Shown here: piece by piece, positions 1 through 47,883 of the stretch
How positions within the stretch are numbered: the stretch's first letter is position 1
Layout: each line of letters begins with the position of its first letter
Notes under the pieces: generated by a model
Told to the model about the DNA's origin: nothing
The model's input: only the letters and a program-made list of their open reading frames with translations
Databases searched by the model: none
Assembly (NCBI GenBank): GCA_016208845.1
Contig: JACQXH010000078.1
Coordinates: 14,605 to 62,487 of the forward strand
Source of the DNA: Nitrospirota bacterium
Lineage (GTDB): Bacteria; Nitrospirota; Thermodesulfovibrionia; UBA6902; BMS3Bbin08
Direction of reading: 5' to 3'
Length of the DNA: 47,883 nt
Translations under genes and position numbers: made by a program

Positions 1-1650
1 TACCTTTTGAGTCTGTGTTTCTTTTTTCACCTCTATCCTTGGGAACAGCGGATCTCCTTTAGAAACCTTTATCTGATGGGATGGCCTCCAGTCCCATGAA
101 AATACATCGGGAAATTGAGATGAAGTGATACTATCAGCAAGCCCGATCTGATTCCAAATCCTGTCTGCCGTCTCAGGCATAAAAGGATATAGCGAAACTG
201 CAGTAAGCCTGAGAGCGTTCCAGAGATTCATCATCACACTTTTGACCGAGTCTTTATCATTTTTGAAAAGCTTCCACGGCTCTGTCTTTGCTATCAGGTT
301 ATTTGACTCGCTCACCATGATCCATATGCGTTCAAGTATGAGATTAAAGTTCAGATGAGTCCAGTATCTTTCATCCTGAGAGCTGGTCTTTGCATCATCG
401 CATAGCCTCTTATGCGCTTCTATCGGGTCCTGAACAGCGGCCGGTAAAACAGGCGGGTCGACTGCACCATTAAAATATTTTTCCGCCATAGTTAAAAACC
501 TGCTAAGGAGATTTCCGAGGTCATTGGCAAGGTCGGTGTTGATGCGGCCCACCAGGGCCTCCTCTGAAAAATCGCCGTCAAGGCCAAACGTCACTTCCCT
601 GAACAGGAAATATCTGAATGCGTCCACACCATATTTATCCACCATTTCATTCGGGTCCACGACATTGCCAATTGATTTGGACATCTTTTTGCCCTGCACA
701 GTCCACCAGCCGTGCGCGAAGATGTTGTAAGGGAGGGGGAAATTCAGGGCCATAAGCATCGTGGACCAGTAGACTGAATGTGTAGTGAGTATGTCCTTGC
801 CTATCAGATGATGCGTTGCAGGCCAAAAATCGAGTGACGAGTGACGAGCGACGAGCGACGACTGATGTGCCTGGCCTTTTAACTCGTTACCCGTTACCGG
901 TAACTCGTTACTGCCAGCCACTAAATACTTTGTCGCTGAAAAATAATTTACAAGCGCGTCAAACCAGACATATGTTACAAAATTTGCATCAAAGGGAAGC
1001 TGAATGCCCCATGAGAGCCTTGATTTGGGCCTTGATATGCAGAGGTCTCCGAGCGTGTTGTTCTTTAAAAAGCCGAGCACCTCATTTCTGCGCGTATCAG
1101 GGAGGATAAAGGACGGATTGTCGTCGATGTGTTTAATGAGCCTGTTCTGATATTTAGACATAAGGAAGAAATAATTTTCTTCCTGTATCTGATCGACAGG
1201 CCGCCCGCAGTCAGGACAGTTGCCGTCAACAAGGTCTTTCTCCGTCCAGAACCGCTCATCAGGCGTGCAATACCATCCTGCGTATTGTCTCTTTTCTATC
1301 TCTCCCTTGTCCCAGAGGATCTGCATGAGACCCTGCACAGTTTTAATGTGCGCCTCATCAGTGGTGCGGATGAAGGCGTCATTTGATATATTCAGCTTTT
1401 TCCAGAGGGTCTTGAAATTCTCGACCATTACATCGGAATGTTTTTGGGGAGAAAGCCCTTTTTCTGCGGCAGCCTTTTCTACCTTCTGTCCGTGTTCATC
1501 AGTGCCTGTAAGAAAGAAAACTTCTCTGCCTTCTGATCTATAGTGCCGCGACATTATGTCAGCCGCTATTGTTGTATATGCATGTCCTATATGAGGGATA
1601 TCATTTACATAATAGATGGGCGTGGTGATATAAAACTTCTTTTTATCCAT
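1..1650 (-). CDS. metG: Methionyl-tRNA synthetase, 3'-partial (runs off the window edge)
   Basis: Absent from the ORF track because no stop lies in the window. My translation from ATG 1650..1648 gives MDKKKFYITTPIYYVNDIPHIGHAYTT (HIGH), a CPDCGRP zinc knuckle and KMSKSIGN (KMSKS), and stays open to base 1. The start overlaps the TGA of the upstream ORF (TGATG). Confidence 0.93.
   Translation of the reverse strand, partial: MDKKKFYITTPIYYVNDIPHIGHAYTTIAADIMSRHYRSEGREVFFLTGTDEHGQKVEKAAAEKGLSPQKHSDVMVENFKTLWKKLNISNDAFIRTTDEAHIKTVQGLMQILWDKGEIEKRQYAGWYCTPDERFWTEKDLVDGNCPDCGRPVDQIQEENYFFLMSKYQNRLIKHIDDNPSFILPDTRRNEVLGFLKNNTLGDLCISRPKSRLSWGIQLPFDANFVTYVWFDALVNYFSATKYLVAGSNELPVTGNELKGQAHQSSLVARHSSLDFWPATHHLIGKDILTTHSVYWSTMLMALNFPLPYNIFAHGWWTVQGKKMSKSIGNVVDPNEMVDKYGVDAFRYFLFREVTFGLDGDFSEEALVGRINTDLANDLGNLLSRFLTMAEKYFNGAVDPPVLPAAVQDPIEAHKRLCDDAKTSSQDERYWTHLNFNLILERIWIMVSESNNLIAKTEPWKLFKNDKDSVKSVMMNLWNALRLTAVSLYPFMPETADRIWNQIGLADSITSSQFPDVFSWDWRPSHQIKVSKGDPLFPRIEVKKETQTQKV
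831..912. repeat. 81-82-nt heptamer-word hairpin element inserted in frame in metG
   Basis: Left arm is CGAGTGACGAGTGACGAGCGACGAGCGACGAC, an 18-nt loop follows, and the right arm is AACTCGTTACCCGTTACCGGTAACTCGTTAC. It encodes SNELPVTGNELKGQAHQSSLVARHSSL between the conserved NYxSA and FWP..HLIGKDI blocks. Confidence 0.8.
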
Positions 1651-2141
1651 CATATCTTTTTCTTTTTGAAGAATTTTTTCCGCCTGCTGAAGGGCCTTCC
1701 TTTGTCATCACGATGAGGCACGTGATCTTTTTTAGCTCCGGCCGCCTGCTGTTCTTTGCTCAGGCCCTGCCGTGACGGCTGAACATGGCTTTTTTCGGGT
1801 CTGATCTCCGCCGGCGGCGGTGCAGGATGAAAGGCCATCGGGACATTTTCCGTGTAACTTTTTTCTTCAATGACACTATCTTCTGTTACGATGACAGATT
1901 CATCCCCCACTGCAGCGGGTTCCTTTTTAGCGGGCTGCTCCATTTCATAACCCAGACAACACATAAGGCGGCCGCAGATACCGGACAGTTTCCCGGGGTT
2001 TAAGGCTCGTTCCTGCTTTTTAGCCATTCTTATGGAGATGGGTTCAAAAGAAGTCAGGAAAGCCTTGCAGCAGACCTCCCTGCCGCATACGCCGATACCT
2101 CCCATCAATTTAACCTCATCTCTGACCCCTATCTGCCGCAT
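1650..2141 (-). pseudogene. PSP1/RicT(YaaT)-like protein, C-terminal fragment
   Basis: MRQIGVRDEVKLMGGIGVCGREVCC...GICGRLMCCLGYE matches the PSP1 C-terminal cysteine-rich core. Upstream, in this same frame, PGDLASKFRTRIE continues the family motif. Confidence 0.8.
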
Positions 2142-2143
2142 CT

Positions 2144-2498
2144 CTATCCGGGTTCTGAACTTTGAGGCAAGATCTCCAGGGTTACCTCTGTGCCGACAAT
2201 TTTCATGGACAGCCCGCGGCCTTTCACTTTTTCCATGCAGAAGGCCCTTGCTTCCTCCTCCATTGAACGGTTGTTCTTATCGTTCTCAAGATCTTCATCG
2301 GTTGCTATGCGGAGGACTTTTTTGAGCTGCTGCTCCGGCTGTTCTATGGATCTTATGGGGAGCACGACAAAACCAAGGGACAATCCCATCTCTGACTCAA
2401 CAACAACTCGAGCTCCAGGAGGCACCTCGATGCCATTGACCTCGAAGTTATAGATCTTTCCGCACTGTTTGAATCTAATGCCGACTACATCAGGCACC
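2144..2498 (-). pseudogene. PSP1/RicT(YaaT)-like protein, N-terminal fragment
   Basis: VPDVVGIRFKQCGKIYNFEV... resembles the YaaT N-terminus. The likely start is GTG at 2498, preceded by GGAGGA, and it overlaps the holB stop. The fragment ends in a different frame from the C-terminal fragment, and about 23 aa (the FYFTAEGRVDFRELV block) are missing. Confidence 0.75.
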
Positions 2499-3602
2499 TG
2501 ATCCTCCGAAAGTTTTCTTAAGCAGGAGATGCGTATGATAAAGAACAACGCGCTTATTTAAATTGAATCGCAGGGAATCCCTGATCCTTGAAAAAGTATT
2601 TGATAGTGTTAGTATATCATGTAATTCCGCTTTTTTTGAAATGACCCTGAGATCCTTTTCCCTGTCCCTGTTGATCAGGAGGTCTGTGCGGCCGGTGGCC
2701 TTTAATACTGCAATGTCTCTCAGCCATAGATGCACCCATGCAAACCATTCATCTTCAGAATCTTTCTCTTCCCACGGGTCTTCATCGATTTTTTCGAGGA
2801 GTTGCTGGAATGATAAGAACAAGCTGTCCCTTTTTTCGAGGAGCTCATCGTTTAATGCCAATCCGGGACGCCCGCCTGAAAGCATGCTCAGAATTACTGC
2901 TGTTTCAGGCTGCAAATTCTTACTGTCCGATTTATCTTCAAGCAATGCGCTCATTTTATTGATCGGTAAGGGCGAGAAGAATATCCTCTGGCACCTTGAG
3001 AGAATTGTTTTAGGCAGCAACTCCGGCCTGGGAGATATCAATATCAGGATACTCTGCTCCGGAGGCTCCTCCAATGTCTTAAGGAGGGCGTTTGCAGCGG
3101 ACTGATTGAGGGTTTCTGCCCCGTCAATGATCACGGCCTTCCAGCGCCCTTCAAAGGCCTTGTATGATAAAAACTCCTCTATCTTTCTTGTTATATCAAC
3201 CCTTATCTCTCCGTTGAAGGGGATGGCAAGAACGACATCAGGATGGGACAGATAGATCTTTGACCTTAAGTCATCGTCTTTTTCCCCGGGACTTATCAGG
3301 GCTTCCGGATAAAATAATTTATTTATCTTCAGACATGATGAACATTGATCACAACAGTCAAGCCGTAATGCGTGATCCGTTATGCGAAATGAGTTTTTAT
3401 CTTTTAGCCCGTCACGCATCACGTCTAACGCTTCACGGCTGTTCTGGCAATTAAGCGTTTTTATGAAATTTATTGCAGTAAGTTTTTTGCCGATGCCGTC
3501 GTCACCGGTAAAGACAAAGGCATGGCCGATACGGTTTCTCTCCATGCAGCCTCTTAGTATCTCCACTGCCTTTTCCTGTCCTATAATGTCCCTTAAGGCC
3601 AA
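2490..3602 (-). CDS. holB: DNA polymerase III delta-prime subunit
   Basis: HAFVFTGDDGIGKK P-loop-like motif, a CCDQCSSC zinc module, HPDV, LLKTLEEPP and ILSRCQ. Confidence 0.85.
   Translation of the reverse strand: MALRDIIGQEKAVEILRGCMERNRIGHAFVFTGDDGIGKKLTAINFIKTLNCQNSREALDVMRDGLKDKNSFRITDHALRLDCCDQCSSCLKINKLFYPEALISPGEKDDDLRSKIYLSHPDVVLAIPFNGEIRVDITRKIEEFLSYKAFEGRWKAVIIDGAETLNQSAANALLKTLEEPPEQSILILISPRPELLPKTILSRCQRIFFSPLPINKMSALLEDKSDSKNLQPETAVILSMLSGGRPGLALNDELLEKRDSLFLSFQQLLEKIDEDPWEEKDSEDEWFAWVHLWLRDIAVLKATGRTDLLINRDREKDLRVISKKAELHDILTLSNTFSRIRDSLRFNLNKRVVLYHTHLLLKKTFGGSGA
3363..3438. repeat. Heptamer-word hairpin element inside the holB coding region
   Basis: Arms are CCGTAATGCGTGATCCGTTATGCGAAATG and CGTCACGCATCACGTCTAACGCTTCACGG around an 18-nt loop. 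It encodes about 27 extra aa (SREALDVMRDGLKDKNSFRITDHALRL) between the P-loop and the zinc module. Confidence 0.65.
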
Positions 3603-4240
3603 AGGGCCTCCAGGGCCTCCACTATCTTTTTATGGACCTCTTGAACGCTGCCCCCGGCATCAATGATCTTTATTCTTTCAGGCGACTCTTTTGCGATCTG
3701 AAAGTAACCGTCCCGAACCCGCTTGTGAAATTCTACGGTCTCTAATTCGAGCCGGTCTGTCTTTTGTGCTTTTTTATTTCTTGTCAGCCCTTCCTCAACA
3801 TCCATATCCAGAAGAAAGGTCAGAAAAGGTTTCAGGTCAGAGGCCACCAGCTCATTCAGAGTGTTAATGACCGAGAGATCCAATCCTCGCGCATAACCCT
3901 GATAAGCTGAAGTGGAATCCATGAACCGGTCGGTTATCACGATCGTATTTTGCATCAGCGCAGGATAGATAACCTCCCGAATGTGCTGCGCCCTCGAGGC
4001 GTTATAAAGAAGAAGCTCTGTAAGCGGATCCATATGATTTTCAGGCTCAAGGAGAACGGTCCTTATCTTCAGGCCTATCTTTGTCCCCCCGGGCTCTTCA
4101 GTAGCCAGAACATTGTGTCCCTTTGCCTTCAGATAATCACTGAGAAGATTTACCTGAGTTGTTTTTCCGCAGCCCTCGATCCCCTCAAAGGATATGAAGC
4201 CCCGTGCGCCATGAAGGCCCTTAACTGTTGACATAACCAT
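3593..4240 (-). CDS. tmk: Thymidylate kinase
   Basis: FISFEGIEGCGKTTQ P-loop and DRFMDSTSAYQG. It overlaps the holB start by 10 nt. Confidence 0.9.
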   Translation of the reverse strand: MVMSTVKGLHGARGFISFEGIEGCGKTTQVNLLSDYLKAKGHNVLATEEPGGTKIGLKIRTVLLEPENHMDPLTELLLYNASRAQHIREVIYPALMQNTIVITDRFMDSTSAYQGYARGLDLSVINTLNELVASDLKPFLTFLLDMDVEEGLTRNKKAQKTDRLELETVEFHKRVRDGYFQIAKESPERIKIIDAGGSVQEVHKKIVEALEALWP

Positions 4241-5240
4241 CCCTTAATTCTTTAAGAAGTTTAAATACCTTTAATGCGTCTTCCATCTGCAAAGAGCCTG
4301 TACCGCATGACGGGGTCAGAAGCACCTGCCTTGTCAGCCTTTCCCTTGATATGCCGGTCTTCTCCAGAGAGGAAAGCCCCCGTTCTAACTGTTCTCTCAG
4401 GTTCTGAACATTCAAGCCCCTTACCGCCTCGGTAGTAGGGGCAATTCCCCAGGCAATAAAACCGCCGTTATTAACAAAAGTCCTTATCTCTTCCGGATAG
4501 AGGCCCAGGCTGTCCCAGAAAAAATATGCGTCAAAATTCAATACGTCAATTCCTGATGAAAGCACGAGCGGCCAGTCGGCCTTGCTGCAGCAGTGAATGC
4601 CCGCGATAGCACCCGATGCCTTTATGCAGCTGACGAGTTCACGAAGAAGCCGCAATGCCTCGGCGTTGTCTACCCCGATGTATGTAGAAGTGCCGAGCGC
4701 CGAGAGTATGGGCTCATCAATAAATATCAGCACCTCTTCGGCATACTCCCTGAGCGTATTGATCTGCCATATGGCCTTTCCCTTGAGAAGCTCGAGCGAG
4801 AGCTGGCGTATTTCTTCATCAAAATAAACAGGTCTTTTCTGATCATCCGTAATGCTTAATGTGAATGTAAGCGGGCCTGTCACATGGCCCTTCAGGGTCT
4901 TGAATTTTTGCTCTTTTTTCTTGAGGATATCAATAAATTCATGCAACCCTGCTGCATATTCCCTGGAAATAGGAAATCCTTTCCCGTCTGCAACAGCTTC
5001 ATAAAAAGATGCTGTTTCTTTTTCACCGGCCTGTTCTTTCAGGTGAATATTTTCGCCTTTGATCTCTATAAACGGGAAACCCTCTGAATACTGCGGCACC
5101 ATGAGCTCTAAAAAACTTCTGTGCGGAAGCTGCGGCCAGAAAGGTATAGTTACAGAGTCAAAAATGACCCTGCACGCCTCAAAAGGGTCTGAATGTGGCA
5201 CACTGCCGATACCTGTCGTGCTGAAACTCTGGAGCATCAT
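4221..5240 (-). CDS. MetE catalytic-domain-like / URO-D-like Zn methyltransferase family protein
   Basis: TGIGSVPH (compare the MetE IGSFPR motif), GIHCC and LLTPSCGTG (compare PDCGL) resemble the His/Cys/Cys zinc triad of Meth_synt_2-type enzymes. Substrate unknown. Confidence 0.45.
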   Translation of the reverse strand: MMLQSFSTTGIGSVPHSDPFEACRVIFDSVTIPFWPQLPHRSFLELMVPQYSEGFPFIEIKGENIHLKEQAGEKETASFYEAVADGKGFPISREYAAGLHEFIDILKKKEQKFKTLKGHVTGPLTFTLSITDDQKRPVYFDEEIRQLSLELLKGKAIWQINTLREYAEEVLIFIDEPILSALGTSTYIGVDNAEALRLLRELVSCIKASGAIAGIHCCSKADWPLVLSSGIDVLNFDAYFFWDSLGLYPEEIRTFVNNGGFIAWGIAPTTEAVRGLNVQNLREQLERGLSSLEKTGISRERLTRQVLLTPSCGTGSLQMEDALKVFKLLKELRDGYVNS

Positions 5241-5417
5241 TAATCATACTCTATGGTATTGGGAAGTTTCAAATAACCTGCCCAAGAAATTCAGTATAAA
5301 ATGTGTAAGCCGCCAATTGTGTTTATCGACATCTTTTTTTTAGAGAAAAAATATATGGATTATCCGGAACGATTGTTGTTAAAATCTGGTATTCATTTAA
5401 TTACGTGAGGAGGGCAA

Positions 5418-5702
5418 ATGGCCAATAAACCAAATGAGATCAAGATAAACATGTCGGCAGAGCTTCAGGCCGGCGTTTATGCGAATAACATGATGGTGGC
5501 CCACACCAGAGAGGAGTTTGTAATGGACTTCTCCTTCATCGTTCCGCCTATGGGTACCGTGGTGGCTCGTGTTGTCACCAGCCCGGGACATTTGAAGCGT
5601 ATTATCAATGCGCTGCATGATAATGTTAAGAAATACGAAGCCAAATTCGGAACTATTGTGCAGGCAGAGGAGTTGAGCGAGCCTTTTGAATTTAATGCGT
5701 GA
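5418..5702 (+). CDS. DUF3467-like small protein
   Basis: A strong GAGGAGGG ribosome-binding site lies upstream. The pattern INMSAELQAGVYANNMMVAHTREEFVMDF...SPGHLKRIINAL..YE..FG is typical of DUF3467. Confidence 0.6.
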   Translation: MANKPNEIKINMSAELQAGVYANNMMVAHTREEFVMDFSFIVPPMGTVVARVVTSPGHLKRIINALHDNVKKYEAKFGTIVQAEELSEPFEFNA

Positions 5703-6433
5703 AAAAATATCAGTTCAAGCGGTTTAAACCGTTCAAGCCGCTCAAATCGCGAGTTATGACTCAAAAAAATAATACACGTGTATTGCAGTATTTCATATTT
5801 CTAACGGCACTGCTTCTTATTTCCTCATGTGCTTCTTATACGCCGCGGGTCACTATGCCGCCGCCGGTTGGTTATGTCACGGCCTCATGGTATGGCCCTG
5901 ATTTCCACGGGAAGCAGACCTCATCAGGCGAAAGATATGATATGTATGCCATGACCTGCGCTCACAAGACATTCCCTTTTGGCACAAATCTCCGCGTGAC
6001 TAATCCGGTCAATAATAAGTCTGTTGTAGTAACGGTGAATGACAGAGGGCCGTTTATCCCCGGCAGGGACCTGGACCTTTCATACTCAGCTGCCAAAGAG
6101 ATAGGACTTGTGGGTCCCGGGGTCGGAAGGGTGAGGATCGAACACCTCGGAAGGAATATGCGTTATGTGAAGAGGGTTGAATTTATGCCTCTAATTGCAT
6201 CAGGGCCGTTTACGGTCCAGGTCGGGGCGTTCCAGGAAGAATCCAATGCCCTGCATATGAAACAGGGGCTTGAGCTGAGATATAAAGATGTGGCTGTCGC
6301 CTCAGCCTTTGTTAATGGGAATAAATTCTATCGGGTCAGAATAGGGTCTTTTGTCAGCAGGGATGGCGCATATTCAGTTGCACAGAACCTTGCAGATGAA
6401 GGTTATACTACATTTATTACCAAGGCTGATTAA
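5699..6433 (+). CDS. rlpA: Septal ring lytic transglycosylase RlpA-family lipoprotein with a SPOR domain
   Basis: ASWYGPDFHGKQTSSGERYDMYAMTCAHKTFPFGTNLRVTN...VNDRGPF is the RlpA DPBB domain. The C-terminal FTVQVGAF...FYRVRIGSF is SPOR. The lipobox is LISSC. The start may be GTG 5699 (GTGA-coupled) or ATG 5756. Confidence 0.85.
   Translation: MKKYQFKRFKPFKPLKSRVMTQKNNTRVLQYFIFLTALLLISSCASYTPRVTMPPPVGYVTASWYGPDFHGKQTSSGERYDMYAMTCAHKTFPFGTNLRVTNPVNNKSVVVTVNDRGPFIPGRDLDLSYSAAKEIGLVGPGVGRVRIEHLGRNMRYVKRVEFMPLIASGPFTVQVGAFQEESNALHMKQGLELRYKDVAVASAFVNGNKFYRVRIGSFVSRDGAYSVAQNLADEGYTTFITKAD
5714..5749 (+). repeat. Four tandem 9-mers in the possible rlpA N-terminal extension
   Basis: TTCAAGCGG TTTAAACCG TTCAAGCCG CTCAAATCG encodes FKR FKP FKP LKS. 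Confidence 0.7.
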
Positions 6434-6550
6434 ACTAAGTTCAACCGCACAGCAAATTCAGGCCCCGAGATTTAAAAAACACTGCGTTTTTCATTCAATC
6501 CCATTAACTTTATGTTATAATCTTGTTATAACATCATCAAGGAGGCAATT

Positions 6551-6799
6551 ATGCATAGAAAAGTATGTTCCATAGGCAACAGTCAGGGGGTCTCCATCCC
6601 TGTTGAGACTCTTGAAAAGCTTAACCTGTCCATCGGTTCTGAGGTAGACGTTAAGCTCGATGAGGAAAGTTCAAGGATCATCATCGAGCCGGTTAAAAAA
6701 AAGAAATACCCCAAAGGCTTAGACAGACAATTTGTATCGCAGGTAAATGAATTTATCGAAAAGTACCGTCCCGCTCTAGTGGAGCTTTCCAAAAAATGA
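6551..6799 (+). CDS. AbrB/MazE (SpoVT)-type antitoxin, partner of the degraded Doc gene
   Basis: VCSIGNSQGVSIPVETLEKLNL is a swapped-hairpin motif. Its stop overlaps the ATG of the downstream Doc remnant (ATGA). Confidence 0.75.
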   Translation: MHRKVCSIGNSQGVSIPVETLEKLNLSIGSEVDVKLDEESSRIIIEPVKKKKYPKGLDRQFVSQVNEFIEKYRPALVELSKK

Positions 6800-7277
6800 A
6801 ATATCTTTCACCGGAAAAATGCAATTAACCACAGAGTACACTGAGGAAAACACTAATAATAGAAAAAAACTCTTTATTTTATTTTTCTCTGTGCACTCTT
6901 TTATTCAGCAACAGCGTTGCTGTTACAGAGGAGAATGAATTATGAGAACACAGAGAACTATATGATAATTGAATATTTCTTTCACTTTTGGTATATCACT
7001 CAGTGGCCTCTGTGGTTTCCTGAATGTATTATTTGATTTCAGCGGAGCAGGTGCTTTTTATTCACAGCAGGCTGGTAGATGAGACCGGCGGGTCTCACGG
7101 CATCAGGGATATAGGGCTTCTTCAGTCCGCTGTATCACGACCCAAAGCAACTTTTGGGGGGAAGGATCTTTATCCCGGTATTTTCCATAAGGCGGCTGCC
7201 CTGATGGAATCACTCATAAAACCGGGAAAATGGCATTTGATGAAGTCGTGAAATGGCTTGAAAGTCATTCATCCTGA
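6796..7277 (+). pseudogene. Doc/Fic death-on-curing toxin, degraded
   Basis: MKYLSPEK is followed by a stop. After the MITE, YYLISAEQVLFIHSRLVDETGGSHGIRD...FHKAAALMESLIK appears. The HxFxDGNKR Fic motif is then missing, and the C-terminal tail KMAFDEVVKWLESHSS lies in another frame. Confidence 0.75.
6827..7017. mobile_element. MITE-like element with perfect 10-bp terminal inverted repeats, inside the Doc pseudogene
   Basis: AACCACAGAG (6827-6836) pairs with CTCTGTGGTT (7008-7017). There is an internal palindrome CAGCAACagcGTTGCTG. A related 81-nt copy lies at 24213-24293. Confidence 0.7.
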
Positions 7278-7290
7278 GGACGGCTGTTTG

Positions 7291-7619
7291 CCACGGATCT
7301 TCGCGGATAGACACGGATTAATAAATAGACAATCAGAGCACAGATTGCAGACTAAATCGTACTACGTACCTCGAACTTAATGCTTGGTACTTCGTATATC
7401 ATAGTTCGTACTTCGTGTAAGAATGATAAGTAACGGGTTGTTATATGCGAGGTACTATGTACGAAATGCGGTTTTCTTCTTTATTTAACTGATTTTGCAC
7501 TTGTATTTCTGCCGACAGGCAGATCCGTGCCCATCCGTGCCCATCCGTGGCTAAACTTATTTTTTATTCTATCAGTTGTTGTCTGGATGCCGACAGGCAG
7601 GTTAATCTGTGGCTAAATG
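7291..7619. repeat. Nested composite hairpin element (CACGGAT, CACAGAT and CGTAC word arms)
   Basis: The order is CCACGGATCTTCGCGGATAGACACGGATT, then GACAATCAGAGCACAGATTGCAGACT, then CGTAC-word arms, then CTGCCgacaGGCAG, then ATCCGTGCCCATCCGTGCCCATCCGTGG. An inverted copy with the same module order lies at 27689-27946. Confidence 0.8.
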
Positions 7620-8819
7620 TTAAAATATCGATATCTTACCAAATACGCCGTCATACCCCGGTGTGACGCTAATATCTCCGCGTCTCATTTTTATTATGCC
7701 GTCTGCAATTTTTCTGTCCGTGATCTCATGAAGGCCGGGCTCCGGCAGGTCCATGAGGATATCGAACTCTGTAGATGACGCGACGAGTCTTTCATATTCT
7801 CTCTTGACCTTTACAGTGTTGACGCCTGAACCAAATGCCTCTGCAATTATTTCCACCAATGGCACCATATGTCTGGAAGGTATTGCGTTGTCAGGGACAA
7901 AACCCCGACTTCTGTCAGCAAGCTCATTGACCCTGTTCATGACGCCTATCGTGAGGTCCTTTTTGCAGACAGGACATCTGTCCCCGTTTTTTTCAGTCTC
8001 TTCCGGAGAAAGCAGGACATTGCAGTCCCTGTGGCCGTCATAATGATATTTGCCCTCTTCAGGGAAAAACTCTATTGTGCAAAGGAAACGATTTTTATCT
8101 TTTTTTCTGATAGCATCAATGACATCAAAATAATCCATTTTACAGTCAAACACATTTGCCTCTCTGCCGAGCTTGCCCGGAGAATGAGCGTCTGAATTGG
8201 ACAGCAGGGTTATTTTATCCAGAGCAGAAAGCCTCCAGTTCATCTCCGGGTCTGAAGAAAGCCCGGTCTCAATGGCATATATATACTTTGAATGATCTTC
8301 AAAACACTCCTCTATGGAGTCAAAACCCGATTTACTTCCGAAAACAGAAAACCAGGGGGTCCATGCGTGCGCAGGAACAAAGAGACAGTCTTCTGAAATA
8401 TCCAGAACTATTTTCAACAGGTCCTTTGCAGGCGTACCCAGGATCGGCCTTCCATCAGAGGATATATTCCCCAGCTTTTGTAATTTGCTATTAATTTTTT
8501 CTGCGATCTCGATGCCTGGCGCCATTATGATATTATGGATCCTTCTAACGCTCCCTTTGAAAGAATAGATACTGCTTATTTCCGCTGTGAGCATGAAAAA
8601 TACTGACGGCTCTGTTGATGTTGTATAGAGGCCGTTGCCTGCAGGTTTGAGGGTTTCTTTTATATTCTTAAAATGAACCGGATGTGTGAAATCACCTGTG
8701 CCTAAAAGATTGATGCCTTTTTTCCTGGCCCACAATGCCATAGTCGCAACATTCATGTCTTTGCTTGTTGCACGGCTATAGCCTGAATGTACATGTAAGT
8801 CAGCTATTATTCTGGTCAT
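7620..8819 (-). CDS. endoQ: Endonuclease Q (PHP-domain, zinc-finger endonuclease acting at deaminated bases)
   Basis: DLHVHSGYSRATSKDM, GTGDFTHP, DGRP, PAHAWTPW, LSNSDAHSPGKLGREANVF, GKYH, CPVC, PLVEII and the C-terminal PGYDGVFGKI run collinear with my recollection of Pyrococcus EndoQ along the whole length. Confidence 0.8.
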   Translation of the reverse strand: MTRIIADLHVHSGYSRATSKDMNVATMALWARKKGINLLGTGDFTHPVHFKNIKETLKPAGNGLYTTSTEPSVFFMLTAEISSIYSFKGSVRRIHNIIMAPGIEIAEKINSKLQKLGNISSDGRPILGTPAKDLLKIVLDISEDCLFVPAHAWTPWFSVFGSKSGFDSIEECFEDHSKYIYAIETGLSSDPEMNWRLSALDKITLLSNSDAHSPGKLGREANVFDCKMDYFDVIDAIRKKDKNRFLCTIEFFPEEGKYHYDGHRDCNVLLSPEETEKNGDRCPVCKKDLTIGVMNRVNELADRSRGFVPDNAIPSRHMVPLVEIIAEAFGSGVNTVKVKREYERLVASSTEFDILMDLPEPGLHEITDRKIADGIIKMRRGDISVTPGYDGVFGKISIF

Positions 8820-8821
8820 AA

Positions 8822-8920
8822 TAAAATCAAAACTTAAATATCATCCCGAACAATCGGGACAAAATTGTGGAAAAATATATTGATAAATATTTTTTAATTT
8901 TGATCTTTGCATTTTAAGAT
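8822..8920. repeat. CAAAA-word hairpin element, same family as the one inside atpF
   Basis: It contains AAAATTGTGGAAAAA, a palindromic loop and TTAATTTTGATCTTTGCATTTT. Compare 42707-42807. The inverted form CCACAATTTT occurs at 15127-15283. Confidence 0.65.
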
Positions 8921-10027
8921 TTAAATTTCCTTTTCATATATCCTGTATTTTTTATAGAGCCTGCCGTTGAAGGTTTCAATTACCCTCTGTACAGGATAGT
9001 TGTCCTCTAATATCCATGAGAACTCAACCCTCTTAAACCCTTTTGCCAGCATGGTCTTAAGCCCTTCAATGAACAGAAGGGAGTCAACCCCCCTCCGCCT
9101 GTACCCAGGTTTTATCCCCAGGAGCAGGAGCCGGAGGTCTTTAATTTTTCGTGAATACCACAGAGCCTTGGGCAGGCCAAGAGGGAAGAGGCGGCCATTG
9201 ATCTTTTTAAGCACAAAATTAAAATCCGGAAGCATCATCATGAAGCCCACTGCTTCACCCTTGCATTCGGCTATCAAGGTAAGCTCGGGGATCATTATCT
9301 GCTTCAACTTCTTAGCTGTGTGGTCGATCTCCTCATCTGTCATGGGAACAAAGCCCCAGTTCTTTTCCCACGCTGAATTATAGATGCCTTTGAAAAGGTT
9401 CATCTCGCTCTTGAAGGCCTTCATGTTAAACGGCCTGGCCGTTATACCCTGTTTTTCAGCAATGCCGGAGACGCGGTAAGCCTTTTCAGGAAGTTTTTTT
9501 GGGACATCTATTATATAGGCAAACAGGTCTTTGGCCTTTCTCAGCCCGCACCTCTCGAATAATTTTTTATAGTAAGGAAAGTTATACGGCATCATTACCA
9601 TGGGCGGCTCTTCAAAGCCTTCTACAAGAAGGCCTAATTCTTCATTTGAAGAAAAATTCATCGGCCCTCTTATAATTGACATGCCTTTGCCTGTGAGCCA
9701 CTGTTTAGCTTTATCCATCAGTGCCTGCGCTGCAAGGTTTTCGTCTACACAGTCGAAGAAACCAAAAAAGCCTGCCTTTTCCTGATGAAAATTTATGTGC
9801 GCCTCGTTGTATATTGCGGCTATTCTGCCGACGGTTTGTCCATTTATCTTTGCGATGAACGATTTTACTTCTGCATGTTTAAAGAACGGATTTTTTGAAG
9901 AGAACTGTTCCCTGACATCCATTTTAAGAGGAGGGCACCATGAGGAATTTTTTGGATATAGTTTAAAAGGCAGATCCAGAAATTTATTAAAGTTTTTTTT
10001 GTTGTCAGCAGGCAGTATTTCGATCAA
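8921..10027 (-). CDS. Two-domain GNAT-fold acyltransferase family protein
   Basis: The C-terminal half has a GNAT motif A-like LLLLGIKPGYRRRGVDSLLF. Substrate unknown. Confidence 0.5.
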   Translation of the reverse strand: MIEILPADNKKNFNKFLDLPFKLYPKNSSWCPPLKMDVREQFSSKNPFFKHAEVKSFIAKINGQTVGRIAAIYNEAHINFHQEKAGFFGFFDCVDENLAAQALMDKAKQWLTGKGMSIIRGPMNFSSNEELGLLVEGFEEPPMVMMPYNFPYYKKLFERCGLRKAKDLFAYIIDVPKKLPEKAYRVSGIAEKQGITARPFNMKAFKSEMNLFKGIYNSAWEKNWGFVPMTDEEIDHTAKKLKQIMIPELTLIAECKGEAVGFMMMLPDFNFVLKKINGRLFPLGLPKALWYSRKIKDLRLLLLGIKPGYRRRGVDSLLFIEGLKTMLAKGFKRVEFSWILEDNYPVQRVIETFNGRLYKKYRIYEKEI

Positions 10028-10131
10028 GTTACGATGTCCGTTTCCCGTCTTTATATTTTATGGTTCTGATTATATCATAAAAAATATAAACCCAAAAGCA
10101 GTCAATGTTATTGACACTTAACCCCTCTCTC

Positions 10132-10160
10132 TTGACAGAGGATACCTTTTAATGTAATAT
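10132..10160 (+). promoter_or_regulatory. Putative sigma-70 promoter for the DUF433/DUF5615 pair
   Basis: TTGACA (10132-10137), a 17-nt spacer, then TAATAT (10155-10160), about 45 nt upstream of the ATG at 10205. Confidence 0.45.
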
Positions 10161-10204
10161 AGTGTCATACAATGTAACGCATTATAGAAACGAGGTGAAA
10201 AGAT

Positions 10205-10624
10205 ATGCCGACAGTTCAAAAGAGCATCAGAATTCAAGAAAGAACAATTAAAGAAATTGAGCAAATAGCCAGAGATTCAGGAAAAGAATTTTCTTCCGTA
10301 GCAAATGAATTACTCGAAGAAGCGGTAAGAATGCAGCGCTGCCCCGGCGTTATTTTTACTGAGGGGACTACAGGCCGCAGGGCTCGAATTGCAGGCACTG
10401 GCATTGAGGTTTGGGAGCTTATTGCAACTTATAAAGGAGTGGGTGCGGACTTTAAGCGGCTCCAGAAGGCATATCACTGGCTTACTGATCAGCAGTTGAG
10501 GGCTGCTATTGGCTATTACAGAATCTATGCTGAGGATATAGACCGTCTTATAAAGCAAAATGAAACATTAACCCAGAAGCATGTCCATGAAAGGTACCCA
10601 TTCCTTGACAGAGGTAATCGTTGA
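10205..10624 (+). CDS. RHH plus DUF433 domain protein (putative antitoxin)
   Basis: The N-terminal SIRIQERTIKEIEQIARDSG is CopG/RHH-like. PGVIFTEGTTGRRARIAGTGIEVWELI...LTDQQLRAAIGYY fits DUF433. The stop overlaps the downstream start (TTGA). Confidence 0.65.
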   Translation: MPTVQKSIRIQERTIKEIEQIARDSGKEFSSVANELLEEAVRMQRCPGVIFTEGTTGRRARIAGTGIEVWELIATYKGVGADFKRLQKAYHWLTDQQLRAAIGYYRIYAEDIDRLIKQNETLTQKHVHERYPFLDRGNR

Positions 10625-10974
10625 GATATTACCTTGATGAAGACCTAAGTCCGAAGATAGCAGAAATACTCAGAAAACATCATATAGATGCTATCAGCGC
10701 CCATGAAGTTGGAATGTTGCAGAGAAGTGATAGAGAGCAGCTTGAGCGGGCTTCGTCCGAAAAAAGATGTCTGTTAACCAGAAACAGAAACGACTTTATC
10801 CAGCTGACTGTTCAGTTCTTTAATGAACATCGGCCACATTATGGAGTGCTTATAATTCCGCATACATTACCCGGGGATAAATTTTCCCTTATGGCTAAAG
10901 CTATCATCAAACATCATTCAAAACATTGCAAAGATATATTGGAATCATACACAATTGATTTTCTTGAAGGTTAA
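10621..10974 (+). CDS. DUF5615 (PIN-like/Mut7-C-like) protein, putative toxin
   Basis: MRYYLDEDLSPKIAEILRKHHIDAISAHEVG...LLTRNRNDF is the typical DUF5615 pattern, and it is coupled to a DUF433 gene. Confidence 0.6.
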   Translation: MRYYLDEDLSPKIAEILRKHHIDAISAHEVGMLQRSDREQLERASSEKRCLLTRNRNDFIQLTVQFFNEHRPHYGVLIIPHTLPGDKFSLMAKAIIKHHSKHCKDILESYTIDFLEG

Positions 10975-11108
10975 AAGTCAATCAAAATGGTTAAATGTCC
11001 TCCCCAAATTTTTCTTGCAAGATTCCGTTTCTAACAGTAGAGAAAACAGCAAAAAAAAGATGCGCCCCCATTTTTTACATAAAGCGCAGACCCGTGTTCC
11101 TTTTTAGC

Positions 11109-11271
11109 TAATTTACGTAACCGTTCAGTTACGGGGGGCATAATATGTCATAAAGAAGGATTCCCGACAAGCGGGAATGACAGAACCTATTGTCATTGCT
11201 TCCTTTTGTCATTCCGGCTTGTCCGGAATCTCTCTTTTTCTCCCCCCGTAACTGAATGGTTACCTAATTTA
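11109..11271. repeat. Nested palindromic element
   Basis: The outer 30-nt arms are TAATTTACGTAACCGTTCAGTTACGGGGGG and CCCCCCGTAACTGAATGGTTACCTAATTTA. They enclose GGATTCCCGACAAGCGGGAATGACA and TGTCATTCCGGCTTGTCCGGAATC. Confidence 0.8.
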
Positions 11272-11336
11272 CTTTAAAAGTAATTGACCTAATTACTTTA
11301 ATATGTTACTCTTTCAATTAAAGGAAGGTGATATAA

Positions 11337-11606
11337 ATGCTTACCAAGTTAACAAGAGGAAACCAAATAACTATTCCCAAGCCCATTGTTGAAAAGGCAC
11401 GTCTTAAGTCAGGTACGGATTATCTTCAGGTGGAATACCATGAAGGGGTAATTTATCTAAAGCCTGTTGAAGTGGAGGAAAGAATTTCTCCTGAGGTCTT
11501 TGAAAAGTTTCAAAGACATATTTTAAAGAAAGAGAGAGAAGATGTATTAGTTGATGAAGAGGAGGCAGAAGATTTTCTATCAAAAAGGGCTAAGAGAAAA
11601 AAGTGA
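11337..11606 (+). CDS. AbrB/SpoVT-type antitoxin
   Basis: LTRGNQITIPKPIVEKARLKSG..YLKPVE with an acidic/basic tail. The stop overlaps the next start (GTGA). Confidence 0.7.
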   Translation: MLTKLTRGNQITIPKPIVEKARLKSGTDYLQVEYHEGVIYLKPVEVEERISPEVFEKFQRHILKKEREDVLVDEEEAEDFLSKRAKRKK

Positions 11607-11896
11607 AAAAATTCCTCTATAAAAAGGCATTTCTGCAAGCTTTTGATCGCTATAAAGAATTAGAGAAGGCATTGATAATAATGGCGGATAAACAAATCCG
11701 TCATTATTATTTAAAACAGAACGCACCTTTTGGATTAAGAATTAAAAAGCTTTTTGAAAATAAAGAGGGGAAGACCTTTGAGGCAAGAGTGTCTGATAAA
11801 ATTCGGTTACTTTATGTAGAGTCTGATGATGTAGTTGTTTTTGCCTTTTTAGGAAATCATGATGAAGTGAAGAGATATATTAAAAAATTTAGATAA
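11603..11896 (+). CDS. RelE/ParE-superfamily toxin (putative)
   Basis: About 97 aa. The C-terminal ARVSDKIRLLYVESDDVVVFAFLGNHDEVKRY resembles the RelE beta-sheet core (RvgdyRliY...v.l..vg.R). It is translationally coupled to the AbrB antitoxin. Confidence 0.5.
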   Translation: MKKFLYKKAFLQAFDRYKELEKALIIMADKQIRHYYLKQNAPFGLRIKKLFENKEGKTFEARVSDKIRLLYVESDDVVVFAFLGNHDEVKRYIKKFR

Positions 11897-11997
11897 AAAA
11901 CCAATTAATTCCCCTTTTAGCATTAACTGTCCTCCATACTTGAAAAGTATTCCACAGACAAAAGTGAAAATCATTTAAAAGAAGAGACGTTTTTCGA

Positions 11998-12100
11998 CTA
12001 AATAGAGTCTGTTTATAAATTACCATATGTCGCTGGTTACGTCATTCCGGCTTGTCCGGAATCCTTCTGAAAAAAGATTCCGGACAAGCCGGAATGACAG
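11998..12100. mobile_element. Truncated copy of a TIR-bearing palindromic MITE, fused to the 3' end of the SPT-like CDS
   Basis: CTAAATAGAGTCTGTTTATAAATTACCATATGTCGCTGGTTACGTCATTCCGGCTTGTCCGGAATCCTTCTGAAAAAAGATTCCGGACAAGCCGGAATGACAG is nearly identical to 23881-23982. It supplies the last ~27 codons and the stop of ORF 12020..13216. Confidence 0.8.
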
Positions 12101-13216
12101 CTTGAGCACTTTATCAAGATGTTCGTCAGTATGTGTTGCCATATAACTGGTCCTGATCAGGGCGCTGCCGTTAGGCACGGCAGGGCTTACAACTACGTTA
12201 GCAAATATCCCTTTGTCATGAAGCATCTTTGTCATTGTAAAGGCCTTTTTATCGTCTCCCACCACAACAGGCACGATAGGAGTCTCACTCTTGCCTGTGT
12301 CAAAACCGAGCTTCTTAAAGCCCGCAAGCATTTTGCCGGTGTTGTGCCACAAACGGGCTCTGCGCTCCGGCTCTTCTTCAATTATGTCGATCGCCGCACT
12401 TACAGATGCCACTGAGGCCGGGGGGGGACTTGCGCTGAACATCAGGGCCCGTGCAAAGTGTTTTATATAATGAATTACGTCCTCTGAGGCTGCAATGAAA
12501 CCGCCGATAGACGCGAGGGACTTCGAATAAGTGCCCATGATCAGGTCCACATCGTCCTCCAGGTCAAAATGCTCTGCAGTGCCTCTGCCGGTCTTGCCTA
12601 TTACACCTATTCCGTGGGCGTCGTCTACCATTATCCTTGCTCCGTATTTTTTTGCAAGCCTGACGATATTTGGAAGGTCTGCTATATCTCCTTCCATGCT
12701 GAATACGCCGTCAACGACTATAAGCTTGCCCCTGTCATTATATTGCTGAAGGAGCCTCTCGAGGTCCTCCATGTCATTATGCCTGTATTTTTTTATCTCA
12801 CTGAAAGAAAGCCTGCACCCGTCTATTATGCTTGCATGGTCCATCTTGTCGATCAAAACCACATCATCTTTGCCTGCGAGCGCTGATATGACGCCAAGGT
12901 TGGTCTGAAAGCCTGTTGAAAATACCAGGGCCGCCTGCATTCTCATGAACCGGGCAAGTTTTGCTTCAAGGTCTACATGGATGTCAAGAGTGCCGTTCAA
13001 AAATCTGGACCCTGCGCAGCCGCTTCCGTATTTCCTGAGCGCATTTATTGCGGCCTCTTTCACTCTAATTTCCTTCGCAGTGATAAACTTGTAACATTTA
13101 TCAAATATATCAGCCTGCGTTGTCTGGCTTCCTTTATTTACAGCCACTTGTGAATTTTGTACCAGTCTGCCGTCCATTTTATTCCTTTTTTGATCTCGAC
13201 CCTCGGTTGAAAACAC
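12020..13216 (-). CDS. Alpha-oxoamine synthase family PLP enzyme (serine palmitoyltransferase / 8-amino-7-oxononanoate synthase-like), possibly defective
   Basis: GSGCAGSRFLNGT, FSTGFQTNLG, DKMDHASIIDG, VDDAHGIG and GTYSKSLASIGGF (PLP lysine). The NNYLGL substrate-loop block appears to be missing in frame, and the C-terminal tail derives from the MITE. Confidence 0.75.
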   Translation of the reverse strand: MFSTEGRDQKRNKMDGRLVQNSQVAVNKGSQTTQADIFDKCYKFITAKEIRVKEAAINALRKYGSGCAGSRFLNGTLDIHVDLEAKLARFMRMQAALVFSTGFQTNLGVISALAGKDDVVLIDKMDHASIIDGCRLSFSEIKKYRHNDMEDLERLLQQYNDRGKLIVVDGVFSMEGDIADLPNIVRLAKKYGARIMVDDAHGIGVIGKTGRGTAEHFDLEDDVDLIMGTYSKSLASIGGFIAASEDVIHYIKHFARALMFSASPPPASVASVSAAIDIIEEEPERRARLWHNTGKMLAGFKKLGFDTGKSETPIVPVVVGDDKKAFTMTKMLHDKGIFANVVVSPAVPNGSALIRTSYMATHTDEHLDKVLKLSFRLVRNLFSEGFRTSRNDVTSDIW

Positions 13217-14112
13217 AGATCGTTCTTTGCATTGGTAATATTACACACCCAGTCAGTATACATTAACTCCCTGAGCTTGTCTCTATTTATCATTGTCCTT
13301 TTGCCAATAATTTTACTAATTCCCTGGCTAAAAAAGCCAATCGCCGGCAACAGGGACCTGTGCAATCTGATCTTGTTGACGTTTATAGAGAGCGCTGAGG
13401 CTATTTCATTTATTATCTCATTATTGGAGTAAATTCGTCCATCAGAAATAAAATAGATCTTTCCCACGGCTTTTTCGCTTTCTGCGGAAAGTATGATGGC
13501 ATTGACCAGGTCATCCACATACAGCATTGACACTGATCCATCGCCCCAGTATGGGATGAACCCTCTGTTTATAAACTTGAATAATAAAAATAATTCCTGG
13601 TCCCTCGGTCCGTAAACAGCAGCAGGCCTTAGGACACAAACTGGGACAGCACTTCTATGGCTCATGACGGCCTCTTCTGCTTTTAATTTACTCCTGCCGT
13701 AATCTGACACAGGATGCGGTTCAGAGTCATCTGAGGGCAGGGCTGTGCTGAGCACGGGGCCAAAGGCGGACAGACTGCTTACATGTACAAATCTCCTGAT
13801 CTTCGTATCATGCCTTGCAGCAGCCTGGATGATATTTTCAGTGCCTTTTGTGTTTACAGTGTAAAAATCCTCTTTGCAGTTCGCCTTTGTAAGTCCTGCC
13901 AGATGAAAGATATAATCGTGATATTTGACGCATGCACTCAGCGAATCGCTGTCAGAACAGTCTCCCTGAACAAATTTTGCATCAAGCCTCTCGAGCCATC
14001 TGAGGTTCGATGCCTTGCGCACGAGACAGGTGACCTCATATCCCCTTTTTATGAGTTCTTCGGTGAGGTGGCTTCCTATAAAGCCGGTTGCCCCTGTAAC
14101 AAGAGCCTTCAT
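13138..14112 (-). CDS. NAD-dependent epimerase/dehydratase (extended SDR) family protein
   Basis: MKALVTGATGFIGSHL Rossmann motif and the YGRSKLKAE catalytic YxxxK. Confidence 0.8.
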   Translation of the reverse strand: MKALVTGATGFIGSHLTEELIKRGYEVTCLVRKASNLRWLERLDAKFVQGDCSDSDSLSACVKYHDYIFHLAGLTKANCKEDFYTVNTKGTENIIQAAARHDTKIRRFVHVSSLSAFGPVLSTALPSDDSEPHPVSDYGRSKLKAEEAVMSHRSAVPVCVLRPAAVYGPRDQELFLLFKFINRGFIPYWGDGSVSMLYVDDLVNAIILSAESEKAVGKIYFISDGRIYSNNEIINEIASALSINVNKIRLHRSLLPAIGFFSQGISKIIGKRTMINRDKLRELMYTDWVCNITNAKNDLCFQPRVEIKKGIKWTADWYKIHKWL

Positions 14113-14262
14113 GTACCAATATTTAAACAGTACAGGGGCTCAGAGTCAAGTCTTTATCCTAAAAACGGCCGTTTCATTTACCCCGGAGGCACAGAGACAC
14201 GGAGAACTAAATGAGAAATTGGAAATAAAAAAGTGGTTAACTGCTTTTGGTTTATGGGAATT

Positions 14263-15126
14263 TTAACTGCCCAGCACAATAAGTATGAACCCGGCAAACA
14301 TAATTATTCCGCCGATGGCCCTTTCGGAGATTTTTTCTTCTTTAAATAAAAAATGGCCGTAAAGAATGCTGAAGACAAGGCTTGTGCGTTTTATTGAGAT
14401 CATATAGGCGACGTTGGTCATGCTTATTGCAACCATGTTGAAGATGATCATTAAAGAATAAGTAAAACCAATGGTTGACAGAGGCAGGAGATCATTTTTT
14501 GTTATAGTGAGCCTGGCTTTATGTTTTACAAAGGCTATTGGCGTTAACAAGAGGGTTACGAGCATAAAGTATATGCCTCCAAAAAAAACAGGAGATGAAT
14601 GTCCGATTGCCATTTTCACAAGCGATGATGTGATGCTGTACAGGAAGGCAACCATGATCATCATTACAGAACCTTTTTCCCTGAATATGGCTTTTATCGG
14701 CTGAATAAATCCCTGTCTCGCCTTATGGATGTTCAGTAAGTAACCGCCTATTGCTATCAGAAGGATACCGAAGCCTCCGGTTACAGTAACCCTTTCCCCC
14801 AGGATGAGATATGACGTTCCCATCAGGAATATGGGGGTCAACGCCAGAAAAGGGATTGAAAGGCTTATCGGTGAGACCTTCAGGGCCTTTGTATAAAGGA
14901 CTATGGCAGCTACTTCCAGGGGCAGGGAACATAAGACCGCTGTCCAGAATGTTCTGTCAATTCGTGGTATTTCGATAAATGTCAGGCTTGTGAGAAGAAC
15001 AGGAAGGGCAAATAATAAGCGTGCCCATGCAATAAAATATTCATCCCTTGAGACAAGCGCCTTTTTGGTCAAGGCGTCGCTCGTTGCAAGCAAAATTGCT
15101 GCCATTAGAGAATAGGTTATCCACAT
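14263..15126 (-). CDS. EamA/DMT-family transporter
   Basis: About 10 hydrophobic helices in two halves, each ending in an EamA-like ...GE..T/S... segment. Confidence 0.7.
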   Translation of the reverse strand: MWITYSLMAAILLATSDALTKKALVSRDEYFIAWARLLFALPVLLTSLTFIEIPRIDRTFWTAVLCSLPLEVAAIVLYTKALKVSPISLSIPFLALTPIFLMGTSYLILGERVTVTGGFGILLIAIGGYLLNIHKARQGFIQPIKAIFREKGSVMMIMVAFLYSITSSLVKMAIGHSSPVFFGGIYFMLVTLLLTPIAFVKHKARLTITKNDLLPLSTIGFTYSLMIIFNMVAISMTNVAYMISIKRTSLVFSILYGHFLFKEEKISERAIGGIIMFAGFILIVLGS

Positions 15127-15283
15127 GCAAAATTATAATCAAAAATAAAAGAGCAAAATTTAAAATTAAGGAATTACCATCGTACTGCGTAAAAAATGTG
15201 TATTAACTGTGTACAGAGCGCAGTACGGATTAGTCCACAATTTTGATATTTAATATTTAATTTTTGAATTTTATTTTATGCTG
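15127..15283. repeat. Nested word-hairpin element (AAAATT/CAAAA words outside, CGTACTGCG/CGCAGTACG inside)
   Basis: The order is GCAAAATTTAAAATTAAGG, then CGTACTGCG, then CGCAGTACGG, then CCACAATTTTGATATTTAATATTTAATTTTTGAATTTT. Confidence 0.65.
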
Positions 15284-16651
15284 TCAGTTTGCTATGTTGT
15301 ACTCTTTTATCTTTGTCAGAAGCGTCTTGTAGCTTACCTTCAGTATCTCGGCAGCCCTGCTTTTATTGCCGTGGGTTTGTTCAAGGGCCTTTTTGATCCT
15401 CGCGGATTCAGCCATGCTGAGGGCCGCGCTGGCGGCATCATCAAGGGTCCCGTCCATAGGAATGGCATAAGGCGCTGATGTTGAAACAGGAGGGGCCAGC
15501 CGCAGATGTTCTTCTCTTATCGTCTCTCCATCGCACAATATGAGCGCCCTTTCTATGACATTTTCAAGTTCTCTTACATTTCCTTTCCAGAGATAATTTT
15601 TCAGGACCTCTATTGCAGAGGCGGAGATGGTTTTTTGAGGGATTTTCATCTCTGACGTGAACCTTGATATAAAGTGCTCAACCATGGCAGGTATGTCTTC
15701 TTTCCTGTCTCTCAGGGGAGGAATTGTGATCGGGAAGACGCTCAGTCTGTAGTAGAGGTCTTCCCTGAATAATTTCTCTTTTACAGCGGCATCAAGGTTT
15801 CTGTTGCTTGCTGCAATTATCCTTACATCTATGCTTATAGGTTTTGTTCCGCCGACCCGCTCTATCTCTGCCTCCTGAAGGGTTCTTAATAATTTAGACT
15901 GCAGGCTCGTGTCCATTTCCCCTATTTCATCAAGGAAAATGGTGCCTTTATCAGCAAGCTCGAACTTGCCGAATTTTCTATCTACAGCTCCTGTGAAAGA
16001 GCCTTTTTCATGACCGAAGAGCTCTGATTCAAGGAGCTCCCTTGGGATCGCCGCGCAATTAATAGGAATAAAAGGATGCTCTTTGCGCGGACTTAAAAAA
16101 TGGATGGCCCTTGCAAAGAGTTCTTTGCCTGTGCCTGATTCTCCAAGCAAAAAGACGGTAGTCTTTGTCGTAGAGACTTTCTGTATATTGTTTGCGACCT
16201 CAAGCATCAGGGGGCTTTTCCCTATTATTGTCGGCATTCCGAGCTGGCCTGACAGTTTGTCCTTAAGCAGCATATTTTCTGTGATCAGCCTCTGATTTTC
16301 GAGAGATCTCTTAATGAGCATGAGCAGGTGGTCAGTATCAAGAGGTTTAGTGATAAAATCGTAGGCCCCCATCTTAATCGCCCTGACAGCGGTCTCGATC
16401 GTCCCGAATGCCGTCATAACGATTACCGGTATCAGGGAATTTTCTTCTTTTGAAGCCCTGAGGACTTCAAGACCGTCTTTTTTGGGCATCTGAAGGTCTG
16501 TCAGTACAACATCAAACTTTGACTCCTTTATCTTCCTGATGCCGTCAGCCCCGTCTCTGGCTATTACGACCTCATAGCCTTCCGGCTCAAGGGTTTCCTT
16601 AAGCATCTGCGCCATTGAGTCTTTGTCTTCTACAATGAGGATCTTTTCCAT
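15284..16651 (-). CDS. Sigma-54-dependent Fis-family response regulator (NtrC type)
   Basis: Receiver domain (VVLTDLQMPKKDG), AAA+ domain (GESGTGKELFARAIH, ESELFGHEKGSFTGA) and a C-terminal Fis HTH (NKSRAAEILKVSYKTLLTKIKEY). Confidence 0.92.
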   Translation of the reverse strand: MEKILIVEDKDSMAQMLKETLEPEGYEVVIARDGADGIRKIKESKFDVVLTDLQMPKKDGLEVLRASKEENSLIPVIVMTAFGTIETAVRAIKMGAYDFITKPLDTDHLLMLIKRSLENQRLITENMLLKDKLSGQLGMPTIIGKSPLMLEVANNIQKVSTTKTTVFLLGESGTGKELFARAIHFLSPRKEHPFIPINCAAIPRELLESELFGHEKGSFTGAVDRKFGKFELADKGTIFLDEIGEMDTSLQSKLLRTLQEAEIERVGGTKPISIDVRIIAASNRNLDAAVKEKLFREDLYYRLSVFPITIPPLRDRKEDIPAMVEHFISRFTSEMKIPQKTISASAIEVLKNYLWKGNVRELENVIERALILCDGETIREEHLRLAPPVSTSAPYAIPMDGTLDDAASAALSMAESARIKKALEQTHGNKSRAAEILKVSYKTLLTKIKEYNIAN

Positions 16652-16673
16652 GATAATTGATTATAAACTATGT

Positions 16674-16752
16674 TTGTCATTCCGGCAGTTTTAAGCCGGA
16701 ATCTATCCTTTATATCCTCTGGGTTCCCGCTCAACACACTGCGGGAATGATA
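16674..16752. repeat. Two palindromic GTCATTCCGG/GGGAATGA-type hairpins
   Basis: TGTCATTCCGGCAGTTTTAAGCCGGAATC and GGGTTCCCGCTCAACACACTGCGGGAATGATA. Confidence 0.7.
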
Positions 16753-16785
16753 TCTTTTTGAGTGATTCACTATACATATCGCGCA

Positions 16786-18213
16786 TTAATTCCCCAATTT
16801 CTTTCTCAGCAATTCATTCACTATCTTTGGATTGGCCTTGCCTTTTGTCGCCTTCATTATCTGCCCTGCAAAGAATCCAAGGAGCTTTTCTTCGCCTGCC
16901 CTGAACCTCTCCACTTCTTTAGGACTCTTGCTTAATATTTCATCGACCACTTTTTCGATCTCCGACTCATCGCTTACCTGAATAAGTCCTTTTTCCTTAA
17001 CAATGGATTCAGCGTGTTTGCCCGTCTTATACATCTCTTCCAAAACCGTCTTGCCAATCCTGCCACTGATCGTGCCGTTCTCAATAAGCTTAAGCAATCC
17101 ATCAAGATGTTCTGGGCCTAGGGGACATTCATCGAAGTCTTTGTTTTCCTCATTGAGTATTCTCCTGAGATCGCCTATCATCAAGTTACTTACTGACTTG
17201 GATGACGATCCAAGATTCACTGTTTTTTTGAATAAGTCTGAGCTGGACCTGTTAATAGACAGCAGATTTGCATCATGTTCTGGCAACCCGTGTTGAATCA
17301 AACTCTGTTTTCTTTCGTCAGGAAGTTCCTCAATCCCCTCCTTTATTCTTTCAATCCATGCATTATCTACTTCCACAGGCACAAGATCCGGCTCAGGGAA
17401 ATACCGGTAATCATGAGCCTCTTCTTTTGAACGCATGGATTCCGTGATACCTTTGTTTGAATCCCAGAGGCGCGTCTCCTGAACTATCCTTCCGCCTTCG
17501 TTGAGAATTTTGATCTGCCGCTTTATCTCATACTCAAGCGCCTTTTCAACAAAACGGAAAGAATTCATGTTCTTGATCTCGGTCTTTGTGCCTAATTCCT
17601 TTTGTCCAACAGGCCGGACAGATACATTGGCATCGCATCTTAGCGAACCCTGTTCCATATTCCCGTCGCATACGCCGATATCACGGACAATCGCTCTTAA
17701 TTTTTTTACAAACTCCGCAGCCTCCTGCGGACTGCGTATGTCAGGTTCTGATACAATCTCCATCAGGGGCGTGCCGGCCCTGTTCAAATCAACGAAACTG
17801 TGACTGCCCGCGCCTTCGTGTATGTTTTTCCCCGCGTCTTCTTCAAGGTGGATCCTTGTAAGCCCGATCTTTTTTGTAATTCCGTCAACCGTGATCTCCA
17901 CAAATCCATGTTCGCATATGGGTAGTTCATACTGGCTTATCTGGTAACCCTTCGGAAGGTCGGGATAGAAGTAGTTCTTTCTTGCAAACCTGCTGTAAGG
18001 GGCGATCCTGCAATTTACTGCAAGCCCTGTCTTGATCACATACTCAATCGCCTTTTTGTTCATCACAGGCAAAACACCCGGCATCCCGATGCAGACCTGA
18101 CACGTCTGCGTGTTCGGCTCCGCGCCGAATTTTGTCGAGCACCCGCAGAACATCTTTGAGTCGGTTGAAAGCTGTGCGTGTATCTCAAGCCCTATGACTG
18201 ATTCGTATTGCAT
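16786..18213 (-). CDS. gatB: Asp/Glu-tRNA(Asn/Gln) amidotransferase subunit B
   Basis: MQYESVIGLEIHAQL, CQVCIGMPGVLPV and LHLEEDAGK, with full-length collinearity (475 aa). Confidence 0.95.
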   Translation of the reverse strand: MQYESVIGLEIHAQLSTDSKMFCGCSTKFGAEPNTQTCQVCIGMPGVLPVMNKKAIEYVIKTGLAVNCRIAPYSRFARKNYFYPDLPKGYQISQYELPICEHGFVEITVDGITKKIGLTRIHLEEDAGKNIHEGAGSHSFVDLNRAGTPLMEIVSEPDIRSPQEAAEFVKKLRAIVRDIGVCDGNMEQGSLRCDANVSVRPVGQKELGTKTEIKNMNSFRFVEKALEYEIKRQIKILNEGGRIVQETRLWDSNKGITESMRSKEEAHDYRYFPEPDLVPVEVDNAWIERIKEGIEELPDERKQSLIQHGLPEHDANLLSINRSSSDLFKKTVNLGSSSKSVSNLMIGDLRRILNEENKDFDECPLGPEHLDGLLKLIENGTISGRIGKTVLEEMYKTGKHAESIVKEKGLIQVSDESEIEKVVDEILSKSPKEVERFRAGEEKLLGFFAGQIMKATKGKANPKIVNELLRKKLGN

Positions 18214-18942
18214 TTACGCGTTCCAGTAATCCTTTGACACTTTATAAATCTTTGCCAAATATTTCTCACAGGCTGCTACAATTTTCTCAGCTTCTTTTAA
18301 GTCCTCTTTAGCCGTATCTTCATCAATGGACGTCTGAAAATCATAATCGCCTATCTGCCGCTCTTTAAACAATTTTTTCAAAGTCTTGCTGAACGAGGAA
18401 GAAAATTTTCGTGTCTTGATAAATTCTCTGTTAAATGCTCCTATGGTCTGGCCGTGTGATGAATAGTGCAGTCCCTTTGAAAGCAACACAGCAGAGATGG
18501 CATGAAAGACCGCATAGTAAGAGCGGGATACGGTGTCGTCATAATGATCGTTTTCCAAATTGGTTTTAGCTGTTTTCAGTTTTTCCAGCGCCTTGCCAAG
18601 CATTTGCTTGATAACATCAATATCGCCTGCTTTCATAATTCTATTCCTTCTTTTAGAATGTTTAAACCGCTCATCACATATAATGTCGCCGATTAAGACC
18701 TCATATTTGTTCAGGAAGTCTACGCTTATATTAAGAAGCATATTTTCGTATGCCTTTTTTCTCTTATCAACAACGACCAGAAAATCATAATCAGATCCTT
18801 CATGAAAATCGCCTCTTGCACGCGAGCCGAACAGGATAATGCTTTTGAGGTGATGTTTTAATCTCTGTTTGACACGCCTTGCAAATTCAATGGCTATTTT
18901 GTCTGTTCTTTTTTTCTTCATATATAGTCCCTTGCATGGCAT
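18214..18942 (-). CDS. Fused minimal nucleotidyltransferase (MNT) and HEPN domain protein
   Basis: The N-terminus has LFGSRARGDFHEGSDYDFLVVV (GSx10SDxD). The C-terminus has SRSYYAVFHAISAVLL...FKERQIGDYD, a PF05168-type HEPN. The stop codon directly abuts the gatB ATG. The likely start is ATG 18921. Confidence 0.75.
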   Translation of the reverse strand: MPCKGLYMKKKRTDKIAIEFARRVKQRLKHHLKSIILFGSRARGDFHEGSDYDFLVVVDKRKKAYENMLLNISVDFLNKYEVLIGDIICDERFKHSKRRNRIMKAGDIDVIKQMLGKALEKLKTAKTNLENDHYDDTVSRSYYAVFHAISAVLLSKGLHYSSHGQTIGAFNREFIKTRKFSSSFSKTLKKLFKERQIGDYDFQTSIDEDTAKEDLKEAEKIVAACEKYLAKIYKVSKDYWNA

Positions 18943-18966
18943 CTTGCAGGCCGCCTTTATTTTACC

Positions 18967-21255
18967 TTATTTTTCCATCTGTACACACGAAAGATAATCT
19001 TTCAAAAAGCCTTTCTCAAAAAGCAATCCCTTGAATGACTCAAGCCGTTCTCTTGGATAATTCGCCGGATGCGCTGCGGGATTGCGGTATTTGTCTTTTA
19101 TTTGAAAAAGCTCATTTTTGAAATCAAGAAGTTTTTGTTTCCCATAGGTGTTATTCAAAATAAACTGTGAAAATTGCCACAGTAACTTATCTCCGTCTTT
19201 TGCTTTTTTTGTCTTATCTATCAGTGTGCATATTTCTCCAAGTGTTATCTTTGTGTCGCATACGATAAGCCTGACTTTATCCTGAGTTTTGTATTTTATC
19301 TGACAGCCTGTTGATAAGCAGACGTCAATGATCTTCCTTTTGAATTCATTTTCAATCGCCTTTGCGTATTCGATTGCCACAAAGCCGAATTCATCGGACG
19401 GCGAAAACTGATAGGTGGTATCAAGATGCCGGGCAAGCATGAGGAAGGTCCTTGTGGCTTCATCAAGACTTTTCCATAACTGCGTACCTATCGCACCGTG
19501 ATAATAATCCTGAACGGTCTTGTTGTTGATCTGAGATGCGAATGTTTCATTTTTCTTATGAATGTTCTCAATTATCTTCTCGGTATTTTGAGTTATCAAA
19601 TTCTCAATCGAGCCTTGATTTTCCTTCATGACCTCAAAGATCGCCGTCTGCTTGTCATAAATTTCTCTGAGCATATACGTTTGCAGATCATTTTTTGCAC
19701 TTAAACTTTTGAGTGCCTTGATGATGTCGGACTTTTCCTGAATTTTATTTATAAGAACCTGCAACTGATCGCGCGTGAGAACAAATTGGCCCTTTGATTC
19801 GGTAACATGGGATTGAACCGCCGGAAAATCCTCCTTTGCGACGAGCTCGTAAAACTCGTCTATCTTGTGATACGTCCTTGCATTATGCTCATATTCAAGC
19901 TTTGTTTTTGCCGCCTCAATCTCATTCAGAAAGCCCTGATGTATCGGCAGTCCACGCTCTTGAAGGAGTTTAAACTTTGAGAGGAAGTTGATGCTGTCTT
20001 CGTATGAGTTCAGTTTTTTGGTTGTTTCAATAAAATTATACATCTCTATTACGTCTAAAGGTGTTTCATTGTGATAGCTTTTTTCAAACATACAGGCTGC
20101 ATTAAAAAGAGAGGTCTTCAAACAGGTCATAGATTCTTTGTAAGAACCTTTATTAAAGTAGGTGTTGCTTGCTGCAAAAAAACCTTTAGCTGCTCTAAAT
20201 GGATCACCAAGTTCCTCCATATCATATATTGAGGAAATAACTAAATATTCCAGTGGGCAGATTTCTAAATCATCTTTAAAGATTAAAGAGGCATTGAAGG
20301 CTAATTCGTTATTGATTTTATTATTTTCGTGCAGTGTATTGTAGAAGTCTTCAAGGAAAACAGAGTTGATTCTGCTTCCCAGTGGTTTGTACTCTATATC
20401 ATACCCTTCCCAAAATATCGTATCAGCATAGTCAATACCTGCCATGATTTGGTCTAAACTGGTTTTAGGGATAGCATCGAGTATTGCATTGCATACATCA
20501 GAAAAAGGACCTTCTATCTCGTATCTTAGGTGAAGAAGTCCACATAACTCATGAAAGTTTAATTCTTTGTCTTTTAACTTAGAAGACATGTATTGATTGG
20601 CTATTTTGTTTACCCCTTGATTCTTGTCCAATTGTTTAAAAGGATATGCTTTAAAAAAATTATTAATATCTTCATCAGGATATTCTTTTAAAATAGGGCA
20701 ATGATCAAAGACTATTTGTATAGCAATGAGCTCCAAAAGACCGTGTTTTGCGATTATCAATTTGAGGCAAGTTATGAAAAATACTTTAACTTGGGAATAA
20801 TTAATATTACTTGTAGTTGAAGACTCTTTGCTTTCTTCTGCTGGAATTGCAGGTAGTAATAGATGTGCATCATCTAAGAACCTATCATCCCCAAAGCACG
20901 TTGCATTACAGTCCTGTAGCCATTCCTTCCCAAAAAATACCCCAATATTACTTAACTCATATATCTGCTGAGCAAAATATTTATTTATTCTAAGTGGTTC
21001 TCGTTGTTTCCAGGTCCAATGCATCTCTGTCGAACTATTAATAAGGAAGCGGTTTATCTCCTCAACATTCGCTGTTTCAATACAACGGATAATGCCTTTG
21101 GCATAGTCGCTTTTGGGATCGAACTTGCCTTCCCGAATCTTCAGTATCAGCAGCTTTGTCAATGTCTCAAGATCATCAGGACTTGTTTGTAGCTTTTTAC
21201 GGAAAGCCTTCTCTTCGGAAGATTGGTTTGCTTTGAATGGAATTATCTTGCCCAT
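18967..21255 (-). CDS. Orphan 762-aa protein with a C-terminal HEPN-like module (RNxxxH)
   Basis: A long uninterrupted ORF in an AT-rich segment. I recognise no N-terminal family. The last ~170 aa read LDEATRTFLMLA...AIEYAKAIENEFKRKI...KDKYRNPAAHPANY, which is the helix-1 A/E pattern plus the Rx4H of Abi/DUF4145-type HEPN domains. Confidence 0.6.
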   Translation of the reverse strand: MGKIIPFKANQSSEEKAFRKKLQTSPDDLETLTKLLILKIREGKFDPKSDYAKGIIRCIETANVEEINRFLINSSTEMHWTWKQREPLRINKYFAQQIYELSNIGVFFGKEWLQDCNATCFGDDRFLDDAHLLLPAIPAEESKESSTTSNINYSQVKVFFITCLKLIIAKHGLLELIAIQIVFDHCPILKEYPDEDINNFFKAYPFKQLDKNQGVNKIANQYMSSKLKDKELNFHELCGLLHLRYEIEGPFSDVCNAILDAIPKTSLDQIMAGIDYADTIFWEGYDIEYKPLGSRINSVFLEDFYNTLHENNKINNELAFNASLIFKDDLEICPLEYLVISSIYDMEELGDPFRAAKGFFAASNTYFNKGSYKESMTCLKTSLFNAACMFEKSYHNETPLDVIEMYNFIETTKKLNSYEDSINFLSKFKLLQERGLPIHQGFLNEIEAAKTKLEYEHNARTYHKIDEFYELVAKEDFPAVQSHVTESKGQFVLTRDQLQVLINKIQEKSDIIKALKSLSAKNDLQTYMLREIYDKQTAIFEVMKENQGSIENLITQNTEKIIENIHKKNETFASQINNKTVQDYYHGAIGTQLWKSLDEATRTFLMLARHLDTTYQFSPSDEFGFVAIEYAKAIENEFKRKIIDVCLSTGCQIKYKTQDKVRLIVCDTKITLGEICTLIDKTKKAKDGDKLLWQFSQFILNNTYGKQKLLDFKNELFQIKDKYRNPAAHPANYPRERLESFKGLLFEKGFLKDYLSCVQMEK

Positions 21256-21290
21256 ATGATATGTTGTTTATTCTTTCTTGTAATTATCTA

Positions 21291-21746
21291 TTAAAACAAC
21301 TTCTTCTGCGGGTTTGCTTTTTGTATCTTATCCATGATTTCTTTAACAAACTTGTTAGCGCTTTCGAGAGATTTTGCAACCTCAGTTCTGGAAATAGGTC
21401 TTTCAGGTTCATATATGAAATCGTGCCTTTTAATCCTCATCCGGTTAAATCTTTCCGTTAGATTTCTGAAATCCCCGCCGAGTATCTCTTCGCAGAAGTC
21501 TACAACCGTCTTATGCTGGTTTCTGCCTTTCGGGCGATAACCCGAAAAAAACATTAAAGCCCTGCCTGCCCTGAGCATTGCATGATATGCGATTGTATAA
21601 GCCCATTCTTCGTCTATATTGATAGTTGCCTTTGAGGTAATTAAATCTTTGCCGGCACGTTTAATGTTGGAGATTATTTGCTTATCATTATAGGATATCT
21701 TTTCTATCAGACCCTGTGTTTCAAGCCTTTTTAAGCTCACGCTCAT
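21291..21746 (-). CDS. HEPN domain protein (putative toxin)
   Basis: AYTIAYHAMLRAGRALM... and RMRIKRHDFIYE (Rx4-6H). It overlaps the upstream MNT gene by 26 nt. Confidence 0.65.
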   Translation of the reverse strand: MSVSLKRLETQGLIEKISYNDKQIISNIKRAGKDLITSKATINIDEEWAYTIAYHAMLRAGRALMFFSGYRPKGRNQHKTVVDFCEEILGGDFRNLTERFNRMRIKRHDFIYEPERPISRTEVAKSLESANKFVKEIMDKIQKANPQKKLF

Positions 21747-22308
21747 CCCCTAACAACATAATTTTCTCATCTTTCAGCACATCCATAATAAACCCATCTT
21801 TTGCTTTTTTCTTAGTCAGGAACTCTTTGTAATCATAAATTATGTGATTTATGGTCCTGCCTGACATTTTCTCAAGACCGTTTATTTCCGAATCAAGCTT
21901 GTCAAAATCAACATCTCCGATGATTATCAGATCAACATCACTGTCTGCCTTTTCCTCTGCTTTTGCAAACGAACCATATATAAAAGCGAACTTAACAGCC
22001 GGAAGATTTTCTATTACAGTCTTAATCTCGCCGATAACCCCGACTGTTTTAAGAATAAGGCCTTTCAGCTCATTAAAAAAAGAACAATTCCTGTTCGTCT
22101 GAAAATACTTAAGGTTGCCATGTCTTGATGATGAAAGAATTCCGGCTTTTTCGAGAGCTGCCAGTTCGCGGCTGAGATTTGTAGAGTCTTCTTTAAGGAT
22201 GGTTGCAAGCTGGCGGACAAAGAAGCTTTCATCGCTGTGCGTGAAAAACCATGACAGCGCCTTTGCCCTGGTCCTTGAGCCAAATATTTTTTCTATTGCC
22301 TGTCCCAT
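21721..22308 (-). CDS. Winged-HTH plus nucleotidyltransferase (MNT) protein (putative antitoxin)
   Basis: The N-terminus is ArsR-like (FVRQLATILKEDSTNLSRELAALEKAGIL). The C-terminus has IYGSFAKAEEKADSDVDLIIIGD. Confidence 0.7.
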   Translation of the reverse strand: MGQAIEKIFGSRTRAKALSWFFTHSDESFFVRQLATILKEDSTNLSRELAALEKAGILSSSRHGNLKYFQTNRNCSFFNELKGLILKTVGVIGEIKTVIENLPAVKFAFIYGSFAKAEEKADSDVDLIIIGDVDFDKLDSEINGLEKMSGRTINHIIYDYKEFLTKKKAKDGFIMDVLKDEKIMLLGDERELKKA

Positions 22309-22463
22309 AGGTTATAGTAAATATTACTGCAATTGCAGTTTATATTACTGCAATCTATAGGTTCTGTCAACGCAGTTCTTTACAACTCCGGCTTTCTCTT
22401 ATGCCACCCGGTATCCTGCTCATAAGCATAAGCAATTTTCAAGATCGTTTCTTCATCAAAATG

Positions 22464-23861
22464 CTACCCGATTATCTGCAGGCCGATGGGTAAATTACCA
22501 GAAGAAAAACCGCAGGGGATGGATATGCCCGGCACTCCTGCGAGGTTGACCGATATCGTGAAAATATCTGCAAGATACATATGAAGCGGGTCATCAGTCT
22601 TTTCTCCAGACCTAAATGCCGGAGTTGGTGATGTCGGCGTGACTATCACGTCTGCTTTTTTAAATGCATTTTCAAAATCCTGTTTTATCAAGGTCCTTAC
22701 CTGCTGCGCCTTTTTATAGTATGCGTCATAGTATCCTGAGGACAATGAATATGTGCCGAGGATTATCCTCCTCTTTATCTCTGCGCCGAACCCTTTTGCC
22801 CTTGTCTTCATGTACATGTCCAGCAGATCATTGCCTTCTGTTCTTGCGCCATATTTTACCCCGTCATATCGTGCAAGATTGGATGAGGCCTCAGAGGTAG
22901 CGATTATATAATATGCGGCCACTGCATAGCCTGTATGCGGGAGCGATATCTCAACAGGAACAGCCCCGAGGGCTTCAAGTTTTCTGATCGCCTGTTTTAC
23001 GGATTCTTCCACCTCTTTGTCTATGCCCTCAATGAAATATTCACTTGGAATTCCTATTCTCATGCCTTTTATATCACGCCCGAGCCCCGAGGTAAAATCA
23101 GGCACTGCTATAGGTGCCGATGTTGAATCATCAGGGTCATGGCCTGAAATAATATTCATCAGCATAGCAGAATCTCTAACGTTTTTTGTAATAGGCCCAA
23201 TCTGGTCAAGAGATGAAGCAAAGGCAACAAGGCCATAACGGGAGACCCTTCCATATGTAGGCTTCAACCCTACAACCCCGCAGAATGATGCGGGCTGGCG
23301 TATCGACCCGCCAGTGTCAGAACCTAAAGCGGCAATGCACATATCCGATGCAACCGCAGCAGCCGACCCTCCGCTTGAGCCGCCCGGCACTGTCTCAAGA
23401 TCCCACGGATTGTGTGTACGGCCGAAAGCGGAATTTTCCGTAGATGAACCCATTGCAAATTCATCGAGATTGGTTTTACCGATCAGGATGAAGCCCTGGT
23501 CTTTTAATTTCTGTGTGACTGTGCTTTCATAGGGCGGAATAAAATTCTCAAGGATCTTTGATGAGCACGTAGTCCTGATACCATCTGTGCACATGTTGTC
23601 CTTCACAGCAAGGGAAATGCCGAGCAGCAATCCCCTGTCGCCATTTTTTATGCGGCCCTCTGCATCTGTTGCGCGGGCTAATGCGTGTTCTCTGGCAATG
23701 GTCACATAGGCCTTTATCTTGGGCTCTACGGAATCTATTCTCTTGAAGAGTGCGTTTGTCAGCTCAACAGGACTGATCTCGCCTTTATCAAGGGCTGTCC
23801 GTGCTTCGTGAATACTTAAAGTATGCAGTTCCAAGTCTCCTCCGGGAAAAATAAAAATCAA
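22464..23861 (-). CDS. gatA: Glu-tRNA(Gln) amidotransferase subunit A, ending at a premature in-frame TAG
   Basis: Amidase signature [12 protein letters not shown] and the [10 protein letters not shown] Ser-cisSer-Lys region. The ORF ends at ...IGLQIIG-TAG, and 27 further in-frame codons (HFDEETILKIAYAYEQDTGWHKRKPEL-TAA, down to 22380) encode the normal GatA tail. The real start is probably TTG near 23834, after GGAGGAG. Confidence 0.9.
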
Positions 23862-23880
23862 ATATCAATATTAAGGATTT

Positions 23881-24016
23881 CTAAATAGAGTCTGTTTATA
23901 AAGTGCCATAAGTCACTGGTTACGTCATTGCCGCTTGTCGGGAATCCTTCTGAAAAAAGATTCCGGACAAGCCGGAATGACAGCAAGACAGGAGTTTATA
24001 AACAGACTCTAAATAG
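23881..24016. mobile_element. Complete palindromic MITE with ~22-nt terminal inverted repeats
   Basis: The left TIR is CTAAATAGAGTCTGTTTATAAA (23881-23902). The right TIR is TTTATAAACAGACTCTAAATAG (23995-24016). The core palindrome is GTCATTGCCGCTTGTCGGGAATCC...GATTCCGGACAAGCCGGAATGAC. Confidence 0.85.
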
Positions 24017-24150
24017 AGTCTGTTTATAAATATCGCTAAATGTCACCCTGAGCCTGTCGAAGGGTGAGAAACTGCTTAATCCATCTCATGGTTCGACAAG
24101 CTCACCATGACAAGCTGGATATATCACGCATCTTATAAAAAGATTCTATT
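24009..24150. mobile_element. Second MITE with the same left TIR and a different cargo, overlapping the first head-to-tail
   Basis: CTAAATAGAGTCTGTTTATAAA (24009-24030), then GTCACCCTGAGCCTGTCGAAGGGTGA, then GGTTCGACAAGCTCACCATGAC, then a degenerate right TIR CTTATAAAAAGATTCTATT. The cargo words recur at 30421-30535. Confidence 0.7.
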
Positions 24151-24212
24151 AAGTATTTACCTTGAACATTTTACTATTTTATTCCTCTATCTCACAACTG
24201 CATTAACTGATT

Positions 24213-24293
24213 AACCACAGAGATCACATAGAAACACAATGATAATACAGAAAAAAGCCTCATTTTATTATTCTTCTCTGTGTCCTCTGTGGT
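24213..24293. repeat. 81-nt CACAGAG-word hairpin element
   Basis: AACCACAGAGATCACATAGAAACAC...CTCTGTGTCCTCTGTGGT. It belongs to the same family as 6827-7017. Confidence 0.7.
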
Positions 24294-24364
24294 AATTTTT
24301 TTGATTAATTGAGATCTTTTTTATTTGACGTAAACATGAAACAATTGATAGCATATATGTCTAA

Positions 24365-25399
24365 ATGATAAAGCTTAGTTTCACCAGGAGCAACGGCCCG
24401 GTTGACGAGGCGATAGACAGCCTGCTCGAGCTTGCGGAAGTTAACGGCAACACAAACCTTATCCGTGAAATGATCCTTGCTGCGCTAAAGGCCGGCCAGG
24501 AAGGCAGCGACAAGATCACCCTCAGGCTCATGAATACCACAATGAAGGAGATGCGTTTTACCGGAAAGGTTTTTGGCGCATACAGGGACGTAAAAAAAGT
24601 AACTGTTTTTGGTTCTGCCCGGACCCGGCCGGATGAGCCGGTATATGAGATGGCGCGTCTCTTTGGAAAAAAGCTCGCTGATGCTGGATATATGGTCATA
24701 ACTGGCGGCGGGGGCGGTATCATGCAGGCCGCCAATGAGGGCGCAGGGCCTGAGAATTCCTTTGGAGTAAATATCCAGCTCCCCTTTGAACAAAAACCAA
24801 ATCCCGTTGTTCTTGGGAATCCCCGGCTTATTACATATAAATACTTCTTTGTCCGGAAGGTCGCATTTATCAAGGAGGCGAGCGCCATCGCCCTTTTCCC
24901 CGGCGGATTCGGCACCCTTGATGAGGCAATGGAGACCCTCACTCTGCTTCAGACGGGAAAACATAACCCCATGCCTCTGGTCCTTGTTGATGAACCGGGG
25001 GGGACCTACTGGCAGCAGTGGATGAGGATCTTCAGGGAAGAGCTCCTTGCTGACGGATATATAAGCGAATCTGATTTTAATTTATTTGAATGGGTCGATA
25101 CGGTTGATTCCGCTGTCAAGAAGATCACCCATTTCTACCGCCGCTATCACAGCGTGAGATATGTTAATAAAAAACTTGTGATCAGGCTTTTATCGAATGT
25201 TGACGCTCCATTTGTCGAAGACCTCCATAAGCGTTACTCAGACATCCTGCTTCCGAACGGGAAAATGTATTTATCAAACAGCCTTCCTGAAGAGGCTGAT
25301 GACCCGGCGATTATCCACCTGCCAAGGCTGGTGATGAATTTTAATTGCAAGGATTACGGCCGGCTCAGACAGCTTATTGACGATATAAATAATTATTAA
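24365..25399 (+). CDS. LOG/TIGR00730-family Rossmann protein (nucleotide 5'-monophosphate nucleosidase-like) with a C-terminal extension
   Basis: VTVFGSARTRPDEP, ITGGGGGIMQAANEGA and PGGFGTLDEAMETLTL. Confidence 0.8.
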   Translation: MIKLSFTRSNGPVDEAIDSLLELAEVNGNTNLIREMILAALKAGQEGSDKITLRLMNTTMKEMRFTGKVFGAYRDVKKVTVFGSARTRPDEPVYEMARLFGKKLADAGYMVITGGGGGIMQAANEGAGPENSFGVNIQLPFEQKPNPVVLGNPRLITYKYFFVRKVAFIKEASAIALFPGGFGTLDEAMETLTLLQTGKHNPMPLVLVDEPGGTYWQQWMRIFREELLADGYISESDFNLFEWVDTVDSAVKKITHFYRRYHSVRYVNKKLVIRLLSNVDAPFVEDLHKRYSDILLPNGKMYLSNSLPEEADDPAIIHLPRLVMNFNCKDYGRLRQLIDDINNY

Positions 25400-25419
25400 A
25401 AGGCACAAAGTTGCACAGG

Positions 25420-25585
25420 CACAAAGATAACCACTGATAAAATAAAAAATTATTTAGCCACGGATTAACACTGATAAACACAGATCTGCCTATCGGCAGG
25501 GTTTTTAGGATAAATGCGGGTCATTCGTACCCAGCATTGCAGTAAAGCCTTTTCTGTAACTCCCGACAAGCCGGAATGACAAAGC
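25420..25585. repeat. Word repeats (GGCACAAAG, TAACACTGAT/AAACACAGAT), a CTGCCnnnnGGCAG hairpin and half of a GGAATGAC palindrome
   Basis: TTAGCCACGGATTAACACTGATAAACACAGATCTGCCTATCGGCAGGGTTTTT, followed by CTCCCGACAAGCCGGAATGACA. Confidence 0.65.
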
Positions 25586-25652
25586 TAAAACGGATTTTGT
25601 TTTTGATACCTCGCAGCTCGGAACTAGTCATATCGATTTGCTACGGTATAGT

Positions 25653-26448
25653 TTATTCTTTTTTTTTGCCGAATATAGCCCGTAGCGCGCTATCGACATC
25701 TGGATATTTGAATTTGTATCCTGCCAACAACGCCTTTTCCGGCAAGACCCGCTGTCCTGTGAGAAGGATATTGCCAAGCTCTCCGAGGGTTAATTTGACA
25801 ACAAAACCCGGGACCCTAAGCCATGACGGCTTATGAAGCGCCCTTCCAAGGGCAGAACTGAACTCTTTATTTGTTGCCGGGTCAGGGGCAGTCATATTAA
25901 TCGGGCCGGCGATTAAATCTTTTTTAAGCGCAAATTTGATAATGCCTATGATGTCGTCTCTGTGGATCCATGAAAACCATTGATTGCCGCTGCCGACCGG
26001 CCCGCCTAAATAAAATCTAAACCTCCCATGCCTTGCAAACCTCTGCAAGAAAGTCTGAAGCAGGCGGGGTATTTTCAGTTACATGCTCATCCCCATGGGC
26101 GCCGTAGTAGCCGATTGCAGAGGCGCTGATCAGGACCTTTGGTTTTGGATTTGCATTCTTCATGGACTCTACAAGGGCGCGTGTTGTACTTATCCTGCTT
26201 GACATGATGAGTCCCTTGCGCTTCTTTGTCTAGCGTCCGGACGCAATGGACTCTCCGGCAAGATTGATGACAGCATCAAATTTTGAGATTATTTCAGGAG
26301 GAATTAGATCAGGCGGATTCCATGTAAGTTTTTCCTTTGAATCTGACTTGCGTCTCGTGGTAACTGCGACAGAATGCCCCGAGTTTCTCAGTTCACGGTT
26401 TAATGGCGCTCCGACAAACCCTGTGCCGCCTGTTATGAGGATATTCAT
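25653..26448 (-). pseudogene. YfcH-like (TIGR01777, DUF1731) SDR epimerase-family gene, disrupted
   Basis: Three collinear fragments. MNILITGGTGFVG...AGESIASGR-TAG-TKKRKGL has the TAG where homologues have Trp. The frame is then lost after CKAWE, with about 33 aa missing before FRFYLGGPVGSGNQWFSWIHRDD. Confidence 0.8.
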
Positions 26449-26543
26449 GGGATGATTATATCAAAAGTGTTAGAGGTGGTGCATATCTGAAGTGATATTC
26501 AAAATAAATGCTTGATGATCCCTGGATCGATGAACCCTGCTCT

Positions 26544-27677
<1,134 letters not shown>

Positions 27678-27688
27678 TCAAAAAAGCA

Positions 27689-27946
27689 TTTAACCACGGA
27701 TGAACACAGATTAACACAGATCTGCCTGTCGGCAGAAAGACAAGTGCAAAATTAAATAAATATATCGGTACAACGTACTTCGTACAGCGTACCTCGTAAA
27801 AACAAAGACGAAATAATTACAAATCTACTAAAAAACTGTTACGAAGTACTAAGTACGATGTACGCAACACGATTCAGTCTGCAATCTGTGTTCTGATTGT
27901 CAGATTTAGTAATCCGTATCAATCCGCGAAGATCCGTGGCTGAATG
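27689..27946. repeat. Nested composite hairpin element, inverted copy of 7291-7556
   Basis: TTAACCACGGATGAACACAGATTAACACAGATCTGCCTGTCGGCAG, then CGTAC-word arms, then AGTCTGCAATCTGTGTTCTGATTGTC, then AATCCGCGAAGATCCGTGGC. Confidence 0.8.
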
Positions 27947-27950
27947 CCGT

Positions 27951-28394
27951 TTAATAATGTGCTGTCCATATCCCGGCGGCAACTGCAAAATAGCTCAGAG
28001 CCAATATCACCCAGTGAAAGGCCTGAAGTATAGAGAATATTTTTTTGGTATCGAGTTCTTCACCCGAGGGCTTTGTGAAGATTTTTTTAAAAATGATTTT
28101 TTCAAGTCCGAACAAAAGCGACGCGTAAAATGTCCAGACCGCGATCATTACCCATGCCCCAAAGCTCAGGCCTTTCTCAGTGATCAATAAAAGGCCGGAC
28201 ATGCCTGCAAGAATGACCATTAGTTTAGCGATCTTTCCAAAGCGGTGTTCTGTCCCCTGAAACATCATGACCTGTTCAAGAGAGCTGTTCGACCTCTGGA
28301 TCATCGGGAATGTGATCATAGTGACAAATGAAACCCCGCCTATCCAGATGATGATGGAGATAATGTGAACTGTTAATGCTATCGGGTATAACAT
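27951..28394 (-). CDS. Small integral membrane protein (about 4 TM helices), function unknown
   Basis: Four hydrophobic segments, no recognisable catalytic motif, and an ORF bounded by repeat elements. Confidence 0.55.
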   Translation of the reverse strand: MLYPIALTVHIISIIIWIGGVSFVTMITFPMIQRSNSSLEQVMMFQGTEHRFGKIAKLMVILAGMSGLLLITEKGLSFGAWVMIAVWTFYASLLFGLEKIIFKKIFTKPSGEELDTKKIFSILQAFHWVILALSYFAVAAGIWTAHY

Positions 28395-28424
28395 GGTATG
28401 CTCCTTTATATCTTAAGAATTTAT

Positions 28425-28547
28425 GAATCCGCAGATTACACAGATTTGCGCAGATTAAAAAAATCTAAAAAAATCTGTGTTTATCCGTGTCCATCTGTGG
28501 TTAAATATATATAAACATCTGCGGTCATCTGTGTAATCTGCGGACAT
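28425..28547. repeat. CGCAGAT/CACAGAT-word hairpin element
   Basis: GAATCCGCAGATTACACAGATTTGCGCAGATT...ATCTGTGTTTATCCGTGTCCATCTGTGG...ATCTGCGGTCATCTGTGTAATCTGCGG. Confidence 0.7.
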
Positions 28548-28558
28548 CTTTCCCGGTC

Positions 28559-30301
28559 TCACATCTTCTCCGGGGCGCTGACTCCGAGAATTTTCAATCC
28601 CTCTTCAAGCGCAAGCTGAACAGCCCTGCAGAGGCTGAGCCTCGCACCGGTTATCACGCTGTCGTCTGTAAGGACCCTATGTTTATTGTAATAAGAATGA
28701 AAGAGCCGGGCCAGGTCCTGAAGATAATATGTTATCCTGTGCGGCTCAAAGGCAAATACCGCGCCTTCAAACATCATCGGATATTGGAGCAGTTTCTTGA
28801 TTATGGCGATCTCCTCGACTTCTTTTAATGCCGTTAAGTCTGTCCCTTGAACCCGAAAAGACCGTAATGCGTGATACGTAATGTGTGATGAGTTTGCTGT
28901 TCCCTGACTACTGTCTACTGAATACTGACTACTATCTTTCTGACCCCTGACCCTTCTCTCTTCCGCCTGCCTGAATATACTTGATATCCTTGCAAACGCA
29001 TACTGCACATAAAAAACAGGATTCTCCGCTGACTGCTCTTTTGCGACCTCTATGTCAAATTCGAGTTGACTGTCAGCCCTTCTTGTGAGAAATATGAATT
29101 TCGCTGTGTCAGAACCTACCTCATCAATTACCTCGCGCAGGGTTATGAATTCTCCTGCCCTCTTTGACATCTGCACGGGTTTGCCGTGCCTCAGGAGCGT
29201 TACCATCTGCACGATTATGACCCTGAATTTTTCCTTTGAAAGGCCGAAGGCCGAAAGCACCGACCTGATGCGCGGTATGTAGCCGTGATGGTCTGCGCCC
29301 CAGATGTCTATGATCGTATCAAAGCCCCTGTCGAGCTTGTCTTTGTGATAGGCGATATCAGAGGCAAAGTATGTATATTCGCCGTCCTGTTTGACAACAA
29401 CCCTGTCCTTGTCGTCGCCAAAGTTTGTTGAGCTGAACCATTTTGCGCCGTCTTTTTCATATAAAAAATTTTTATGCTGAAGCGCGGTCAGTGCCCCCTG
29501 GACCTTGCCTTTTTCATAAAGCTCTTTTTCGCTCTGCCATTTATCAAAGGTCACTCCAAAATCCTTCAGGTCCCTTTCAATATCGGACAGCATCATTTTA
29601 TAGGCATGACTGATAAAGAAATCACCGCATTGTTCAAAAGTATTATTAAGATATTTATTGCCGATATCTTTTATTATTTCTTCTGCTATCGAGGCGATAT
29701 AATCCCCTTTATAGCCGTTTTCAGGAAAATGGACGTCGTTTCCCAATGCCTGCTGATATCGTGAATAAACTGACAGCCCGAGGAGTTTTACCTGGAGTCC
29801 GGCGTCATTGACGTAAAACTCCTTCTCCACCTCAAACCCTGCCGCAGTAAGCAGGTTGCTAAGTGCATTGCCGATCGCAGCGCCCCTTCCATGCCCTATA
29901 TGAAGCGGCCCTGTTGGATTGGCGCTGATAAATTCGACCTGTATCCTTTTATTTTGTCCGAGGCCTGCGCTCAGGGATGGATGCCCTTCGCTCAGAAGTC
30001 GTTGCAGATTTTCATATAAGTATTCTTTTTTAAATCTGAAATTGATGAACCCTGCGCCTGCGATCTCTATATTTTCAAAAGGGCCGGATTGCTTAACTAT
30101 TTCTGAAAGAAGCTCTTCAGCTATCTTTTTAGGGGGCTTTTTGAGTGTTTTTGTAAGGCCCATTGCAACAGTGCTGGCAGCATCGCCAAGGTCCTCATTC
30201 CTTGGAATTTCCACATCTATATAGGGGATGCTTTCCAGCCCCCAGCCTTCTTTGAGGCTCGCAATGGCATTTGTGATCGCTTCAGTGACGGCCTTTTTCA
30301 T
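28559..30301 (-). CDS. argS: Arginyl-tRNA synthetase
   Basis: ANPTGPLHIGHGRG (HIGH), QMSKRAG, and the C-terminal anticodon-binding DALR region ending ...PEKM. Confidence 0.93.
   Translation of the reverse strand: MKKAVTEAITNAIASLKEGWGLESIPYIDVEIPRNEDLGDAASTVAMGLTKTLKKPPKKIAEELLSEIVKQSGPFENIEIAGAGFINFRFKKEYLYENLQRLLSEGHPSLSAGLGQNKRIQVEFISANPTGPLHIGHGRGAAIGNALSNLLTAAGFEVEKEFYVNDAGLQVKLLGLSVYSRYQQALGNDVHFPENGYKGDYIASIAEEIIKDIGNKYLNNTFEQCGDFFISHAYKMMLSDIERDLKDFGVTFDKWQSEKELYEKGKVQGALTALQHKNFLYEKDGAKWFSSTNFGDDKDRVVVKQDGEYTYFASDIAYHKDKLDRGFDTIIDIWGADHHGYIPRIRSVLSAFGLSKEKFRVIIVQMVTLLRHGKPVQMSKRAGEFITLREVIDEVGSDTAKFIFLTRRADSQLEFDIEVAKEQSAENPVFYVQYAFARISSIFRQAEERRVRGQKDSSQYSVDSSQGTANSSHITYHALRSFRVQGTDLTALKEVEEIAIIKKLLQYPMMFEGAVFAFEPHRITYYLQDLARLFHSYYNKHRVLTDDSVITGARLSLCRAVQLALEEGLKILGVSAPEKM
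28845..28955. repeat. Two adjacent heptamer-word tracts inserted in frame in argS
   Basis: CGTAATG CGTGATA CGTAATG TGTGATG, then CCCTGAC TACTGTC TACTGAA TACTGAC TACTATC ... CCCTGAC. It encodes about 35 extra aa (RVRGQKDSSQYSVDSSQGTANSSHITYHALRSFRVQG) between the catalytic and anticodon-binding domains. Confidence 0.7.
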
Positions 30302-30420
30302 GGATTAAGTTTAAAGATACATTGGAGGTAAGTCAATAATTGCACAAAAAATACAATTGATGACAGTGGTACAGAAAAGCAGGTATTTGTCCGTCATGAC
30401 TGGCGACCTTAATCGGGCAT

Positions 30421-30535
30421 ACATGGTTCGACAGGCTCACCATGACAACTGTCACCCTGAGCTTGTCGAAGGATGACATACACTCAGGACAGGCCTGTCG
30501 AAGGGTGGATTCCCGCTAAAGACATGCGGGAATAA
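30421..30535. repeat. GGTTCGACAGGCTCACCATGAC / GTCACCCTGAGCTTGTCGAAGG repeat cluster
   Basis: The same words occur at 24040-24115. It also contains GGATTCCCGCTAAAGACATGCGGGAATAA. Confidence 0.7.
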
Positions 30536-30673
30536 CGTGTCTAAGAATGTACAGACTATTATGAGAACTTTAATAAGTGACAAAGATACAGCGTTTTTGT
30601 CTTGTGTTTTTAATCAACATATCCCCCTGTCCGGATAATCGGATAGGGGGATATGTGTAACTTCCCGTGATAT

Positions 30674-33004
30674 TTACTGCAAAGTTATCAATACGAGTAT
30701 TTCGCCGCGCTGCCCCTCTTTAAGAGGTTCAAGGGCCTTGCCCAGAAGCATGCCGGGCCTCAATTTATCTGAATCAGCCTTCATTGCATATCCTTTGACA
30801 GGGCTTGTGACAAGCAGGTCGCCTGCAGAGATCTTTCCATAATTCGTATCGACTTTGACCTTCACCCTTCCTGTGTGAGCAATAACTGCCTTATCATCTC
30901 CGCCTTCGCCAAGGATGATCCCGGGCATTTCAGATACGACTCCTGCGACCAGCGAATTGTATGCTCTATCAGAAGAAACCACCTGATTAATTTCTTTAGT
31001 ATCGATCATTACGACCATGCCCTTAGCCAGCTGTTCTGACGTTTTTACCCATTCTGCCACGTCCTGATATTTAGCTGCGATGTTGCCGTCTACCTGCAGA
31101 TTTCCTGTAACGTGCGCATTCCCGGCGACATGGAGCTTAGAGTCCGGACTTGCCGTCCCAATACCTAAATTACCATTAGGATCAATTCTTGCTCTTTCGC
31201 TTCCGGCATTGTTAAAAATGTGCTGGGTAGCGTCATATCGAGCGGAATAATAGCCTCCAGCCGTGTTAACTACTCGCCATTCTCCTACACCACCAAATGG
31301 AATAAGCCGTATAGAAACATCACTGGAAGTCACATCCAATTTTGCCCCAGGGGACAACGTCCCGATGCCAACGCCGCCTGTTTCTCTAATGACCATTGCG
31401 GGTGCCGTGTAACCACCATTCGGCCCATTATTGATTCTAAACATAATACCGCCATTAACACCGCTTGTAGTATCGGTTTCGTCAGAAAGGATAAGAAATC
31501 GTTTGCCTGTTGCATACGTACCAATAGGGTCATACTTGAGTGTTCCCATGTTATTGTATTCTGCAGTTGTCAGTGTTATTCCTTGCCAATTACTACCACG
31601 AACTTCTAATTTTGACGATGGATTAATCGTCCCGATGCCGACGTTGCCTCCGTTTTGATTTAATACAAGATTTCGATAGGCTGTCCCTTCTGTTACACTC
31701 TGGATAAATCCATAATTATTTGCTGTATCATATCCTATCCACATTTTATTGCTTGGATTTGTCAGGCCCTGCAGCATCAGTTGACTGCCAGCTGCAGATG
31801 TTCCATCCGCCATAACGTGAAGTTTATTGGCAGGTGATGTGGTCCCGATCCCAAGATTTCCCGATACGCTGTAATTAGAACCGGCCTGAGCCACCGGCCA
31901 GCTGGAGCGGCAGTCTGTTCCTATGCATAGCGCATTCCCCTTAATGCTGCCTGCAACATCTAATTTTTGACTTGGAGTTGTCGTTCCGATGCCGAGATTG
32001 CCTGATGCCAGATCAAAGCGGGCCCTGTTAGTCCAGTCTGTAATGACTCCTGCACTCGAAGAAGGAGAATACATGAAATCGATTGTGTTAAACATCATCT
32101 GGATCAGGCTGCTCGGCACTGCCGAAGGCTTTTGCCATACTACACCGCTACTGGTCCACTGCACAAATGCGTTACGGGAAAGCCCGGTCCCTACGCCTGA
32201 ACCTATAAAATAGGCATCGTATGGAAGGCCGAGATAGGAATAACCGCCATTTTGATCGCTTGACACGGCATTCCTGATCCGTACGTCGCCCCCCTGGACG
32301 TCCAATTTATATGCCGGGCTTGTCGTTCCTATACCAACATTACCGTTTTTATCAATCCTCATGCGTTCAACCATTGATGGGGAGCCGTCAGAAAGGCTGA
32401 ACTTCATATGAGGCATATCAGATATAGCCATAGTTCGTCCTTTGACGTCAATTTCACCAACAAGGTTAGCGGCGTTATAGAATCGTATATATTTGGAAGC
32501 CTCACCGTAATCATTTTCAATCCGTATTCCCATTCCGCCTGGCTGACTTCCTCCATCAATATGTAAAATATCACCGGGATTTGCCGTGCCGATGCCGACT
32601 TTTGTATTTGCGTCATCCGGGCCTTGTGAAGCAGAACCAGCTGAGAGATATATCTTGTCCGACCATATATCCATCTCATCCCGTGAAAAGAGTTTCATGG
32701 TCCCAGAAACAGGACTGCCGATATTCTGCTGGAAATTACCGTTAAAAATCAGATTTCCCAAAAAATTGGCGCCCATTGGCAACGTGGGTGTTCCAAATCT
32801 AAACCACCCATTGTTAGTATCTGCCAGTATTTCCGCCTGCCCATAACCGGTCTTGAATATGATCTTCTCTTCCTGTCCCTGACCAATTCCATCGCCTATG
32901 TAAAGTATGTCATTCTCCGCTAAAGCAATAGTCCCGGTCACGAGTAAAAATACTGAAATTACAAAACACAACATTACATATGCTGCTGTTTTTTTTGCTT
33001 TCAT
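30674..33004 (-). CDS. Secreted tail-fibre-like repeat protein, copy 1
   Basis: The start is ATG 33004 after AAAGGAGGAAAGCAGA. Signal peptide MKAKKTAAYVMLCFVISVFLLVTGTIALA. Seven copies of (N/G)GN(V/L)GIGTxxPxxKLxVxG. The C-terminal module is NIAAKYQDVAEWV...VAGVVSE.PGIILGE...GRVKVKVD...GDLLVTSPVKGYAMKA. Confidence 0.8.
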   Translation of the reverse strand: MKAKKTAAYVMLCFVISVFLLVTGTIALAENDILYIGDGIGQGQEEKIIFKTGYGQAEILADTNNGWFRFGTPTLPMGANFLGNLIFNGNFQQNIGSPVSGTMKLFSRDEMDIWSDKIYLSAGSASQGPDDANTKVGIGTANPGDILHIDGGSQPGGMGIRIENDYGEASKYIRFYNAANLVGEIDVKGRTMAISDMPHMKFSLSDGSPSMVERMRIDKNGNVGIGTTSPAYKLDVQGGDVRIRNAVSSDQNGGYSYLGLPYDAYFIGSGVGTGLSRNAFVQWTSSGVVWQKPSAVPSSLIQMMFNTIDFMYSPSSSAGVITDWTNRARFDLASGNLGIGTTTPSQKLDVAGSIKGNALCIGTDCRSSWPVAQAGSNYSVSGNLGIGTTSPANKLHVMADGTSAAGSQLMLQGLTNPSNKMWIGYDTANNYGFIQSVTEGTAYRNLVLNQNGGNVGIGTINPSSKLEVRGSNWQGITLTTAEYNNMGTLKYDPIGTYATGKRFLILSDETDTTSGVNGGIMFRINNGPNGGYTAPAMVIRETGGVGIGTLSPGAKLDVTSSDVSIRLIPFGGVGEWRVVNTAGGYYSARYDATQHIFNNAGSERARIDPNGNLGIGTASPDSKLHVAGNAHVTGNLQVDGNIAAKYQDVAEWVKTSEQLAKGMVVMIDTKEINQVVSSDRAYNSLVAGVVSEMPGIILGEGGDDKAVIAHTGRVKVKVDTNYGKISAGDLLVTSPVKGYAMKADSDKLRPGMLLGKALEPLKEGQRGEILVLITLQ

Positions 33005-33024
33005 TCTGCTTTCCTCCTTTAAAC

Positions 33025-33160
33025 TTGTAAATTGCAATTTGTAAATTTGAAATTTAAAAAAATTCCAAATTAAAATTTATAAACTCTGTGTCCCTGCCTG
33101 CCGGCAGGCAAGCTCTGTGGTTTACCCGCCTCTGGCGGCGCCTAAGGCGACCAGGGTTAA
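33025..33160. repeat. AAATTT-word tract plus a CACAGAG/CTGCC-GGCAG hairpin element
   Basis: AAATTGCAATTTGTAAATTTGAAATTTAAAAAAATTCCAAATTAAAATTT, followed by CTCTGTGTCCCTGCCTGCCGGCAGGCAAGCTCTGTGG. Confidence 0.65.
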
Positions 33161-33173
33161 TTGCATTATCTGG

Positions 33174-35171
33174 TTAAGGTGCGCTTATCACCACATTTCG
33201 CAATTGCTGCAAGTGGGCTGCTTTTATAACGGTGATCCCCGGCTGTATGGGTTTATCTGTCCATGTCTGGGCGCCTATGGCCTGATCGATCGCGGTACGG
33301 AGCTCGTTTATGTGCGCTGCTTTTGCCGGGTTGTTCAGCAGTATTGCGTCAGGGTCTGTCCATGTGTATGGTGAAGCTCCTTTTCTTTTTCTCAATACAT
33401 TAACTGAACTTCTCAGCTCTGTAATATGTATCGCTTTGATCACAGTTGAATATTGTGTTATTGCATTATCTGTCCAGACCTTTGATATATCAAGGGGATA
33501 AATGTCTATGCCGTCCATAGCCCCATCGCCGTCAGAGTCTTTCATTGAAGGATTTGTGCCTTTCAGATACTCCTGAAGATTGGTCAGCCCGTCTCCGTCA
33601 TAATCATCATTTGGGCCTTGAGACAAATTCCCGAAGTATTGAATTTCCCACGAGTCAAGCATTCCATCACTGTCGCTGTCAGGACTGGCGCAGGGCAATG
33701 CGCCAACGTAACTTCCTGTGCTTGACATTGTGCATGCAGGACTGCCCTGCATTGGACGATAGTCATTGTTTGCCTCGTCATAGAAAAGAGGATCAGCTGC
33801 TATTGAATTTGCATCTTTCCCGGTGTCAGCCTTATATAGTGAAAAGGTTGTCATGGAATAACCTTTGCATGTAGGAGGAACAGCATAATTCCTGCAGTAC
33901 CAGATCATATATGACCATGGAGGGGTGTATGGACTGGTAGGGATATCTGATGAGTCATACCACACATTGTTATTAAGGAAAAGATTTGCAAGGGCTGCCT
34001 CTGTCCATCCTCCTGCAAGTTTAAAGCCGCGGTCCATTGCCTCGTAAAAGATGTTATTGCGGATAATAAAATTAGAAATACTTGCATCATTGCCCCAGGA
34101 CATTATATGGCTTCCATACGAGGGCCTGCCCTGAGGTACGCTGCCCCAGCCATATCCTGAATAAGCGCATGTATTGTTTTCGACATAGATATTATAAGTA
34201 GAAGACGTCGTTGGTCCGTTGAAGTATTCAAAGCAATACCCGGCATTCCAGATGACATTGTTGCGGAAGTAGTGATTATACTTGGTATTTGTCCCGGAAC
34301 CCTGAGTCGTCAATGCAGCATCAAAGATCTCCCATATACGGTTTCTCTCTACATATATATTATTGGCGCTGTCCCAGAATTCTATGGCATTGCCGTATCT
34401 TACTACTCCTTCTTCTTGTGATATATATTGAACGGCGCCCCCGATATAGGAAAGGTCATTGTCAGTGATTTTTAAATGATGACAGCCGGGTCCGCCCCAT
34501 ATGCCATGTGAGCCGCTGTAACGCAGGGCTATATTATTTATTTCGATATACGATCCTATGATGAACATATGCCGATGAAGGGCGCATTCAATGTCTGAAT
34601 AATATGAAGCCGGATTTGACGTGGAATAAAGAAGCACCCTTCGGCGGGAGGAATCATAATAGAACTCGCCCTGATTATTAAGATAAGCAATTCCATTCCC
34701 TTCCATCTTTCCAACAGATGCTTCATTATTGAAGATCAGGTTTCCAACCGCATAGTAACTGCCGCCGTAGTAAAAGGAATTATCAGGCGTCGTCCATATA
34801 TTAGGAGTGCCTGTCAAGGTCCAGTCGGCTGTGCTGTTTTTCTCAACAGAACCAAGGAATAAAGGTTTTGGGCCTGTGCCGTATGAAGTGTAGGTGACAT
34901 ATCCGGCTGAACTGCCGTTTTTTAAGGCAGGATATGCATCTGTAGGAAGTCTCCACACATCACCGCTCTTGAAACAGACTGTCTGTCCGGGCTGGATAGT
35001 TTTAGTATTTAGATATGCGATGGTCTTCCACGGGGTTGATGCAGATGTGCCATTATTGCTGTTATTACCCATGCTGCTGCTGACGTAGTAATTGCACGCA
35101 GCTTGACTGGCGCTTACGCTAAGAGCAAGCAATACTGAAAGACTTGCTAATAAGATGAATATTTTTTTCAT
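33174..35171 (-). CDS. Secreted right-handed beta-helix (PbH1, tailspike/polysaccharide-lyase-like) protein with TSP3-type repeats and a shared C-terminal module
   Basis: The start is ATG 35171 after GAGGTGG. Signal peptide MKKIFILLASLSVLLALSVSASQA. Repeated turns xNNxIxxxG (INNIALRYSGSHGIWGG, ITDNDLSYIGG, VERNRIW, FRNNVIWNAGY, VENNTCAYSGYGWG, IRNNIFYEA, LNNNVWY). Then DSDSDGMLD..DYDGDGLTNLQEYLKGTNP..DSDGDGAMDG and a triple IKAxHxxELR tail. Confidence 0.8.
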   Translation of the reverse strand: MKKIFILLASLSVLLALSVSASQAACNYYVSSSMGNNSNNGTSASTPWKTIAYLNTKTIQPGQTVCFKSGDVWRLPTDAYPALKNGSSAGYVTYTSYGTGPKPLFLGSVEKNSTADWTLTGTPNIWTTPDNSFYYGGSYYAVGNLIFNNEASVGKMEGNGIAYLNNQGEFYYDSSRRRVLLYSTSNPASYYSDIECALHRHMFIIGSYIEINNIALRYSGSHGIWGGPGCHHLKITDNDLSYIGGAVQYISQEEGVVRYGNAIEFWDSANNIYVERNRIWEIFDAALTTQGSGTNTKYNHYFRNNVIWNAGYCFEYFNGPTTSSTYNIYVENNTCAYSGYGWGSVPQGRPSYGSHIMSWGNDASISNFIIRNNIFYEAMDRGFKLAGGWTEAALANLFLNNNVWYDSSDIPTSPYTPPWSYMIWYCRNYAVPPTCKGYSMTTFSLYKADTGKDANSIAADPLFYDEANNDYRPMQGSPACTMSSTGSYVGALPCASPDSDSDGMLDSWEIQYFGNLSQGPNDDYDGDGLTNLQEYLKGTNPSMKDSDGDGAMDGIDIYPLDISKVWTDNAITQYSTVIKAIHITELRSSVNVLRKRKGASPYTWTDPDAILLNNPAKAAHINELRTAIDQAIGAQTWTDKPIQPGITVIKAAHLQQLRNVVISAP

Positions 35172-35218
35172 GCAACACCACCTCATCTCTTAACATTATT
35201 AACTATCTCATTAGTTAA

Positions 35219-36136
35219 CTACTGCAAAGTTATCAATACGAGTATTTCGCCGCGCTGTCCGTCTGCGAGCGGCTCAAGCGCTTTACCGACAATCGTCCCC
35301 GGGCGATGGATCTTTGCTCCGCCAATGTCAATCGGTTCAGATCTCATCGCATAGCCTTTTACCGAACTTGTTACTAATAAATCCCCTGCAGAAATCTTCC
35401 CATTGCTTGCATCTACCTTTACCCTGACTCTTCCTGTGTGCGCTATTATGGCCTTGTCTTCCGAAGCCTCTCCAAGGATAATGCCGGGCTGCTCTGATAC
35501 AACACCTGCAACCAGTGTGTTATATGGCTTATCTGAAGCAATTACCTGATTTGCCTTTTCCGGGTCTATCATTACAACAGTGCCTGCGGTTAATTGTTCT
35601 GAAGTTTTAACCCATTCAGCAACGTCCTGATATTTGGCTGCGATATTGCCGTCAACCTGCAAGTTTCCTGTAACATGACCATTGCCGGCGACATGGAGCT
35701 TTGAGTCCGGGCTGGTCGTCCCGATGCCGACATTGCCTGAATTATCAATGCGAATCCGCTCAGCGCCGGCTGTATGGAATCTCATAGCGTCAGCATTTAT
35801 ATATGACTGCTGTCCGTAATAAATCCCGCCTCTTGCATTAGCCGTATCATTGGAAAAAGATATACCGCTTTGATATGCTTTTGGTGTCACAATAGAAATA
35901 TAGGCATTGTCATTACTTTCAAGAACTATATTCTCTTGAGATTGTGATGGATTACCCCCAGCATCACCCACTTTAACATTCAGTTTCGACACAGGCGTAG
36001 TTGTCCCGATACCAACGCTGCCGGTCTTTGTAATTGCAAGTCTGTCAGTGCCGGCTGTACCTAACATCAGCGTTCCAACTCCCTGGGCCATTCTGAACTC
36101 TGCTGTATCGGTGCCGGCCTGCATCTGATACGCCAC
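35219..36136 (-). CDS. Tail-fibre-like protein copy 2, C-terminal part (in frame with the upstream ORF across a TGA)
   Basis: GSVGIGTTTPVSKLNV, NVGIGTTSPDSKLHVAGNGHVTGNLQVDGNIAAKYQDVAEWV and a C-terminal module nearly identical to 30674-31180. Confidence 0.75.
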   Translation of the reverse strand: MAYQMQAGTDTAEFRMAQGVGTLMLGTAGTDRLAITKTGSVGIGTTTPVSKLNVKVGDAGGNPSQSQENIVLESNDNAYISIVTPKAYQSGISFSNDTANARGGIYYGQQSYINADAMRFHTAGAERIRIDNSGNVGIGTTSPDSKLHVAGNGHVTGNLQVDGNIAAKYQDVAEWVKTSEQLTAGTVVMIDPEKANQVIASDKPYNTLVAGVVSEQPGIILGEASEDKAIIAHTGRVRVKVDASNGKISAGDLLVTSSVKGYAMRSEPIDIGGAKIHRPGTIVGKALEPLADGQRGEILVLITLQ

Positions 36137-36142
36137 CTGATG

Positions 36143-37627
36143 TCAGGATGTTGAAGTCGTACTAAGTTGAACGCGGTTATGTCCGGTCCCGCTTACGAAT
36201 AAACCGGCGCTTGTTGAATCACTGTAATTCGTGCCTGCGATGCCTGCAATTTCCAGTTTGGCGGCCGGACTCGTTGTCCCGATCCCAACATTGCCTGAAC
36301 CGTTCTGAGACACCGGCCAGCTTGAGCGGCAGTCTGTCCCTATACAAAGCGCATTTCCTTTAATATTGCCTGCAACATCCAACCTTTGACCCGGAGTTAT
36401 CGTCCCGATGCCTACATTGCCATTATTCAATATAGACATTCTTTCTGAGGATGTATTGAAAAATCCCATGCGGCCGTTTTCATTTGATACGAACATAATA
36501 TTTCCATTTGTTGTCATTTTTATGCCGTTTGAAGTGGTTGCCGGCCCGCCCTCAATATGCGCGAATGTGTTAGAAGTCCCGTATAAGTGCAGTTTCTCAT
36601 TAGGACTTGTTGTCCCGATGCCGACATTGCCATTTGCTTGTATAACCATTCTTCTTGTTAACGCGGTATCTGTTACAAGCGACTTTGTCGCGAGGTATAT
36701 ATCTCCTGAAATCTGATTTGCCAAACCTGTTGCCTTAACATCAGTTCCTATCGCGGCATATCTTCCGGAACCTACATCCTGCATTCCAAAAACGATCTCA
36801 CTCCCATCATTGACGCTCTGAATTGAACCTAATTGCATATAAAGCCGCTGGTCTTTATTCCCTGCTGTTGATTTTGATGATGTTCCATTTGTATACAAAT
36901 TTAAAATTGCGAAAGGATTAGACGTTCCGATGCCGACATTGCCTTTGCCGTCAATCCTAACGCGTTCCGGAAAACTATTATCACCGTTTCTAGTATTGAA
37001 TGCTAAGCCTGCGCTTTCAGAATTGGCCGTAGCATTTTCAACCACGACCCGCAATTGAGCCCAGTCACGGGAAATCCCGCTTGCATTGGGGGCAAGAAAA
37101 GTTAATTTCCCCATTTCACTTCCGGGGGAAACATTGTTTATCCGTGTGAGACGGAGGTCTGCGTTACTATTAGTGCCTGAGATCTCAATCATTGAGCTTG
37201 GATTAGCCGTGCCCATACCGACTTTTGTATTTACATCATCAGGGCCTTGTAAAGCAGAACCAGCTGAGAGATATATCTTGTCCGCCCATATATCCATCTC
37301 ATCCCTTGAAAAGAGTTTTAATGTCCCTCCGACAGGGCTACTGATATTTTGTTGCAGGCTACCTCCAAATATTAAACTACCCATAAAATTGGCGCCCATT
37401 GGCAATGTGGGTGTCCCAAATCTAAACCATCCATTATTAGTATCTGCCAGTATTTCTGCCTGTCCATAACCGGTCTTGAATACGATCTTCTCTTCCTGCC
37501 CCAGGCCAACCCCATCGCCTATGTAAAGTATGTCATTTTCCGCAAAGGCAATAGTCCCGGTCACAAGTAAAAATACTGAAATTACAAAACACAACATTAC
37601 ATATGCTGCTGTTTTTTTTGCTTTCAT
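36143..37627 (-). CDS. Tail-fibre-like protein copy 2, N-terminal part with signal peptide
   Basis: The first ~130 aa are nearly identical to copy 1 (MKAKKTAAYVMLCFVISVFLLVTGTIAFAENDILYIGDG...). GIGT-P-KL repeats follow. It ends at TGA 36143-36145, in frame with ORF 35219..36136. Confidence 0.8.
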   Translation of the reverse strand: MKAKKTAAYVMLCFVISVFLLVTGTIAFAENDILYIGDGVGLGQEEKIVFKTGYGQAEILADTNNGWFRFGTPTLPMGANFMGSLIFGGSLQQNISSPVGGTLKLFSRDEMDIWADKIYLSAGSALQGPDDVNTKVGMGTANPSSMIEISGTNSNADLRLTRINNVSPGSEMGKLTFLAPNASGISRDWAQLRVVVENATANSESAGLAFNTRNGDNSFPERVRIDGKGNVGIGTSNPFAILNLYTNGTSSKSTAGNKDQRLYMQLGSIQSVNDGSEIVFGMQDVGSGRYAAIGTDVKATGLANQISGDIYLATKSLVTDTALTRRMVIQANGNVGIGTTSPNEKLHLYGTSNTFAHIEGGPATTSNGIKMTTNGNIMFVSNENGRMGFFNTSSERMSILNNGNVGIGTITPGQRLDVAGNIKGNALCIGTDCRSSWPVSQNGSGNVGIGTTSPAAKLEIAGIAGTNYSDSTSAGLFVSGTGHNRVQLSTTSTS

Positions 37628-37673
37628 TCTGCTTTCCTCCTTTAAAATGGTTAAATTTATTTTCTAAAAACAT

Positions 37674-40600
37674 TTAAGGTGCGCTTATCACCACACTCCG
37701 CAATTGCTGCAAGTGAGCTGCTTTTATAATGGTAATCCCCGGCTGGATGGGTTTATCTGTCCATGTCTGGGCGCCTATAGCCTGATCGATCGCAGTGCGT
37801 AGTTCATTTATGTGCACAGCTTTTACCGGGTTGTTCAGCAGTATCGGATCCGCGTCTGCCCAGGTGTACGGCTGAAATCCTTTTCTTTTTCTTAAGCTAT
37901 TGACTGCGCCTCTCAGCTCTGTAATATGTATTGCTTTGATCACAGTTGAATATTGTGTTATTGTGTTATCAGTCCAGACCTTTGATATATCAAGGGGATA
38001 AATGTCTATGCCGTCCATAGCCCCATCGCCGTCAGAATCTTTTATTGAAGGATTTGTGCCTTTCAGATACTCCTGAAGATTGGTCAGCCCGTCCCCATCA
38101 ATATCGTCATTAGGATTTAGTCCGCTTGTACCCCCATATGTGTCCTCAAATAGATCTGACATACCGTCATTGTCGCTGTCCGATGCGCAGCTTCTGGAAG
38201 GGTCGTACTTGCATGGATCGCACGCATCTCCTCTGCCGTCTCCGTCTATGTCTTCCTGATTTGGATTGGAAATGCCAATGCAGTTGTCATCACAATTGGT
38301 TTTGTTGCCGCCTTTGCACGGATTTTCAGCGGGAGCACCCAGACCGTCTGTATTGGGCGATATGCCGTCACTGTCAGTATCAAGGGCAAATGCAATATCA
38401 TTGGTGTCGTTATATGCAAATGTAAAACCAAATACCTCTTTCCCAAAGTTTTCAGTGGAAGGATGTGTCAAAAGGGTGTTCCTGGATCCGTTTGAAGCTA
38501 TATTCGGGAAACATATATTGTCCGGGCCAAATCCCCATTTGTTTGAAGCTATGAAAGTCTTATATCCGAAAGTTGTCCCATATCCCCAGGGATCATATAC
38601 AGGGATTCCTATGGGAATGCCTGATGGAGTGACAAGCAGGGCCCATGCTTCATTCCATGTGTTTCCGCTCATGTTTTCCCAGTGAATTATAAAGTTCTCG
38701 CCGTCAAAAGCTGCCACAGGCGTAACGTCGCTATGAATAAAGATAGGGGAACCGGTGGATACGCCGGAAGCGTCAAAGAATTCTATATATCCGACGCCCT
38801 GCCTTTTATAAACGACAAGGTATCCGTTGTTTCCATATACGACTCCATATGCGCCGCCTATGCCGGGCGATATAATCGAGAGAGTAGAACTGCCTAAAGT
38901 AACAATTTGCCCGTCAAGTTCGACAAGCCTGCCGAACAAGCCGTTTCCAAGCCATGAAACCAGGAACCTGTCATTTATGTTGTCATAAGCCGTTGAGTAC
39001 ACCCTGGTGCAGGCCCCATTTCCGGATATGGCAAATTCATTGCCGACCTTATTGCCGTTTATATCTGTAAACAGTCCATAGGTAACTGCCTGACCGCTTA
39101 TATCCCGCGCCCATGAAATAAGGAATTCATCATTGCCGCCTGTTACGTTTATTGGAATGCCGTATGCAGTGGGGCTGTTTACGCAGCCATAATAAAAATT
39201 CGGGTTGAGCAGGATCTTCTCTGCCGATACAGCGCCTGTCTGCTCATCAATGGTCCTTGCGGCAAGCTGAGAATATGTCGAGACACCCGGGGTGCAGGAT
39301 GCCGTACTGCACCTTTCATATACAACAAGGAATTTGCCGCTGCTATAAGAAATTCCGATATTGCTATGACCCTTAGTCCCTGCAAATACCGGGGCATATG
39401 ACCAATAATTGTCATTGAGAATATTAGTTACAGCGATCAGGAAGTTACTTCCTGTGAACTGTCCTGTGCTTTTATCTATAAACCTTCCGTATATCTCCCT
39501 TGAACCGTCATTGTCTTTATCAGCATCCCAAATTGCCATATATTTATTGGCGCCGGCAGCAGGGCGGTTAAAGTTCCCGTTCTTGGAAAAATCATTTGTG
39601 ATAGGGATATTAATGTCATCTGAGAAATTGCCTGAAGGCGGTATCCTTTGTATATAAATGTCTGTGCCGTCTGTTGCGCCGTCAGGGTCTTTACCTTCAA
39701 ATGGGGCGGCATTATACAAGGCCCTGCCGTCGGTCCAGGCCACAATATAGTGAGGATAATAGCTGGCAGTTGTGCTGTCGTAGTAATTTGAAAAAGCGAG
39801 CCGCGGTTTTGACAGAGAATTTGCTGCGGTTCTGTCTGAAATGCCGACGGTCTTTATGATACTCAAATTTTTGCCTGTAAAGCTACCCTTGAGATTAAGG
39901 TTATTCTCTGTCCATGCCACGAGATAATTAGTTCCATCAAAACCTGTAGTGGGATCGGCCTGATCCTGCGAACCGGATGCGATGGTTGCAGAAGCGCCCA
40001 GAGTTCCTGACTTACTTACAAGCCTTGCGATTACATCACGGTTAGTTGAAGGGCCTTCCTGCCAGGCCACCAGATAATTGGTCCCGTCAAAGCTGATCGC
40101 AGGGCCGCTCTGGTCCGGCGTGCCTGAGGCGACAGTTGCAGAAGCGCCCAGGGTCCCTGACTTGCTCACAAGCTTTGCAATTACATCCCGGTTAGTCGAA
40201 GGGCCTTCCTGCCAGGCCACCAGATAATTGGTCCCGTCAAAGCTGATCGCAGGGCTGGTCTGGTCCAGTGTGCCTGAGGCAATGGTTACAGACGTGCCTA
40301 ATGCTCCTGCCTGACTCACAAACCTTGCGATTATGTCACGGTTAGTTGCAGGTCCCTGCTGCCAGGCCACCAGATAATTGGTGCCGTCAAAGCTAACGGC
40401 CGGACTGCTCTTTTCAATAGTATTTGATGTGCTGTTTATGCGGACTGCCGTGCCTTTTACAATGTCAACGAAATAAAAAGAAGCCTGGAGCTGAGTTATT
40501 TTATCCCAGGTTTTTCCATAATATGCCTCATTGCGTCTCACACAATCATTTACATCTTCAACATCGATCTTGCTGCTTCCCACCTGGCATTTTTTTGTAA

Positions 40601-40805
40601 ACGATATCACTTGACCGTATATATCATAATAGCCGGTTGAAGACGTATATTCCTTCCAGGCGACCAGGTATTTTGTACCGTCAGTGTTTGAGGCGATTGA
40701 AGGGGCGGTTTGAGCGGCAGTCCCTGATCTCACGGGAAAATTAAAATCGCCGTAAGGACTTGCAGAATAAGTCGCCAGCAGCATGGCCCCCCAGAACATA
40801 TCCAC
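37674..40805 (-). CDS. Large repeat protein (YLVAW 50-aa repeats, TSP3 Ca-binding repeats, shared C-terminal module); no signal peptide of its own
   Basis: FDGTNYLVAWQEGPSTNRD... x3.2 and canonical NPNQEDIDGDGRGDACD thrombospondin-type-3 motifs. The C-terminal ~130 aa are close to 90% identical by eye to those of 33174..35171. The frame stays open 44 codons upstream of the ATG, up to the stop of ORF 40939..41697. Confidence 0.8.
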   Translation of the reverse strand: MDMFWGAMLLATYSASPYGDFNFPVRSGTAAQTAPSIASNTDGTKYLVAWKEYTSSTGYYDIYGQVISFTKKCQVGSSKIDVEDVNDCVRRNEAYYGKTWDKITQLQASFYFVDIVKGTAVRINSTSNTIEKSSPAVSFDGTNYLVAWQQGPATNRDIIARFVSQAGALGTSVTIASGTLDQTSPAISFDGTNYLVAWQEGPSTNRDVIAKLVSKSGTLGASATVASGTPDQSGPAISFDGTNYLVAWQEGPSTNRDVIARLVSKSGTLGASATIASGSQDQADPTTGFDGTNYLVAWTENNLNLKGSFTGKNLSIIKTVGISDRTAANSLSKPRLAFSNYYDSTTASYYPHYIVAWTDGRALYNAAPFEGKDPDGATDGTDIYIQRIPPSGNFSDDINIPITNDFSKNGNFNRPAAGANKYMAIWDADKDNDGSREIYGRFIDKSTGQFTGSNFLIAVTNILNDNYWSYAPVFAGTKGHSNIGISYSSGKFLVVYERCSTASCTPGVSTYSQLAARTIDEQTGAVSAEKILLNPNFYYGCVNSPTAYGIPINVTGGNDEFLISWARDISGQAVTYGLFTDINGNKVGNEFAISGNGACTRVYSTAYDNINDRFLVSWLGNGLFGRLVELDGQIVTLGSSTLSIISPGIGGAYGVVYGNNGYLVVYKRQGVGYIEFFDASGVSTGSPIFIHSDVTPVAAFDGENFIIHWENMSGNTWNEAWALLVTPSGIPIGIPVYDPWGYGTTFGYKTFIASNKWGFGPDNICFPNIASNGSRNTLLTHPSTENFGKEVFGFTFAYNDTNDIAFALDTDSDGISPNTDGLGAPAENPCKGGNKTNCDDNCIGISNPNQEDIDGDGRGDACDPCKYDPSRSCASDSDNDGMSDLFEDTYGGTSGLNPNDDIDGDGLTNLQEYLKGTNPSIKDSDGDGAMDGIDIYPLDISKVWTDNTITQYSTVIKAIHITELRGAVNSLRKRKGFQPYTWADADPILLNNPVKAVHINELRTAIDQAIGAQTWTDKPIQPGITIIKAAHLQQLRSVVISAP
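39912..40391. repeat. 150-nt (50-aa) tandem coding repeats, about 3.2 copies
   Basis: CCAGGCCACCAGATAATTGGTCCCGTCAAAGCT recurs at 150-nt spacing, with the protein unit FDGTNYLVAWQEGPSTNRDVIAxLVSKSGTLGASATxASGxxDQxxPAIS. Confidence 0.85.
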
Positions 40806-40938
40806 ATTTACTCTCAGTGTGCCCTCAAAGATCAGCCTTCTTGACAGGGTGCTTGCTGAAGAGGGATTGCTTGATTCATAGGAGGAAATGGCGAGTGTGT
40901 CAAAATCAAAGAACTGTCCGTATACGTCGCCATTGGAA

Positions 40939-41697
40939 TCACCCTATAAGCGTCTCGCTGCCATAAAAAGTGCTGCCGATGAAGGGGTCGATGACCACTG
41001 GATACTCTGCCTCTGACAGCCATTTGGCCGAGACCAGTATCCTTATTAAAGGCTTGTCTTTTTCAGTGGTGGAAATAGACGGCAATACCTCAAGTGTTTT
41101 GCCTGTCTTGTCTCTTGCATGGACTTTCCCGTAAGAAAAAAGCAGATTCCCCTTTGCGTCCATAAAATCTATGCCGCGATTCCGGTCCTCGCGCGTCTTA
41201 AGGTCTGTGATTATTTCACCTTCAATGATCAGGCTGCTGTCAGGGGATTCTACGCCGGATAAGTTAGCGGGCTTGCTTTCAATAAGCCAGCTCTGCTCTA
41301 TGCCGCCTTTTTTTGCCTCGTATATTTCTTTTATGTCCTTTGTGAGAATATAAATTGCGCGTTTGCCGTCTGCCAGAGGTTTCATTTCTTCGTTGCAGGC
41401 CCACAAAACATCATCATCTAATATTAAACTGCCGGGACGGTATTCAAATGAATAGTCTCCGTATGCGCTCTTCTTTATAAATTTAAAACCTTTGCCTGAT
41501 AGTTCGGCCCTGTAGGTGTTTTCTTCAAGTACGTATTTCTCATCTTCCTGCGTGAACATACCGGGTTCATAAGTAATTTTCTGAAAAGCCGCAGGGGGGG
41601 ATATTTCTCCCCCGGGTGTTCCTTCTGCCCTGACTGACATCAGTGTGCCAAACATGACCAATAGAATCGCTGCAAATAGAGCGGACAATAATTTCAT
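40939..41697 (-). CDS. Signal-peptide-bearing N-terminal domain, probably the 5' part of the 1043-aa gene (+1 frame offset)
   Basis: MKLLSALFAAILLVMFGTLMSVRAEG signal peptide. It ends ...ETLIG-TGA. Skipping the T of the TGA gives LIGDSNGDVYGQFFDFD..., continuous with ORF 37674..40805. Confidence 0.7.
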   Translation of the reverse strand: MKLLSALFAAILLVMFGTLMSVRAEGTPGGEISPPAAFQKITYEPGMFTQEDEKYVLEENTYRAELSGKGFKFIKKSAYGDYSFEYRPGSLILDDDVLWACNEEMKPLADGKRAIYILTKDIKEIYEAKKGGIEQSWLIESKPANLSGVESPDSSLIIEGEIITDLKTREDRNRGIDFMDAKGNLLFSYGKVHARDKTGKTLEVLPSISTTEKDKPLIRILVSAKWLSEAEYPVVIDPFIGSTFYGSETLIG

Positions 41698-41894
41698 AAA
41701 GCCTCCTGAGCGGTTTTATATTTGTAAAATTATGAATAAAAAATAAAATTAACGTTAATTTATTATTCTATATGCAAAATTATTGATTTTATTTAGGAAA
41801 TTAGAATGTCAATTAATATTAATATAATAAAATAATTATGTCAATAAAAATATATTTTTTTGCCTGCTAAGGGGTGAACAAGCAAGAACATATG

Positions 41895-42065
41895 GTAATT
41901 TTCCTTTTGTCATTGCGGCTTGTCCGCAATTCTTCTTAAGGAAAGTCAGTACGACTCGTTCCGGCATCCCGGACAAGTTTACCTGCCTCATAGCCTATGG
42001 CTATCAAGCGGCAGCGCTAAAGGCGACCCGGGGCGACCAGGGCCGGAATGACGGGTAAGCGGAGA
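41895..42065. repeat. Palindromic GTCATTGCGGCTTGTCCGCAAT / GGCCGGAATGAC-type repeat cluster
   Basis: TGTCATTGCGGCTTGTCCGCAATTC...CCGGCATCCCGGACAAG...GGCGACCCGGGGCGACCAGGGCCGGAATGAC. The GGCGACCAGGG word also occurs at 33145-33155. Confidence 0.6.
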
Positions 42066-42196
42066 TGTCGCTTTACTCTCAATCTTATTAGTAACGGCAA
42101 TTACATTATCATGATCACTTGCTTTTCTATGAAAAATTTTCGGTAGATTCCAGGCATTCAATAAATTTTCTAAATATTTCTATTAGAACAGAATTG

Positions 42197-42225
42197 TTGA
42201 CAAAAGGTTTTTGCTATGTTATTTT
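42197..42225 (+). promoter_or_regulatory. Putative sigma-70 promoter of the atp operon
   Basis: TTGACA (42197-42202), a 17-nt spacer, then TATTTT (42220-42225), about 57 nt upstream of ATG 42282, which is preceded by AAGGAG. Confidence 0.45.
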
Positions 42226-42281
42226 TTGTGGGAATTTTTCACAAGCCCCTTATTTTTCAATTAGATTTAAAAGGAGTTTTA

Positions 42282-42701
42282 ATGCTGGAACTCAATAAGT
42301 ATTTTTTTTGGCAGCTTATTAATTTTCTTCTTCTTCTTGCAGCGCTAAATTACATACTATTCAAACCTCTCCTGGCCCTTTTAAAAAAGCGGGATGATGA
42401 CATTAAAGGGTCATTGAACAGCGCCAGGGCAATGGAAAAGGAAAGAGAAGACCACCTGAACGCGCTCCAGGCGAAATTGATCGACGCAAGAGGCAGAGCC
42501 AAAACAGTATTTGAAGAATTGAGCAAACAGGGGGGCGCGGCTCAAAAGGAGTCTGTGGACAGGGCTCAGAAAGAGGCTGTGGAGATAAACAGGAAGTCTA
42601 AGGAAAGCTTGGAGGCAGAGGTCAAGAGAACAAAGGAATCATTAAGGGGTCAGGTTGAAGCTTTCTCTAAATTGATCATAGAAAAGATGGTAGGAGCATG
42701 A
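42282..42701 (+). CDS. atpF2: F0F1 ATP synthase subunit b-prime
   Basis: One N-terminal TM helix (FFWQLINFLLLLAALNYILFKPL) followed by a long charged coiled coil. The start is taken at ATG 42282 (AAGGAG RBS) rather than the ORF-track start 42216, which lies inside the putative promoter. Confidence 0.8.
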   Translation: MLELNKYFFWQLINFLLLLAALNYILFKPLLALLKKRDDDIKGSLNSARAMEKEREDHLNALQAKLIDARGRAKTVFEELSKQGGAAQKESVDRAQKEAVEINRKSKESLEAEVKRTKESLRGQVEAFSKLIIEKMVGA

Positions 42702-43327
42702 AGACAACTCAAAACTCAAAACTCAAAACTCAAAATTGTGGAAAAAAACATTTATTTAATAAAATGTTCCTTAATTTTGCATTTTGCTTTTTAAGTTTTG
42801 CATTTGCTGCTGCATCTTTTGCATCCGAAGGAGCGGAACATGCCGGATTTACGTGGAAAGACTGGCTCTGGCCTGTTGTTAATTTTACTGTCCTGGTCGT
42901 TGTTCTGGTGAAATTCCTGGCTAAGCCTGCAAGGGAATTTTTCCAAAAACGCACAGAGATGATAGAAAAGTCTATTAAGGATGCAGAAGAGGCAAAGGCT
43001 CTTGCCCAGAAGTCGCTGAATGAAGTGAAAGAGAGGCTAAGAGACGCTGACCGTGAGATAGGAGAGATCCTTGAGGCCGCTAAGAAATCAGGAGAAAAAG
43101 AGAAAGAGGCAATTATTGCTGAGGGCGAGGTTTTAAAGGCTAAAATCATAGAGCAGGCAAAGGCAAATATTGAATTTGAATTGCAAAAGGCAAAAGAGGC
43201 GATAAAATCAGAGGCTGCGATAATGGCGCTGGAGCTTGCGGAGAAAGAGATAAAGGCAAGGCTTGGCAAGAAAGAGCACGAGTCGCTTATTGATGAATAT
43301 ATCAAGAAACTTGAGGTAAGAAATTGA
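42698..43327 (+). CDS. atpF: F0F1 ATP synthase subunit b
   Basis: TM helix WLWPVVNFTVLVVVLVKFLAKP followed by a coiled coil. ATGA coupling to atpF2. The N-terminal ~40 codons are encoded by a repeat element. Confidence 0.8.
   Translation: MKTTQNSKLKTQNCGKKHLFNKMFLNFAFCFLSFAFAAASFASEGAEHAGFTWKDWLWPVVNFTVLVVVLVKFLAKPAREFFQKRTEMIEKSIKDAEEAKALAQKSLNEVKERLRDADREIGEILEAAKKSGEKEKEAIIAEGEVLKAKIIEQAKANIEFELQKAKEAIKSEAAIMALELAEKEIKARLGKKEHESLIDEYIKKLEVRN
42707..42807. repeat. CAAAACT-word hairpin element forming the 5' end of atpF
   Basis: ACTCAAAACTCAAAACTCAAAACTCAAAATTGTGGAAAAAAACATTTATTTAATAAAATGTTCCTTAATTTTGCATTTTGCTTTTTAAGTTTTGCATTTGC. The core AAAATTGTGGAAAAA...TTAATTTTG is shared with 8822-8920. 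Confidence 0.75.
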
Positions 43328-43860
43328 ATAAGAATCAGGTTGCCAACAGATACGGCCGGATCCTGGTAGATGCTTATGAAATAAAAGATATAAGTGCTAT
43401 CCTTGAAGGGATAAAGACCTTTTCAAAGGTTATAAGTTTAAGCAGAAAGCTTAAGCTCCTGTTCGTAAGCAGTATTTTTAAGGATGAGGAGAAAGAAAAG
43501 GCGCTCAGGGCCATGGCGTCAAACCTTAAAATGACCCCTCAAACCGAAAAATTCCTCAAGACCATCATTATGCGCGGGCACGTCCCTGCCATCAAAGAGA
43601 TAATTGCGGCATCGGTTAGCGCCTATAACGAGAAACTCAGAAAAATGTCGGCAGTCGTGATATCGCCTGTCGGCCTGGACAGGGCTTATATTGACAGGCT
43701 CAGGAGCGTGCTCAAGGCAATGACGCAAAAAGATATTGAGATTGAAAACAGGTTCGTTCCTTCCCTTTTGGGCGGATTTATAGTAAGGGTCGGCAGCACT
43801 GTATATGACAGCAGCCTCAGGGGCCAGTTCCGGCTTCTAAGGGCAGAGTTGACGAGATAA
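43324..43860 (+). CDS. atpH: F0F1 ATP synthase subunit delta (OSCP)
   Basis: Position between b and alpha, 178 aa, C-terminal LLGGFIVRVGSTVYDSSLRGQ motif, ATGA-type overlap with atpF. Confidence 0.85.
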   Translation: MNKNQVANRYGRILVDAYEIKDISAILEGIKTFSKVISLSRKLKLLFVSSIFKDEEKEKALRAMASNLKMTPQTEKFLKTIIMRGHVPAIKEIIAASVSAYNEKLRKMSAVVISPVGLDRAYIDRLRSVLKAMTQKDIEIENRFVPSLLGGFIVRVGSTVYDSSLRGQFRLLRAELTR

Positions 43861-43875
43861 ATACAACAAGTTAAT

Positions 43876-45273
43876 TTGGGGGTGATTAATGGTCTGGACA
43901 AGGCTATGGCATCTGAACTTCTCGAATTTCCTAATAATGTATTCGGCATGGCGCTGAACCTTGAACAGGATTCGGTCGGAGCCGTTCTTTTCGGTGAAGA
44001 CACCTTGATCAAAGAAGGAGACGTTGTAAAGCGTACAGGCAAGATCATGTCCGTTCCGGTAGGCGAAGCGCTGCTTGGAAGAGTAGTCAATGCTATAGGT
44101 CAGCCGATTGACGGAAAGGGCCCGATCGCCTCAACAGAAAGCAGGATAGTTGATGTCGTGGCCCCCGGTATCATTGACAGACAGCCGGTTCGTCAGCCCC
44201 TTCAGACGGGCCTGAAGGCAGTTGACGCAATGATCCCTGTCGGAAGAGGACAGAGAGAACTGATTATCGGTGACCGTCAGACAGGAAAGACCGCGATAGG
44301 CGTTGACGCCATTATTAACCAGAAAGGCGGAGACGTTTTATGTATATATGTTGCTATCGGGCAGAAGCGTTCCAACGTTGTCCGAGTTGCCAAAAAACTT
44401 GAAGAAGAAGGCGCATTGGCCCATACAATTATTGTTTCTGCAACGGCGAGTGAGCCCGCACCTCTTCAGTACATTGCTCCCTATACAGGATGTGCGATGG
44501 GAGAATATTTCAGGGACAAGGGCAAGCACGCATTGATAATTTATGATGACCTGAGTAAACAGGCCACGGCATACAGGCAGCTTTCGCTCCTGCTAAGGCG
44601 TCCTCCCGGACGTGAGGCCTTTCCCGGAGATGTTTTCTATCTCCACTCAAGACTCCTTGAGAGGGCGGCTAAGCTCTCTGATAAACTCGGCGGCGGTTCT
44701 CTTACGGCGCTCCCGATCATTGAGACACAGGCAGGTGATGTGTCGGGCTATATTCCGACAAACGTTATTTCCATTACAGACGGACAGATATACCTTGAAC
44801 CGGAGCTTTTCTACGCCGGTGTGAGACCGGCCGTTAACGTTGGTCTGTCTGTCAGCCGTGTCGGCGGCGCGGCCCAGACAAAGGCAATGAAGCAGGTCGC
44901 CGGGACCCTGAGGCTGGATCTTGCGCAGTTCAGGGAGATGGCGGCATTCGCCCAGTTCGGTTCTGACCTCGATAAAGCAACACTCCAGCAGATAGAACGA
45001 GGCAAGAGAATGGTCGAGCTGCTGAAGCAGAACCAGTACGTTCCGATGACGATGCAGGACCAGGTAATTGTCTTATTTGCCGGTACTCAGGGCTTTCTCG
45101 ATGATATTCCGGTCGAGGCCATAAAGAAATTTGAAGAGGAATTTGTGAAATTCATACGTGGAACAAAGGACGAACTCCGTTCGGAACTTGCAGAGAAAAA
45201 AGCATTGGACGACAGCCTTAAAGCAAAACTGGTTAAGGCAATAGAAGAATTCAAGAAAGGATTCCAGGCGTAA
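43876..45273 (+). CDS. atpA: F0F1 ATP synthase subunit alpha, lacking about 35-40 N-terminal residues
   Basis: GDRQTGKT Walker A and [23 protein letters not shown]. The ORF opens only 15 nt after the atpH stop, with TTG/GTG starts, and begins at ...[14 protein letters not shown], which aligns to roughly residue 38 of E. coli AtpA. Confidence 0.88.
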
Positions 45274-45356
45274 AACAGTGACGCGTAACGAGTAAGGAGT
45301 GACTGGATTGATTCCTTCAACTCGTTACTCGTAACCCGTAACTCGTCACTTAAATT
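45274..45356. repeat. Word-hairpin element filling the whole atpA-atpG spacer
   Basis: AGTGACGCGTAACGAGTAAGGAGTGAC, a loop, then AACTCGTTACTCGTAACCCGTAACTCGTCACT. The GTxACGA/CTCGTTAC words are the same as in the metG insertion. Confidence 0.8.
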
Positions 45357-46238
45357 ATGGCGACCTTAAGAGACATAAAAAACAGAATAAAGGCTGTTGG
45401 GAATACGCAGAAGATAACAAAGGCCATGAAGATGGTGGCTGCATCAAAACTGAGAAAGGTGCAGGGCCGGATGCTGGACCTGAGGCCTTATGCAGACAAG
45501 ATGCAGGAGGTTCTGATGAACCTTGCCAAAGGTGCTGACAGGGAAGCGCATCCATTACTTGCATTCAGGTCGAGAAAGACGGTCGAAGTCGTTGTAATTA
45601 CTTCTGACAGGGGGCTTTGCGGCGCCTTTAACACAAATATCCTTAAGGCAGCTCAAAAATATATTGACGACTGTAAAAAAGAAGGCTTTGAGGTTAGCAT
45701 AAGCACTGTCGGGAAAAAAGCAAGGGATTACTTTAAGAGAAGAGGGGTCAACCTTAGAAATTCACGGGTGGGTATTTCAGGCAACGTACGTTTTCCAAAT
45801 GCAGAGGAGATAGCCAATGATGTCAAGGAAAATTTCATAAATGGAACAATTGATGAAGTTACTGTCGTATATAATGCATTTAAATCAATGGCATCGCAGA
45901 CAGTAACGGTAGCCAAGCTTCTTCCCTTGGCTCCAGTGGAAGAGGGAAAAGAAGGTTCTGCCACTGAACCTCAGGCATTGGATTTTATTTATGAACCTTC
46001 CATGGGTGCGATATTTGACAGATTGATCCCGAGGAATGTGGATATACAGATCTACAGGGCTCTCCTTGAAAGCTCGGCTGCAGAAGAGGCAGCAAGGATG
46101 TCTGCTATGGAAAATGCAACAAAGAGCTGTAATGAAATGGTAGGCAAACTCACGCTTCAGTACAACAAGGCCAGACAGGCATCTATTACAGGTGAATTAA
46201 TGGATATCGTAGGCGGTGTTGAGGCGTTGAAAGGATAA
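45357..46238 (+). CDS. atpG: F0F1 ATP synthase subunit gamma
   Basis: MATLRDIKNRIKAVGNTQKITKAMKMVAASKLRK and the C-terminal ITGELMDIVGGVEAL. Confidence 0.93.
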   Translation: MATLRDIKNRIKAVGNTQKITKAMKMVAASKLRKVQGRMLDLRPYADKMQEVLMNLAKGADREAHPLLAFRSRKTVEVVVITSDRGLCGAFNTNILKAAQKYIDDCKKEGFEVSISTVGKKARDYFKRRGVNLRNSRVGISGNVRFPNAEEIANDVKENFINGTIDEVTVVYNAFKSMASQTVTVAKLLPLAPVEEGKEGSATEPQALDFIYEPSMGAIFDRLIPRNVDIQIYRALLESSAAEEAARMSAMENATKSCNEMVGKLTLQYNKARQASITGELMDIVGGVEALKG

Positions 46239-47756
<1,518 letters not shown>

Positions 47757-47870
47757 AAAATATTTAGCCACTGACTGACACAGACATAAAGACAGGCGGC
47801 ATAAATAAAAGAATAAAGCTTGAATGAAAGAATCGTGGTTCTTGTGTTAGTCAGTGAAAGTCTGTTGCAA
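47757..47870. repeat. CACTGAC-word hairpin element downstream of atpD
   Basis: TTTAGCCACTGACTGACACAGACATAAAGACAGG ... CTTGTGTTAGTCAGTGAAAGTCTGTTG. An AGAGGA RBS-like sequence at the window end suggests atpC follows. Confidence 0.7.
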
Positions 47871-47883
47871 AAGAGGAATATAA

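What the first reader, a model, noticed from the sequence alone, without database searches (positions are those of the whole stretch)
831..912. 81-nt hairpin element made of tandem heptamer 'words' inserted in frame in metG
The arms are (GTGACGA/GCGACGA)x4 and (CTCGTTAC-like)x4 around an 18-nt loop. The element adds 27 aa (SNELPVTGNELKGQAHQSSLVARHSSL) between conserved MetRS blocks without breaking the frame. Several arm mismatches are G:T pairs on the plus strand, which is antisense to metG. The same word pair forms the atpA-atpG spacer at 45274-45356. In-frame selfish palindromes in essential genes are known from Rickettsia (RPEs), and tandem heptamers from heterocystous cyanobacteria (STRR/SDR). 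I do not know of such elements described outside those groups.
Basis: partly seen in the sequence, partly recalled or inferred. Interest (0 to 1): 0.6.

Follow-up and report, generated by a model that had tools for sequence, protein, structure and literature searches.

The report
Translated heptamer-repeat hairpin inside metG
An 81-base hairpin repeat built from 7-base words sits in frame in a floppy surface loop of an essential enzyme (methionyl-tRNA synthetase) of a groundwater Nitrospirota bacterium; it is one of over 100 such repeats in the genome, and the same loop has been overwritten by different repeats again and again in related species.

Summary
Window 832-912 encodes S248-L274 of MetRS (minus strand). 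It consists of four GTNACGA-type heptamers, a 21-nt loop and four TCGTNAC-type heptamers; 19 of 28 arm positions pair.

It belongs to a genome-wide class. I found 114 period-7 arrays, against 0-2 in simulated genomes. 44 of 115 array clusters lie in frame inside long ORFs (36 proteins). Ten of ten tested proteins are real enzymes whose Pfam domain spans the insert.

The insert coincides with the only long low-confidence segment of an otherwise confident AlphaFold model. Stop-codon avoidance shapes its words, so it is most likely translated.

Across 81 orthologues the same loop carries heptamer arrays in 18. The words differ between species, and at least 19 state changes are needed. In close pairs the ancestral loop (PHAENAKLGDF) is replaced, not merely interrupted.

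Stems inside genes are much weaker than intergenic stems. The claim that such repeats are undescribed elsewhere is wrong: they are reported from Geobacter, Beggiatoaceae, Xanthomonas and the Coxiella IVS.

All six PF05635 (IVS-protein) genes of this genome show short tandem words beside them; five have inverted arms on both sides. These may be the long form of the element.

Verdict: a tolerated selfish or neutral repeat, and a new variant of a known kind.

The parts
1..1653 (-). metG (methionyl-tRNA synthetase). The ORF runs off the window start; 551 aa lie in the window.
   Evidence: The ORF is. It matches solved MetRS structures with E 8e-136 to Aquifex 2csx. Thermodesulfovibrionales orthologues are 61-74% identical.
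885..912 (-). 5' arm on the mRNA strand: GTAACGA GTTACCG GTAACGG GTAACGA, encoding SNELPVTGNE.
   Evidence: The middle letter of GTNAC is T exactly where the codon phase is TNA, which avoids TAA and TGA.
861..884 (-). Loop of the hairpin, about 21-24 nt, encoding LKGQAHQ.
   Evidence: The loop sequence is not shared with other copies of the word family.
832..860 (-). 3' arm on the mRNA strand: TCGTCGC TCGTCGC TCGTCAC TCGTCAC TC, encoding SSLVARHSSL.
   Evidence: The same SSLVTRHSSL-type peptide recurs in at least 10 other ORFs of the genome.
45276..45351 (+). Intergenic copy of the same word family, filling the atpA-atpG spacer.
   Evidence: 21 of 28 Watson-Crick pairs, -33.4 kcal/mol, z -4.6 on the sense strand.
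3355..3440 (-). Second in-frame heptamer hairpin of the window, in holB (CGTGATG / CGCATNA words; peptide DVMRDGLKDKNSFRITDHALRL).
   Evidence: Arrays sit at the matching position upstream of metG in at least 8 orthologous loci.
27119..27149 (-). Perfect (AGTGCGG)x4.4 array in frame in tgt (peptide [12 protein letters not shown]).
   Evidence: TRF gives 100% matches. The Pfam TGT domain spans residues 1-332 across the array.

Best explanation
The element is a short, gene-less copy of a dispersed class of hairpin repeats. Each arm of such a repeat is about four tandem 7-nt 'words' (4 x 7 = 28 nt). Copies of this class arise or land throughout the genome.

Inside genes, copies survive only under three conditions. 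Their length must keep the reading frame. The strand and word variants must contain no stop codon. The site must be a surface loop that tolerates extra, disordered residues.

The metG copy meets all three conditions. It is transcribed and translated as a floppy loop of about 27 residues between helix 229-243 and strand 281-285 of MetRS. It most likely has no function of its own for the enzyme.

Once inside a gene, the stem decays or is selected to be weak.

The metG loop is a permissive hot spot. In the order Thermodesulfovibrionales it has been overwritten many times by different heptamer arrays and other small palindromes, and these replaced the ancestral loop.

What is shown:
- the repeat class and the in-frame copies in real enzymes;
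- stop avoidance;
- the disordered-loop position;
- recurrent turnover at one site;
- weaker stems in coding copies.

What is inferred:
- translation (no peptide data);
- the absence of a host function;
- the way copies spread (a hairpin-dependent DNA process, enzyme unknown).
For: Repeat class:
- 114 period-7 arrays against 0-2 simulated. They are 3-6 units long.
- About 25 loci carry GTNAC-type words, many laid out as arm-loop-arm.
- One family (AAATGAG words) has 16 conserved copies with a shared loop, which indicates copy-and-paste spread.

In-frame copies:
- 44 of 115 clusters lie in long ORFs.
- In 10 of 10 proteins tested, the Pfam domain spans the insert: DapF, MurD, MqnE/CofH-like, HemC, P-type ATPase, HemH, MnmA, Tgt, HisF and ThiE.

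Translation:
- In sense-strand GTNAC words, N is never A or G where the codon is TNA.
- GTGAC, which would give TGA, occurs 0 times in 65 words inside ORFs.
- The metG arm has GTT at exactly those phases.

Structure:
- Model pLDDT 85, pTM 0.87. The only long segment below 50 is residues 249-273.
- Aquifex MetRS has 5 residues at this position.

Hot spot:
- 18 of 81 orthologous loops contain period-7 arrays.
- The tree needs at least 19 state changes.
- L011 and L022 have nearly identical flanks but unrelated cassettes.
- In L002 against L038, and in L004/L007/L008, the ancestral loop is replaced.
- Loci whose metG carries an insert have three times more arrays in their flanks: 1.17 against 0.38 per 10 kb.

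Stem decay:
- Coding clusters average 16.4 of 28 Watson-Crick pairs, and 0 of 44 reach 22.
- Non-coding clusters average 19.8, and 22 of 71 reach 22.
- The random background is 15.8. Mann-Whitney p = 2e-10.

Reality of the element:
- An independent contig spans it.
- The same kind of insert occurs in MAGs from many different studies.
Against: - No RNA or peptide data show that the insert is present in the mature mRNA or protein.
- Loops differ between copies of the GTNACGA family, and no target-site duplication is seen. Classical transposition is therefore not demonstrated.
- Replacement of the ancestral loop is not what a simple insertion predicts.
- The genome is an 82%-complete MAG in 277 contigs, so counts are lower bounds and repeats may break contigs.
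- The query lineage has no close relative in the data, so its own insertion event cannot be dated.
- Lack of function is an argument from absence.
Confidence: 0.78

Rival explanations
1. The short hairpin is the gene-less form of an IVS-like cassette. The long form would carry a PF05635 four-helix-bundle ('23S rRNA intervening sequence protein') gene between the same kind of 4 x 7-nt arms. The class would be moved or maintained by a dedicated mechanism involving that protein, with RNase III acting on the 28-bp stem in RNA.
For: - This genome has six PF05635 genes. Short tandem words lie beside all six. Five (C274, C65, C152, C52, C90) have inverted arms on both sides; C208 shows an array on its 3' side only.
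- Of 35 such genes from 30 Nitrospirota genomes, 18 have a strong period-7 array on at least one flank, against 12% of control windows. Five have one on both flanks, against 1% of controls.
- PF05635 occurs in 227 of 401 genomes of the phylum, often in several copies.
- The Coxiella IVS has a 28-bp stem, three to four GACAGAT heptamers and an RNase III cut at the first repeat (PMC4990558).
- Coding copies have degraded stems, as expected if intact stems are cut in mRNA.
Against: - The metG element carries no gene.
- The arms of the six cassettes use other words than GTNACGA.
- No enzyme activity is known for PF05635.
- No target duplication or movement is seen.
- Earlier notes of this scan report that copies within a genome rarely share arms and that strictly armed genes are a small minority of the family.
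- No reverse transcriptase is found in this genome.
Confidence: 0.35
2. The hairpin is a functional regulatory structure in metG. It could be an antisense RNA or DNA hairpin on the + strand, an RNase III or attenuation site, or a translational pause.
For: - Hairpin potential exists on both strands.
- A T5 run follows the stem on the sense strand.
- Intergenic relatives, such as the atpA-atpG spacer, fold strongly and could set differential mRNA stability.
Against: - The stem is weak: 19 of 28 pairs, z -1.2 and -2.1.
- There is no G:T strand bias.
- No promoter-like or terminator-like site and no Rfam match were found.
- Close relatives carry unrelated sequences, non-complementary arms, single arms or the short ancestral loop at the same site. 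No structure is conserved.
Confidence: 0.07
3. It is a lineage-specific functional MetRS loop whose repeat-like DNA is incidental, or an assembly artefact.
For: The loop between the NYFSAT and WWPA blocks varies in length in MetRS generally. S. aureus and E. coli also have longer segments there.
Against: - The same DNA words occur at about 25 other loci, including intergenic ones.
- The peptide is predicted to be disordered.
- Same-family genomes G004, G002 and G005 have the short loop.
- An independent contig spans the element, and the reading frame is intact.
Confidence: 0.03
4. It is a contingency (phase-variation) locus: slippage of 7-nt units would switch metG on and off.
For: Units of 7 nt shift the frame when one is gained or lost. 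Heptamer copy number varies among Coxiella strains.
Against: - metG is essential and single-copy.
- Arrays are short (3-6 units) and imperfect.
- The runs laid on the region show no length variants, although they are contigs, which hide rare variants.
Confidence: 0.02

Closest known systems
Rickettsia palindromic elements (RPE; Ogata et al. 2000, cited from my own knowledge)
   Same: Both are small palindromic repeats, dispersed through the genome, and found in frame inside many housekeeping genes. Both are translated as extra surface segments without destroying function.
   Different: RPEs are 100-150-bp families with a conserved consensus, restricted to Rickettsia. Here only the 7-nt word type and the 4+4 architecture are shared, loops differ, and words differ between species. 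No sequence relationship was tested or is expected.
Tandem heptanucleotide repeats. These include cyanobacterial STRR (Mazel 1990, own knowledge), TAACTGA arrays of Beggiatoaceae, cyanobacteria and Bacteroidetes (PMC4679880), GGGNATC arrays of Xanthomonas and Nostoc (PMC4692102), and the four-unit GGGACCG and five-unit MTYCTGA elements of Geobacter metallireducens (PMC2700814).
   Same: All share the 7-nt unit, short arrays with a preference for about four units, many dispersed loci and a mostly intergenic position. [quoted passage not shown]
   Different: The words are different. The paired inverted-arm layout, the scale of in-frame coding copies in core enzymes (at least 36 proteins) and the recurrent replacement of one orthologous loop are not described in those papers as far as I read them.
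ORF-bearing 23S rRNA intervening sequence of Coxiella burnetii and Leptospira (PMC4990558)
   Same: Both have a 28-bp stem formed by terminal inverted repeats containing tandem heptamers. The same genome here has six PF05635 genes with short tandem words beside them, five of them bracketed by inverted arms on both sides.
   Different: The metG element has no ORF in its loop. It lies in an mRNA coding region rather than in rRNA, and its stem is degraded. RNase III cutting is untested here.
REP / REPIN elements with RAYT transposases (PMC3116915)
   Same: Both are short dispersed hairpins, possibly moved as single-stranded DNA hairpins. Three Y1-transposase genes are present in this genome.
   Different: There is no GTAG-type REP motif in this element. 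The Y1 genes are not flanked by heptamer arms. REPs are extragenic.

Membership tests
Rickettsia palindromic elements (RPE) | Palindromic repeat inserted in frame in protein-coding genes | tested here: met
   The metG frame is intact across 832-912. 44 array clusters lie inside long ORFs, and in 10 of 10 tested proteins the Pfam domain spans the insert.
Rickettsia palindromic elements (RPE) | Sequence homology to an RPE family consensus; Rickettsia host | tested here: not met
   The host is a Thermodesulfovibrionales MAG. The element is built of heptamer words with no conserved full-length consensus. No RPE consensus was aligned.
Tandem heptanucleotide repeat class (STRR / LSSR / Geobacter four-unit elements) | Tandem 7-nt units, short arrays (about four units), many dispersed copies | tested here: met
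   TRF gives period 7 at 831-865 and 885-911. The genome has 114 arrays of 3-6 units, against 0-2 simulated.
Tandem heptanucleotide repeat class (STRR / LSSR / Geobacter four-unit elements) | Same word as a described family (CCCCAGT, TAACTGA, GGGNATC, GGGACCG) | tested here: not met
   The words here are GTNACGA / TCGTNAC.
IVS-type heptamer-armed cassette (PF05635 cargo) | About 28-bp stem made of about four heptamers per arm | tested here: inconclusive
   The arm length and word number fit, but only 19 of 28 positions pair.
IVS-type heptamer-armed cassette (PF05635 cargo) | PF05635 gene in the loop | tested here: not met
   The loop is 21 nt. The six PF05635 genes lie elsewhere in the genome, each beside short tandem words of other types; five have inverted arms on both sides.
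IVS-type heptamer-armed cassette (PF05635 cargo) | Excision or cleavage of the stem by RNase III | not testable with these tools
   No RNA runs hold this sequence.
REP/REPIN-RAYT | RAYT gene flanked by its cognate hairpins; GTAG-type REP | tested here: not met
   Three Y1_Tnp genes are present, and none has heptamer arms in its flanks.
MITE | Terminal inverted repeats plus target-site duplication, derived from an IS | tested here: not met
   In filled-against-empty comparisons the ancestral loop is replaced and no duplication is visible.
Contingency SSR locus | Unit-number polymorphism that switches the reading frame | tested here: inconclusive
   No length variants appear in four runs, but the runs are contigs, which drop rare variants.

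The most novel reading that the evidence does not exclude
Heptamer-armed hairpins may be the gene-less form of PF05635 (IVS-protein) cassettes. A dedicated, still unknown DNA-level process would write or exchange 4 x 7-nt arm cassettes. That process would overwrite permissive loops of essential enzymes as a replacement rather than a simple insertion. Defined surface loops such as the metG 245-275 loop would then turn over far faster than the rest of the gene across Nitrospirota.
Probability: 0.3. Interest if true: 0.8.

Novelty: new variant of a known kind. Interest (0 to 1): 0.55.

Why it matters
- Non-triplet (7-nt) repeats and hairpins can persist, translated, inside dozens of essential bacterial genes. 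They are filtered only by reading frame, stop codons and loop tolerance.
- One orthologous loop of MetRS acts as a recurrent landing or replacement site across a whole order. That gives a natural experiment on insertion tolerance and on how such repeats spread.
- The contrast between stems in coding and non-coding copies, together with the link to IVS-protein cassettes, suggests testable roles for RNase III and PF05635. Heptamer repeats have been noted for decades in cyanobacteria, Xanthomonas, Geobacter and Coxiella without explanation, so this bears on an old puzzle.
- On the practical side, these inserts inflate protein lengths, break assemblies and can mislead annotation of MAGs.

Tried and rejected
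- Strand-specific G:T pairing: counted in register, 3 on the + strand against 4 on the - strand. Rejected.
- Promoter or terminator function: none found at either element, although the scanner only accepts loops of 3-8 nt.
- Rfam: no match at E up to 1 for either element.
- Recent horizontal transfer of the insert-bearing metG segment between the query and L057: sliding-window identity shows no rise in the flanks.
- Reverse-transcriptase-based spread: no RVT_1 in the genome.
- RAYT-type mobilisation: three Y1 transposase genes are present but carry no heptamer arms.
- Single ancestral insertion: rejected for the order as a whole by the tree. It is still open for the query together with L057 and L064, which share words, frame and boundaries.
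- Search for a same-genus relative to date the event: none is held.
- RNA evidence: only DNA runs hold the sequence.
- One search was a mistaken input and gave nothing.
Full report
WHAT IS THERE

The minus strand of window 1..1653 is metG. It matches solved MetRS structures with E 8e-136 to Aquifex aeolicus 2csx.

Window 832-912 encodes S248-L274 (SNELPVTGNELKGQAHQSSLVARHSSL). On the mRNA strand it reads as follows:
- GTAACGA GTTACCG GTAACGG GTAACGA;
- a loop of about 21 nt;
- TCGTCGC TCGTCGC TCGTCAC TCGTCAC.

TRF reports period 7 for both arms. In the best register, 19 of 28 arm positions form Watson-Crick pairs. There are 3 G:T pairs on the + strand and 4 on the - strand. Folding is only modestly better than shuffled sequence: z -1.2 on the + strand and z -2.1 on the - strand.

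The atpA-atpG spacer (45276-45351) uses the same words. It has 21 of 28 pairs and folds at z -4.6 on the sense strand.

A 311-nt Logan contig from groundwater run X1 spans 726-1036 with one difference. 31-mers of the first arm reach depths of 150-720 in four runs, so such arrays are abundant in that community.

DELIMITING THE INSERT

Aquifex MetRS has 5 residues where the query has 33 (query 243-275).

Among 81 orthologues from Nitrospirota MAGs (mostly Thermodesulfovibrionales), the majority state is a short loop, YLAPHAExAxLGDFWWPA. The query therefore carries about 20 extra residues relative to that state.

An AlphaFold2 model built on 51 orthologues has mean pLDDT 85 and pTM 0.87. Its only long low-confidence segment is residues 249-273, between helix 229-243 and strand 281-285. 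The insert is thus a disordered surface loop.

A GENOME-WIDE CLASS

The window lies in a 2.24-Mb MAG of 277 contigs, 82% complete.
- A period-7 scan finds 114 arrays of at least 3 units, against 0-2 in second-order Markov simulations. Period 8 is also enriched (51 against 0-2). Period 5 is at chance level.
- Arrays are 3-6 units long.
- There are many word families. About 25 loci carry GTNAC-type words, often as arm-loop-arm with unrelated loops.
- One family (AAATGAG words) has 16 copies with a conserved loop and outer arms, which is the signature of copy-and-paste spread.

COPIES INSIDE GENES

44 of 115 array clusters lie inside long open frames with at least 50 codons on each side. They fall in 36 proteins. 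About 80% of the genome lies in long open frames, so arrays are depleted in genes yet still numerous there.

All ten proteins tested are real enzymes whose Pfam domain spans the insert: DapF, MurD (two inserts), an MqnE/CofH-like radical-SAM enzyme, HemC (two), a P-type ATPase, HemH (two), MnmA, Tgt, HisF and ThiE.

A heptamer array read in any frame gives the same 7-residue peptide, cyclically permuted. This explains the recurrent SSLVTRHSSL, GQGSRVKGQGS and similar peptides.

EVIDENCE FOR TRANSLATION

In sense-strand GTNAC words inside ORFs, N is C or T (23 of 23) whenever the codon is TNA. GTGAC, which would give TGA once every three words, occurs 0 times in 65 words.

In metG the two words that fall in the TNA phase are GTTACCG and GTTAAAA. 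These substitutions also account for some of the arm mismatches.

This is indirect evidence. No RNA or peptide data exist.

STEMS ARE WEAKER IN GENES

The best ungapped 28-nt stems compare as follows:
- non-coding clusters average 19.8 Watson-Crick pairs, and 22 of 71 have at least 22;
- coding clusters average 16.4, and 0 of 44 reach 22;
- the random background is 15.8;
- Mann-Whitney p = 2e-10.

Coding copies are therefore single arms, chimeric arms or decayed hairpins. The metG copy (19 of 28) is among the better coding copies.

THE METG LOOP IS A HOT SPOT

18 of 81 orthologous loops contain period-7 arrays. Others hold C-run/G-run palindromes.

The words differ between species. Examples are GTAATGG/TCATCAC, GGAGTCA/CTCTTAA, AGTCAGC/CTTTCAA, AAATCTC, CCTCACG and GTTCACG. 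Some loops have non-complementary arms, a single arm, or a second palindrome nested inside the loop (L090).

On a tree built without the loop columns, the loop states need at least 19 changes and show no clustering.

Close pairs differ completely:
- L011 and L022 have nearly identical flanks but unrelated cassettes.
- L004, L007 and L008 form a tight clade with two different cassettes and one ancestral loop.
- L002 carries a cassette, while its sister L038 has the ancestral loop.

In these comparisons the ancestral loop of about 33 nt is gone. The event looks like a replacement bounded by TAYCTYGC and TGGTGGCC, without a target duplication.

Loci whose metG carries an insert also have three times more arrays in their flanks. 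Many of those flank arrays sit at one position in holB. The query's holB has its own in-frame hairpin there.

The query shares words, frame and both boundaries with L057 (a same-family genome) and L064. This could reflect common descent or repeated insertion of the same element. Sliding-window identity shows no recent transfer, and no same-genus genome is held.

DISTRIBUTION

A (GTNAYNN)x3-GTNAY pattern occurs in 134 of 401 genomes of the phylum and in 76 of 163 genera. Counts range from 0 to about 180 per genome, and the own genome has 80.

LINK TO IVS-PROTEIN CASSETTES (a lead from earlier notes, tested here)

The genome has six PF05635 genes. Short tandem words lie beside all six. Five (C274, C65, C152, C52, C90) have inverted arms on both sides; C208 shows an array on its 3' side only.

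Of 35 such genes from 30 genomes, 18 have a strong period-7 array on at least one flank, against 12% of control windows. Five have one on both flanks, against 1% of controls.

The Coxiella 23S IVS has a 28-bp stem, three to four GACAGAT heptamers and an RNase III cut at the first repeat (PMC4990558).

The short hairpins may therefore be gene-less forms of such cassettes. This is not shown, for four reasons:
- the arms of the six cassettes use other words;
- no enzyme activity is known for PF05635;
- there is no reverse transcriptase in the genome;
- the three Y1 transposase genes have no heptamer arms.

Later checks recorded in this scan are also cautious.

OTHER TESTS

No promoter-like site, terminator-like site or Rfam match was found at either element.

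COMPARISON WITH WHAT IS KNOWN

The element works like an RPE, being an in-frame palindrome in housekeeping genes, but it is not a member of that family.

It belongs to the loosely defined class of short tandem heptanucleotide repeats:
- Geobacter four-unit elements within and between genes (PMC2700814);
- TAACTGA arrays (PMC4679880);
- GGGNATC arrays with a four-unit preference (PMC4692102);
- STRR (my own knowledge).

Three things are not in those papers as far as I read them:
- the paired-arm architecture combined with dozens of translated copies in core enzymes;
- the coding-against-non-coding contrast in stems;
- the recurrent replacement of one orthologous loop.

I found no paper on such repeats in Nitrospirota.

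VERDICT

The element is most likely a tolerated, translated passenger at a permissive hot spot. How it spreads remains open.

Noticed in passing
window 3355-3440 (minus strand, holB): A second in-frame heptamer hairpin (CGTGAAG CGTTAGA CGTGATG CGTGACG ... CGCATAA CGGATCA CGCATTA) encodes DVMRDGLKDKNSFRITDHALRL just before the Cys-rich module of DNA polymerase III delta'. Arrays sit at the matching position in at least 8 orthologous loci, so this is a second hot spot 2.5 kb from the first.
   Followed up: partly
window 27119-27149 (tgt), 27768-27864, 28863-28933, 42706-42805, 33020-33059: TRF lists further period-7 arrays in the window. They include a perfect (AGTGCGG)x4.4 array in frame in tgt and a perfect (AACTCAA)x4.3 array near the start of the atp operon.
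   Followed up: partly
genome contigs C14, C19, C21, C98, C105, C106, C114, C143, C167, C172, C189, C202, C213 (two copies), C215, C239: There are 16 copies of a conserved nested hairpin element of about 130 nt. The inner arms are TGAGAAG/TGAGAAA words, the loop AAAAGACAAGAGATTTT is conserved, and the outer arms are CACAGAGGCACGGAGG / CTCTGTGCCTCTGTGG. It looks like a recently active miniature element.
   Followed up: partly
genome C274:3819-4130, C90:4909-5223, C65:9173-9487, C152:599-916, C52:4960-5271, C208:10038-10295: Six PF05635 (23S rRNA IVS-protein family) genes lie beside short tandem words of a different type at each locus. Five have inverted arms on both sides; C208 shows an array on its 3' side only. 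The C274 copy lies 600 nt from an in-frame array in hisF.
   Followed up: yes
many ORFs of the genome, e.g. C147, C168, C175, C210, C19: Other recurrent in-frame peptides point to further small palindromic repeat families translated inside genes. Examples are SRYDS(S/I)PRGKGQG, QVDTTRFRGS and LPAGQAGVT, from DNA such as GTCGATACGACTCG and CCTGCCGGCAGGCAGG.
   Followed up: no
whole genome: Period-8 arrays are also far above expectation: 51 observed against 0-2 simulated.
   Followed up: no
L090 (G012) metG loop: A C-run/G-run palindrome (CCCCCCTTAATAAGGGGGG type) sits nested inside the loop of a GGAGTCA-word hairpin. The same palindrome type alone occupies the loop in L003, L009, L026, L099, L101 and L116.
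   Followed up: partly
G003:C5:200-1807 and G010:C13:21291-22865: The metG matches in two relatives each contain one in-frame stop (TAA, TAG). Where the stops lie relative to the loop was not examined.
   Followed up: no
window 39985-40394: A 150-nt tandem repeat, 2.7 copies, 85% matches (TRF score 596).
   Followed up: no

Follow-up and report, generated by a model that had tools for sequence, protein, structure and literature searches.

The segment at 18214-22379, which separates gatA from gatB in the window (the 47,883-nt stretch of Nitrospirota DNA analysed here), is a horizontally acquired islet, and the gatA-gatB spacer is a recurrent cargo hotspot in this Nitrospirota lineage. We read the whole, with about an even chance of being right, as an acquired toxin/defence islet in which a PDC-M05-type pair, a 762-aa effector and an MNT-HEPN protein are probably partners. 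As the initial annotation described, four co-oriented minus-strand ORFs occupy 18214-22308 in the arrangement gatA–[ORFs]–gatB, the wHTH-MNT and HEPN genes overlapping by 26 nt (Table 1). Its domain calls (wHTH-MNT, with the wHTH weak; HEPN; MNT-HEPN fusion; GatB; Amidase) were recovered with Pfam, and its picture of two NTase/HEPN modules bracketing a large unannotated protein was supported.

Table 1. Features of the gatA-gatB region, in window coordinates
Feature	Coordinates	Strand	Profile matches (E-value) and remarks
gatA (Amidase)	22380..23861	-	Pfam Amidase 6.7e-160; start uncertain, about 23834-23861
Island leader (promoter-like site and operator-like palindromes)	22309..22379	-	
wHTH-MNT, 195 aa	21721..22308	-	Pfam Polbeta 4.5e-10, NTP_transf_2 1.8e-07; PADLOC PDC-M05A 2.9e-53
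HEPN protein, 151 aa	21291..21746	-	Pfam HEPN 3.4e-06; PADLOC PDC-M05B 5.7e-14
762-aa ORF, whole	18967..21255	-	
762-aa protein, aa 1-460 (N-terminal peptide and alpha-solenoid)	19876..21255	-	
762-aa protein, aa 461-586 (long helices)	19498..19875	-	
762-aa protein, aa 587-762 (C-terminal domain)	18967..19497	-	
Single-chain MNT-HEPN fusion, 242 aa	18214..18942	-	Pfam HEPN 1.1e-20, NTP_transf_2 1.9e-11
gatB	16786..18213	-	Pfam GatB_N 1.5e-131; GatB_Yqey also called

The gatA-gatB gaps of 12 Nitrospirota relatives measure 15-243 nt. Other relatives carry cargo in the spacer: a pair encoding a 66-aa RelB/Phd-like and a 110-aa RelE/ParE-like protein (L012, L015 and L029), a prepilin-like gene (L019), or MNT and HEPN genes together with a 762-aa homolog (L001). 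These states are distributed patchily on a neighbour-joining tree of GatA and GatB, on which the window does not group as sister to L001. Spacers of the relatives are 15-180 nt long or hold different cargo, which bears out the view that the island is an insertion. No other 4.2-kb block of the window is as poor in GC: the island stands at 0.379, whereas 355 other 4166-nt segments average 0.448 and none falls below 0.398. Its GC3 is 0.39-0.43 versus 0.47-0.52 in gatA and gatB, so that an AT-richness formerly judged by eye is now borne out by computation. The hotspot is flanked by two conserved essential genes, gatA and gatB.

That the arrangement is an assembly chimera, a concern raised previously, is scarcely credible. 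The DNA comes from a metagenome-assembled genome and an odd in-frame TAG interrupts gatA, but gatA and gatB flank the island in the order and orientation expected of them, the last stop abuts gatB in a frame-consistent manner, and an independent metagenome-assembled genome (L001, assembly GCA_016207885.1) has a gene homologous to the 762-aa ORF in this spacer too.

A functional tie between the islet and the Glu/Asp-tRNA amidotransferase had also been suggested; HEPN RNases might, for instance, attack the tRNAs that GatCAB uses as substrates. Some HEPN toxins of MNT/HEPN pairs cleave tRNA. HEPN toxins of these pairs are RNases (PMC7641770), and the gatA-gatB placement is found in two genomes; the spacer of relatives, however, is mostly empty or holds RelE/ParE toxin-antitoxin (TA) or pilin-like genes, and homologs of both the 762-aa gene and the wHTH-MNT/HEPN genes occur at unrelated sites. 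A link to tRNA-dependent transamidation is accordingly not supported and very improbable, and the placement next to tRNA-amidotransferase genes appears incidental.

At its upstream end, the island follows a gatA ORF interrupted by an in-frame TAG (22464-22466), where L001 GatA has a lysine. Comparison with L001 shows that 27 conserved gatA codons run on past this TAG to a TAA at 22380-22382, and the gatA-island spacer is therefore 71 nt rather than 155 nt. This spacer contains a strong promoter-like TTGACA-N17-TAATAT sequence at 22370-22342 (10/12 match to the consensus), overlapped by two tandem operator-like palindromes spaced by 21 nt (22316-22354). In L090, equally spaced -35 and -10 elements and two tandem palindromes likewise lie upstream of a wHTH-MNT gene whose product is 80% identical. 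Judging from these sequence signals, the wHTH-MNT/HEPN pair brings its own conserved predicted promoter and operator, and the island is not just passively transcribed. No promoter or terminator separates the island genes from one another. The islet would form one co-directional transcription unit, expressed from a sigma70-type promoter of its own that the wHTH can repress, together with read-through from gatA.

At the other end, the TAA of the MNT-HEPN fusion directly abuts the gatB ATG at 18213, and the junction sequence TAA|ATG confirms what had been noted. Comparison of 17 gatB upstream regions showed that the GGAG-type Shine-Dalgarno spacer found in all relatives is absent here. Because of this loss and of the abutment, gatB is plausibly dependent on expression running through the island, and its translation may be coupled to that of the last islet gene via TAA|ATG. 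The earlier proposal that gatB relies on transcription through the island is therefore plausible in this respect, although the island has its own promoter-like site.

The wHTH-MNT protein combines an ArsR/MarR-like winged helix with a minimal nucleotidyltransferase whose GS...DxD motif is intact, and is a predicted antitoxin and autorepressor. With the adjacent, overlapping 151-aa HEPN gene it matches the A and B profiles of PDC-M05, a two-gene candidate (NTase and HEPN) with a putative antiviral role (PMC12988326). The locus differs from PDC-M05 by a large third gene within 35-50 nt, here and at three other loci, which lies outside the PDC-M05 definition. By its sequence, the fusion is a single-chain protein of the UPF0332 type, related to type VII TA modules; its best PDB matches are 9xbd_A (1.1e-14), 2hsb (1.9e-07) and the MNT 7ae2 (2.2e-04). 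MNT-HEPN fusions have been described as a class (PMC13000451). Like FhepTA of Shewanella (PMC13000451), the fusion joins an MNT at the N-terminus to a HEPN at the C-terminus in one chain and lies on a mobile region, but it is shorter (242 versus 276 aa) and its HEPN belongs to another subfamily, with R-Q-I-G-D-Y and no RphixxxH. The initial view that no named system is present is true in part: the first pair matches PDC-M05A/B, and the fusion falls in a described class.

The locus resembles the type VII TA system HepT/MntA (mechanism: PMC7641770) in having a minimal nucleotidyltransferase with GS...DxD beside a HEPN in a tight or overlapping operon, and the MNT structures 7ae2 and 5yep are the nearest solved relatives of its MNT parts. 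By contrast, its HEPNs are of the UPF0332/AF0298 type (PF05168) with R-x4-Y and not of the DUF86 type with Rx4HxY; a wHTH is fused to one MNT; and the MNTs score below the NCBIfam MntA equivalog cutoff (28 bits for wHTH-MNT and 32.5 bits, versus 60). Since they are UPF0332-type with R-x4-Y and have no clean Rx4-6H, the RNase activity of both classical HEPNs is uncertain.

The 762-aa protein itself drew no match from the models of PADLOC, Pfam, NCBIfam or PHROG. Its family comprises 33 representatives in 1.84 billion proteins and belongs to a wider superfamily defined by the C-terminal domain, so that the label of orphan was too strong. The N-terminal part (aa 1-460) starts with a conserved peptide, MGKIIPFK, followed by a hypervariable TPR-like alpha-solenoid (AF2 pLDDT mostly 70-95; Foldseek matches to TPR/solenoid folds only, best E 1.2e-3). 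The protein is 24-40% identical to its homologs over aa 1-230 and 59-85% identical over aa 401-586. This N-terminal part is predicted to be a sensor or partner-binding part. The most conserved segment of the family, aa 461-586, is modelled by AF2 as long helices with pLDDT below 50; short relatives give weak coiled-coil-type matches, and the segment is predicted to be a coiled-coil oligomerisation module.

The C-terminal domain (about 175 aa) carries invariant E635-x-E637 (19345-19353), G673 and Y723-R724-N725-x3-H729. The RNPAAH motif (aa 724-729, 19069-19086) that had been pointed out at the end of the protein is real: RNxxxH is invariant in every full-length relative, and YRNxxxH, ExE and G are invariant in more than 50 diverse sequences. 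The domain recurs in mobile-element proteins of about 300 aa, in fusions to a methyltransferase (P0040) or TPRs (P0041) and in short coiled-coil proteins. It is found next to a type II methyltransferase (PADLOC 1.5e-210), SIR2 and a Schlafen/AlbA_2 protein; other copies lie on an integrative and conjugative element beside DUF4145, within a prophage, or adjoining a type VI retron. The PADLOC 'TPR' model (PDLC02907, 864 positions) has the same overall architecture, a helical-repeat N-terminus and a C-terminal domain. Its last ~170 positions are homologous to the C-terminal domain in short relatives (P0052, 1.9e-08; P0037, 7.9e-07), whereas the window protein and its full-length relatives give no match even at E up to 1.

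Sub-threshold family matches were obtained to Hypoth_Ymh (0.006), which we take to be a HEPN-type family, AbiD (0.004), Csm6_HEPN (0.03) and Abi_2 (0.11), and those to Hypoth_Ymh, Abi_2 and AbiD cover the RN..H motif. The domain resembles HEPN-type Abi effectors (AbiD/F Abi_2, Hypoth_Ymh/TIGR02391, DUF4145, Csm6 HEPN) in being all-alpha with R-N-x3-H, in the small residues before this motif and the acidic residue in an earlier helix, and in the company of restriction-modification methyltransferases, mobile elements and TA genes, with weak local motif matches. It differs in that all matches are below threshold and no fold match is significant, and the family is peculiar in its ExE signature, beta-hairpin insert and obligatory preceding coiled coil.

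Searches with Foldseek and against Pfam and PDB did not confirm a HEPN fold for the 762-aa protein. Foldseek with the AF2 model of the domain (pLDDT 90.9) gave nothing significant against PDB and BFVD (best E about 1; Csm6, E 2.9, TM 0.37), a profile search of the domain against PDB sequences had no match even at E up to 10, and hhalign against the classical HEPNs of the locus, a RiboL-PSP HEPN and a DUF4145 was insignificant. The only PDB-profile matches, to A6, lay in the N-terminal zinc ribbon of ~292-aa relatives or had E of 0.09 or more. The domain could therefore be binding or regulatory and the 762-aa protein a scaffold or regulator, in line with the lack of a significant structural or profile match to HEPN or any other nuclease and with the position of the motif in a lower-confidence loop of the model. 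We consider this improbable, as E, E, R, N and H are strictly invariant across very divergent sequences, the domain is shuffled like an effector domain in mobile-element and defence contexts, and the sub-threshold matches fall specifically in HEPN-type families. The C-terminal domain is thus predicted to be a HEPN-like nuclease effector, and the 762-aa protein looks like a phage-defence effector. Of the initial interpretation, the insertion, the bracketing modules and the RNxxxH motif stood, while the orphan label was too strong, a HEPN fold was not confirmed and the tRNA link was not supported.

A wHTH-MNT/HEPN pair lies 35-50 nt upstream of the 762-aa gene or its homolog in the window, L007/8, L090 and L098; the HEPN orthologs of L007/8 and L090 are 83% identical to that of the window, and the L098 MNT is only 28% identical. 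MNT and HEPN genes lie downstream in the window and L001. The exact four-gene set was not seen elsewhere, but the wHTH-MNT/HEPN/762-aa subset recurs in L007/8, L090 and L098, and L001 has a homolog with MNT and HEPN. An adjacent pair is present at 5/6 informative loci of the closest clade and stems from four MNT/HEPN lineages. In 1.22 Mb of compared DNA, MNT genes detected with jackhmmer lie beside 762-aa homologs, except for a single gene at a distance of 7.5 kb in L003 and a further two in L052. This recurrent adjacency suggests functional coupling. The coupling is not obligatory, since such neighbours are absent at 6 loci of more distant homologs and the definition of PDC-M05 comprises two genes.

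Elsewhere, homologs of the 762-aa gene lie within a cobalamin operon or a defence island, or next to a methyltransferase. TA and defence genes tend to cluster, and the islet could consist of a PDC-M05-type TA, an effector encoded by a single gene and an MNT-HEPN fusion TA that are separate selfish or defence modules, piled up in a permissive hotspot and travelling together with no functional interaction. Homologs with no MNT/HEPN neighbour (L002-4, L005, L006, L091-L097), the existence of PDC-M05 alone as a two-gene candidate (PMC12988326) and the unrelated cargo of the spacer are consistent with this. We nevertheless regard it as rather unlikely: gene order and spacing are kept in four loci, one with the 28%-identical MNT, four different MNT/HEPN lineages adjoin 762-aa homologs whereas genes of this kind are nearly absent from 1.2 Mb of other compared DNA, and no promoter or terminator separates the island genes.

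In the preferred reading of an islet of probable partners, the MNT of the PDC-M05/type VII-kind pair would neutralise its partner HEPN through nucleotidylylation, and autoregulation would fall to the wHTH. The 762-aa protein would be an abortive-infection-type effector whose fast-evolving N-terminal alpha-solenoid recognises a trigger, whose conserved coiled coil oligomerises it, and whose ExE/YRNxxxH domain acts as a HEPN-like nuclease, probably an RNase. With the single-chain MNT-HEPN module as third part, the MNT/HEPN modules would probably be functional partners of the 762-aa protein, as addiction modules, regulators or a second effector, and not chance neighbours. The islet brings together two known kinds of NTase/HEPN TA module and a rare, unannotated 762-aa protein.

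The window derives from a Nitrospirae MAG in which the 762-aa protein is annotated as HY758_03905. The ORF layout proposed in the initial annotation was recovered throughout, with its coordinates, its shared minus strand, the 26-nt overlap of the first two island ORFs and a gatB ATG placed directly 3' of the TAA of the 242-aa ORF, and Pfam bore out the accompanying domain calls for the minimal nucleotidyltransferase (MNT), HEPN, MNT-HEPN fusion, GatB and amidase genes. The AT-richness noticed by eye was confirmed by computation, the GC content of the island being 0.379, compared to 0.448 on average and no less than 0.398 in 355 other windows of equal size; GC3 is 0.39-0.43 in the island versus 0.47-0.52 in gatA and gatB. 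Neither Rfam nor tRNA scanning of the entire window gave a match.

Features of the gatA-gatB island and gene arrangements at the compared loci (big, 762-aa protein or homolog; percentages, identity to the window proteins)
Sequence	Position	Strand	Feature	Annotation
Window	22464-23861	minus	gatA, ORF as listed	Pfam Amidase
Window	22370-22342		promoter-like site	
Window	22316-22354		two operator-like palindromes	
Window	21721-22308	minus	195-aa wHTH-MNT	Polbeta/NTP_transf_2; weak ArsR/MarR-type wHTH matches
Window	21291-21746	minus	151-aa HEPN protein	HEPN 3.4e-06; 26-nt overlap with 195-aa ORF
Window	18967-21255	minus	762-aa ORF (big)	no Pfam match; wHTH-MNT/HEPN pair upstream, fusion downstream
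Window	18214-18942	minus	242-aa MNT-HEPN fusion	NTP_transf_2 1.9e-11; HEPN 1.1e-20
Window	16786-18213	minus	gatB	GatB_N/GatB_Yqey
L007/8, L090			wHTH-MNT (75-80%), HEPN (83%), big (52-55%)	big after 39 nt
L098			divergent wHTH-MNT (28%), 135-aa protein, big	PDC-M05A 1e-15
L001			big, MNT, HEPN	
L002-4			DUF433/PIN-like TA, big, SIR2	within GmrSD/HEPN_RiboL-PSP/Fic island
L005	8001-11953		778-aa big homolog and Schlafen/AlbA_2-HATPase_c_4 protein	co-directional in cobalamin biosynthesis operon
L006			HTH_3 gene, big	
L095-97	201-3951 (L095)		type II N6-adenine methyltransferase, big, KilA-N protein	big after 17 nt
L103-L106	5172-7879		type VI retron (SP_VI, HTH_VI, RT_VI), 65-aa HTH, 292-aa P0083	Burkholderia cepacia complex
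L012	6437-6958		RelB/Phd-like and RelE/ParE-like pair	gatA-gatB spacer
L029	6455-~6975		RelB/Phd-like and RelE/ParE-like pair	gatA-gatB spacer
L015			RelB/Phd-like and RelE/ParE-like pair	equivalent spacer
L019	6470-6945		159-aa protein, N-terminal methylation (prepilin-type) motif	gatA-gatB spacer, Nitrospirae MAG

The gatA-gatB spacer was compared across 80 GatB-anchored loci from species-representative genomes, in which gatA was then located. Most Nitrospirota/Thermodesulfovibrionia loci with both genes carry them on one strand with a gap of 15-180 nt, five Nitrospirota loci have gaps of 243-609 nt, and 3-105 nt separate the two genes in many Bacillota. Other relatives hold different cargo at this position: an insert of about 580 nt in three related Nitrospirae MAGs (L012, L015 and L029) codes for a 66-aa RelB/Phd-like and a 110-aa RelE/ParE-like protein, the toxin being split by a frameshift in L015, and a fourth MAG (L019) carries the prepilin-type gene. 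In L001 (GCA_016207885.1), the order is gatA, a homolog of the 762-aa protein, an MNT (105 aa), a HEPN protein (134 aa) and gatB. This homolog (7818-10094; HY807_00470) is annotated as 697 aa, its true start lying about 60 codons upstream, and the extended N-terminus carries the conserved MAKIIPFKQ. The cargo states are patchily distributed on a rough GatA+GatB NJ tree, where L001 and the window do not group as sisters. Given this varied cargo and patchy spread, the spacer is a recurrent cargo hotspot between conserved essential genes. The short spacers or other cargo of the relatives agree with the proposal that the island is an insertion, and the island is thus a real feature gained by acquisition. 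That the arrangement might instead be an assembly chimera is argued against by L001, an independent assembly with a 762-aa homolog in the equivalent spacer. No convincing direct repeats or target-site duplications were found flanking the island. The window fusion was considered as an ortholog of the split MNT and HEPN genes of L001 and rejected, with no tblastn match at 1e-5 and an aligned identity of about 13-23%. It should be noted that in L021 a tandem heptamer, (TTAACTA)n, makes up most of the spacer, some 60 nt before gatB (about 6515-6560).

Regarding the junctions with the gat genes, the gatA ORF as listed ends at an in-frame TAG (22464-22466, minus) where GatA of L001 has a lysine (AAG), and 27 conserved in-frame codons follow up to a TAA at 22380-22382, so that the real spacer between gatA and the island is 71 nt. 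Possible sources of a TAG within gatA, an essential gene, are a nonsense mutation of recent origin, variation in the population and misassembly. In the 71-nt leader lies TTGACA-N17-TAATAT, which with a 10/12 match ranks with the best sites of the region. Two palindromes in tandem, at a distance of 21 nt, overlap this site. Upstream of the wHTH-MNT gene of L090 (80% identical), the -35/-10 spacing is the same and there are again two palindromes in tandem, whose half-sites differ slightly. The island therefore carries its own promoter along with an operator, and the wHTH is the most likely autoregulator. At the other end, the GGAG-type Shine-Dalgarno spacer kept by 17/17 other gatB genes is missing at the window gatB, which, together with the abutment on the upstream stop, suggests a putative translational coupling of gatB to the upstream gene. 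Upstream of gatA, where GC is low, the 23-nt element TCTAAATAGAGTCTGTTTATAAA forms a perfect direct repeat of two copies and is also present in inverted copies (23880-24030), among them a perfect 17-nt palindrome at 23995-24030; a terminator-like hairpin lies between the copies (23960-23978).

The assertion that the island is not a named system stood in part. It did not hold for the MNT/HEPN genes, as the pair matches the PADLOC candidate PDC-M05 and fused MNT-HEPN proteins have been described; the 762-aa protein matched none of the models scanned. The wHTH-MNT matches the PDC-M05A profile (PDLC04368, 2.9e-53) over aa 5-194 of 195, and the 151-aa HEPN protein, whose gene overlaps it by 26 nt, matches that of PDC-M05B (PDLC04374, 5.7e-14), so that both profiles are represented by adjacent genes. 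PDC-M05 is a TA-like nucleotidyltransferase and HEPN candidate with an unconfirmed antiviral role and validation pending (PMC12988326). Both window MNTs retain the GS-x(9-10)-DxD motif (wHTH-MNT, YGSFAKAEEKADSDVDL; fusion, FGSRARGDFHEGSDYDF), as in type VII TA systems (HepT/MntA), whose separate-gene mechanism has been described (PMC7641770), but they score 28.0 and 32.5 bits against the 60-bit cutoff of NCBIfam MntA (NF047752). The candidate motif stretch of the 151-aa HEPN protein is RMRIKRHDFIY. In the fusion, NTP_transf_2 (aa 19-67) and HEPN (aa 113-227) share a single ORF, and the HEPN half is nearest to solved UPF0332/AF0298-type HEPNs (9xbd_A, 1.1e-14; 2hsb, 1.9e-07), its R-Q-I-G-D-Y aligning to R-N-R-S-D-Y of 9xbd (type VII criterion, Rx4-6H plus Tyr). 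Having both domains on one polypeptide recalls FhepTA, a fused class in which the MNT oligo-AMPylates a Tyr beside the RNase motif and blocks dimerisation; the window fusion differs by lacking the His of RphixxxH and having R-x4-Y instead (PMC13000451). These MNT modules are relatives, not equivalogs, of type VII TA modules.

The 762-aa protein had been called an orphan, a description overturned by the existence of a tiny family, with 10 clusters in a collection of 5.8 billion sequences and 33 representatives (E 1e-3 or better) among 1.84 billion. It has no usable match in Pfam, NCBIfam, PADLOC or PHROG, and Foldseek with the full model returned generic TPR/solenoid matches, none significant. 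A conserved N-terminal peptide, MGKIIPFK, opens a fast-diverging alpha-solenoid (24-40% identity to homologs over aa 1-230). For the best-conserved stretch (aa ~400-586, 59-85% identity), AF2 gives long helices of low confidence, suggestive of a coiled coil in need of partners. The C-terminal domain (aa 587-762), modelled alone with 23 sequences, reached a pLDDT of 90.9. Its invariant residues, E635-x-E637, G673 and Y723-R724-N725-x3-H729, are shared by the family and by much more distant proteins: ~300-aa Firmicutes proteins, ~292-aa zinc-ribbon proteins of Actinobacteria, Burkholderia and others (157 clusters), TPR fusions (P0041) and P0040, which joins an Eco57I-type methyltransferase to the coiled coil and C-terminal domain. 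No Pfam domain was found in these distant relatives. The domain is also present at the C-terminus of the PADLOC 'TPR' model PDLC02907 (864 positions), as shown by matches of short relatives at 1.9e-08 and 7.9e-07; this model did not match the window 762-aa protein, and a literature search identified no defence system behind it.

HEPN superfamily proteins bear an Rx4-6H signature, usually R-[NDH]-x3-H. The RNxxxH motif pointed out initially is real: R724-N-P-A-A-H729 fits this signature and is invariant in all relatives covering it, distant ones included. The domain gave only sub-threshold family matches, among them the HEPN-type families Hypoth_Ymh (0.006), Csm6_HEPN (0.03), Abi_2 (0.11) and PADLOC AbiD (0.004), the motif being covered by the three with a position listed (Hypoth_Ymh, Abi_2 and AbiD); HEPN-type families make up 3 of the 11 weak Pfam matches. 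No profile match to a HEPN-clan family was significant, nor were hhalign comparisons with a RiboL-PSP HEPN, with a DUF4145 and with the classical HEPNs of these loci. The model is all-alpha with a beta-hairpin insert, and Foldseek against PDB and BFVD found nothing significant, the best matches being 2jpu (E about 1) and Csm6 (E 2.9, TM 0.37). PDB sequence searches with the C-terminal-domain profiles A2 and A6 gave nothing over this domain. Their sole match lay in the ~60-aa zinc-ribbon N-terminus (CFRCG...CNGCYG) of the ~292-aa relatives, P0055-P0172 (A6), to the trypanosome mitoribosome assembly factor mt-LAF7 (7aoi_XA, 2.4e-05). The domain is best described as HEPN-like in its catalytic signature, with an unconfirmed fold.

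From the arrangements in the table, an MNT/HEPN pair adjoins the 762-aa protein or its homolog at five of the six informative loci of the near clade (49-62% identity; window, L007/8, L090, L098, L001 and, without such a pair, L002-4), the pairs belonging to four lineages. A jackhmmer scan of the 1.22 Mb of compared DNA, mostly housekeeping and not TA islands, found MNT genes only beside such homologs, bar three exceptions, two of them at a locus of Bacillota and the third in L003 at a distance of 7.5 kb. Such repeated adjacency suggests a role of the MNT/HEPN modules in regulating or complementing the 762-aa protein. No MNT/HEPN neighbour was found at the more distant homologs (L005, L006 and L095-97), and the possibility that the modules are independent and simply co-located in a hotspot therefore stays substantial. 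The L005 member lies between CobS/CobC-like genes and CbiA, a second case of this family inside a housekeeping operon. The methyltransferase next to the homologs of L095-97 (752 aa in L095) matches PADLOC at 1.5e-210 and, with P0040, is suggestive of a family branch linked to restriction-modification. The window also holds, at 10205-10974 (plus), a TA-like pair in which a DUF433 gene (139 aa) overlaps a DUF5615/PIN_10 gene (117 aa), and in L002-L004 the 762-aa homolog is immediately preceded by a pair of these two families.

The contexts of the short C-terminal-domain proteins are mobile-element and defence throughout. One adjoins a DUF4145 protein on a conjugative element of Exiguobacterium (MobL, ArdC), another lies in a prophage-like element and a third at the margin of an island with an integrase. 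In Burkholderia, P0083, which bears the YRNxxxH domain, comes directly after a complete type VI retron and a small HTH gene, in a cassette that occupies differing genomic sites; P0083 lies outside the PADLOC definition of retron VI.

Taken together, the islet is made of two known kinds of module and a rare unannotated effector-like protein. In the best-supported mechanism, which is partly inferred, it would form one transcription unit expressed from the wHTH-controlled promoter and by read-through from gatA, and both the PDC-M05-like pair and the MNT-HEPN fusion would behave like type VII TA modules or serve addiction. An abortive-infection-type effector role is predicted for the 762-aa protein, with the variable solenoid as predicted sensor, the coiled coil for predicted oligomerisation and the YRNxxxH/ExE domain as predicted HEPN-like nuclease. 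We consider it unlikely, albeit conceivable, that a single three-component defence system is made up of the wHTH-MNT, its UPF0332-type HEPN partner and the 762-aa protein, and that the YRNxxxH/ExE domain is a new HEPN-like nuclease branch used by several systems. The MNT and/or HEPN would then silence the effector, for instance by nucleotidylylation of the invariant Tyr beside the motif, until trigger binding by the solenoid freed it, and the branch would include methyltransferase-linked, retron-adjacent and ICE- or prophage-borne systems. The initially suggested link to tRNA-dependent transamidation (GatCAB) is rejected on comparative grounds, since the gatA-gatB site is a general hotspot and the islet genes occur elsewhere.

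If this reading is right, a rare unannotated effector family and a wider C-terminal-domain superfamily of more than 150 clusters, without Pfam or PDB relative, would be added to the candidate anti-phage repertoire, and PDC-M05, a common candidate system, would gain a concrete three-gene context. The locus would also represent a core-gene-flanked hotspot inside an essential operon where cargo turnover has rewired the expression of an essential gene, gatB having lost its own ribosome-binding spacer. These results do not overturn current ideas and provide a well-defined starting point in the search for defence systems among uncultured Nitrospirota.

Follow-up and report, generated by a model that had tools for sequence, protein, structure and literature searches.

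HEPN RNases make up one of the main effector classes of immunity and toxin systems in prokaryotes, with Cas13, Csm6, RnlA, HepT, Tha, and HepS as examples. Tha is activated by phage tail, with an N-terminal part thought to act as a phage-protein sensor and a HEPN dimer that degrades RNA non-specifically (PMC11087260). HepS (Gifsy-1) is a single-protein HEPN abortive infection system that both senses and executes, i.e., its allosteric activation by a phage structural protein leads to cleavage of tRNA anticodon loops (PMC13043305). [quoted passage not shown] Among other HEPN families, Hypoth_Ymh also occurs as a C-terminal module in restriction-modification (R-M) and defense contexts, and LA2681 and DUF4209 are found in conflict or R-M neighborhoods (PMC3710099). 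Here, we analyzed a 762-aa protein from the Nitrospirae genome of an uncultured groundwater bacterium. This protein is a new family; the sensor plus HEPN RNase design proposed for it is itself already known.

A rare accessory gene between gatA and gatB

The gene lies in a 47,883-nt stretch of genomic DNA, the whole of which we refer to as the window, and is a complete, single open frame of 762 codons plus stop (positions 18,967–21,255) on the minus strand, a point on which an earlier sequence-only reading was silent; all features of the protein given below are on this strand. A whole-genome search recovered one copy with zero internal stops, and the sequencing runs containing the gene were groundwater DNA runs only. 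No Pfam, NCBIfam, or PADLOC family matched the full-length protein, the sole family-scan match to the whole protein (GLTP, E = 0.069) being judged noise. Similarly, PDB sequence searches with the single protein, the C-domain profile of the family, and the superfamily profile yielded no real match, only chance ones (HIF-3alpha, CD9). The protein had been described as an orphan, which holds for these family databases but not for its homologs, as a search of 5.8 billion proteins brought up about 20 full-length relatives, which come from Nitrospirae, Nitrospira, and one archaeon MAG. Relatives were absent from viral contigs and plasmid records, and a tblastn search of phage records with the 762-aa protein returned no similarity. 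Overall, the family was found in 2 of 41 related genomes, and in 2 of 185,579 species representatives.

Within the window, gatA and gatB are separated by an accessory insert of four genes, the third of which is the 762-aa gene, and GC is 33–40% in this island compared to 44–48% in the flanks. The 762-aa gene is co-directional with gatA and gatB, gaps are 24–35 nt, the stop of the last island gene abuts the gatB start, and no minus-strand terminator-like site was found in the gaps between island genes. The flanking genes are an HTH-NTase plus HEPN pair (21,291–22,308) and an NTase-HEPN fusion (18,214–18,942), and each of these NTases is already paired with a PF05168 HEPN of its own. The closest relative occupies the same gatA|gatB site, also beside an NTase plus HEPN pair. 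For other relatives, neighbors include GmrSD, HEPN RiboL-PSP, Fic, and SIR2_2 in one context, a Schlafen AlbA_2 ATPase inside a cob operon in another, and, further on, type I R-M, MazE-PIN, or an XRE-type HTH (HTH_3) with RadC, with nothing defense-related in 2 of about nine contexts. Minimal nucleotidyltransferase (MNT) neighbors were seen for the window and the closest relative only, and were absent in the seven other contexts. The gatA|gatB slot itself carries PIN/RHH/MNT, a RelBE-like pair, or HsdS in some relatives, gatA and gatB being directly adjacent in others, and the location of the 762-aa gene is different in every lineage, with no constant partner gene. Taken together, this is a rare, patchy, low-GC accessory gene landing in toxin-antitoxin or restriction-rich spots. 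The gatA|gatB junction, for its part, is a cargo hotspot in this Nitrospirae order, and provides a simple anchor for finding more accessory conflict genes in these uncultured groundwater bacteria.

This genomic context could also be read as that of a HEPN RNase working outside of defense, for instance in RNA processing, in quality control, or in the turnover of RNA under stress, with the N-terminal solenoid described below binding a cellular partner. Placement inside a tRNA-dependent amidotransferase operon might reflect a tRNA link, the gene is packed tightly and co-directionally with gatA/gatB, without any minus-strand terminator-like site in the island gaps, two contexts lack defense neighbors, and eukaryotic and some bacterial HEPN proteins do perform housekeeping RNA work (PMC3710099). 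However, the restriction of the gene to 2 of 41 relatives, the direct adjacency of gatA and gatB elsewhere, the low GC of the island, the unrelated toxin-antitoxin and R-M cargo carried by the same slot, and a location that varies by lineage all argue against a non-defense role, which we consider unlikely.

A HEPN-like domain from an unnamed superfamily

The C-terminal domain (residues 572–762, positions 18,970–19,542), delineated from an AlphaFold2 (AF2) model and from distant relatives, is HEPN-like and belongs to an unnamed superfamily. The peptides from which a HEPN signature had originally been proposed are all found in the open reading frame (LDEATRTFLMLARHL at residues 597–611, AIEYAKAIENEFKRKI at 627–642, and DKYRNPAAHPANYP at 720–734), and include a catalytic-type Rx4H motif with an Asn after the Arg, R724-N-P-A-A-H729 (19,069–19,086). 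By itself, this motif is weak evidence: Rx4H appears in 37% of shuffles of the 762-aa protein and RNxxxH in 2.6%, and another Rx4H at residue 434 is unconserved in the alignment. Its evidential weight comes instead from conservation in homologs. Across 16 full-length homologs (29–61% identity), all of R724, N725, P726, A727, A728, and H729 are invariant, and they are so again in 3 more divergent full-length relatives, i.e., 19 in all, and Arg and His are the sole invariant columns in 36 distant C-terminal domains (17–24% identity). The Arg/His dyad is thus kept by homologs near and far, and the Arg is directly followed by a polar residue (Asn), the HEPN motif being Rx4-6H with N, D, or H at this position. 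A second conserved element, E635-N-E637-F-K-R-K641 (19,333–19,353), places an acidic pair and the Ex3[KR] signature (E637-F-K-R-K641) in long helix 2. E635, E637, and K641 are invariant in the 762-aa family (family alignment A1 and divergent relatives), and both Glu residues are ≥90% conserved across the superfamily. Typical HEPN families have a less prominent ExE pair, and the chemistry could therefore be a different one here. Trp594 is also strongly conserved in the domain. Finally, Y733-P-R735 (19,051–19,059) provides a family-specific Tyr and Arg just after the His, both invariant in A1 and unconserved in distant C-domains.

The conserved Tyr bears on the possibility that the protein is a toxin held in check by the adjoining MNTs in a type VII-like manner, with an MNT that AMPylates Tyr733 and silences the RNase, and with the four-gene insert acting as one module. 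This would fit the NTase and HEPN genes on both sides of the 762-aa gene, the similar pair beside its closest relative at gatA|gatB, and the invariance of Y733 and R735 right after H729, and AMPylation by MntA of a Tyr next to the HEPN motif is described for HepT as well as for fused MNT-HEPN proteins (PMC13000451). On the other hand, an MNT gene adjoins the family in 0 of the 7 other independent contexts, and both flanking NTases come with a PF05168 HEPN partner of their own. The HepT Tyr follows an H-x-Y spacing, as opposed to H-x3-Y here. With no HepT/DUF86 match in the C-domain and no conservation of the adjoining MNT over loci, assignment to HepT or a type VII toxin-antitoxin system was rejected, and control of this kind appears quite improbable.

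The AF2 model of the C-domain (pLDDT 89.4, pTM 0.88) is consistent with a HEPN layout. In domain numbering, R153 ends helix 142–152 and H158 is in the loop before helix 164–176, while an insert made of a beta-hairpin and helices is found between helix 48–77 and helix 142–152, so that a variable insert separates the long helix with E637x3K641 from Rx4H. In the predicted fold, a bundle of helices, the motif thus falls at the helix-3/helix-4 junction and Ex3K within helix 2, in line with the published layout (PMC3710099). Neither outcome named as refuting in the sequence-only reading, i.e., loss of the Arg/His dyad in homologs or a C-terminal fold other than a HEPN four-helix bundle, was observed. 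Comparisons with solved structures were more equivocal. In Foldseek against the PDB, the lowest E was 0.5, no match reached ≤0.001, and no solved HEPN was matched significantly, although the top ranks were Csm6 (5yjc, 6tug) and RnlA (6y2s, 7aex, 4i8o; TMq 0.39–0.42), with the TM0613 HEPN (1o3u) at rank 49; no match was found in BFVD with the same tool. At the sequence level, the only Pfam families weakly matched by more than one superfamily member were Hypoth_Ymh (3) and HEPN_Swt1 (2), next to single weak matches to Cas_Csm6_HEPN, Abi_2, and RnlA DBD. PADLOC CARF_HEPN matched the C-domain of the 762-aa protein itself (E = 8e-4) and Csx1/Csm6 matched one relative, P0072 (E = 7e-5), with none of the weak HEPN matches (Ymh, Swt1, Csm6_HEPN, Abi_2, RnlA DBD, CARF_HEPN) above its curated cut-off. 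An hhalign comparison to the Ymh alignment gave P = 1.4e-4 and a probability of 53% over 32–34 columns, which covered the motif and the following helix. These comparisons are each weak, yet all point toward HEPN (Csm6, RnlA, Ymh, Swt1, Abi_2). Together, the invariant RNxxxH and the predicted helical bundle support the HEPN signature first suggested at the C-terminus, and suggest that the last ~190 residues behave as a HEPN domain.

We also considered that the C-domain may not be a nuclease but a helical domain, HEPN-like or unrelated, with a nucleotide, another ligand, or a partner bound to it, the protein then being a scaffold or regulator. Fold and profile matches of the domain were all non-significant, many of the HEPN-like domains found in fusion with nucleotidyltransferases lack catalysis (PMC3710099), and a binding site could be made up of ExE and Trp594, both strongly conserved. 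Yet non-catalytic HEPN domains characteristically lose Rx4-6H (PMC3710099), whereas Arg and His are here the sole invariant columns of the superfamily, the Asn after the Arg and the Ex3K are both present, and the recurring weak matches are all to catalytic HEPN families. A non-catalytic domain seems, on this evidence, quite unlikely. Should the RNase prediction fail, some other, unknown chemistry would be suggested by the invariant R/H/ExE constellation.

Affiliation with specific families proved more elusive. The sequence-only reading had likened the domain to Cas13, AbiD/F, and DUF4145 HEPN RNases, and none of these comparisons was borne out. The 762-aa protein has no Abi_2 (PF07751) match even at E up to 10, the same family being matched by 1 of the 36 distant domains (E = 0.084); DUF4145 (PF13643) was absent from Pfam scans of the protein, of 55 relatives at full length, and of the 36 domains; and Cas13 carries two HEPN domains in one polypeptide, each with a conserved Rx4H, as opposed to a single conserved Rx4H here, so that the protein is not Cas13-like. 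Three further candidates were examined and set aside. For HEPN_LA2681 (PF18733), a six-frame HMM search of the genome yielded no match and hhalign gave P = 0.64, and for C6orf70/DUF4209 (PF13910), no HMM match was found in the genome and hhalign aligned only a six-residue RNxxAH (P = 0.086), both hhalign negatives being weak because the template alignments are shallow (2–4 sequences). For Hypoth_Ymh (PF09509), no HMM match above 25 bits was detected in the genome, and the likeness was limited to a local profile–profile one. Judged by these sequence comparisons, the C-domain is outside every named HEPN family, including TPR-fused ones.

Beyond the full-length family, ~90 distant proteins have only the C-domain in common with the 762-aa protein, and the HEPN-like superfamily comprises ~100 clusters at 50% identity with many architectures, including fusions to DNA methylases, ResIII helicase, DUF2357/PD-(D/E)XK, and TPR arrays. 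A search of the 5.8-billion-protein collection with the superfamily profile found no named or Pfam-annotated protein. The superfamily has no Pfam, NCBIfam, or PADLOC entry and is therefore missed by defense-system annotation pipelines. Three distant relatives matched "mad2" of the MADS defense system, a lead that was dropped because the match was on the methyltransferase part, outside of the shared C-domain.

An alpha-solenoid and a long helix upstream of the C-domain

The region upstream of the C-domain, initially considered unrecognizable, includes an alpha-solenoid with a TPR-like unit according to the AF2 model, the family profile, and Foldseek. Residues 1–80 (21,016–21,255) form a small four-helix module (helices 13–24, 29–41, 50–61, and 64–77; pLDDT 82–90 in the AF2 model), with MGKIIPFK... 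conserved in the family (A1). A variable linker follows (residues 81–150, positions 20,806–21,015), modeled with low confidence (pLDDT <50 at 81–109 and 138–151) and the least conserved part of the protein, with a block conservation of 0.23–0.42. Residues 151–470 (19,846–20,805) are predicted to form an all-alpha solenoid, the putative recognition region, for which the best Foldseek matches of the full-length model were the TPR proteins Ski3, Ctr9, and CTPR (E ~2e-3), within a set of mostly generic TPR solenoids. The TPR-like unit lies within the solenoid (residues ~350–440, positions 19,936–20,208): positions 365–450 of the family profile repeatedly matched multi-repeat proteins (E = 1e-9 to 1e-3), all seven of the seven checked being TPR_12/TPR_10 proteins, and the unit matches TPR arrays found in TIR-NB-ARC-TPR and TPR-CHAT proteins. 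The 762-aa protein itself has no Pfam TPR match. Overall, conservation is lowest over the first 330 residues (0.23–0.58 per block, as opposed to 0.64–0.88 for the center and C-domain). This fast evolution of the N-terminal part, together with the TPR-array matches of its TPR-like unit, speaks for a sensor.

Between solenoid and C-domain, the long-helix region (residues 471–571, positions 19,543–19,845) includes the patterns VLTxDQLxxLIxKIQEK... and NTEKIIENIHxKN, and has the highest mean column conservation among regions (0.66). A coiled-coil-like stretch had been noted at residues 480–590; AF2 predicts one helix at 495–570, with low pLDDT, which would be compatible with a coiled coil. Based on this model, residues 471–571 may represent a coiled coil or a dimerization stalk.

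Proposed role and comparison with described systems

Because a solenoid and a HEPN domain are here combined in a gene found at a spot collecting toxin and defense genes, the protein is probably a rare RNase that acts, as a single protein, in immunity or as a toxin. The best reading is still the one first put forward from sequence only, in which a sensor is coupled to an RNase effector, and we infer on balance, with modest confidence, a stand-alone protein of conflict (defense or toxin) that follows the "sensor plus HEPN RNase" design, abortive-infection-like in its role. The C-domain would be a metal-independent, dimeric HEPN endoribonuclease in which two Rx4H motifs form one active cleft, and the long helices would mediate or gate dimerization. 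Binding of a trigger by the solenoid, a phage protein being the most plausible one, would switch on cleavage of tRNA, rRNA, or mRNA and, as in Tha and HepS, lead to arrest of the infected cell. The family would then represent a compact, NTPase-free sensor-effector design, directly testable for trigger recognition.

A broader and more speculative interpretation, which we hold to be rather unlikely, is that the C-domain defines an undescribed HEPN clade repeatedly recruited to methylases, helicases, PD-(D/E)XK nucleases, and TPR arrays, marked by W...FL.TAE, D[YF]SP..EY.KA.E.EL, TLG, YRNxAAH, and a beta-hairpin insert. In the 762-aa family, it would have yielded an NTPase-free single-chain pattern-recognition RNase, with a rapidly evolving solenoid that reads a phage protein directly and a conserved coiled-coil stalk that transmits this to HEPN dimerization; AMPylation of Tyr733 by the adjoining MNT enzymes might then serve as an extra control.

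Compared to described systems, HepT/MntA and fused MNT-HEPN (FhepTA; PMC13000451) are HEPN RNase toxins, a Tyr near the catalytic His is a shared feature, and MNT genes adjoin the 762-aa family at two loci, although most contexts lack them and the protein is 5x the size of HepT, with no HepT/DUF86 or PF05168 match. LA2681 (PF18733) and C6orf70/DUF4209 (PF13910) follow the same architectural idea, with TPR or solenoid repeats next to a HEPN domain in which Rx4-6H is conserved. Hypoth_Ymh (PF09509/TIGR02391) is the nearest named HEPN family: it was weakly matched by three distant C-domain relatives and has the RNPxAH core in common (e.g., AVRNPIAHEP), but the C-domain described here is ~70 residues longer, with a beta-hairpin/helix insert, and the Ymh alignment lacks its ExE pair and conserved Trp. 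The anti-phage proteins Tha-1 and Tha-2 of S. aureus prophages (PMC11087260) are, like the 762-aa protein, one polypeptide with a C-terminal HEPN carrying RNxxxH (RNSIMH in Tha-1) and an N-terminal part without known-domain match, and Csm6 (5yjc) is among the top-ranked structural neighbors of both Tha and the 762-aa C-domain. Unlike the prophage-encoded Tha-1, with 301 aa and a poorly modeled N-terminus, the protein is 762 aa long and chromosomal, with a large, mostly confidently predicted alpha-solenoid and long helix. Finally, the mechanism of HepS is the one proposed here, except that HepS is described as a tetramer-forming protein of a single HEPN domain, whereas the 762-aa protein is ~570 residues larger.

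The C-terminal domain and its R/H dyad

The predicted sensor-HEPN protein (P0001; hereafter, the target) is encoded at 18967–21255 in a single unbroken frame of 762 codons plus stop, as the sequence-only reading had it; the strand is minus, the plus-strand reading showing stops throughout, and every peptide quoted in that reading was found in the translation. In one sequence alone, the Rx4H/RNxxxH motif is weak evidence: Rx4H arose in 37% and RNxxxH in 2.6% of shuffles of the target protein, and a second, unconserved Rx4H copy is present at residue 434. Rather than its presence in a single sequence, it is conservation that gives the motif weight. Across 16 aligned full-length homologues, R724, N725, P726, A727, A728, and H729 were invariant, as were A627, I628, E629, A633, E635, N636, E637, F638, and K641 in an upstream helix, while three further divergent full-length relatives (22–40% identity) kept the R, N, AA, and H along with E635, E637, and K641. 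About 90 proteins recovered by HMM search (E between 1e-13 and 1e-3) shared only the last ~190 residues. When 36 C-domains (target residues 572–762; 17–24% identity to the query) were aligned, W594, E635, E637, and A728 were ≥90% conserved. Since R724 and H729 were the sole invariant columns among these distant domains, the dyad is, as judged from the alignments, the most constrained feature across the whole C-domain superfamily. The two residues on whose retention the earlier proposal depended are thus kept in full-length relatives and distant domains alike. That the C-domain is instead a non-catalytic ligand-binding domain is, in our view, improbable.

Modelled by itself, the C-domain yielded a confident AlphaFold prediction (pLDDT 89.4, pTM 0.88); the full-length model (pLDDT 74.8) was all helical save one hairpin. 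The domain model has a helix at domain residues 28–43, a long helix at 48–77 with ExE and Ex3K, a helix at 142–152 whose end is marked by the Arg, and a further helix at 164–176; the His falls in the loop joining these last two. The insert that separates the helices at 48–77 and 142–152 comprises a beta-hairpin plus two or three short helices. HEPN domains place their Rx4-6H where one helix runs out into the following loop, hold their second acidic residue in helix 2, as Ex3[KR], have a poorly conserved insert separating helices 2 and 3, and place a polar residue right after the R (PMC3710099). All four HEPN features taken from that source are seen in the predicted layout; the C-terminus is modelled with the HEPN helix arrangement on which the sequence-only reading depended.

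Similarity to known HEPN proteins was consistent but weak. Foldseek searches with the domain model returned no matches in BFVD and nothing significant in the PDB (best E = 0.5); the upper ranks of this non-significant PDB list were dominated by HEPN RNases, with Csm6 at ranks 1–2 (5yjc) and 3 and 7 (6tug) and RnlA at ranks 6, 9, and 13 (TMq 0.39–0.42), and further down came Csm6' (8pe3, rank 32) and the TM0613 HEPN protein (1o3u, rank 49). In a Pfam scan of the 36 domains taken singly (E up to 10), Hypoth_Ymh (3) and HEPN_Swt1 (2) were the only families matched by more than one domain, with one match each to Cas_Csm6_HEPN, Abi_2, and RnlA DBD. The PADLOC CARF_HEPN model matched the window's own C-domain (E = 8e-4) in an alignment stopping at H729, the relative P0072 matched a Csx1/Csm6 model (E = 7e-5), and hhalign against nine Ymh sequences taken from genomes of the phylum gave P = 1.4e-4 and a probability of 53%, spanning the motif and the next helix. 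The C-domain is very probably a HEPN-superfamily domain; it lies outside every named HEPN family, including Abi_2 and DUF4145, to which the sequence-only reading had likened it. Two known TPR-fused HEPN families, LA2681 and DUF4209, were also considered as its home and showed no specific kinship: neither HMM matched the window's genome, and hhalign gave P = 0.64 for LA2681 and 0.086, over the motif only, for DUF4209.

Domain architecture and distribution

The N-terminal region can no longer be called wholly unrecognisable. A small helical module (residues 1–80) and a variable low-confidence linker (81–150) precede a segment modelled by AlphaFold as an alpha-solenoid (151–470). Foldseek with the whole model retrieved the TPR solenoids Ski3, Ctr9, and designed CTPR at E about 2e-3, and positions 365–450 of the family profile gave recurrent matches to multi-repeat proteins, all seven of those checked being TPR_12/TPR_10 proteins (including one TIR-NB-ARC-TPR and one TPR-CHAT). 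Residues 471–571, the best conserved region of the target (0.66), were modelled as one long, low-confidence helix, the pattern expected of a coiled coil needing a partner chain. Per 20-residue block, conservation climbs from 0.23–0.58 at the N-terminus to 0.64–0.88 in the centre and C-domain.

Elsewhere, the C-domain superfamily comprises stand-alone proteins (~190–350 aa), ~730-aa proteins carrying TPR arrays at the N-terminus, and fusions to N6 and N4 DNA methylases (one also with a type I specificity domain), ResIII helicase, DUF2357/PD-(D/E)XK, and receiver domains. No member was named in any source searched, and no Pfam domain covered the shared region. Distant relatives P0110, P0066, P0099, and P0051 join the C-domain to N6 methylase plus type I specificity, N4/N6 methylases, and DUF2357. 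Such methylase and DUF2357 fusions point to putative, undescribed RNase-armed restriction-modification variants; HEPN domains are known occupants of the same restriction/defence neighbourhood (PMC3710099).

The target was described as an orphan, which is accurate insofar as it goes unrecognized by Pfam (E up to 10), NCBIfam, and PADLOC, but it does have relatives: word-indexed searching of 5.8 billion proteins yielded 20, mostly full length and at 28–60% identity, and when 1.84 billion cluster representatives were searched exhaustively with an HMM, 21 clusters scored E below 1e-30. The relatives with a named source came from MAGs of Nitrospirae, of Nitrospira, and of one unclassified archaeon, and the window's own DNA turns up in groundwater metagenomes. 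The family is accessory, being carried by 2 of 185,579 species representatives and by 2 of 41 genomes that are relatives of the window's own; searches of phage, plasmid, and viral-contig sequences found none. We consider a role as a housekeeping RNA-processing protein unlikely. One relative, P0014 (574 aa; L027 945–3252), has a 190-aa ORF 10 nt upstream, the sum equalling the full family length; the two are probably one gene split by a frameshift or assembly error.

The gatA–gatB island and other genomic contexts

The target is the third of four co-directional minus-strand genes inserted between gatA (22464–23861) and gatB (16786–18213), after an HTH-NTase (195 aa, 21721–22308; PADLOC PDC-M05A, E = 3e-53) and a PF05168 HEPN protein (151 aa, 21291–21746; PDC-M05B, E = 6e-14) and before a 242-aa NTase-HEPN fusion (PF01909 + PF05168, 18214–18942). 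Gaps between island genes are 24–35 nt, and GC content is 33–40% in the island against 44–48% in the flanks. A promoter-like TTGACA-17-TAATAT (10/12 matches; 22342–22370, minus) is found just upstream of the first island gene, on its gatA side, and the island, possibly with gatB, may have its own promoter. The first two genes (21291–22308) overlap by 26 nt; between them they match both components of PDC-M05, which PADLOC lists as a candidate defence system. The fusion, which ends with its stop codon directly against the start of gatB at 18213, has a minimal nucleotidyltransferase-HEPN architecture that appears to resemble fused MNT-HEPN (FhepTA) toxin-antitoxin proteins (PMC13000451). The window's gatA ORF ends ...LQIIG; GatA of relatives L035 and L039 runs ~27 residues further (RHFDEES...KRRPRL; 22380–22466, minus).

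Comparing the slot (18214–22400) with loci L029–L041 of other genomes, we found a gatA–gatB spacing of 100–200 nt in three relatives' genomes, and, in one other genome each, a RelBE-like pair in the gap, PIN, RHH, and MNT genes upstream of gatB, and a type I HsdS gene just upstream of gatB. Because its contents differ between relatives, the site where gatA meets gatB is a hotspot for variable cargo in this Nitrospirae order. Relatives of the target also sit in conflict-gene neighbourhoods: one at the same site adjoining an MNT and HEPN pair, one between a DUF433/DUF5615 pair and SIR2_2 (near GmrSD, HEPN RiboL-PSP, and Fic), one adjoining type I R-M genes, one directly downstream of MazE-PIN, one after an XRE-type HTH (HTH_3) and RadC, and one sharing an insertion in a cobalamin operon with a Schlafen AlbA_2 ATPase gene (L006 8001–11953); two contexts held nothing suggestive. 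In L006, the relative and the Schlafen AlbA_2/HATPase_c_4 gene overlap by 4 nt, are inserted as a pair midway through the operon for cobalamin biosynthesis, and in this lineage may make up a module of two genes. As no partner gene recurs across the contexts compared, the target gene looks self-sufficient. It could alternatively be a toxin under MNT control, given the NTase genes neighbouring it in the window and the invariance of Y733, yet seven other contexts have no MNT neighbours, and we regard this as improbable too.

Proposed mechanism and relation to known systems

What is shown here is the architecture, the pattern of conservation, the accessory status, and the conflict-gene surroundings; the mechanism is drawn by analogy from HEPN biochemistry (PMC3710099) and from Tha and HepS, two systems that consist of a single protein. 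On this analogy, the C-domain would be a metal-independent endoribonuclease that dimerises to build a composite R/H cleft, and dimerisation would be mediated or gated by the long helices. A trigger, probably a phage protein, would bind to the variable solenoid, and the activated protein would cleave RNA and arrest growth. Taken whole, from trigger-binding solenoid to HEPN-driven arrest, this is the account towards which we lean, by a modest degree. Neither the target family nor the wider C-domain clade appears to have been described, and both are absent from the annotation libraries searched here; the chief value of the target lies in this annotation gap and in a compact sensor-RNase design that lends itself to testing. 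As a kind of system it is familiar: a single-gene conflict system in which a repeat-type sensor is coupled to a HEPN effector.

What the first reader, a model, noticed from the sequence alone, without database searches (positions are those of the whole stretch)
30674..41697. Segmentally duplicated island of Sec-secreted proteins resembling phage receptor-binding proteins, with no virion genes
The island lies between argS and the atp operon, with all genes on the minus strand. Gene order is a large signal-peptide/YLVAW-repeat/TSP3 protein, then tail-fibre-like protein copy 2, then a beta-helix/TSP3 protein, then tail-fibre-like protein copy 1. The fibre-like proteins carry 7 or more GNVGIGTxxPxxKLxVxG repeats and a C-terminal module (YQDVAEWV...GRVKVKVD...GDLLVTSxVKGYAM). 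That module reminds me of the C-terminal domains of phage fibre and appendage proteins, possibly Peptidase_G2/IMC-like; this is a low-confidence recollection. The beta-helix protein looks like a tailspike or depolymerase. All of them have Sec signal peptides, and there are no capsid, terminase, baseplate or sheath genes. The unit (fibre gene plus a gene ending in the TSP3 and triple-IKAxHxxELR tail) is present twice, with near-identical ends and divergent middles. This is consistent with diversifying surface or adhesion apparatus. It could be an undescribed cell-surface fibre system built from domesticated phage receptor-binding-protein modules.
Basis: partly seen in the sequence, partly recalled or inferred. 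Interest (0 to 1): 0.66.

Follow-up and report, generated by a model that had tools for sequence, protein, structure and literature searches.

The report
Secreted phage-like fibres paired with cargo proteins
A Nitrospirae genome carries two tandem copies of a gene pair: a secreted fibre resembling the prey-binding fibres of Bdellovibrio, ending in a phage-type self-cleaving folding domain, and a secreted enzyme-like protein ending in a previously undescribed three-helix module. The same pairing recurs in dozens of soil-bacterial genomes, where the partner is often an Rhs toxin, protease or oxidase.

Summary
All genes at 30674-41697 lie on the minus strand in the stated order, and the unit (cargo gene ending in TSP3 plus triple IKAxHxxELR, then fibre gene) occurs twice. 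The ends are 72-90% identical in DNA and the middles diverge.

Two corrections apply. Fibre copy 2 has an in-frame TGA at 36143-36145. The large protein is split by a one-base frameshift near 40942.

The fibres are not an undescribed kind. Their GNVGIGTxxPxxKL repeat is the capping-loop motif of the Bdellovibrio MAT (mosaic adhesive trimer) fibres, and it matches their crystal-structure sequences (8OND, E 1e-11).

The C-terminal module is a phi29 gp12-type (Peptidase_G2) intramolecular chaperone. KYQ|DVAEW aligns with the phi29 cleavage site S691|D692..E695, and the fold matches 3GQH/3SUC.

No virion genes occur in the window or in 79 homologous loci.

The new finding is the pairing. In 55 of 79 genome loci (Acidobacteriota, Rokubacteria, Nitrospirota), an IKA-module protein sits directly beside the fibre gene. 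Its cargo varies: Rhs repeats, galactose-oxidase-like domains, subtilases, GH5.

The IKA module has no Pfam, PHROG or structural match. The reverse association is not universal.

Verdict: a new variant of a known kind. The physical link between fibre and cargo is inferred, not shown.

The parts
30674..33004 (-). Fibre gene 1 (776 aa from ATG 33004). It has a signal peptide (aa 1-29), a lineage-specific N-terminal region (aa 30-133), a shaft with 7 capping-loop repeats (GNVGIGTxxPxxKL), a CIGTDCRSSW block and a C-terminal G2-type chaperone.
30677..31063 (-). Peptidase_G2-like intramolecular chaperone of fibre 1 (D648 to Q776). Predicted self-cleavage lies between Q647 and D648 in KYQ|DVAEW.
   Evidence: Pfam PF11962 gives 21.3 bits (cut-off 25), and 16 of 25 relatives match it. 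The AF2 model has pLDDT 92. Foldseek hits 3SUC and 3GQH with TM 0.52-0.56. hhalign aligns the motif to phi29 S691|D692..E695.
32606..32917 (-). N-terminal region of mature fibre 1 (aa 30-133). It is about 90% identical in fibre 2 but is an orphan elsewhere.
   Evidence: A phmmer search of 1.84 billion representatives found full-length matches only to the two window paralogues, plus one weak partial relative, P0275.
33174..35186 (-). Cargo gene 1: a 670-aa secreted right-handed beta-helix protein followed by three TSP3-type Ca-binding motifs and the IKA module.
   Evidence: Homologues are flagged PF13229 or 'choice-of-anchor Q'. The N-terminus matches PDB 7V6M and 6KQS. TSP3_bac scores 19.7 bits, below its cut-off.
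33177..33491 (-). IKA module of cargo 1: three repeats of about 35 aa, each [FYW]TDxxLxxGxTxIKAxHIxELRxAV.
   Evidence: The module shows in the profile alignment. It has no Pfam or PHROG hit. AF2 predicts three helices with pLDDT 73 and pTM 0.69. It has no PDB or BFVD fold match.
35219..37627 (-). Fibre gene 2, with the same architecture as fibre 1. As assembled it is broken by an in-frame TGA at 36143-36145 into a 494-aa part and a 305-aa part.
35222..35626 (-). Peptidase_G2-like chaperone of fibre 2.
   Evidence: Pfam PF11962 gives E 6.6e-5 and 22.9 bits. It is about 80% identical to the copy in fibre 1.
37674..40942 (-). Cargo gene 2, main part: seven YLVAW-type repeats (tandem 150-nt units at 39912-40411), a TSP3 repeat region and an IKA module (37677-37988).
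   Evidence: Thrombospondin type-3 repeat matches in PDB reach E 2e-5.
40939..41697 (-). Cargo gene 2, N-terminal part with the signal peptide. A one-base frameshift in a G run at about 40942-40944 separates it from the main part.
30617..30656 (.). A 40-nt imperfect palindrome just downstream of fibre 1, possibly the terminator of the island.
   Evidence: Self-BLAST inverted hit. The terminator scan did not call it.

Best explanation
The island is chromosomal and is not part of a virion. It holds two tandem cassettes. Each encodes a Sec-exported cargo protein followed by a Sec-exported fibre.

The fibre. It is a MAT-like fibre, expected to be trimeric and beta-helical, built from capping-loop repeats. 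It most likely folds with the help of its C-terminal phi29-gp12-type (Peptidase_G2) intramolecular chaperone. That chaperone is then predicted to cut itself off between Q647 and D648 (KYQ|DVAEW), using the invariant Asp and Glu. The mature fibre would stand on the cell surface as an adhesin. Its divergent middle region would give the binding specificity.

The cargo. The cargo protein here is a beta-helix carbohydrate-active-type domain or a YLVAW-repeat propeller-like domain. It ends in Ca-binding TSP3 repeats and a three-helix IKA module. I infer that the IKA module couples the cargo to the fibre or to the same anchor, so that enzyme or toxin and adhesin act together on a target surface.

Cassette 2, the upstream one, is disrupted twice in this assembly and may be decaying.

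Shown: homology, architecture, the conserved cleavage motif, the fold, export signals, absence of virion genes and the conserved gene pairing. Inferred: trimerisation, cleavage, surface display and the IKA-fibre contact.
For: Fibre type:
- The fibre sequence matches Bdellovibrio MAT crystal-structure sequences: 8OND at E 1e-11, plus 8OML, 8ON4, 8OL4 and 8OJN.
- Its repeat equals the published capping-loop motif V-G-G/N-pi-x-x-P-x-x-x-L (PMC10769870).
- It hits PHROG tail-fibre families at E 1e-28.

Chaperone:
- The module lies at the extreme C-terminus in 119 of the 120 best homologues, at 55-60% identity.
- Q, D, A and E of the motif are invariant, and K, Y and W nearly so.
- Pfam Peptidase_G2 matches 16 of 25 members, best E 8e-7.
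- The AF2 model has pLDDT 92. Foldseek finds phi29 gp12 (3SUC, 3GQH; TM 0.52-0.56) and beta-tulip decoration proteins.
- hhalign places KYQDVAEW on phi29 TWS691-D692-FAE695-Y.
- Phage tail fibres from IMG/VR carry the same module with the motif AQY[SA]DLAE.

Cellular and exported:
- 87 of 98 genomic fibres have signal-peptide-like N-termini, against 0 of 17 viral ones.
- The module occurs at 502 places in species-representative genomes, several per genome, on Mb-scale chromosomes.
- The only conserved neighbours are IKA proteins and a regulator; no virion or secretion genes are conserved.

Pairing:
- 55 of 79 genomic loci hold an IKA-module ORF. Of 57 such ORFs, 48 lie within 200 bp of a fibre gene and 55 are on the same strand.
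- The closest relative of the window cassette (L092) has an RHS/YD-shell protein with TSP3 and IKA, followed by a fibre.
- Within the window, the best-conserved stretch between the two cassettes is the contiguous block of IKA tail plus fibre N-terminus.
Against: - No experiment or multimer model shows trimerisation, cleavage, surface location or IKA-fibre binding.
- The window proteins fall just below Pfam's gathering score for Peptidase_G2 (21-23 bits against 25).
- The hhalign probability against phi29 is only 56% over 53 columns.
- P1 of the predicted cleavage site is Gln, not Ser as in phi29.
- The ~130-aa N-terminal domain shared by all Bdellovibrio MATs was not found by sequence.
- No outer-membrane export route was identified.
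- The pairing is asymmetric. Seven IMG/VR loci and four metagenome contigs chosen for the IKA module show no G2 fibre in the DNA available. Fibres also occur in arrays of up to five per single IKA protein.
- High identity of the IKA-tail plus fibre-N-terminus block could simply reflect recent duplication or gene conversion.
- Cassette 2 carries a stop and a frameshift.
Confidence: 0.5

Rival explanations
1. The fibre and the IKA-module protein are independent secreted proteins. They are co-transcribed because they serve the same process, such as polymer degradation or biofilm formation. The IKA module is a general extracellular spacer or oligomerisation element with no contact to the fibre.
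For: IKA-module proteins occur without a nearby G2 fibre in 7 viral-contig loci and 4 metagenome contigs. The module sits at the C-terminus, near the N-terminus or internally in different partners. Stoichiometry varies: up to five fibres per IKA protein.
Against: Adjacency is very tight and spans several phyla: 48 of 57 IKA ORFs lie within 200 bp of a fibre gene and 55 of 57 are on the same strand. This holds despite wholly different cargo domains. Nothing else in the neighbourhood is conserved.
Confidence: 0.3
2. This is a contact-dependent antagonism or predation device. The fibre recognises another cell, as MAT fibres do for Bdellovibrio prey. The IKA-linked cargo (Rhs toxin, protease, lytic enzyme) is the effector that the fibre brings to that cell.
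For: At least 13 partners are Rhs-repeat proteins of 1000-2300 aa. L092, the nearest relative of the window cassette, has an RHS/YD-shell partner preceded by orphan Rhs-tip-like genes. Other cargos are peptidase C10, subtilase and GH5. MAT fibres bind prey glycans (PMC10769870).
Against: The two window cargos are not toxins; they are a beta-helix and a repeat propeller-like protein. Many partners are oxidases or binding modules. No immunity genes were examined. None of these lineages is known to be a predator. No delivery machinery is encoded nearby.
Confidence: 0.15
3. The island is a remnant of a prophage or tailocin, with its tail-fibre and tailspike genes left behind.
For: The fibres hit PHROG tail-fibre families. 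The C-terminal chaperone is shared with phage tail fibres.
Against: The 47.9-kb window has no virion, integrase or tRNA feature. All proteins carry Sec signal peptides, which the viral homologues lack. The same cassette sits in ordinary chromosomal contexts at 502 places, and no phage genes are conserved beside it. GC content matches the flanks.
Confidence: 0.03

Closest known systems
MAT (mosaic adhesive trimer) fibres of Bdellovibrio bacteriovorus (Caulton et al. 2024, PMC10769870; PDB 8OND, 8OML, 8OL4, 8OJN)
   Same: Both have a Sec signal peptide and a long shaft built from the same capping-loop repeat (NVGIGTxxPxxKL). The sequences match directly (E 1e-11). Both have a mosaic design with conserved ends and variable parts, occur as several paralogues per genome, and use a phage-derived C-terminal chaperone in many members.
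   Different: The chaperone is G2-type (D..E motif), not S74 (SDxxxK). No separate tip domain remains after the predicted cleavage. The N-terminal domain common to all 21 Bdellovibrio MATs is not detectable by sequence. The fibre is paired with an IKA-module cargo gene. The hosts are not known predators.
Bacillus phage phi29 gp12 pre-neck appendage and its autochaperone (Peptidase_G2; PDB 3SUC, 3GQH)
   Same: Both have a C-terminal beta-stranded chaperone after a beta-helical shaft. The motif at the cleavage site is conserved: phi29 WS|DFAEY against YQ|DVAEW here. The folds are similar (TM 0.52-0.56).
   Different: The sequence relationship is remote: sub-threshold Pfam score and 26% identity over 53 columns. 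P1 is Gln here. The protein is exported by Sec and is not part of a virion. The shaft is a MAT-type fibre, not a teichoic-acid-degrading tailspike.
Uncultivated phage tail fibres with the same C-terminal module (IMG/VR loci L080-L090; Sinorhizobium jumbo phage Phosso)
   Same: They share the G2-type module at 28-39% identity, with the motif AQY[SA]DLAE.
   Different: They have typical phage tail-fibre N-termini, no signal peptide and no capping-loop repeats. They sit among virion genes and have no IKA partner.
Sec-dependent Rhs/WapA-type polymorphic toxins, and dockerin-cohesin enzyme display (analogies only)
   Same: Many IKA partners are giant Rhs-repeat proteins. A small conserved module attached to very different catalytic domains is the logic of dockerins.
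   Different: There is no sequence or fold relationship to dockerin, PAAR or known Rhs delivery domains. Binding has not been shown.

Membership tests
MAT superfamily (PMC10769870) | N-terminal Sec signal peptide | tested here: met
   The sequence reads MKAKKTAAYVMLCFVISVFLLVTGTIALA|E in both fibres. A crude hydrophobicity test is positive for both, and for 87 of 98 genomic relatives.
MAT superfamily (PMC10769870) | Repeated capping-loop motif V-G-G/N-pi-x-x-P-x-x-x-L on a beta-helical shaft | tested here: met
   There are seven copies per fibre. phmmer finds MAT crystal-structure sequences: 8OND at E 1e-11, and 8OML, 8ON4, 8OL4 and 8OJN at E 2e-6 to 6e-3. The motif list is in the paper's Supplementary Fig. 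18.
MAT superfamily (PMC10769870) | Conserved beta-rich domain of about 130 aa directly after the signal peptide, shared by all 21 Bdellovibrio MATs | tested here: not met
   A region of the right size and position exists (aa 30-133). However, phmmer against 1.84 billion representatives finds full-length matches only to the two window paralogues, plus one weak partial relative. It is also absent from Acidobacteriota relatives and from L092. This was a sequence-level test only. No direct or structural comparison with a Bdellovibrio N-domain was possible.
MAT superfamily (PMC10769870) | Homotrimer displayed on the cell surface | not testable with these tools
   Only monomer prediction was available, and there are no localisation data.
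MAT S74 subgroup / Peptidase_S74 | C-terminal S74 chaperone with catalytic SDxxxK | tested here: not met
   Pfam gives no S74 hit. The site reads YQDVAEW, with no Ser-Lys dyad.
Peptidase_G2 (phi29 gp12-type intramolecular chaperone, PF11962) | Match to the Pfam model at or above the gathering score | tested here: inconclusive
   The window proteins score 21.3 and 22.9 bits against a cut-off of 25. Sixteen of 25 relatives match, best E 8.3e-7, covering model positions 32-101 of 228. Some homologues carry a precomputed PF11962 hit.
Peptidase_G2 (phi29 gp12-type intramolecular chaperone, PF11962) | Cleavage-site motif with Asp at P1' and Glu three residues later (phi29 S691|D692, E695) | tested here: met
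   Q-D-V-A-E-W is invariant or nearly so in 52 and in 25 aligned relatives. hhalign and hmmalign place it on phi29 S-D-F-A-E-Y. That these are the phi29 cleavage-site and catalytic residues rests on my recollection of Xiang et al. 2009, which was not available to read.
Peptidase_G2 (phi29 gp12-type intramolecular chaperone, PF11962) | Beta-stranded chaperone body at the extreme C-terminus after a beta-helical shaft | tested here: met
   The AF2 model has pLDDT 92 and is all-beta. Foldseek finds 3SUC at E 3.5e-4 and 3GQH at E 1e-3 with rmsd 3.6 A. The module is C-terminal in 119 of 120 homologues.
Peptidase_G2 (phi29 gp12-type intramolecular chaperone, PF11962) | Autocatalytic cleavage after trimerisation | not testable with these tools
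   This needs expression of the fragment and of D648A/E651A mutants.
Prophage or tailocin | Capsid, terminase, portal, sheath, tube or baseplate genes nearby | tested here: not met
   Pfam and PHROG scans of the other window ORFs give housekeeping genes and HEPN/NTase pairs only. No tRNA was found. No such family is conserved across 79 homologous loci.
Right-handed parallel beta-helix proteins (PF13229) | Match to the beta-helix repeat model | tested here: inconclusive
   The window protein has no direct Pfam hit. However, homologues at 40-60% identity carry PF13229 and are named right-handed parallel beta-helix or choice-of-anchor Q proteins. The N-terminal 80 aa match the beta-helix proteins 7V6M and 6KQS.
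Bacterial TSP3 repeats (PF18884) | Ca-binding DxDxDG repeats | tested here: inconclusive
   PF18884 scores 19.7 bits against a cut-off of 25. There are three motifs in the beta-helix protein and six in the large protein. Thrombospondin-2 type-3 repeats match at E 2e-5.

The most novel reading that the evidence does not exclude
G2-chaperoned MAT-like fibres and IKA-module proteins form a widespread, undescribed two-component extracellular system in Acidobacteriota, Rokubacteria/Methylomirabilota and Nitrospirota. In it, a phage-derived trimeric fibre carries or aims interchangeable cargos (Rhs toxins, proteases, oxidases, glycanases) at target cells or polymers through the three-helix IKA docking module. 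This would be a Sec-dependent, non-contractile counterpart of phage fibre-plus-depolymerase assemblies and of contact-dependent toxin delivery.
Probability: 0.25. Interest if true: 0.85.

Novelty: new variant of a known kind. Interest (0 to 1): 0.58.

Why it matters
Trimeric phage-like fibres on bacterial cells were recognised only in 2024, in the predator Bdellovibrio, and were framed as a predation adaptation. This locus and its relatives show a related fibre class using a different phage chaperone (G2 rather than S74). That class is abundant in non-predatory soil and groundwater phyla that are hard to culture.

The fibre gene is habitually coupled to a gene whose product carries an unannotated module joined to very different enzymes and Rhs toxins. 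If the module docks cargo to the fibre, three things follow. It would explain how these bacteria present degradative enzymes or toxins at a distance from the cell. It would define a new protein-protein docking pair. It would also give a handle for assigning function to hundreds of large 'hypothetical' proteins in Acidobacteriota.

Tried and rejected
- Prophage or tailocin remnant: rejected, because no virion genes occur in the window or in homologous loci.
- S74 chaperone: rejected, with no Pfam hit and no SDxxxK motif.
- Recoding of the in-frame TGA (selenocysteine or a reassigned stop): no support. TGA ends argS and the NtrC-like gene, and Rfam found nothing at gathering threshold.
- The beta-helix protein as a phage tailspike: no PHROG hit, and its homologues are cellular.
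- The IKA module as a known domain: no hit in Pfam, PHROG, NCBIfam, PDB sequences, PDB folds or BFVD folds.
- A literature text search for the motif returned only noise.
- Xiang et al. 2009 (phi29 gp12) was not held. I fetched the gp12 sequence from NC_011048 instead.
A thinner 19-row alignment was used, hence the moderate pLDDT.
- The word-indexed protein search with the IKA profile returned only 19 short proteins. It is not a measure of family size.
- The reverse neighbourhood test on IKA-selected contigs was limited by short contigs.
- The promoter and terminator scan was uninformative: counts were at or below shuffled expectation.

Full report
WHAT IS THERE. The window comes from a Nitrospirae MAG (locus tags HY758_039xx). 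Between argS (28559-30301) and the atp operon (42216 onwards), five to six minus-strand ORFs fill 30674-41697. In order of transcription they are:
- A 252-aa ORF with a signal peptide (40939-41697).
- A 1043-aa ORF (37674-40805). Together with the 252-aa ORF it forms one gene, broken by a single extra G in a GGG run at about 40942-40944. Removing it gives ...GSETLIGDSNGDVYGQFFD... in frame.
- Fibre 2 (35219-37627), interrupted by an in-frame TGA at 36143-36145.
- A 670-aa protein (33174-35186).
- Fibre 1 (30674-33004 from the ATG).

TGA is a normal stop here, as in argS and the NtrC-like gene. As assembled, the upstream cassette is therefore damaged twice. I cannot tell whether this is biology or assembly error.

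THE DUPLICATION IS REAL. Self-BLASTN gives four matching blocks:
- 32577-33045 matches 37200-37668 at 88%.
- 33174-33614 matches 37674-38114 at 90%.
- 30675-31174 matches 35220-35737 at 72%.
- 31878-32002 matches 36297-36421 at 84%.

At protein level the fibres share about 90% identity over the first ~150 aa and about 80% over the last ~180 aa, with divergent middles. Each fibre has seven GNVGIGTxxPxxKL-type repeats. Each cargo protein ends in DxDxDG (TSP3-type) motifs and three IKAxHxxELR repeats. The large protein has seven YLVAW-type repeats. The best-conserved stretch between the cassettes is the contiguous block of cargo tail plus fibre 5' end.

NO VIRION. The rest of the window encodes holB, tmk, an RlpA-like protein, gatA/gatB, tgt, an NtrC-type regulator, sugar-modifying enzymes and HEPN/nucleotidyltransferase pairs. 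It has no capsid, terminase, sheath or baseplate gene, no tRNA and no Rfam family. GC content of the island equals that of the flanks.

THE FIBRES ARE MAT-LIKE. phmmer of fibre 1 against PDB sequences finds five chains, all from Bdellovibrio bacteriovorus fibres: Bd2133 (8OND) at E 1e-11, and 8OML, 8ON4, 8OL4 and 8OJN. These are the 'mosaic adhesive trimer' (MAT) proteins of Caulton et al. 2024 (PMC10769870). That paper defines the family by four features: a signal peptide, a conserved ~130-aa N-terminal domain, an intertwined trimeric beta-helical shaft with capping loops of consensus V-G-G/N-pi-x-x-P-x-x-x-L, and a variable tip that is either an S74 chaperone/protease or another fold. The paper's Supplementary Table S3 already lists MAT-like proteins in other phyla, though none from Nitrospirae and none with a G2-type tip. 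PHROG tail-fibre families also match, at E 1e-28. The fibre as a kind is therefore known.

THE N-TERMINAL REGION IS NOT THE MAT DOMAIN BY SEQUENCE. I searched aa 30-160 of fibre 1 with phmmer against 1.84 billion representative proteins. Full-length matches came only from the two window paralogues. The other 77 hits match only the repeat-like second half, at internal positions. One 266-aa protein (P0275) matches weakly across the region. Relatives in Acidobacteriota and in L092 start their first capping loop soon after the signal peptide, or carry other N-terminal domains.

THE C-TERMINAL MODULE IS A phi29-gp12-TYPE CHAPERONE. The last ~135 aa, starting at KYQDVAEW, lie at the extreme C-terminus of 119 of the 120 best homologues, at 55-60% identity. 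In two alignments Q, D, A and E of this motif are invariant, and K, Y and W nearly so. Pfam Peptidase_G2 scores just below threshold on the window proteins (21.3 and 22.9 bits against 25). It matches 16 of 25 relatives, best E 8.3e-7.

An AF2 model (pLDDT 92) is all-beta. Foldseek finds the phi29 head-fibre base, beta-tulip capsid decoration proteins, and phi29 gp12 itself: 3SUC at E 3.5e-4, and 3GQH at E 1e-3 with TM 0.52/0.56 and rmsd 3.6 A. I fetched gp12 from NC_011048. hhalign (E 1.1e-4, probability 56%) places KYQ-DVAEW on TWS691-D692FAE695Y. From my knowledge of Xiang et al. 2009 (not held here), this is the phi29 autocleavage site, with Asp and Glu required. The T5 fibre paper confirms that the phi29 chaperone has a beta-stranded body unlike S74 chaperones (PMC4690869).

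Phage tail fibres in IMG/VR carry the same module (28-39% identity, motif AQY[SA]DLAE). They have classical tail-fibre N-termini, no signal peptide and no capping loops. Among cultured phages only the jumbo Sinorhizobium phage Phosso matched. I therefore predict self-cleavage between Q647 and D648 of fibre 1. This is inference; no S74 motif is present.

DISTRIBUTION. The word-indexed search found more than 5000 relatives, almost all unnamed. The species-representative genome collection holds 502 places. These are mainly in Acidobacteriota (Pyrinomonadaceae, Blastocatellia, Vicinamibacterales), Rokubacteria/Methylomirabilis and Manganitrophaceae. They often occur several per genome and lie inside Mb-scale chromosomes. 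By a crude test, 87 of 98 genomic fibres have signal-peptide-like N-termini, against 0 of 17 viral ones.

THE CONSERVED PARTNER. I searched the 90 fetched loci with the tail of the 670-aa protein. This found the triple-IKA module in 57 ORFs of 55 loci, all of them genomic. Of these ORFs, 48 lie within 200 bp of a fibre gene and 55 are on the same strand. Three arrangements appear:
- When the partner is upstream, the module is at its C-terminus, as in the window and in L092.
- When the partner is downstream, the module is near its N-terminus or internal.
- Some loci have arrays of up to five fibre genes followed by one giant IKA protein (L008).

All-against-all clustering of ORFs in these loci shows no other conserved neighbour except a winged-helix regulator in 17 loci. 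No secretion or virion genes are conserved.

The cargo attached to the module is very diverse. Among 48 scanned partners:
- 11 have RHS repeats, and two further giants outside that set also do.
- 9-10 have glyoxal/galactose-oxidase kelch domains plus DUF4082.
- 4 are subtilases.
- 2 have peptidase C10 plus RCC1 plus BACON.
- 14 carry fn3 domains.
- GH5, CBM6/35 and a DUF5122 propeller occur singly.

The nearest relative of the window cassette, L092, has an RHS/YD-shell protein ending in TSP3 plus IKA, followed by a 489-aa fibre.

THE MODULE ITSELF. It consists of three repeats of about 35 aa, with consensus [FY]TDxxLxxGxTxVKAxHIxELRxAVnAlR. It has no Pfam, NCBIfam or PHROG hit. AF2 with a thin alignment gives three helices (pLDDT 73, pTM 0.69). 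It has no significant fold match in the PDB (best E 1) or BFVD (best E 0.085).

LIMITS OF THE PAIRING. The association is asymmetric. Seven IMG/VR contigs with IKA-module proteins have no G2 fibre within 10 kb. Some of those proteins carry Ig-like regions that hit Hoc-like PHROGs. Four metagenome contigs found through the IKA profile show none in the short flanks available. So the module is not restricted to fibre neighbourhoods. Fibre N-terminal domains differ by partner class. That fits co-adaptation but is confounded by relatedness.

THE CARGOS IN THE WINDOW. The 670-aa protein's first ~500 aa are 40-60% identical to many cellular secreted proteins. These are flagged PF13229 or named right-handed parallel beta-helix or choice-of-anchor Q proteins. 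In other phyla they end in CBM4_9 or T9SS sorting domains. In this lineage the TSP3 plus IKA tail occupies the place where other lineages put an anchoring or sorting module. The protein has no PHROG hit, so there is no evidence of phage origin. Its N-terminal 80 aa match the beta-helix proteins 7V6M and 6KQS (GH136 lacto-N-biosidase). The large protein's YLVAW repeats remain unclassified. Its TSP3 region matches thrombospondin type-3 repeats.

INTERPRETATION.
- Shown: a chromosomal, duplicated two-gene cassette; MAT-type fibre shafts; a G2-type C-terminal chaperone with a conserved cleavage motif; Sec export signals; no virion context; and a gene pairing with IKA-module proteins conserved across phyla.
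- Inferred from the two characterised relatives: trimerisation, chaperone-assisted folding, autocleavage, surface display and adhesion.
- Inferred from gene neighbourhood only: that the IKA module couples cargo to fibre.

I put about 0.8 on the homology and maturation part, about 0.5 on surface-adhesin function, and about 0.3 on a direct IKA-fibre contact.

NOVELTY. The fibre is a new variant of a known kind (MAT), with a G2 instead of an S74 chaperone and a different N-terminus. The IKA module and its pairing with such fibres appear to be undescribed. I found nothing in the domain libraries, the structure libraries or the MAT literature.

Noticed in passing
window 18214-22308 (minus strand): gatB (16786-18213) and gatA (22464-23861) are separated by an insert. 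It holds a fused nucleotidyltransferase-HEPN gene (18214-18942), a HEPN gene (21291-21746) overlapping an NTase gene (21721-22308), and a 762-aa ORF (18967-21255) with no Pfam or PHROG hit. GC drops to 0.33-0.40 at 19-22 kb. It looks like a small defence or toxin-antitoxin islet inside the gatCAB region.
   Followed up: partly
window 36143-36145 and 40939-40945: Both genes of the upstream cassette are disrupted in the assembly, by an in-frame TGA and by one extra G in a GGG run. The downstream cassette is intact. This could be decay of one duplicate, population heterogeneity in the MAG, or consensus error.
   Followed up: partly
L008 3823-18654 (Blastocatellia MAG JAWVCT010000026.1): Five G2-chaperone fibre genes lie in tandem, followed by a 2288-aa Rhs-repeat protein with an internal IKA module and a DUF4214 domain. 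Similar arrays occur in L022, L059 and L060.
   Followed up: partly
L092 780-4638 (JGI metagenome contig Ga0373622_0004012): Upstream of the RHS/IKA protein and fibre pair lie short genes with RHS core, YD-shell, DUF5675 and DUF6531 hits. They resemble orphan Rhs toxin-tip cassettes. The pair sits next to a CODH/ACS operon.
   Followed up: no
L094-L100 (IMG/VR contigs): IKA-module proteins also occur on contigs classed as viral, with no G2 fibre nearby. Two of them carry Ig-like regions that hit Hoc-like head-decoration PHROGs. I did not check whether these contigs are true phages.
   Followed up: partly
window fibre 1 aa 360-369 and fibre 2 aa 428-437 (31878-32002 and 36297-36421): A conserved GNALCIGTDCRSSWP block with two cysteines is 84% identical in DNA between the paralogues, although it sits in otherwise divergent shafts. 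It recurs in the family consensus as GGLCIAGDCKTxWSQV. It may be a disulphide-stapled hinge or junction.
   Followed up: no
17 of the fetched genomic loci, e.g. L075 6927-7811: A winged-helix (OmpR/CadC-like) regulator gene is the only other family recurrent near the fibre genes: 22 ORFs in 17 loci. It is absent from the window island.
   Followed up: no
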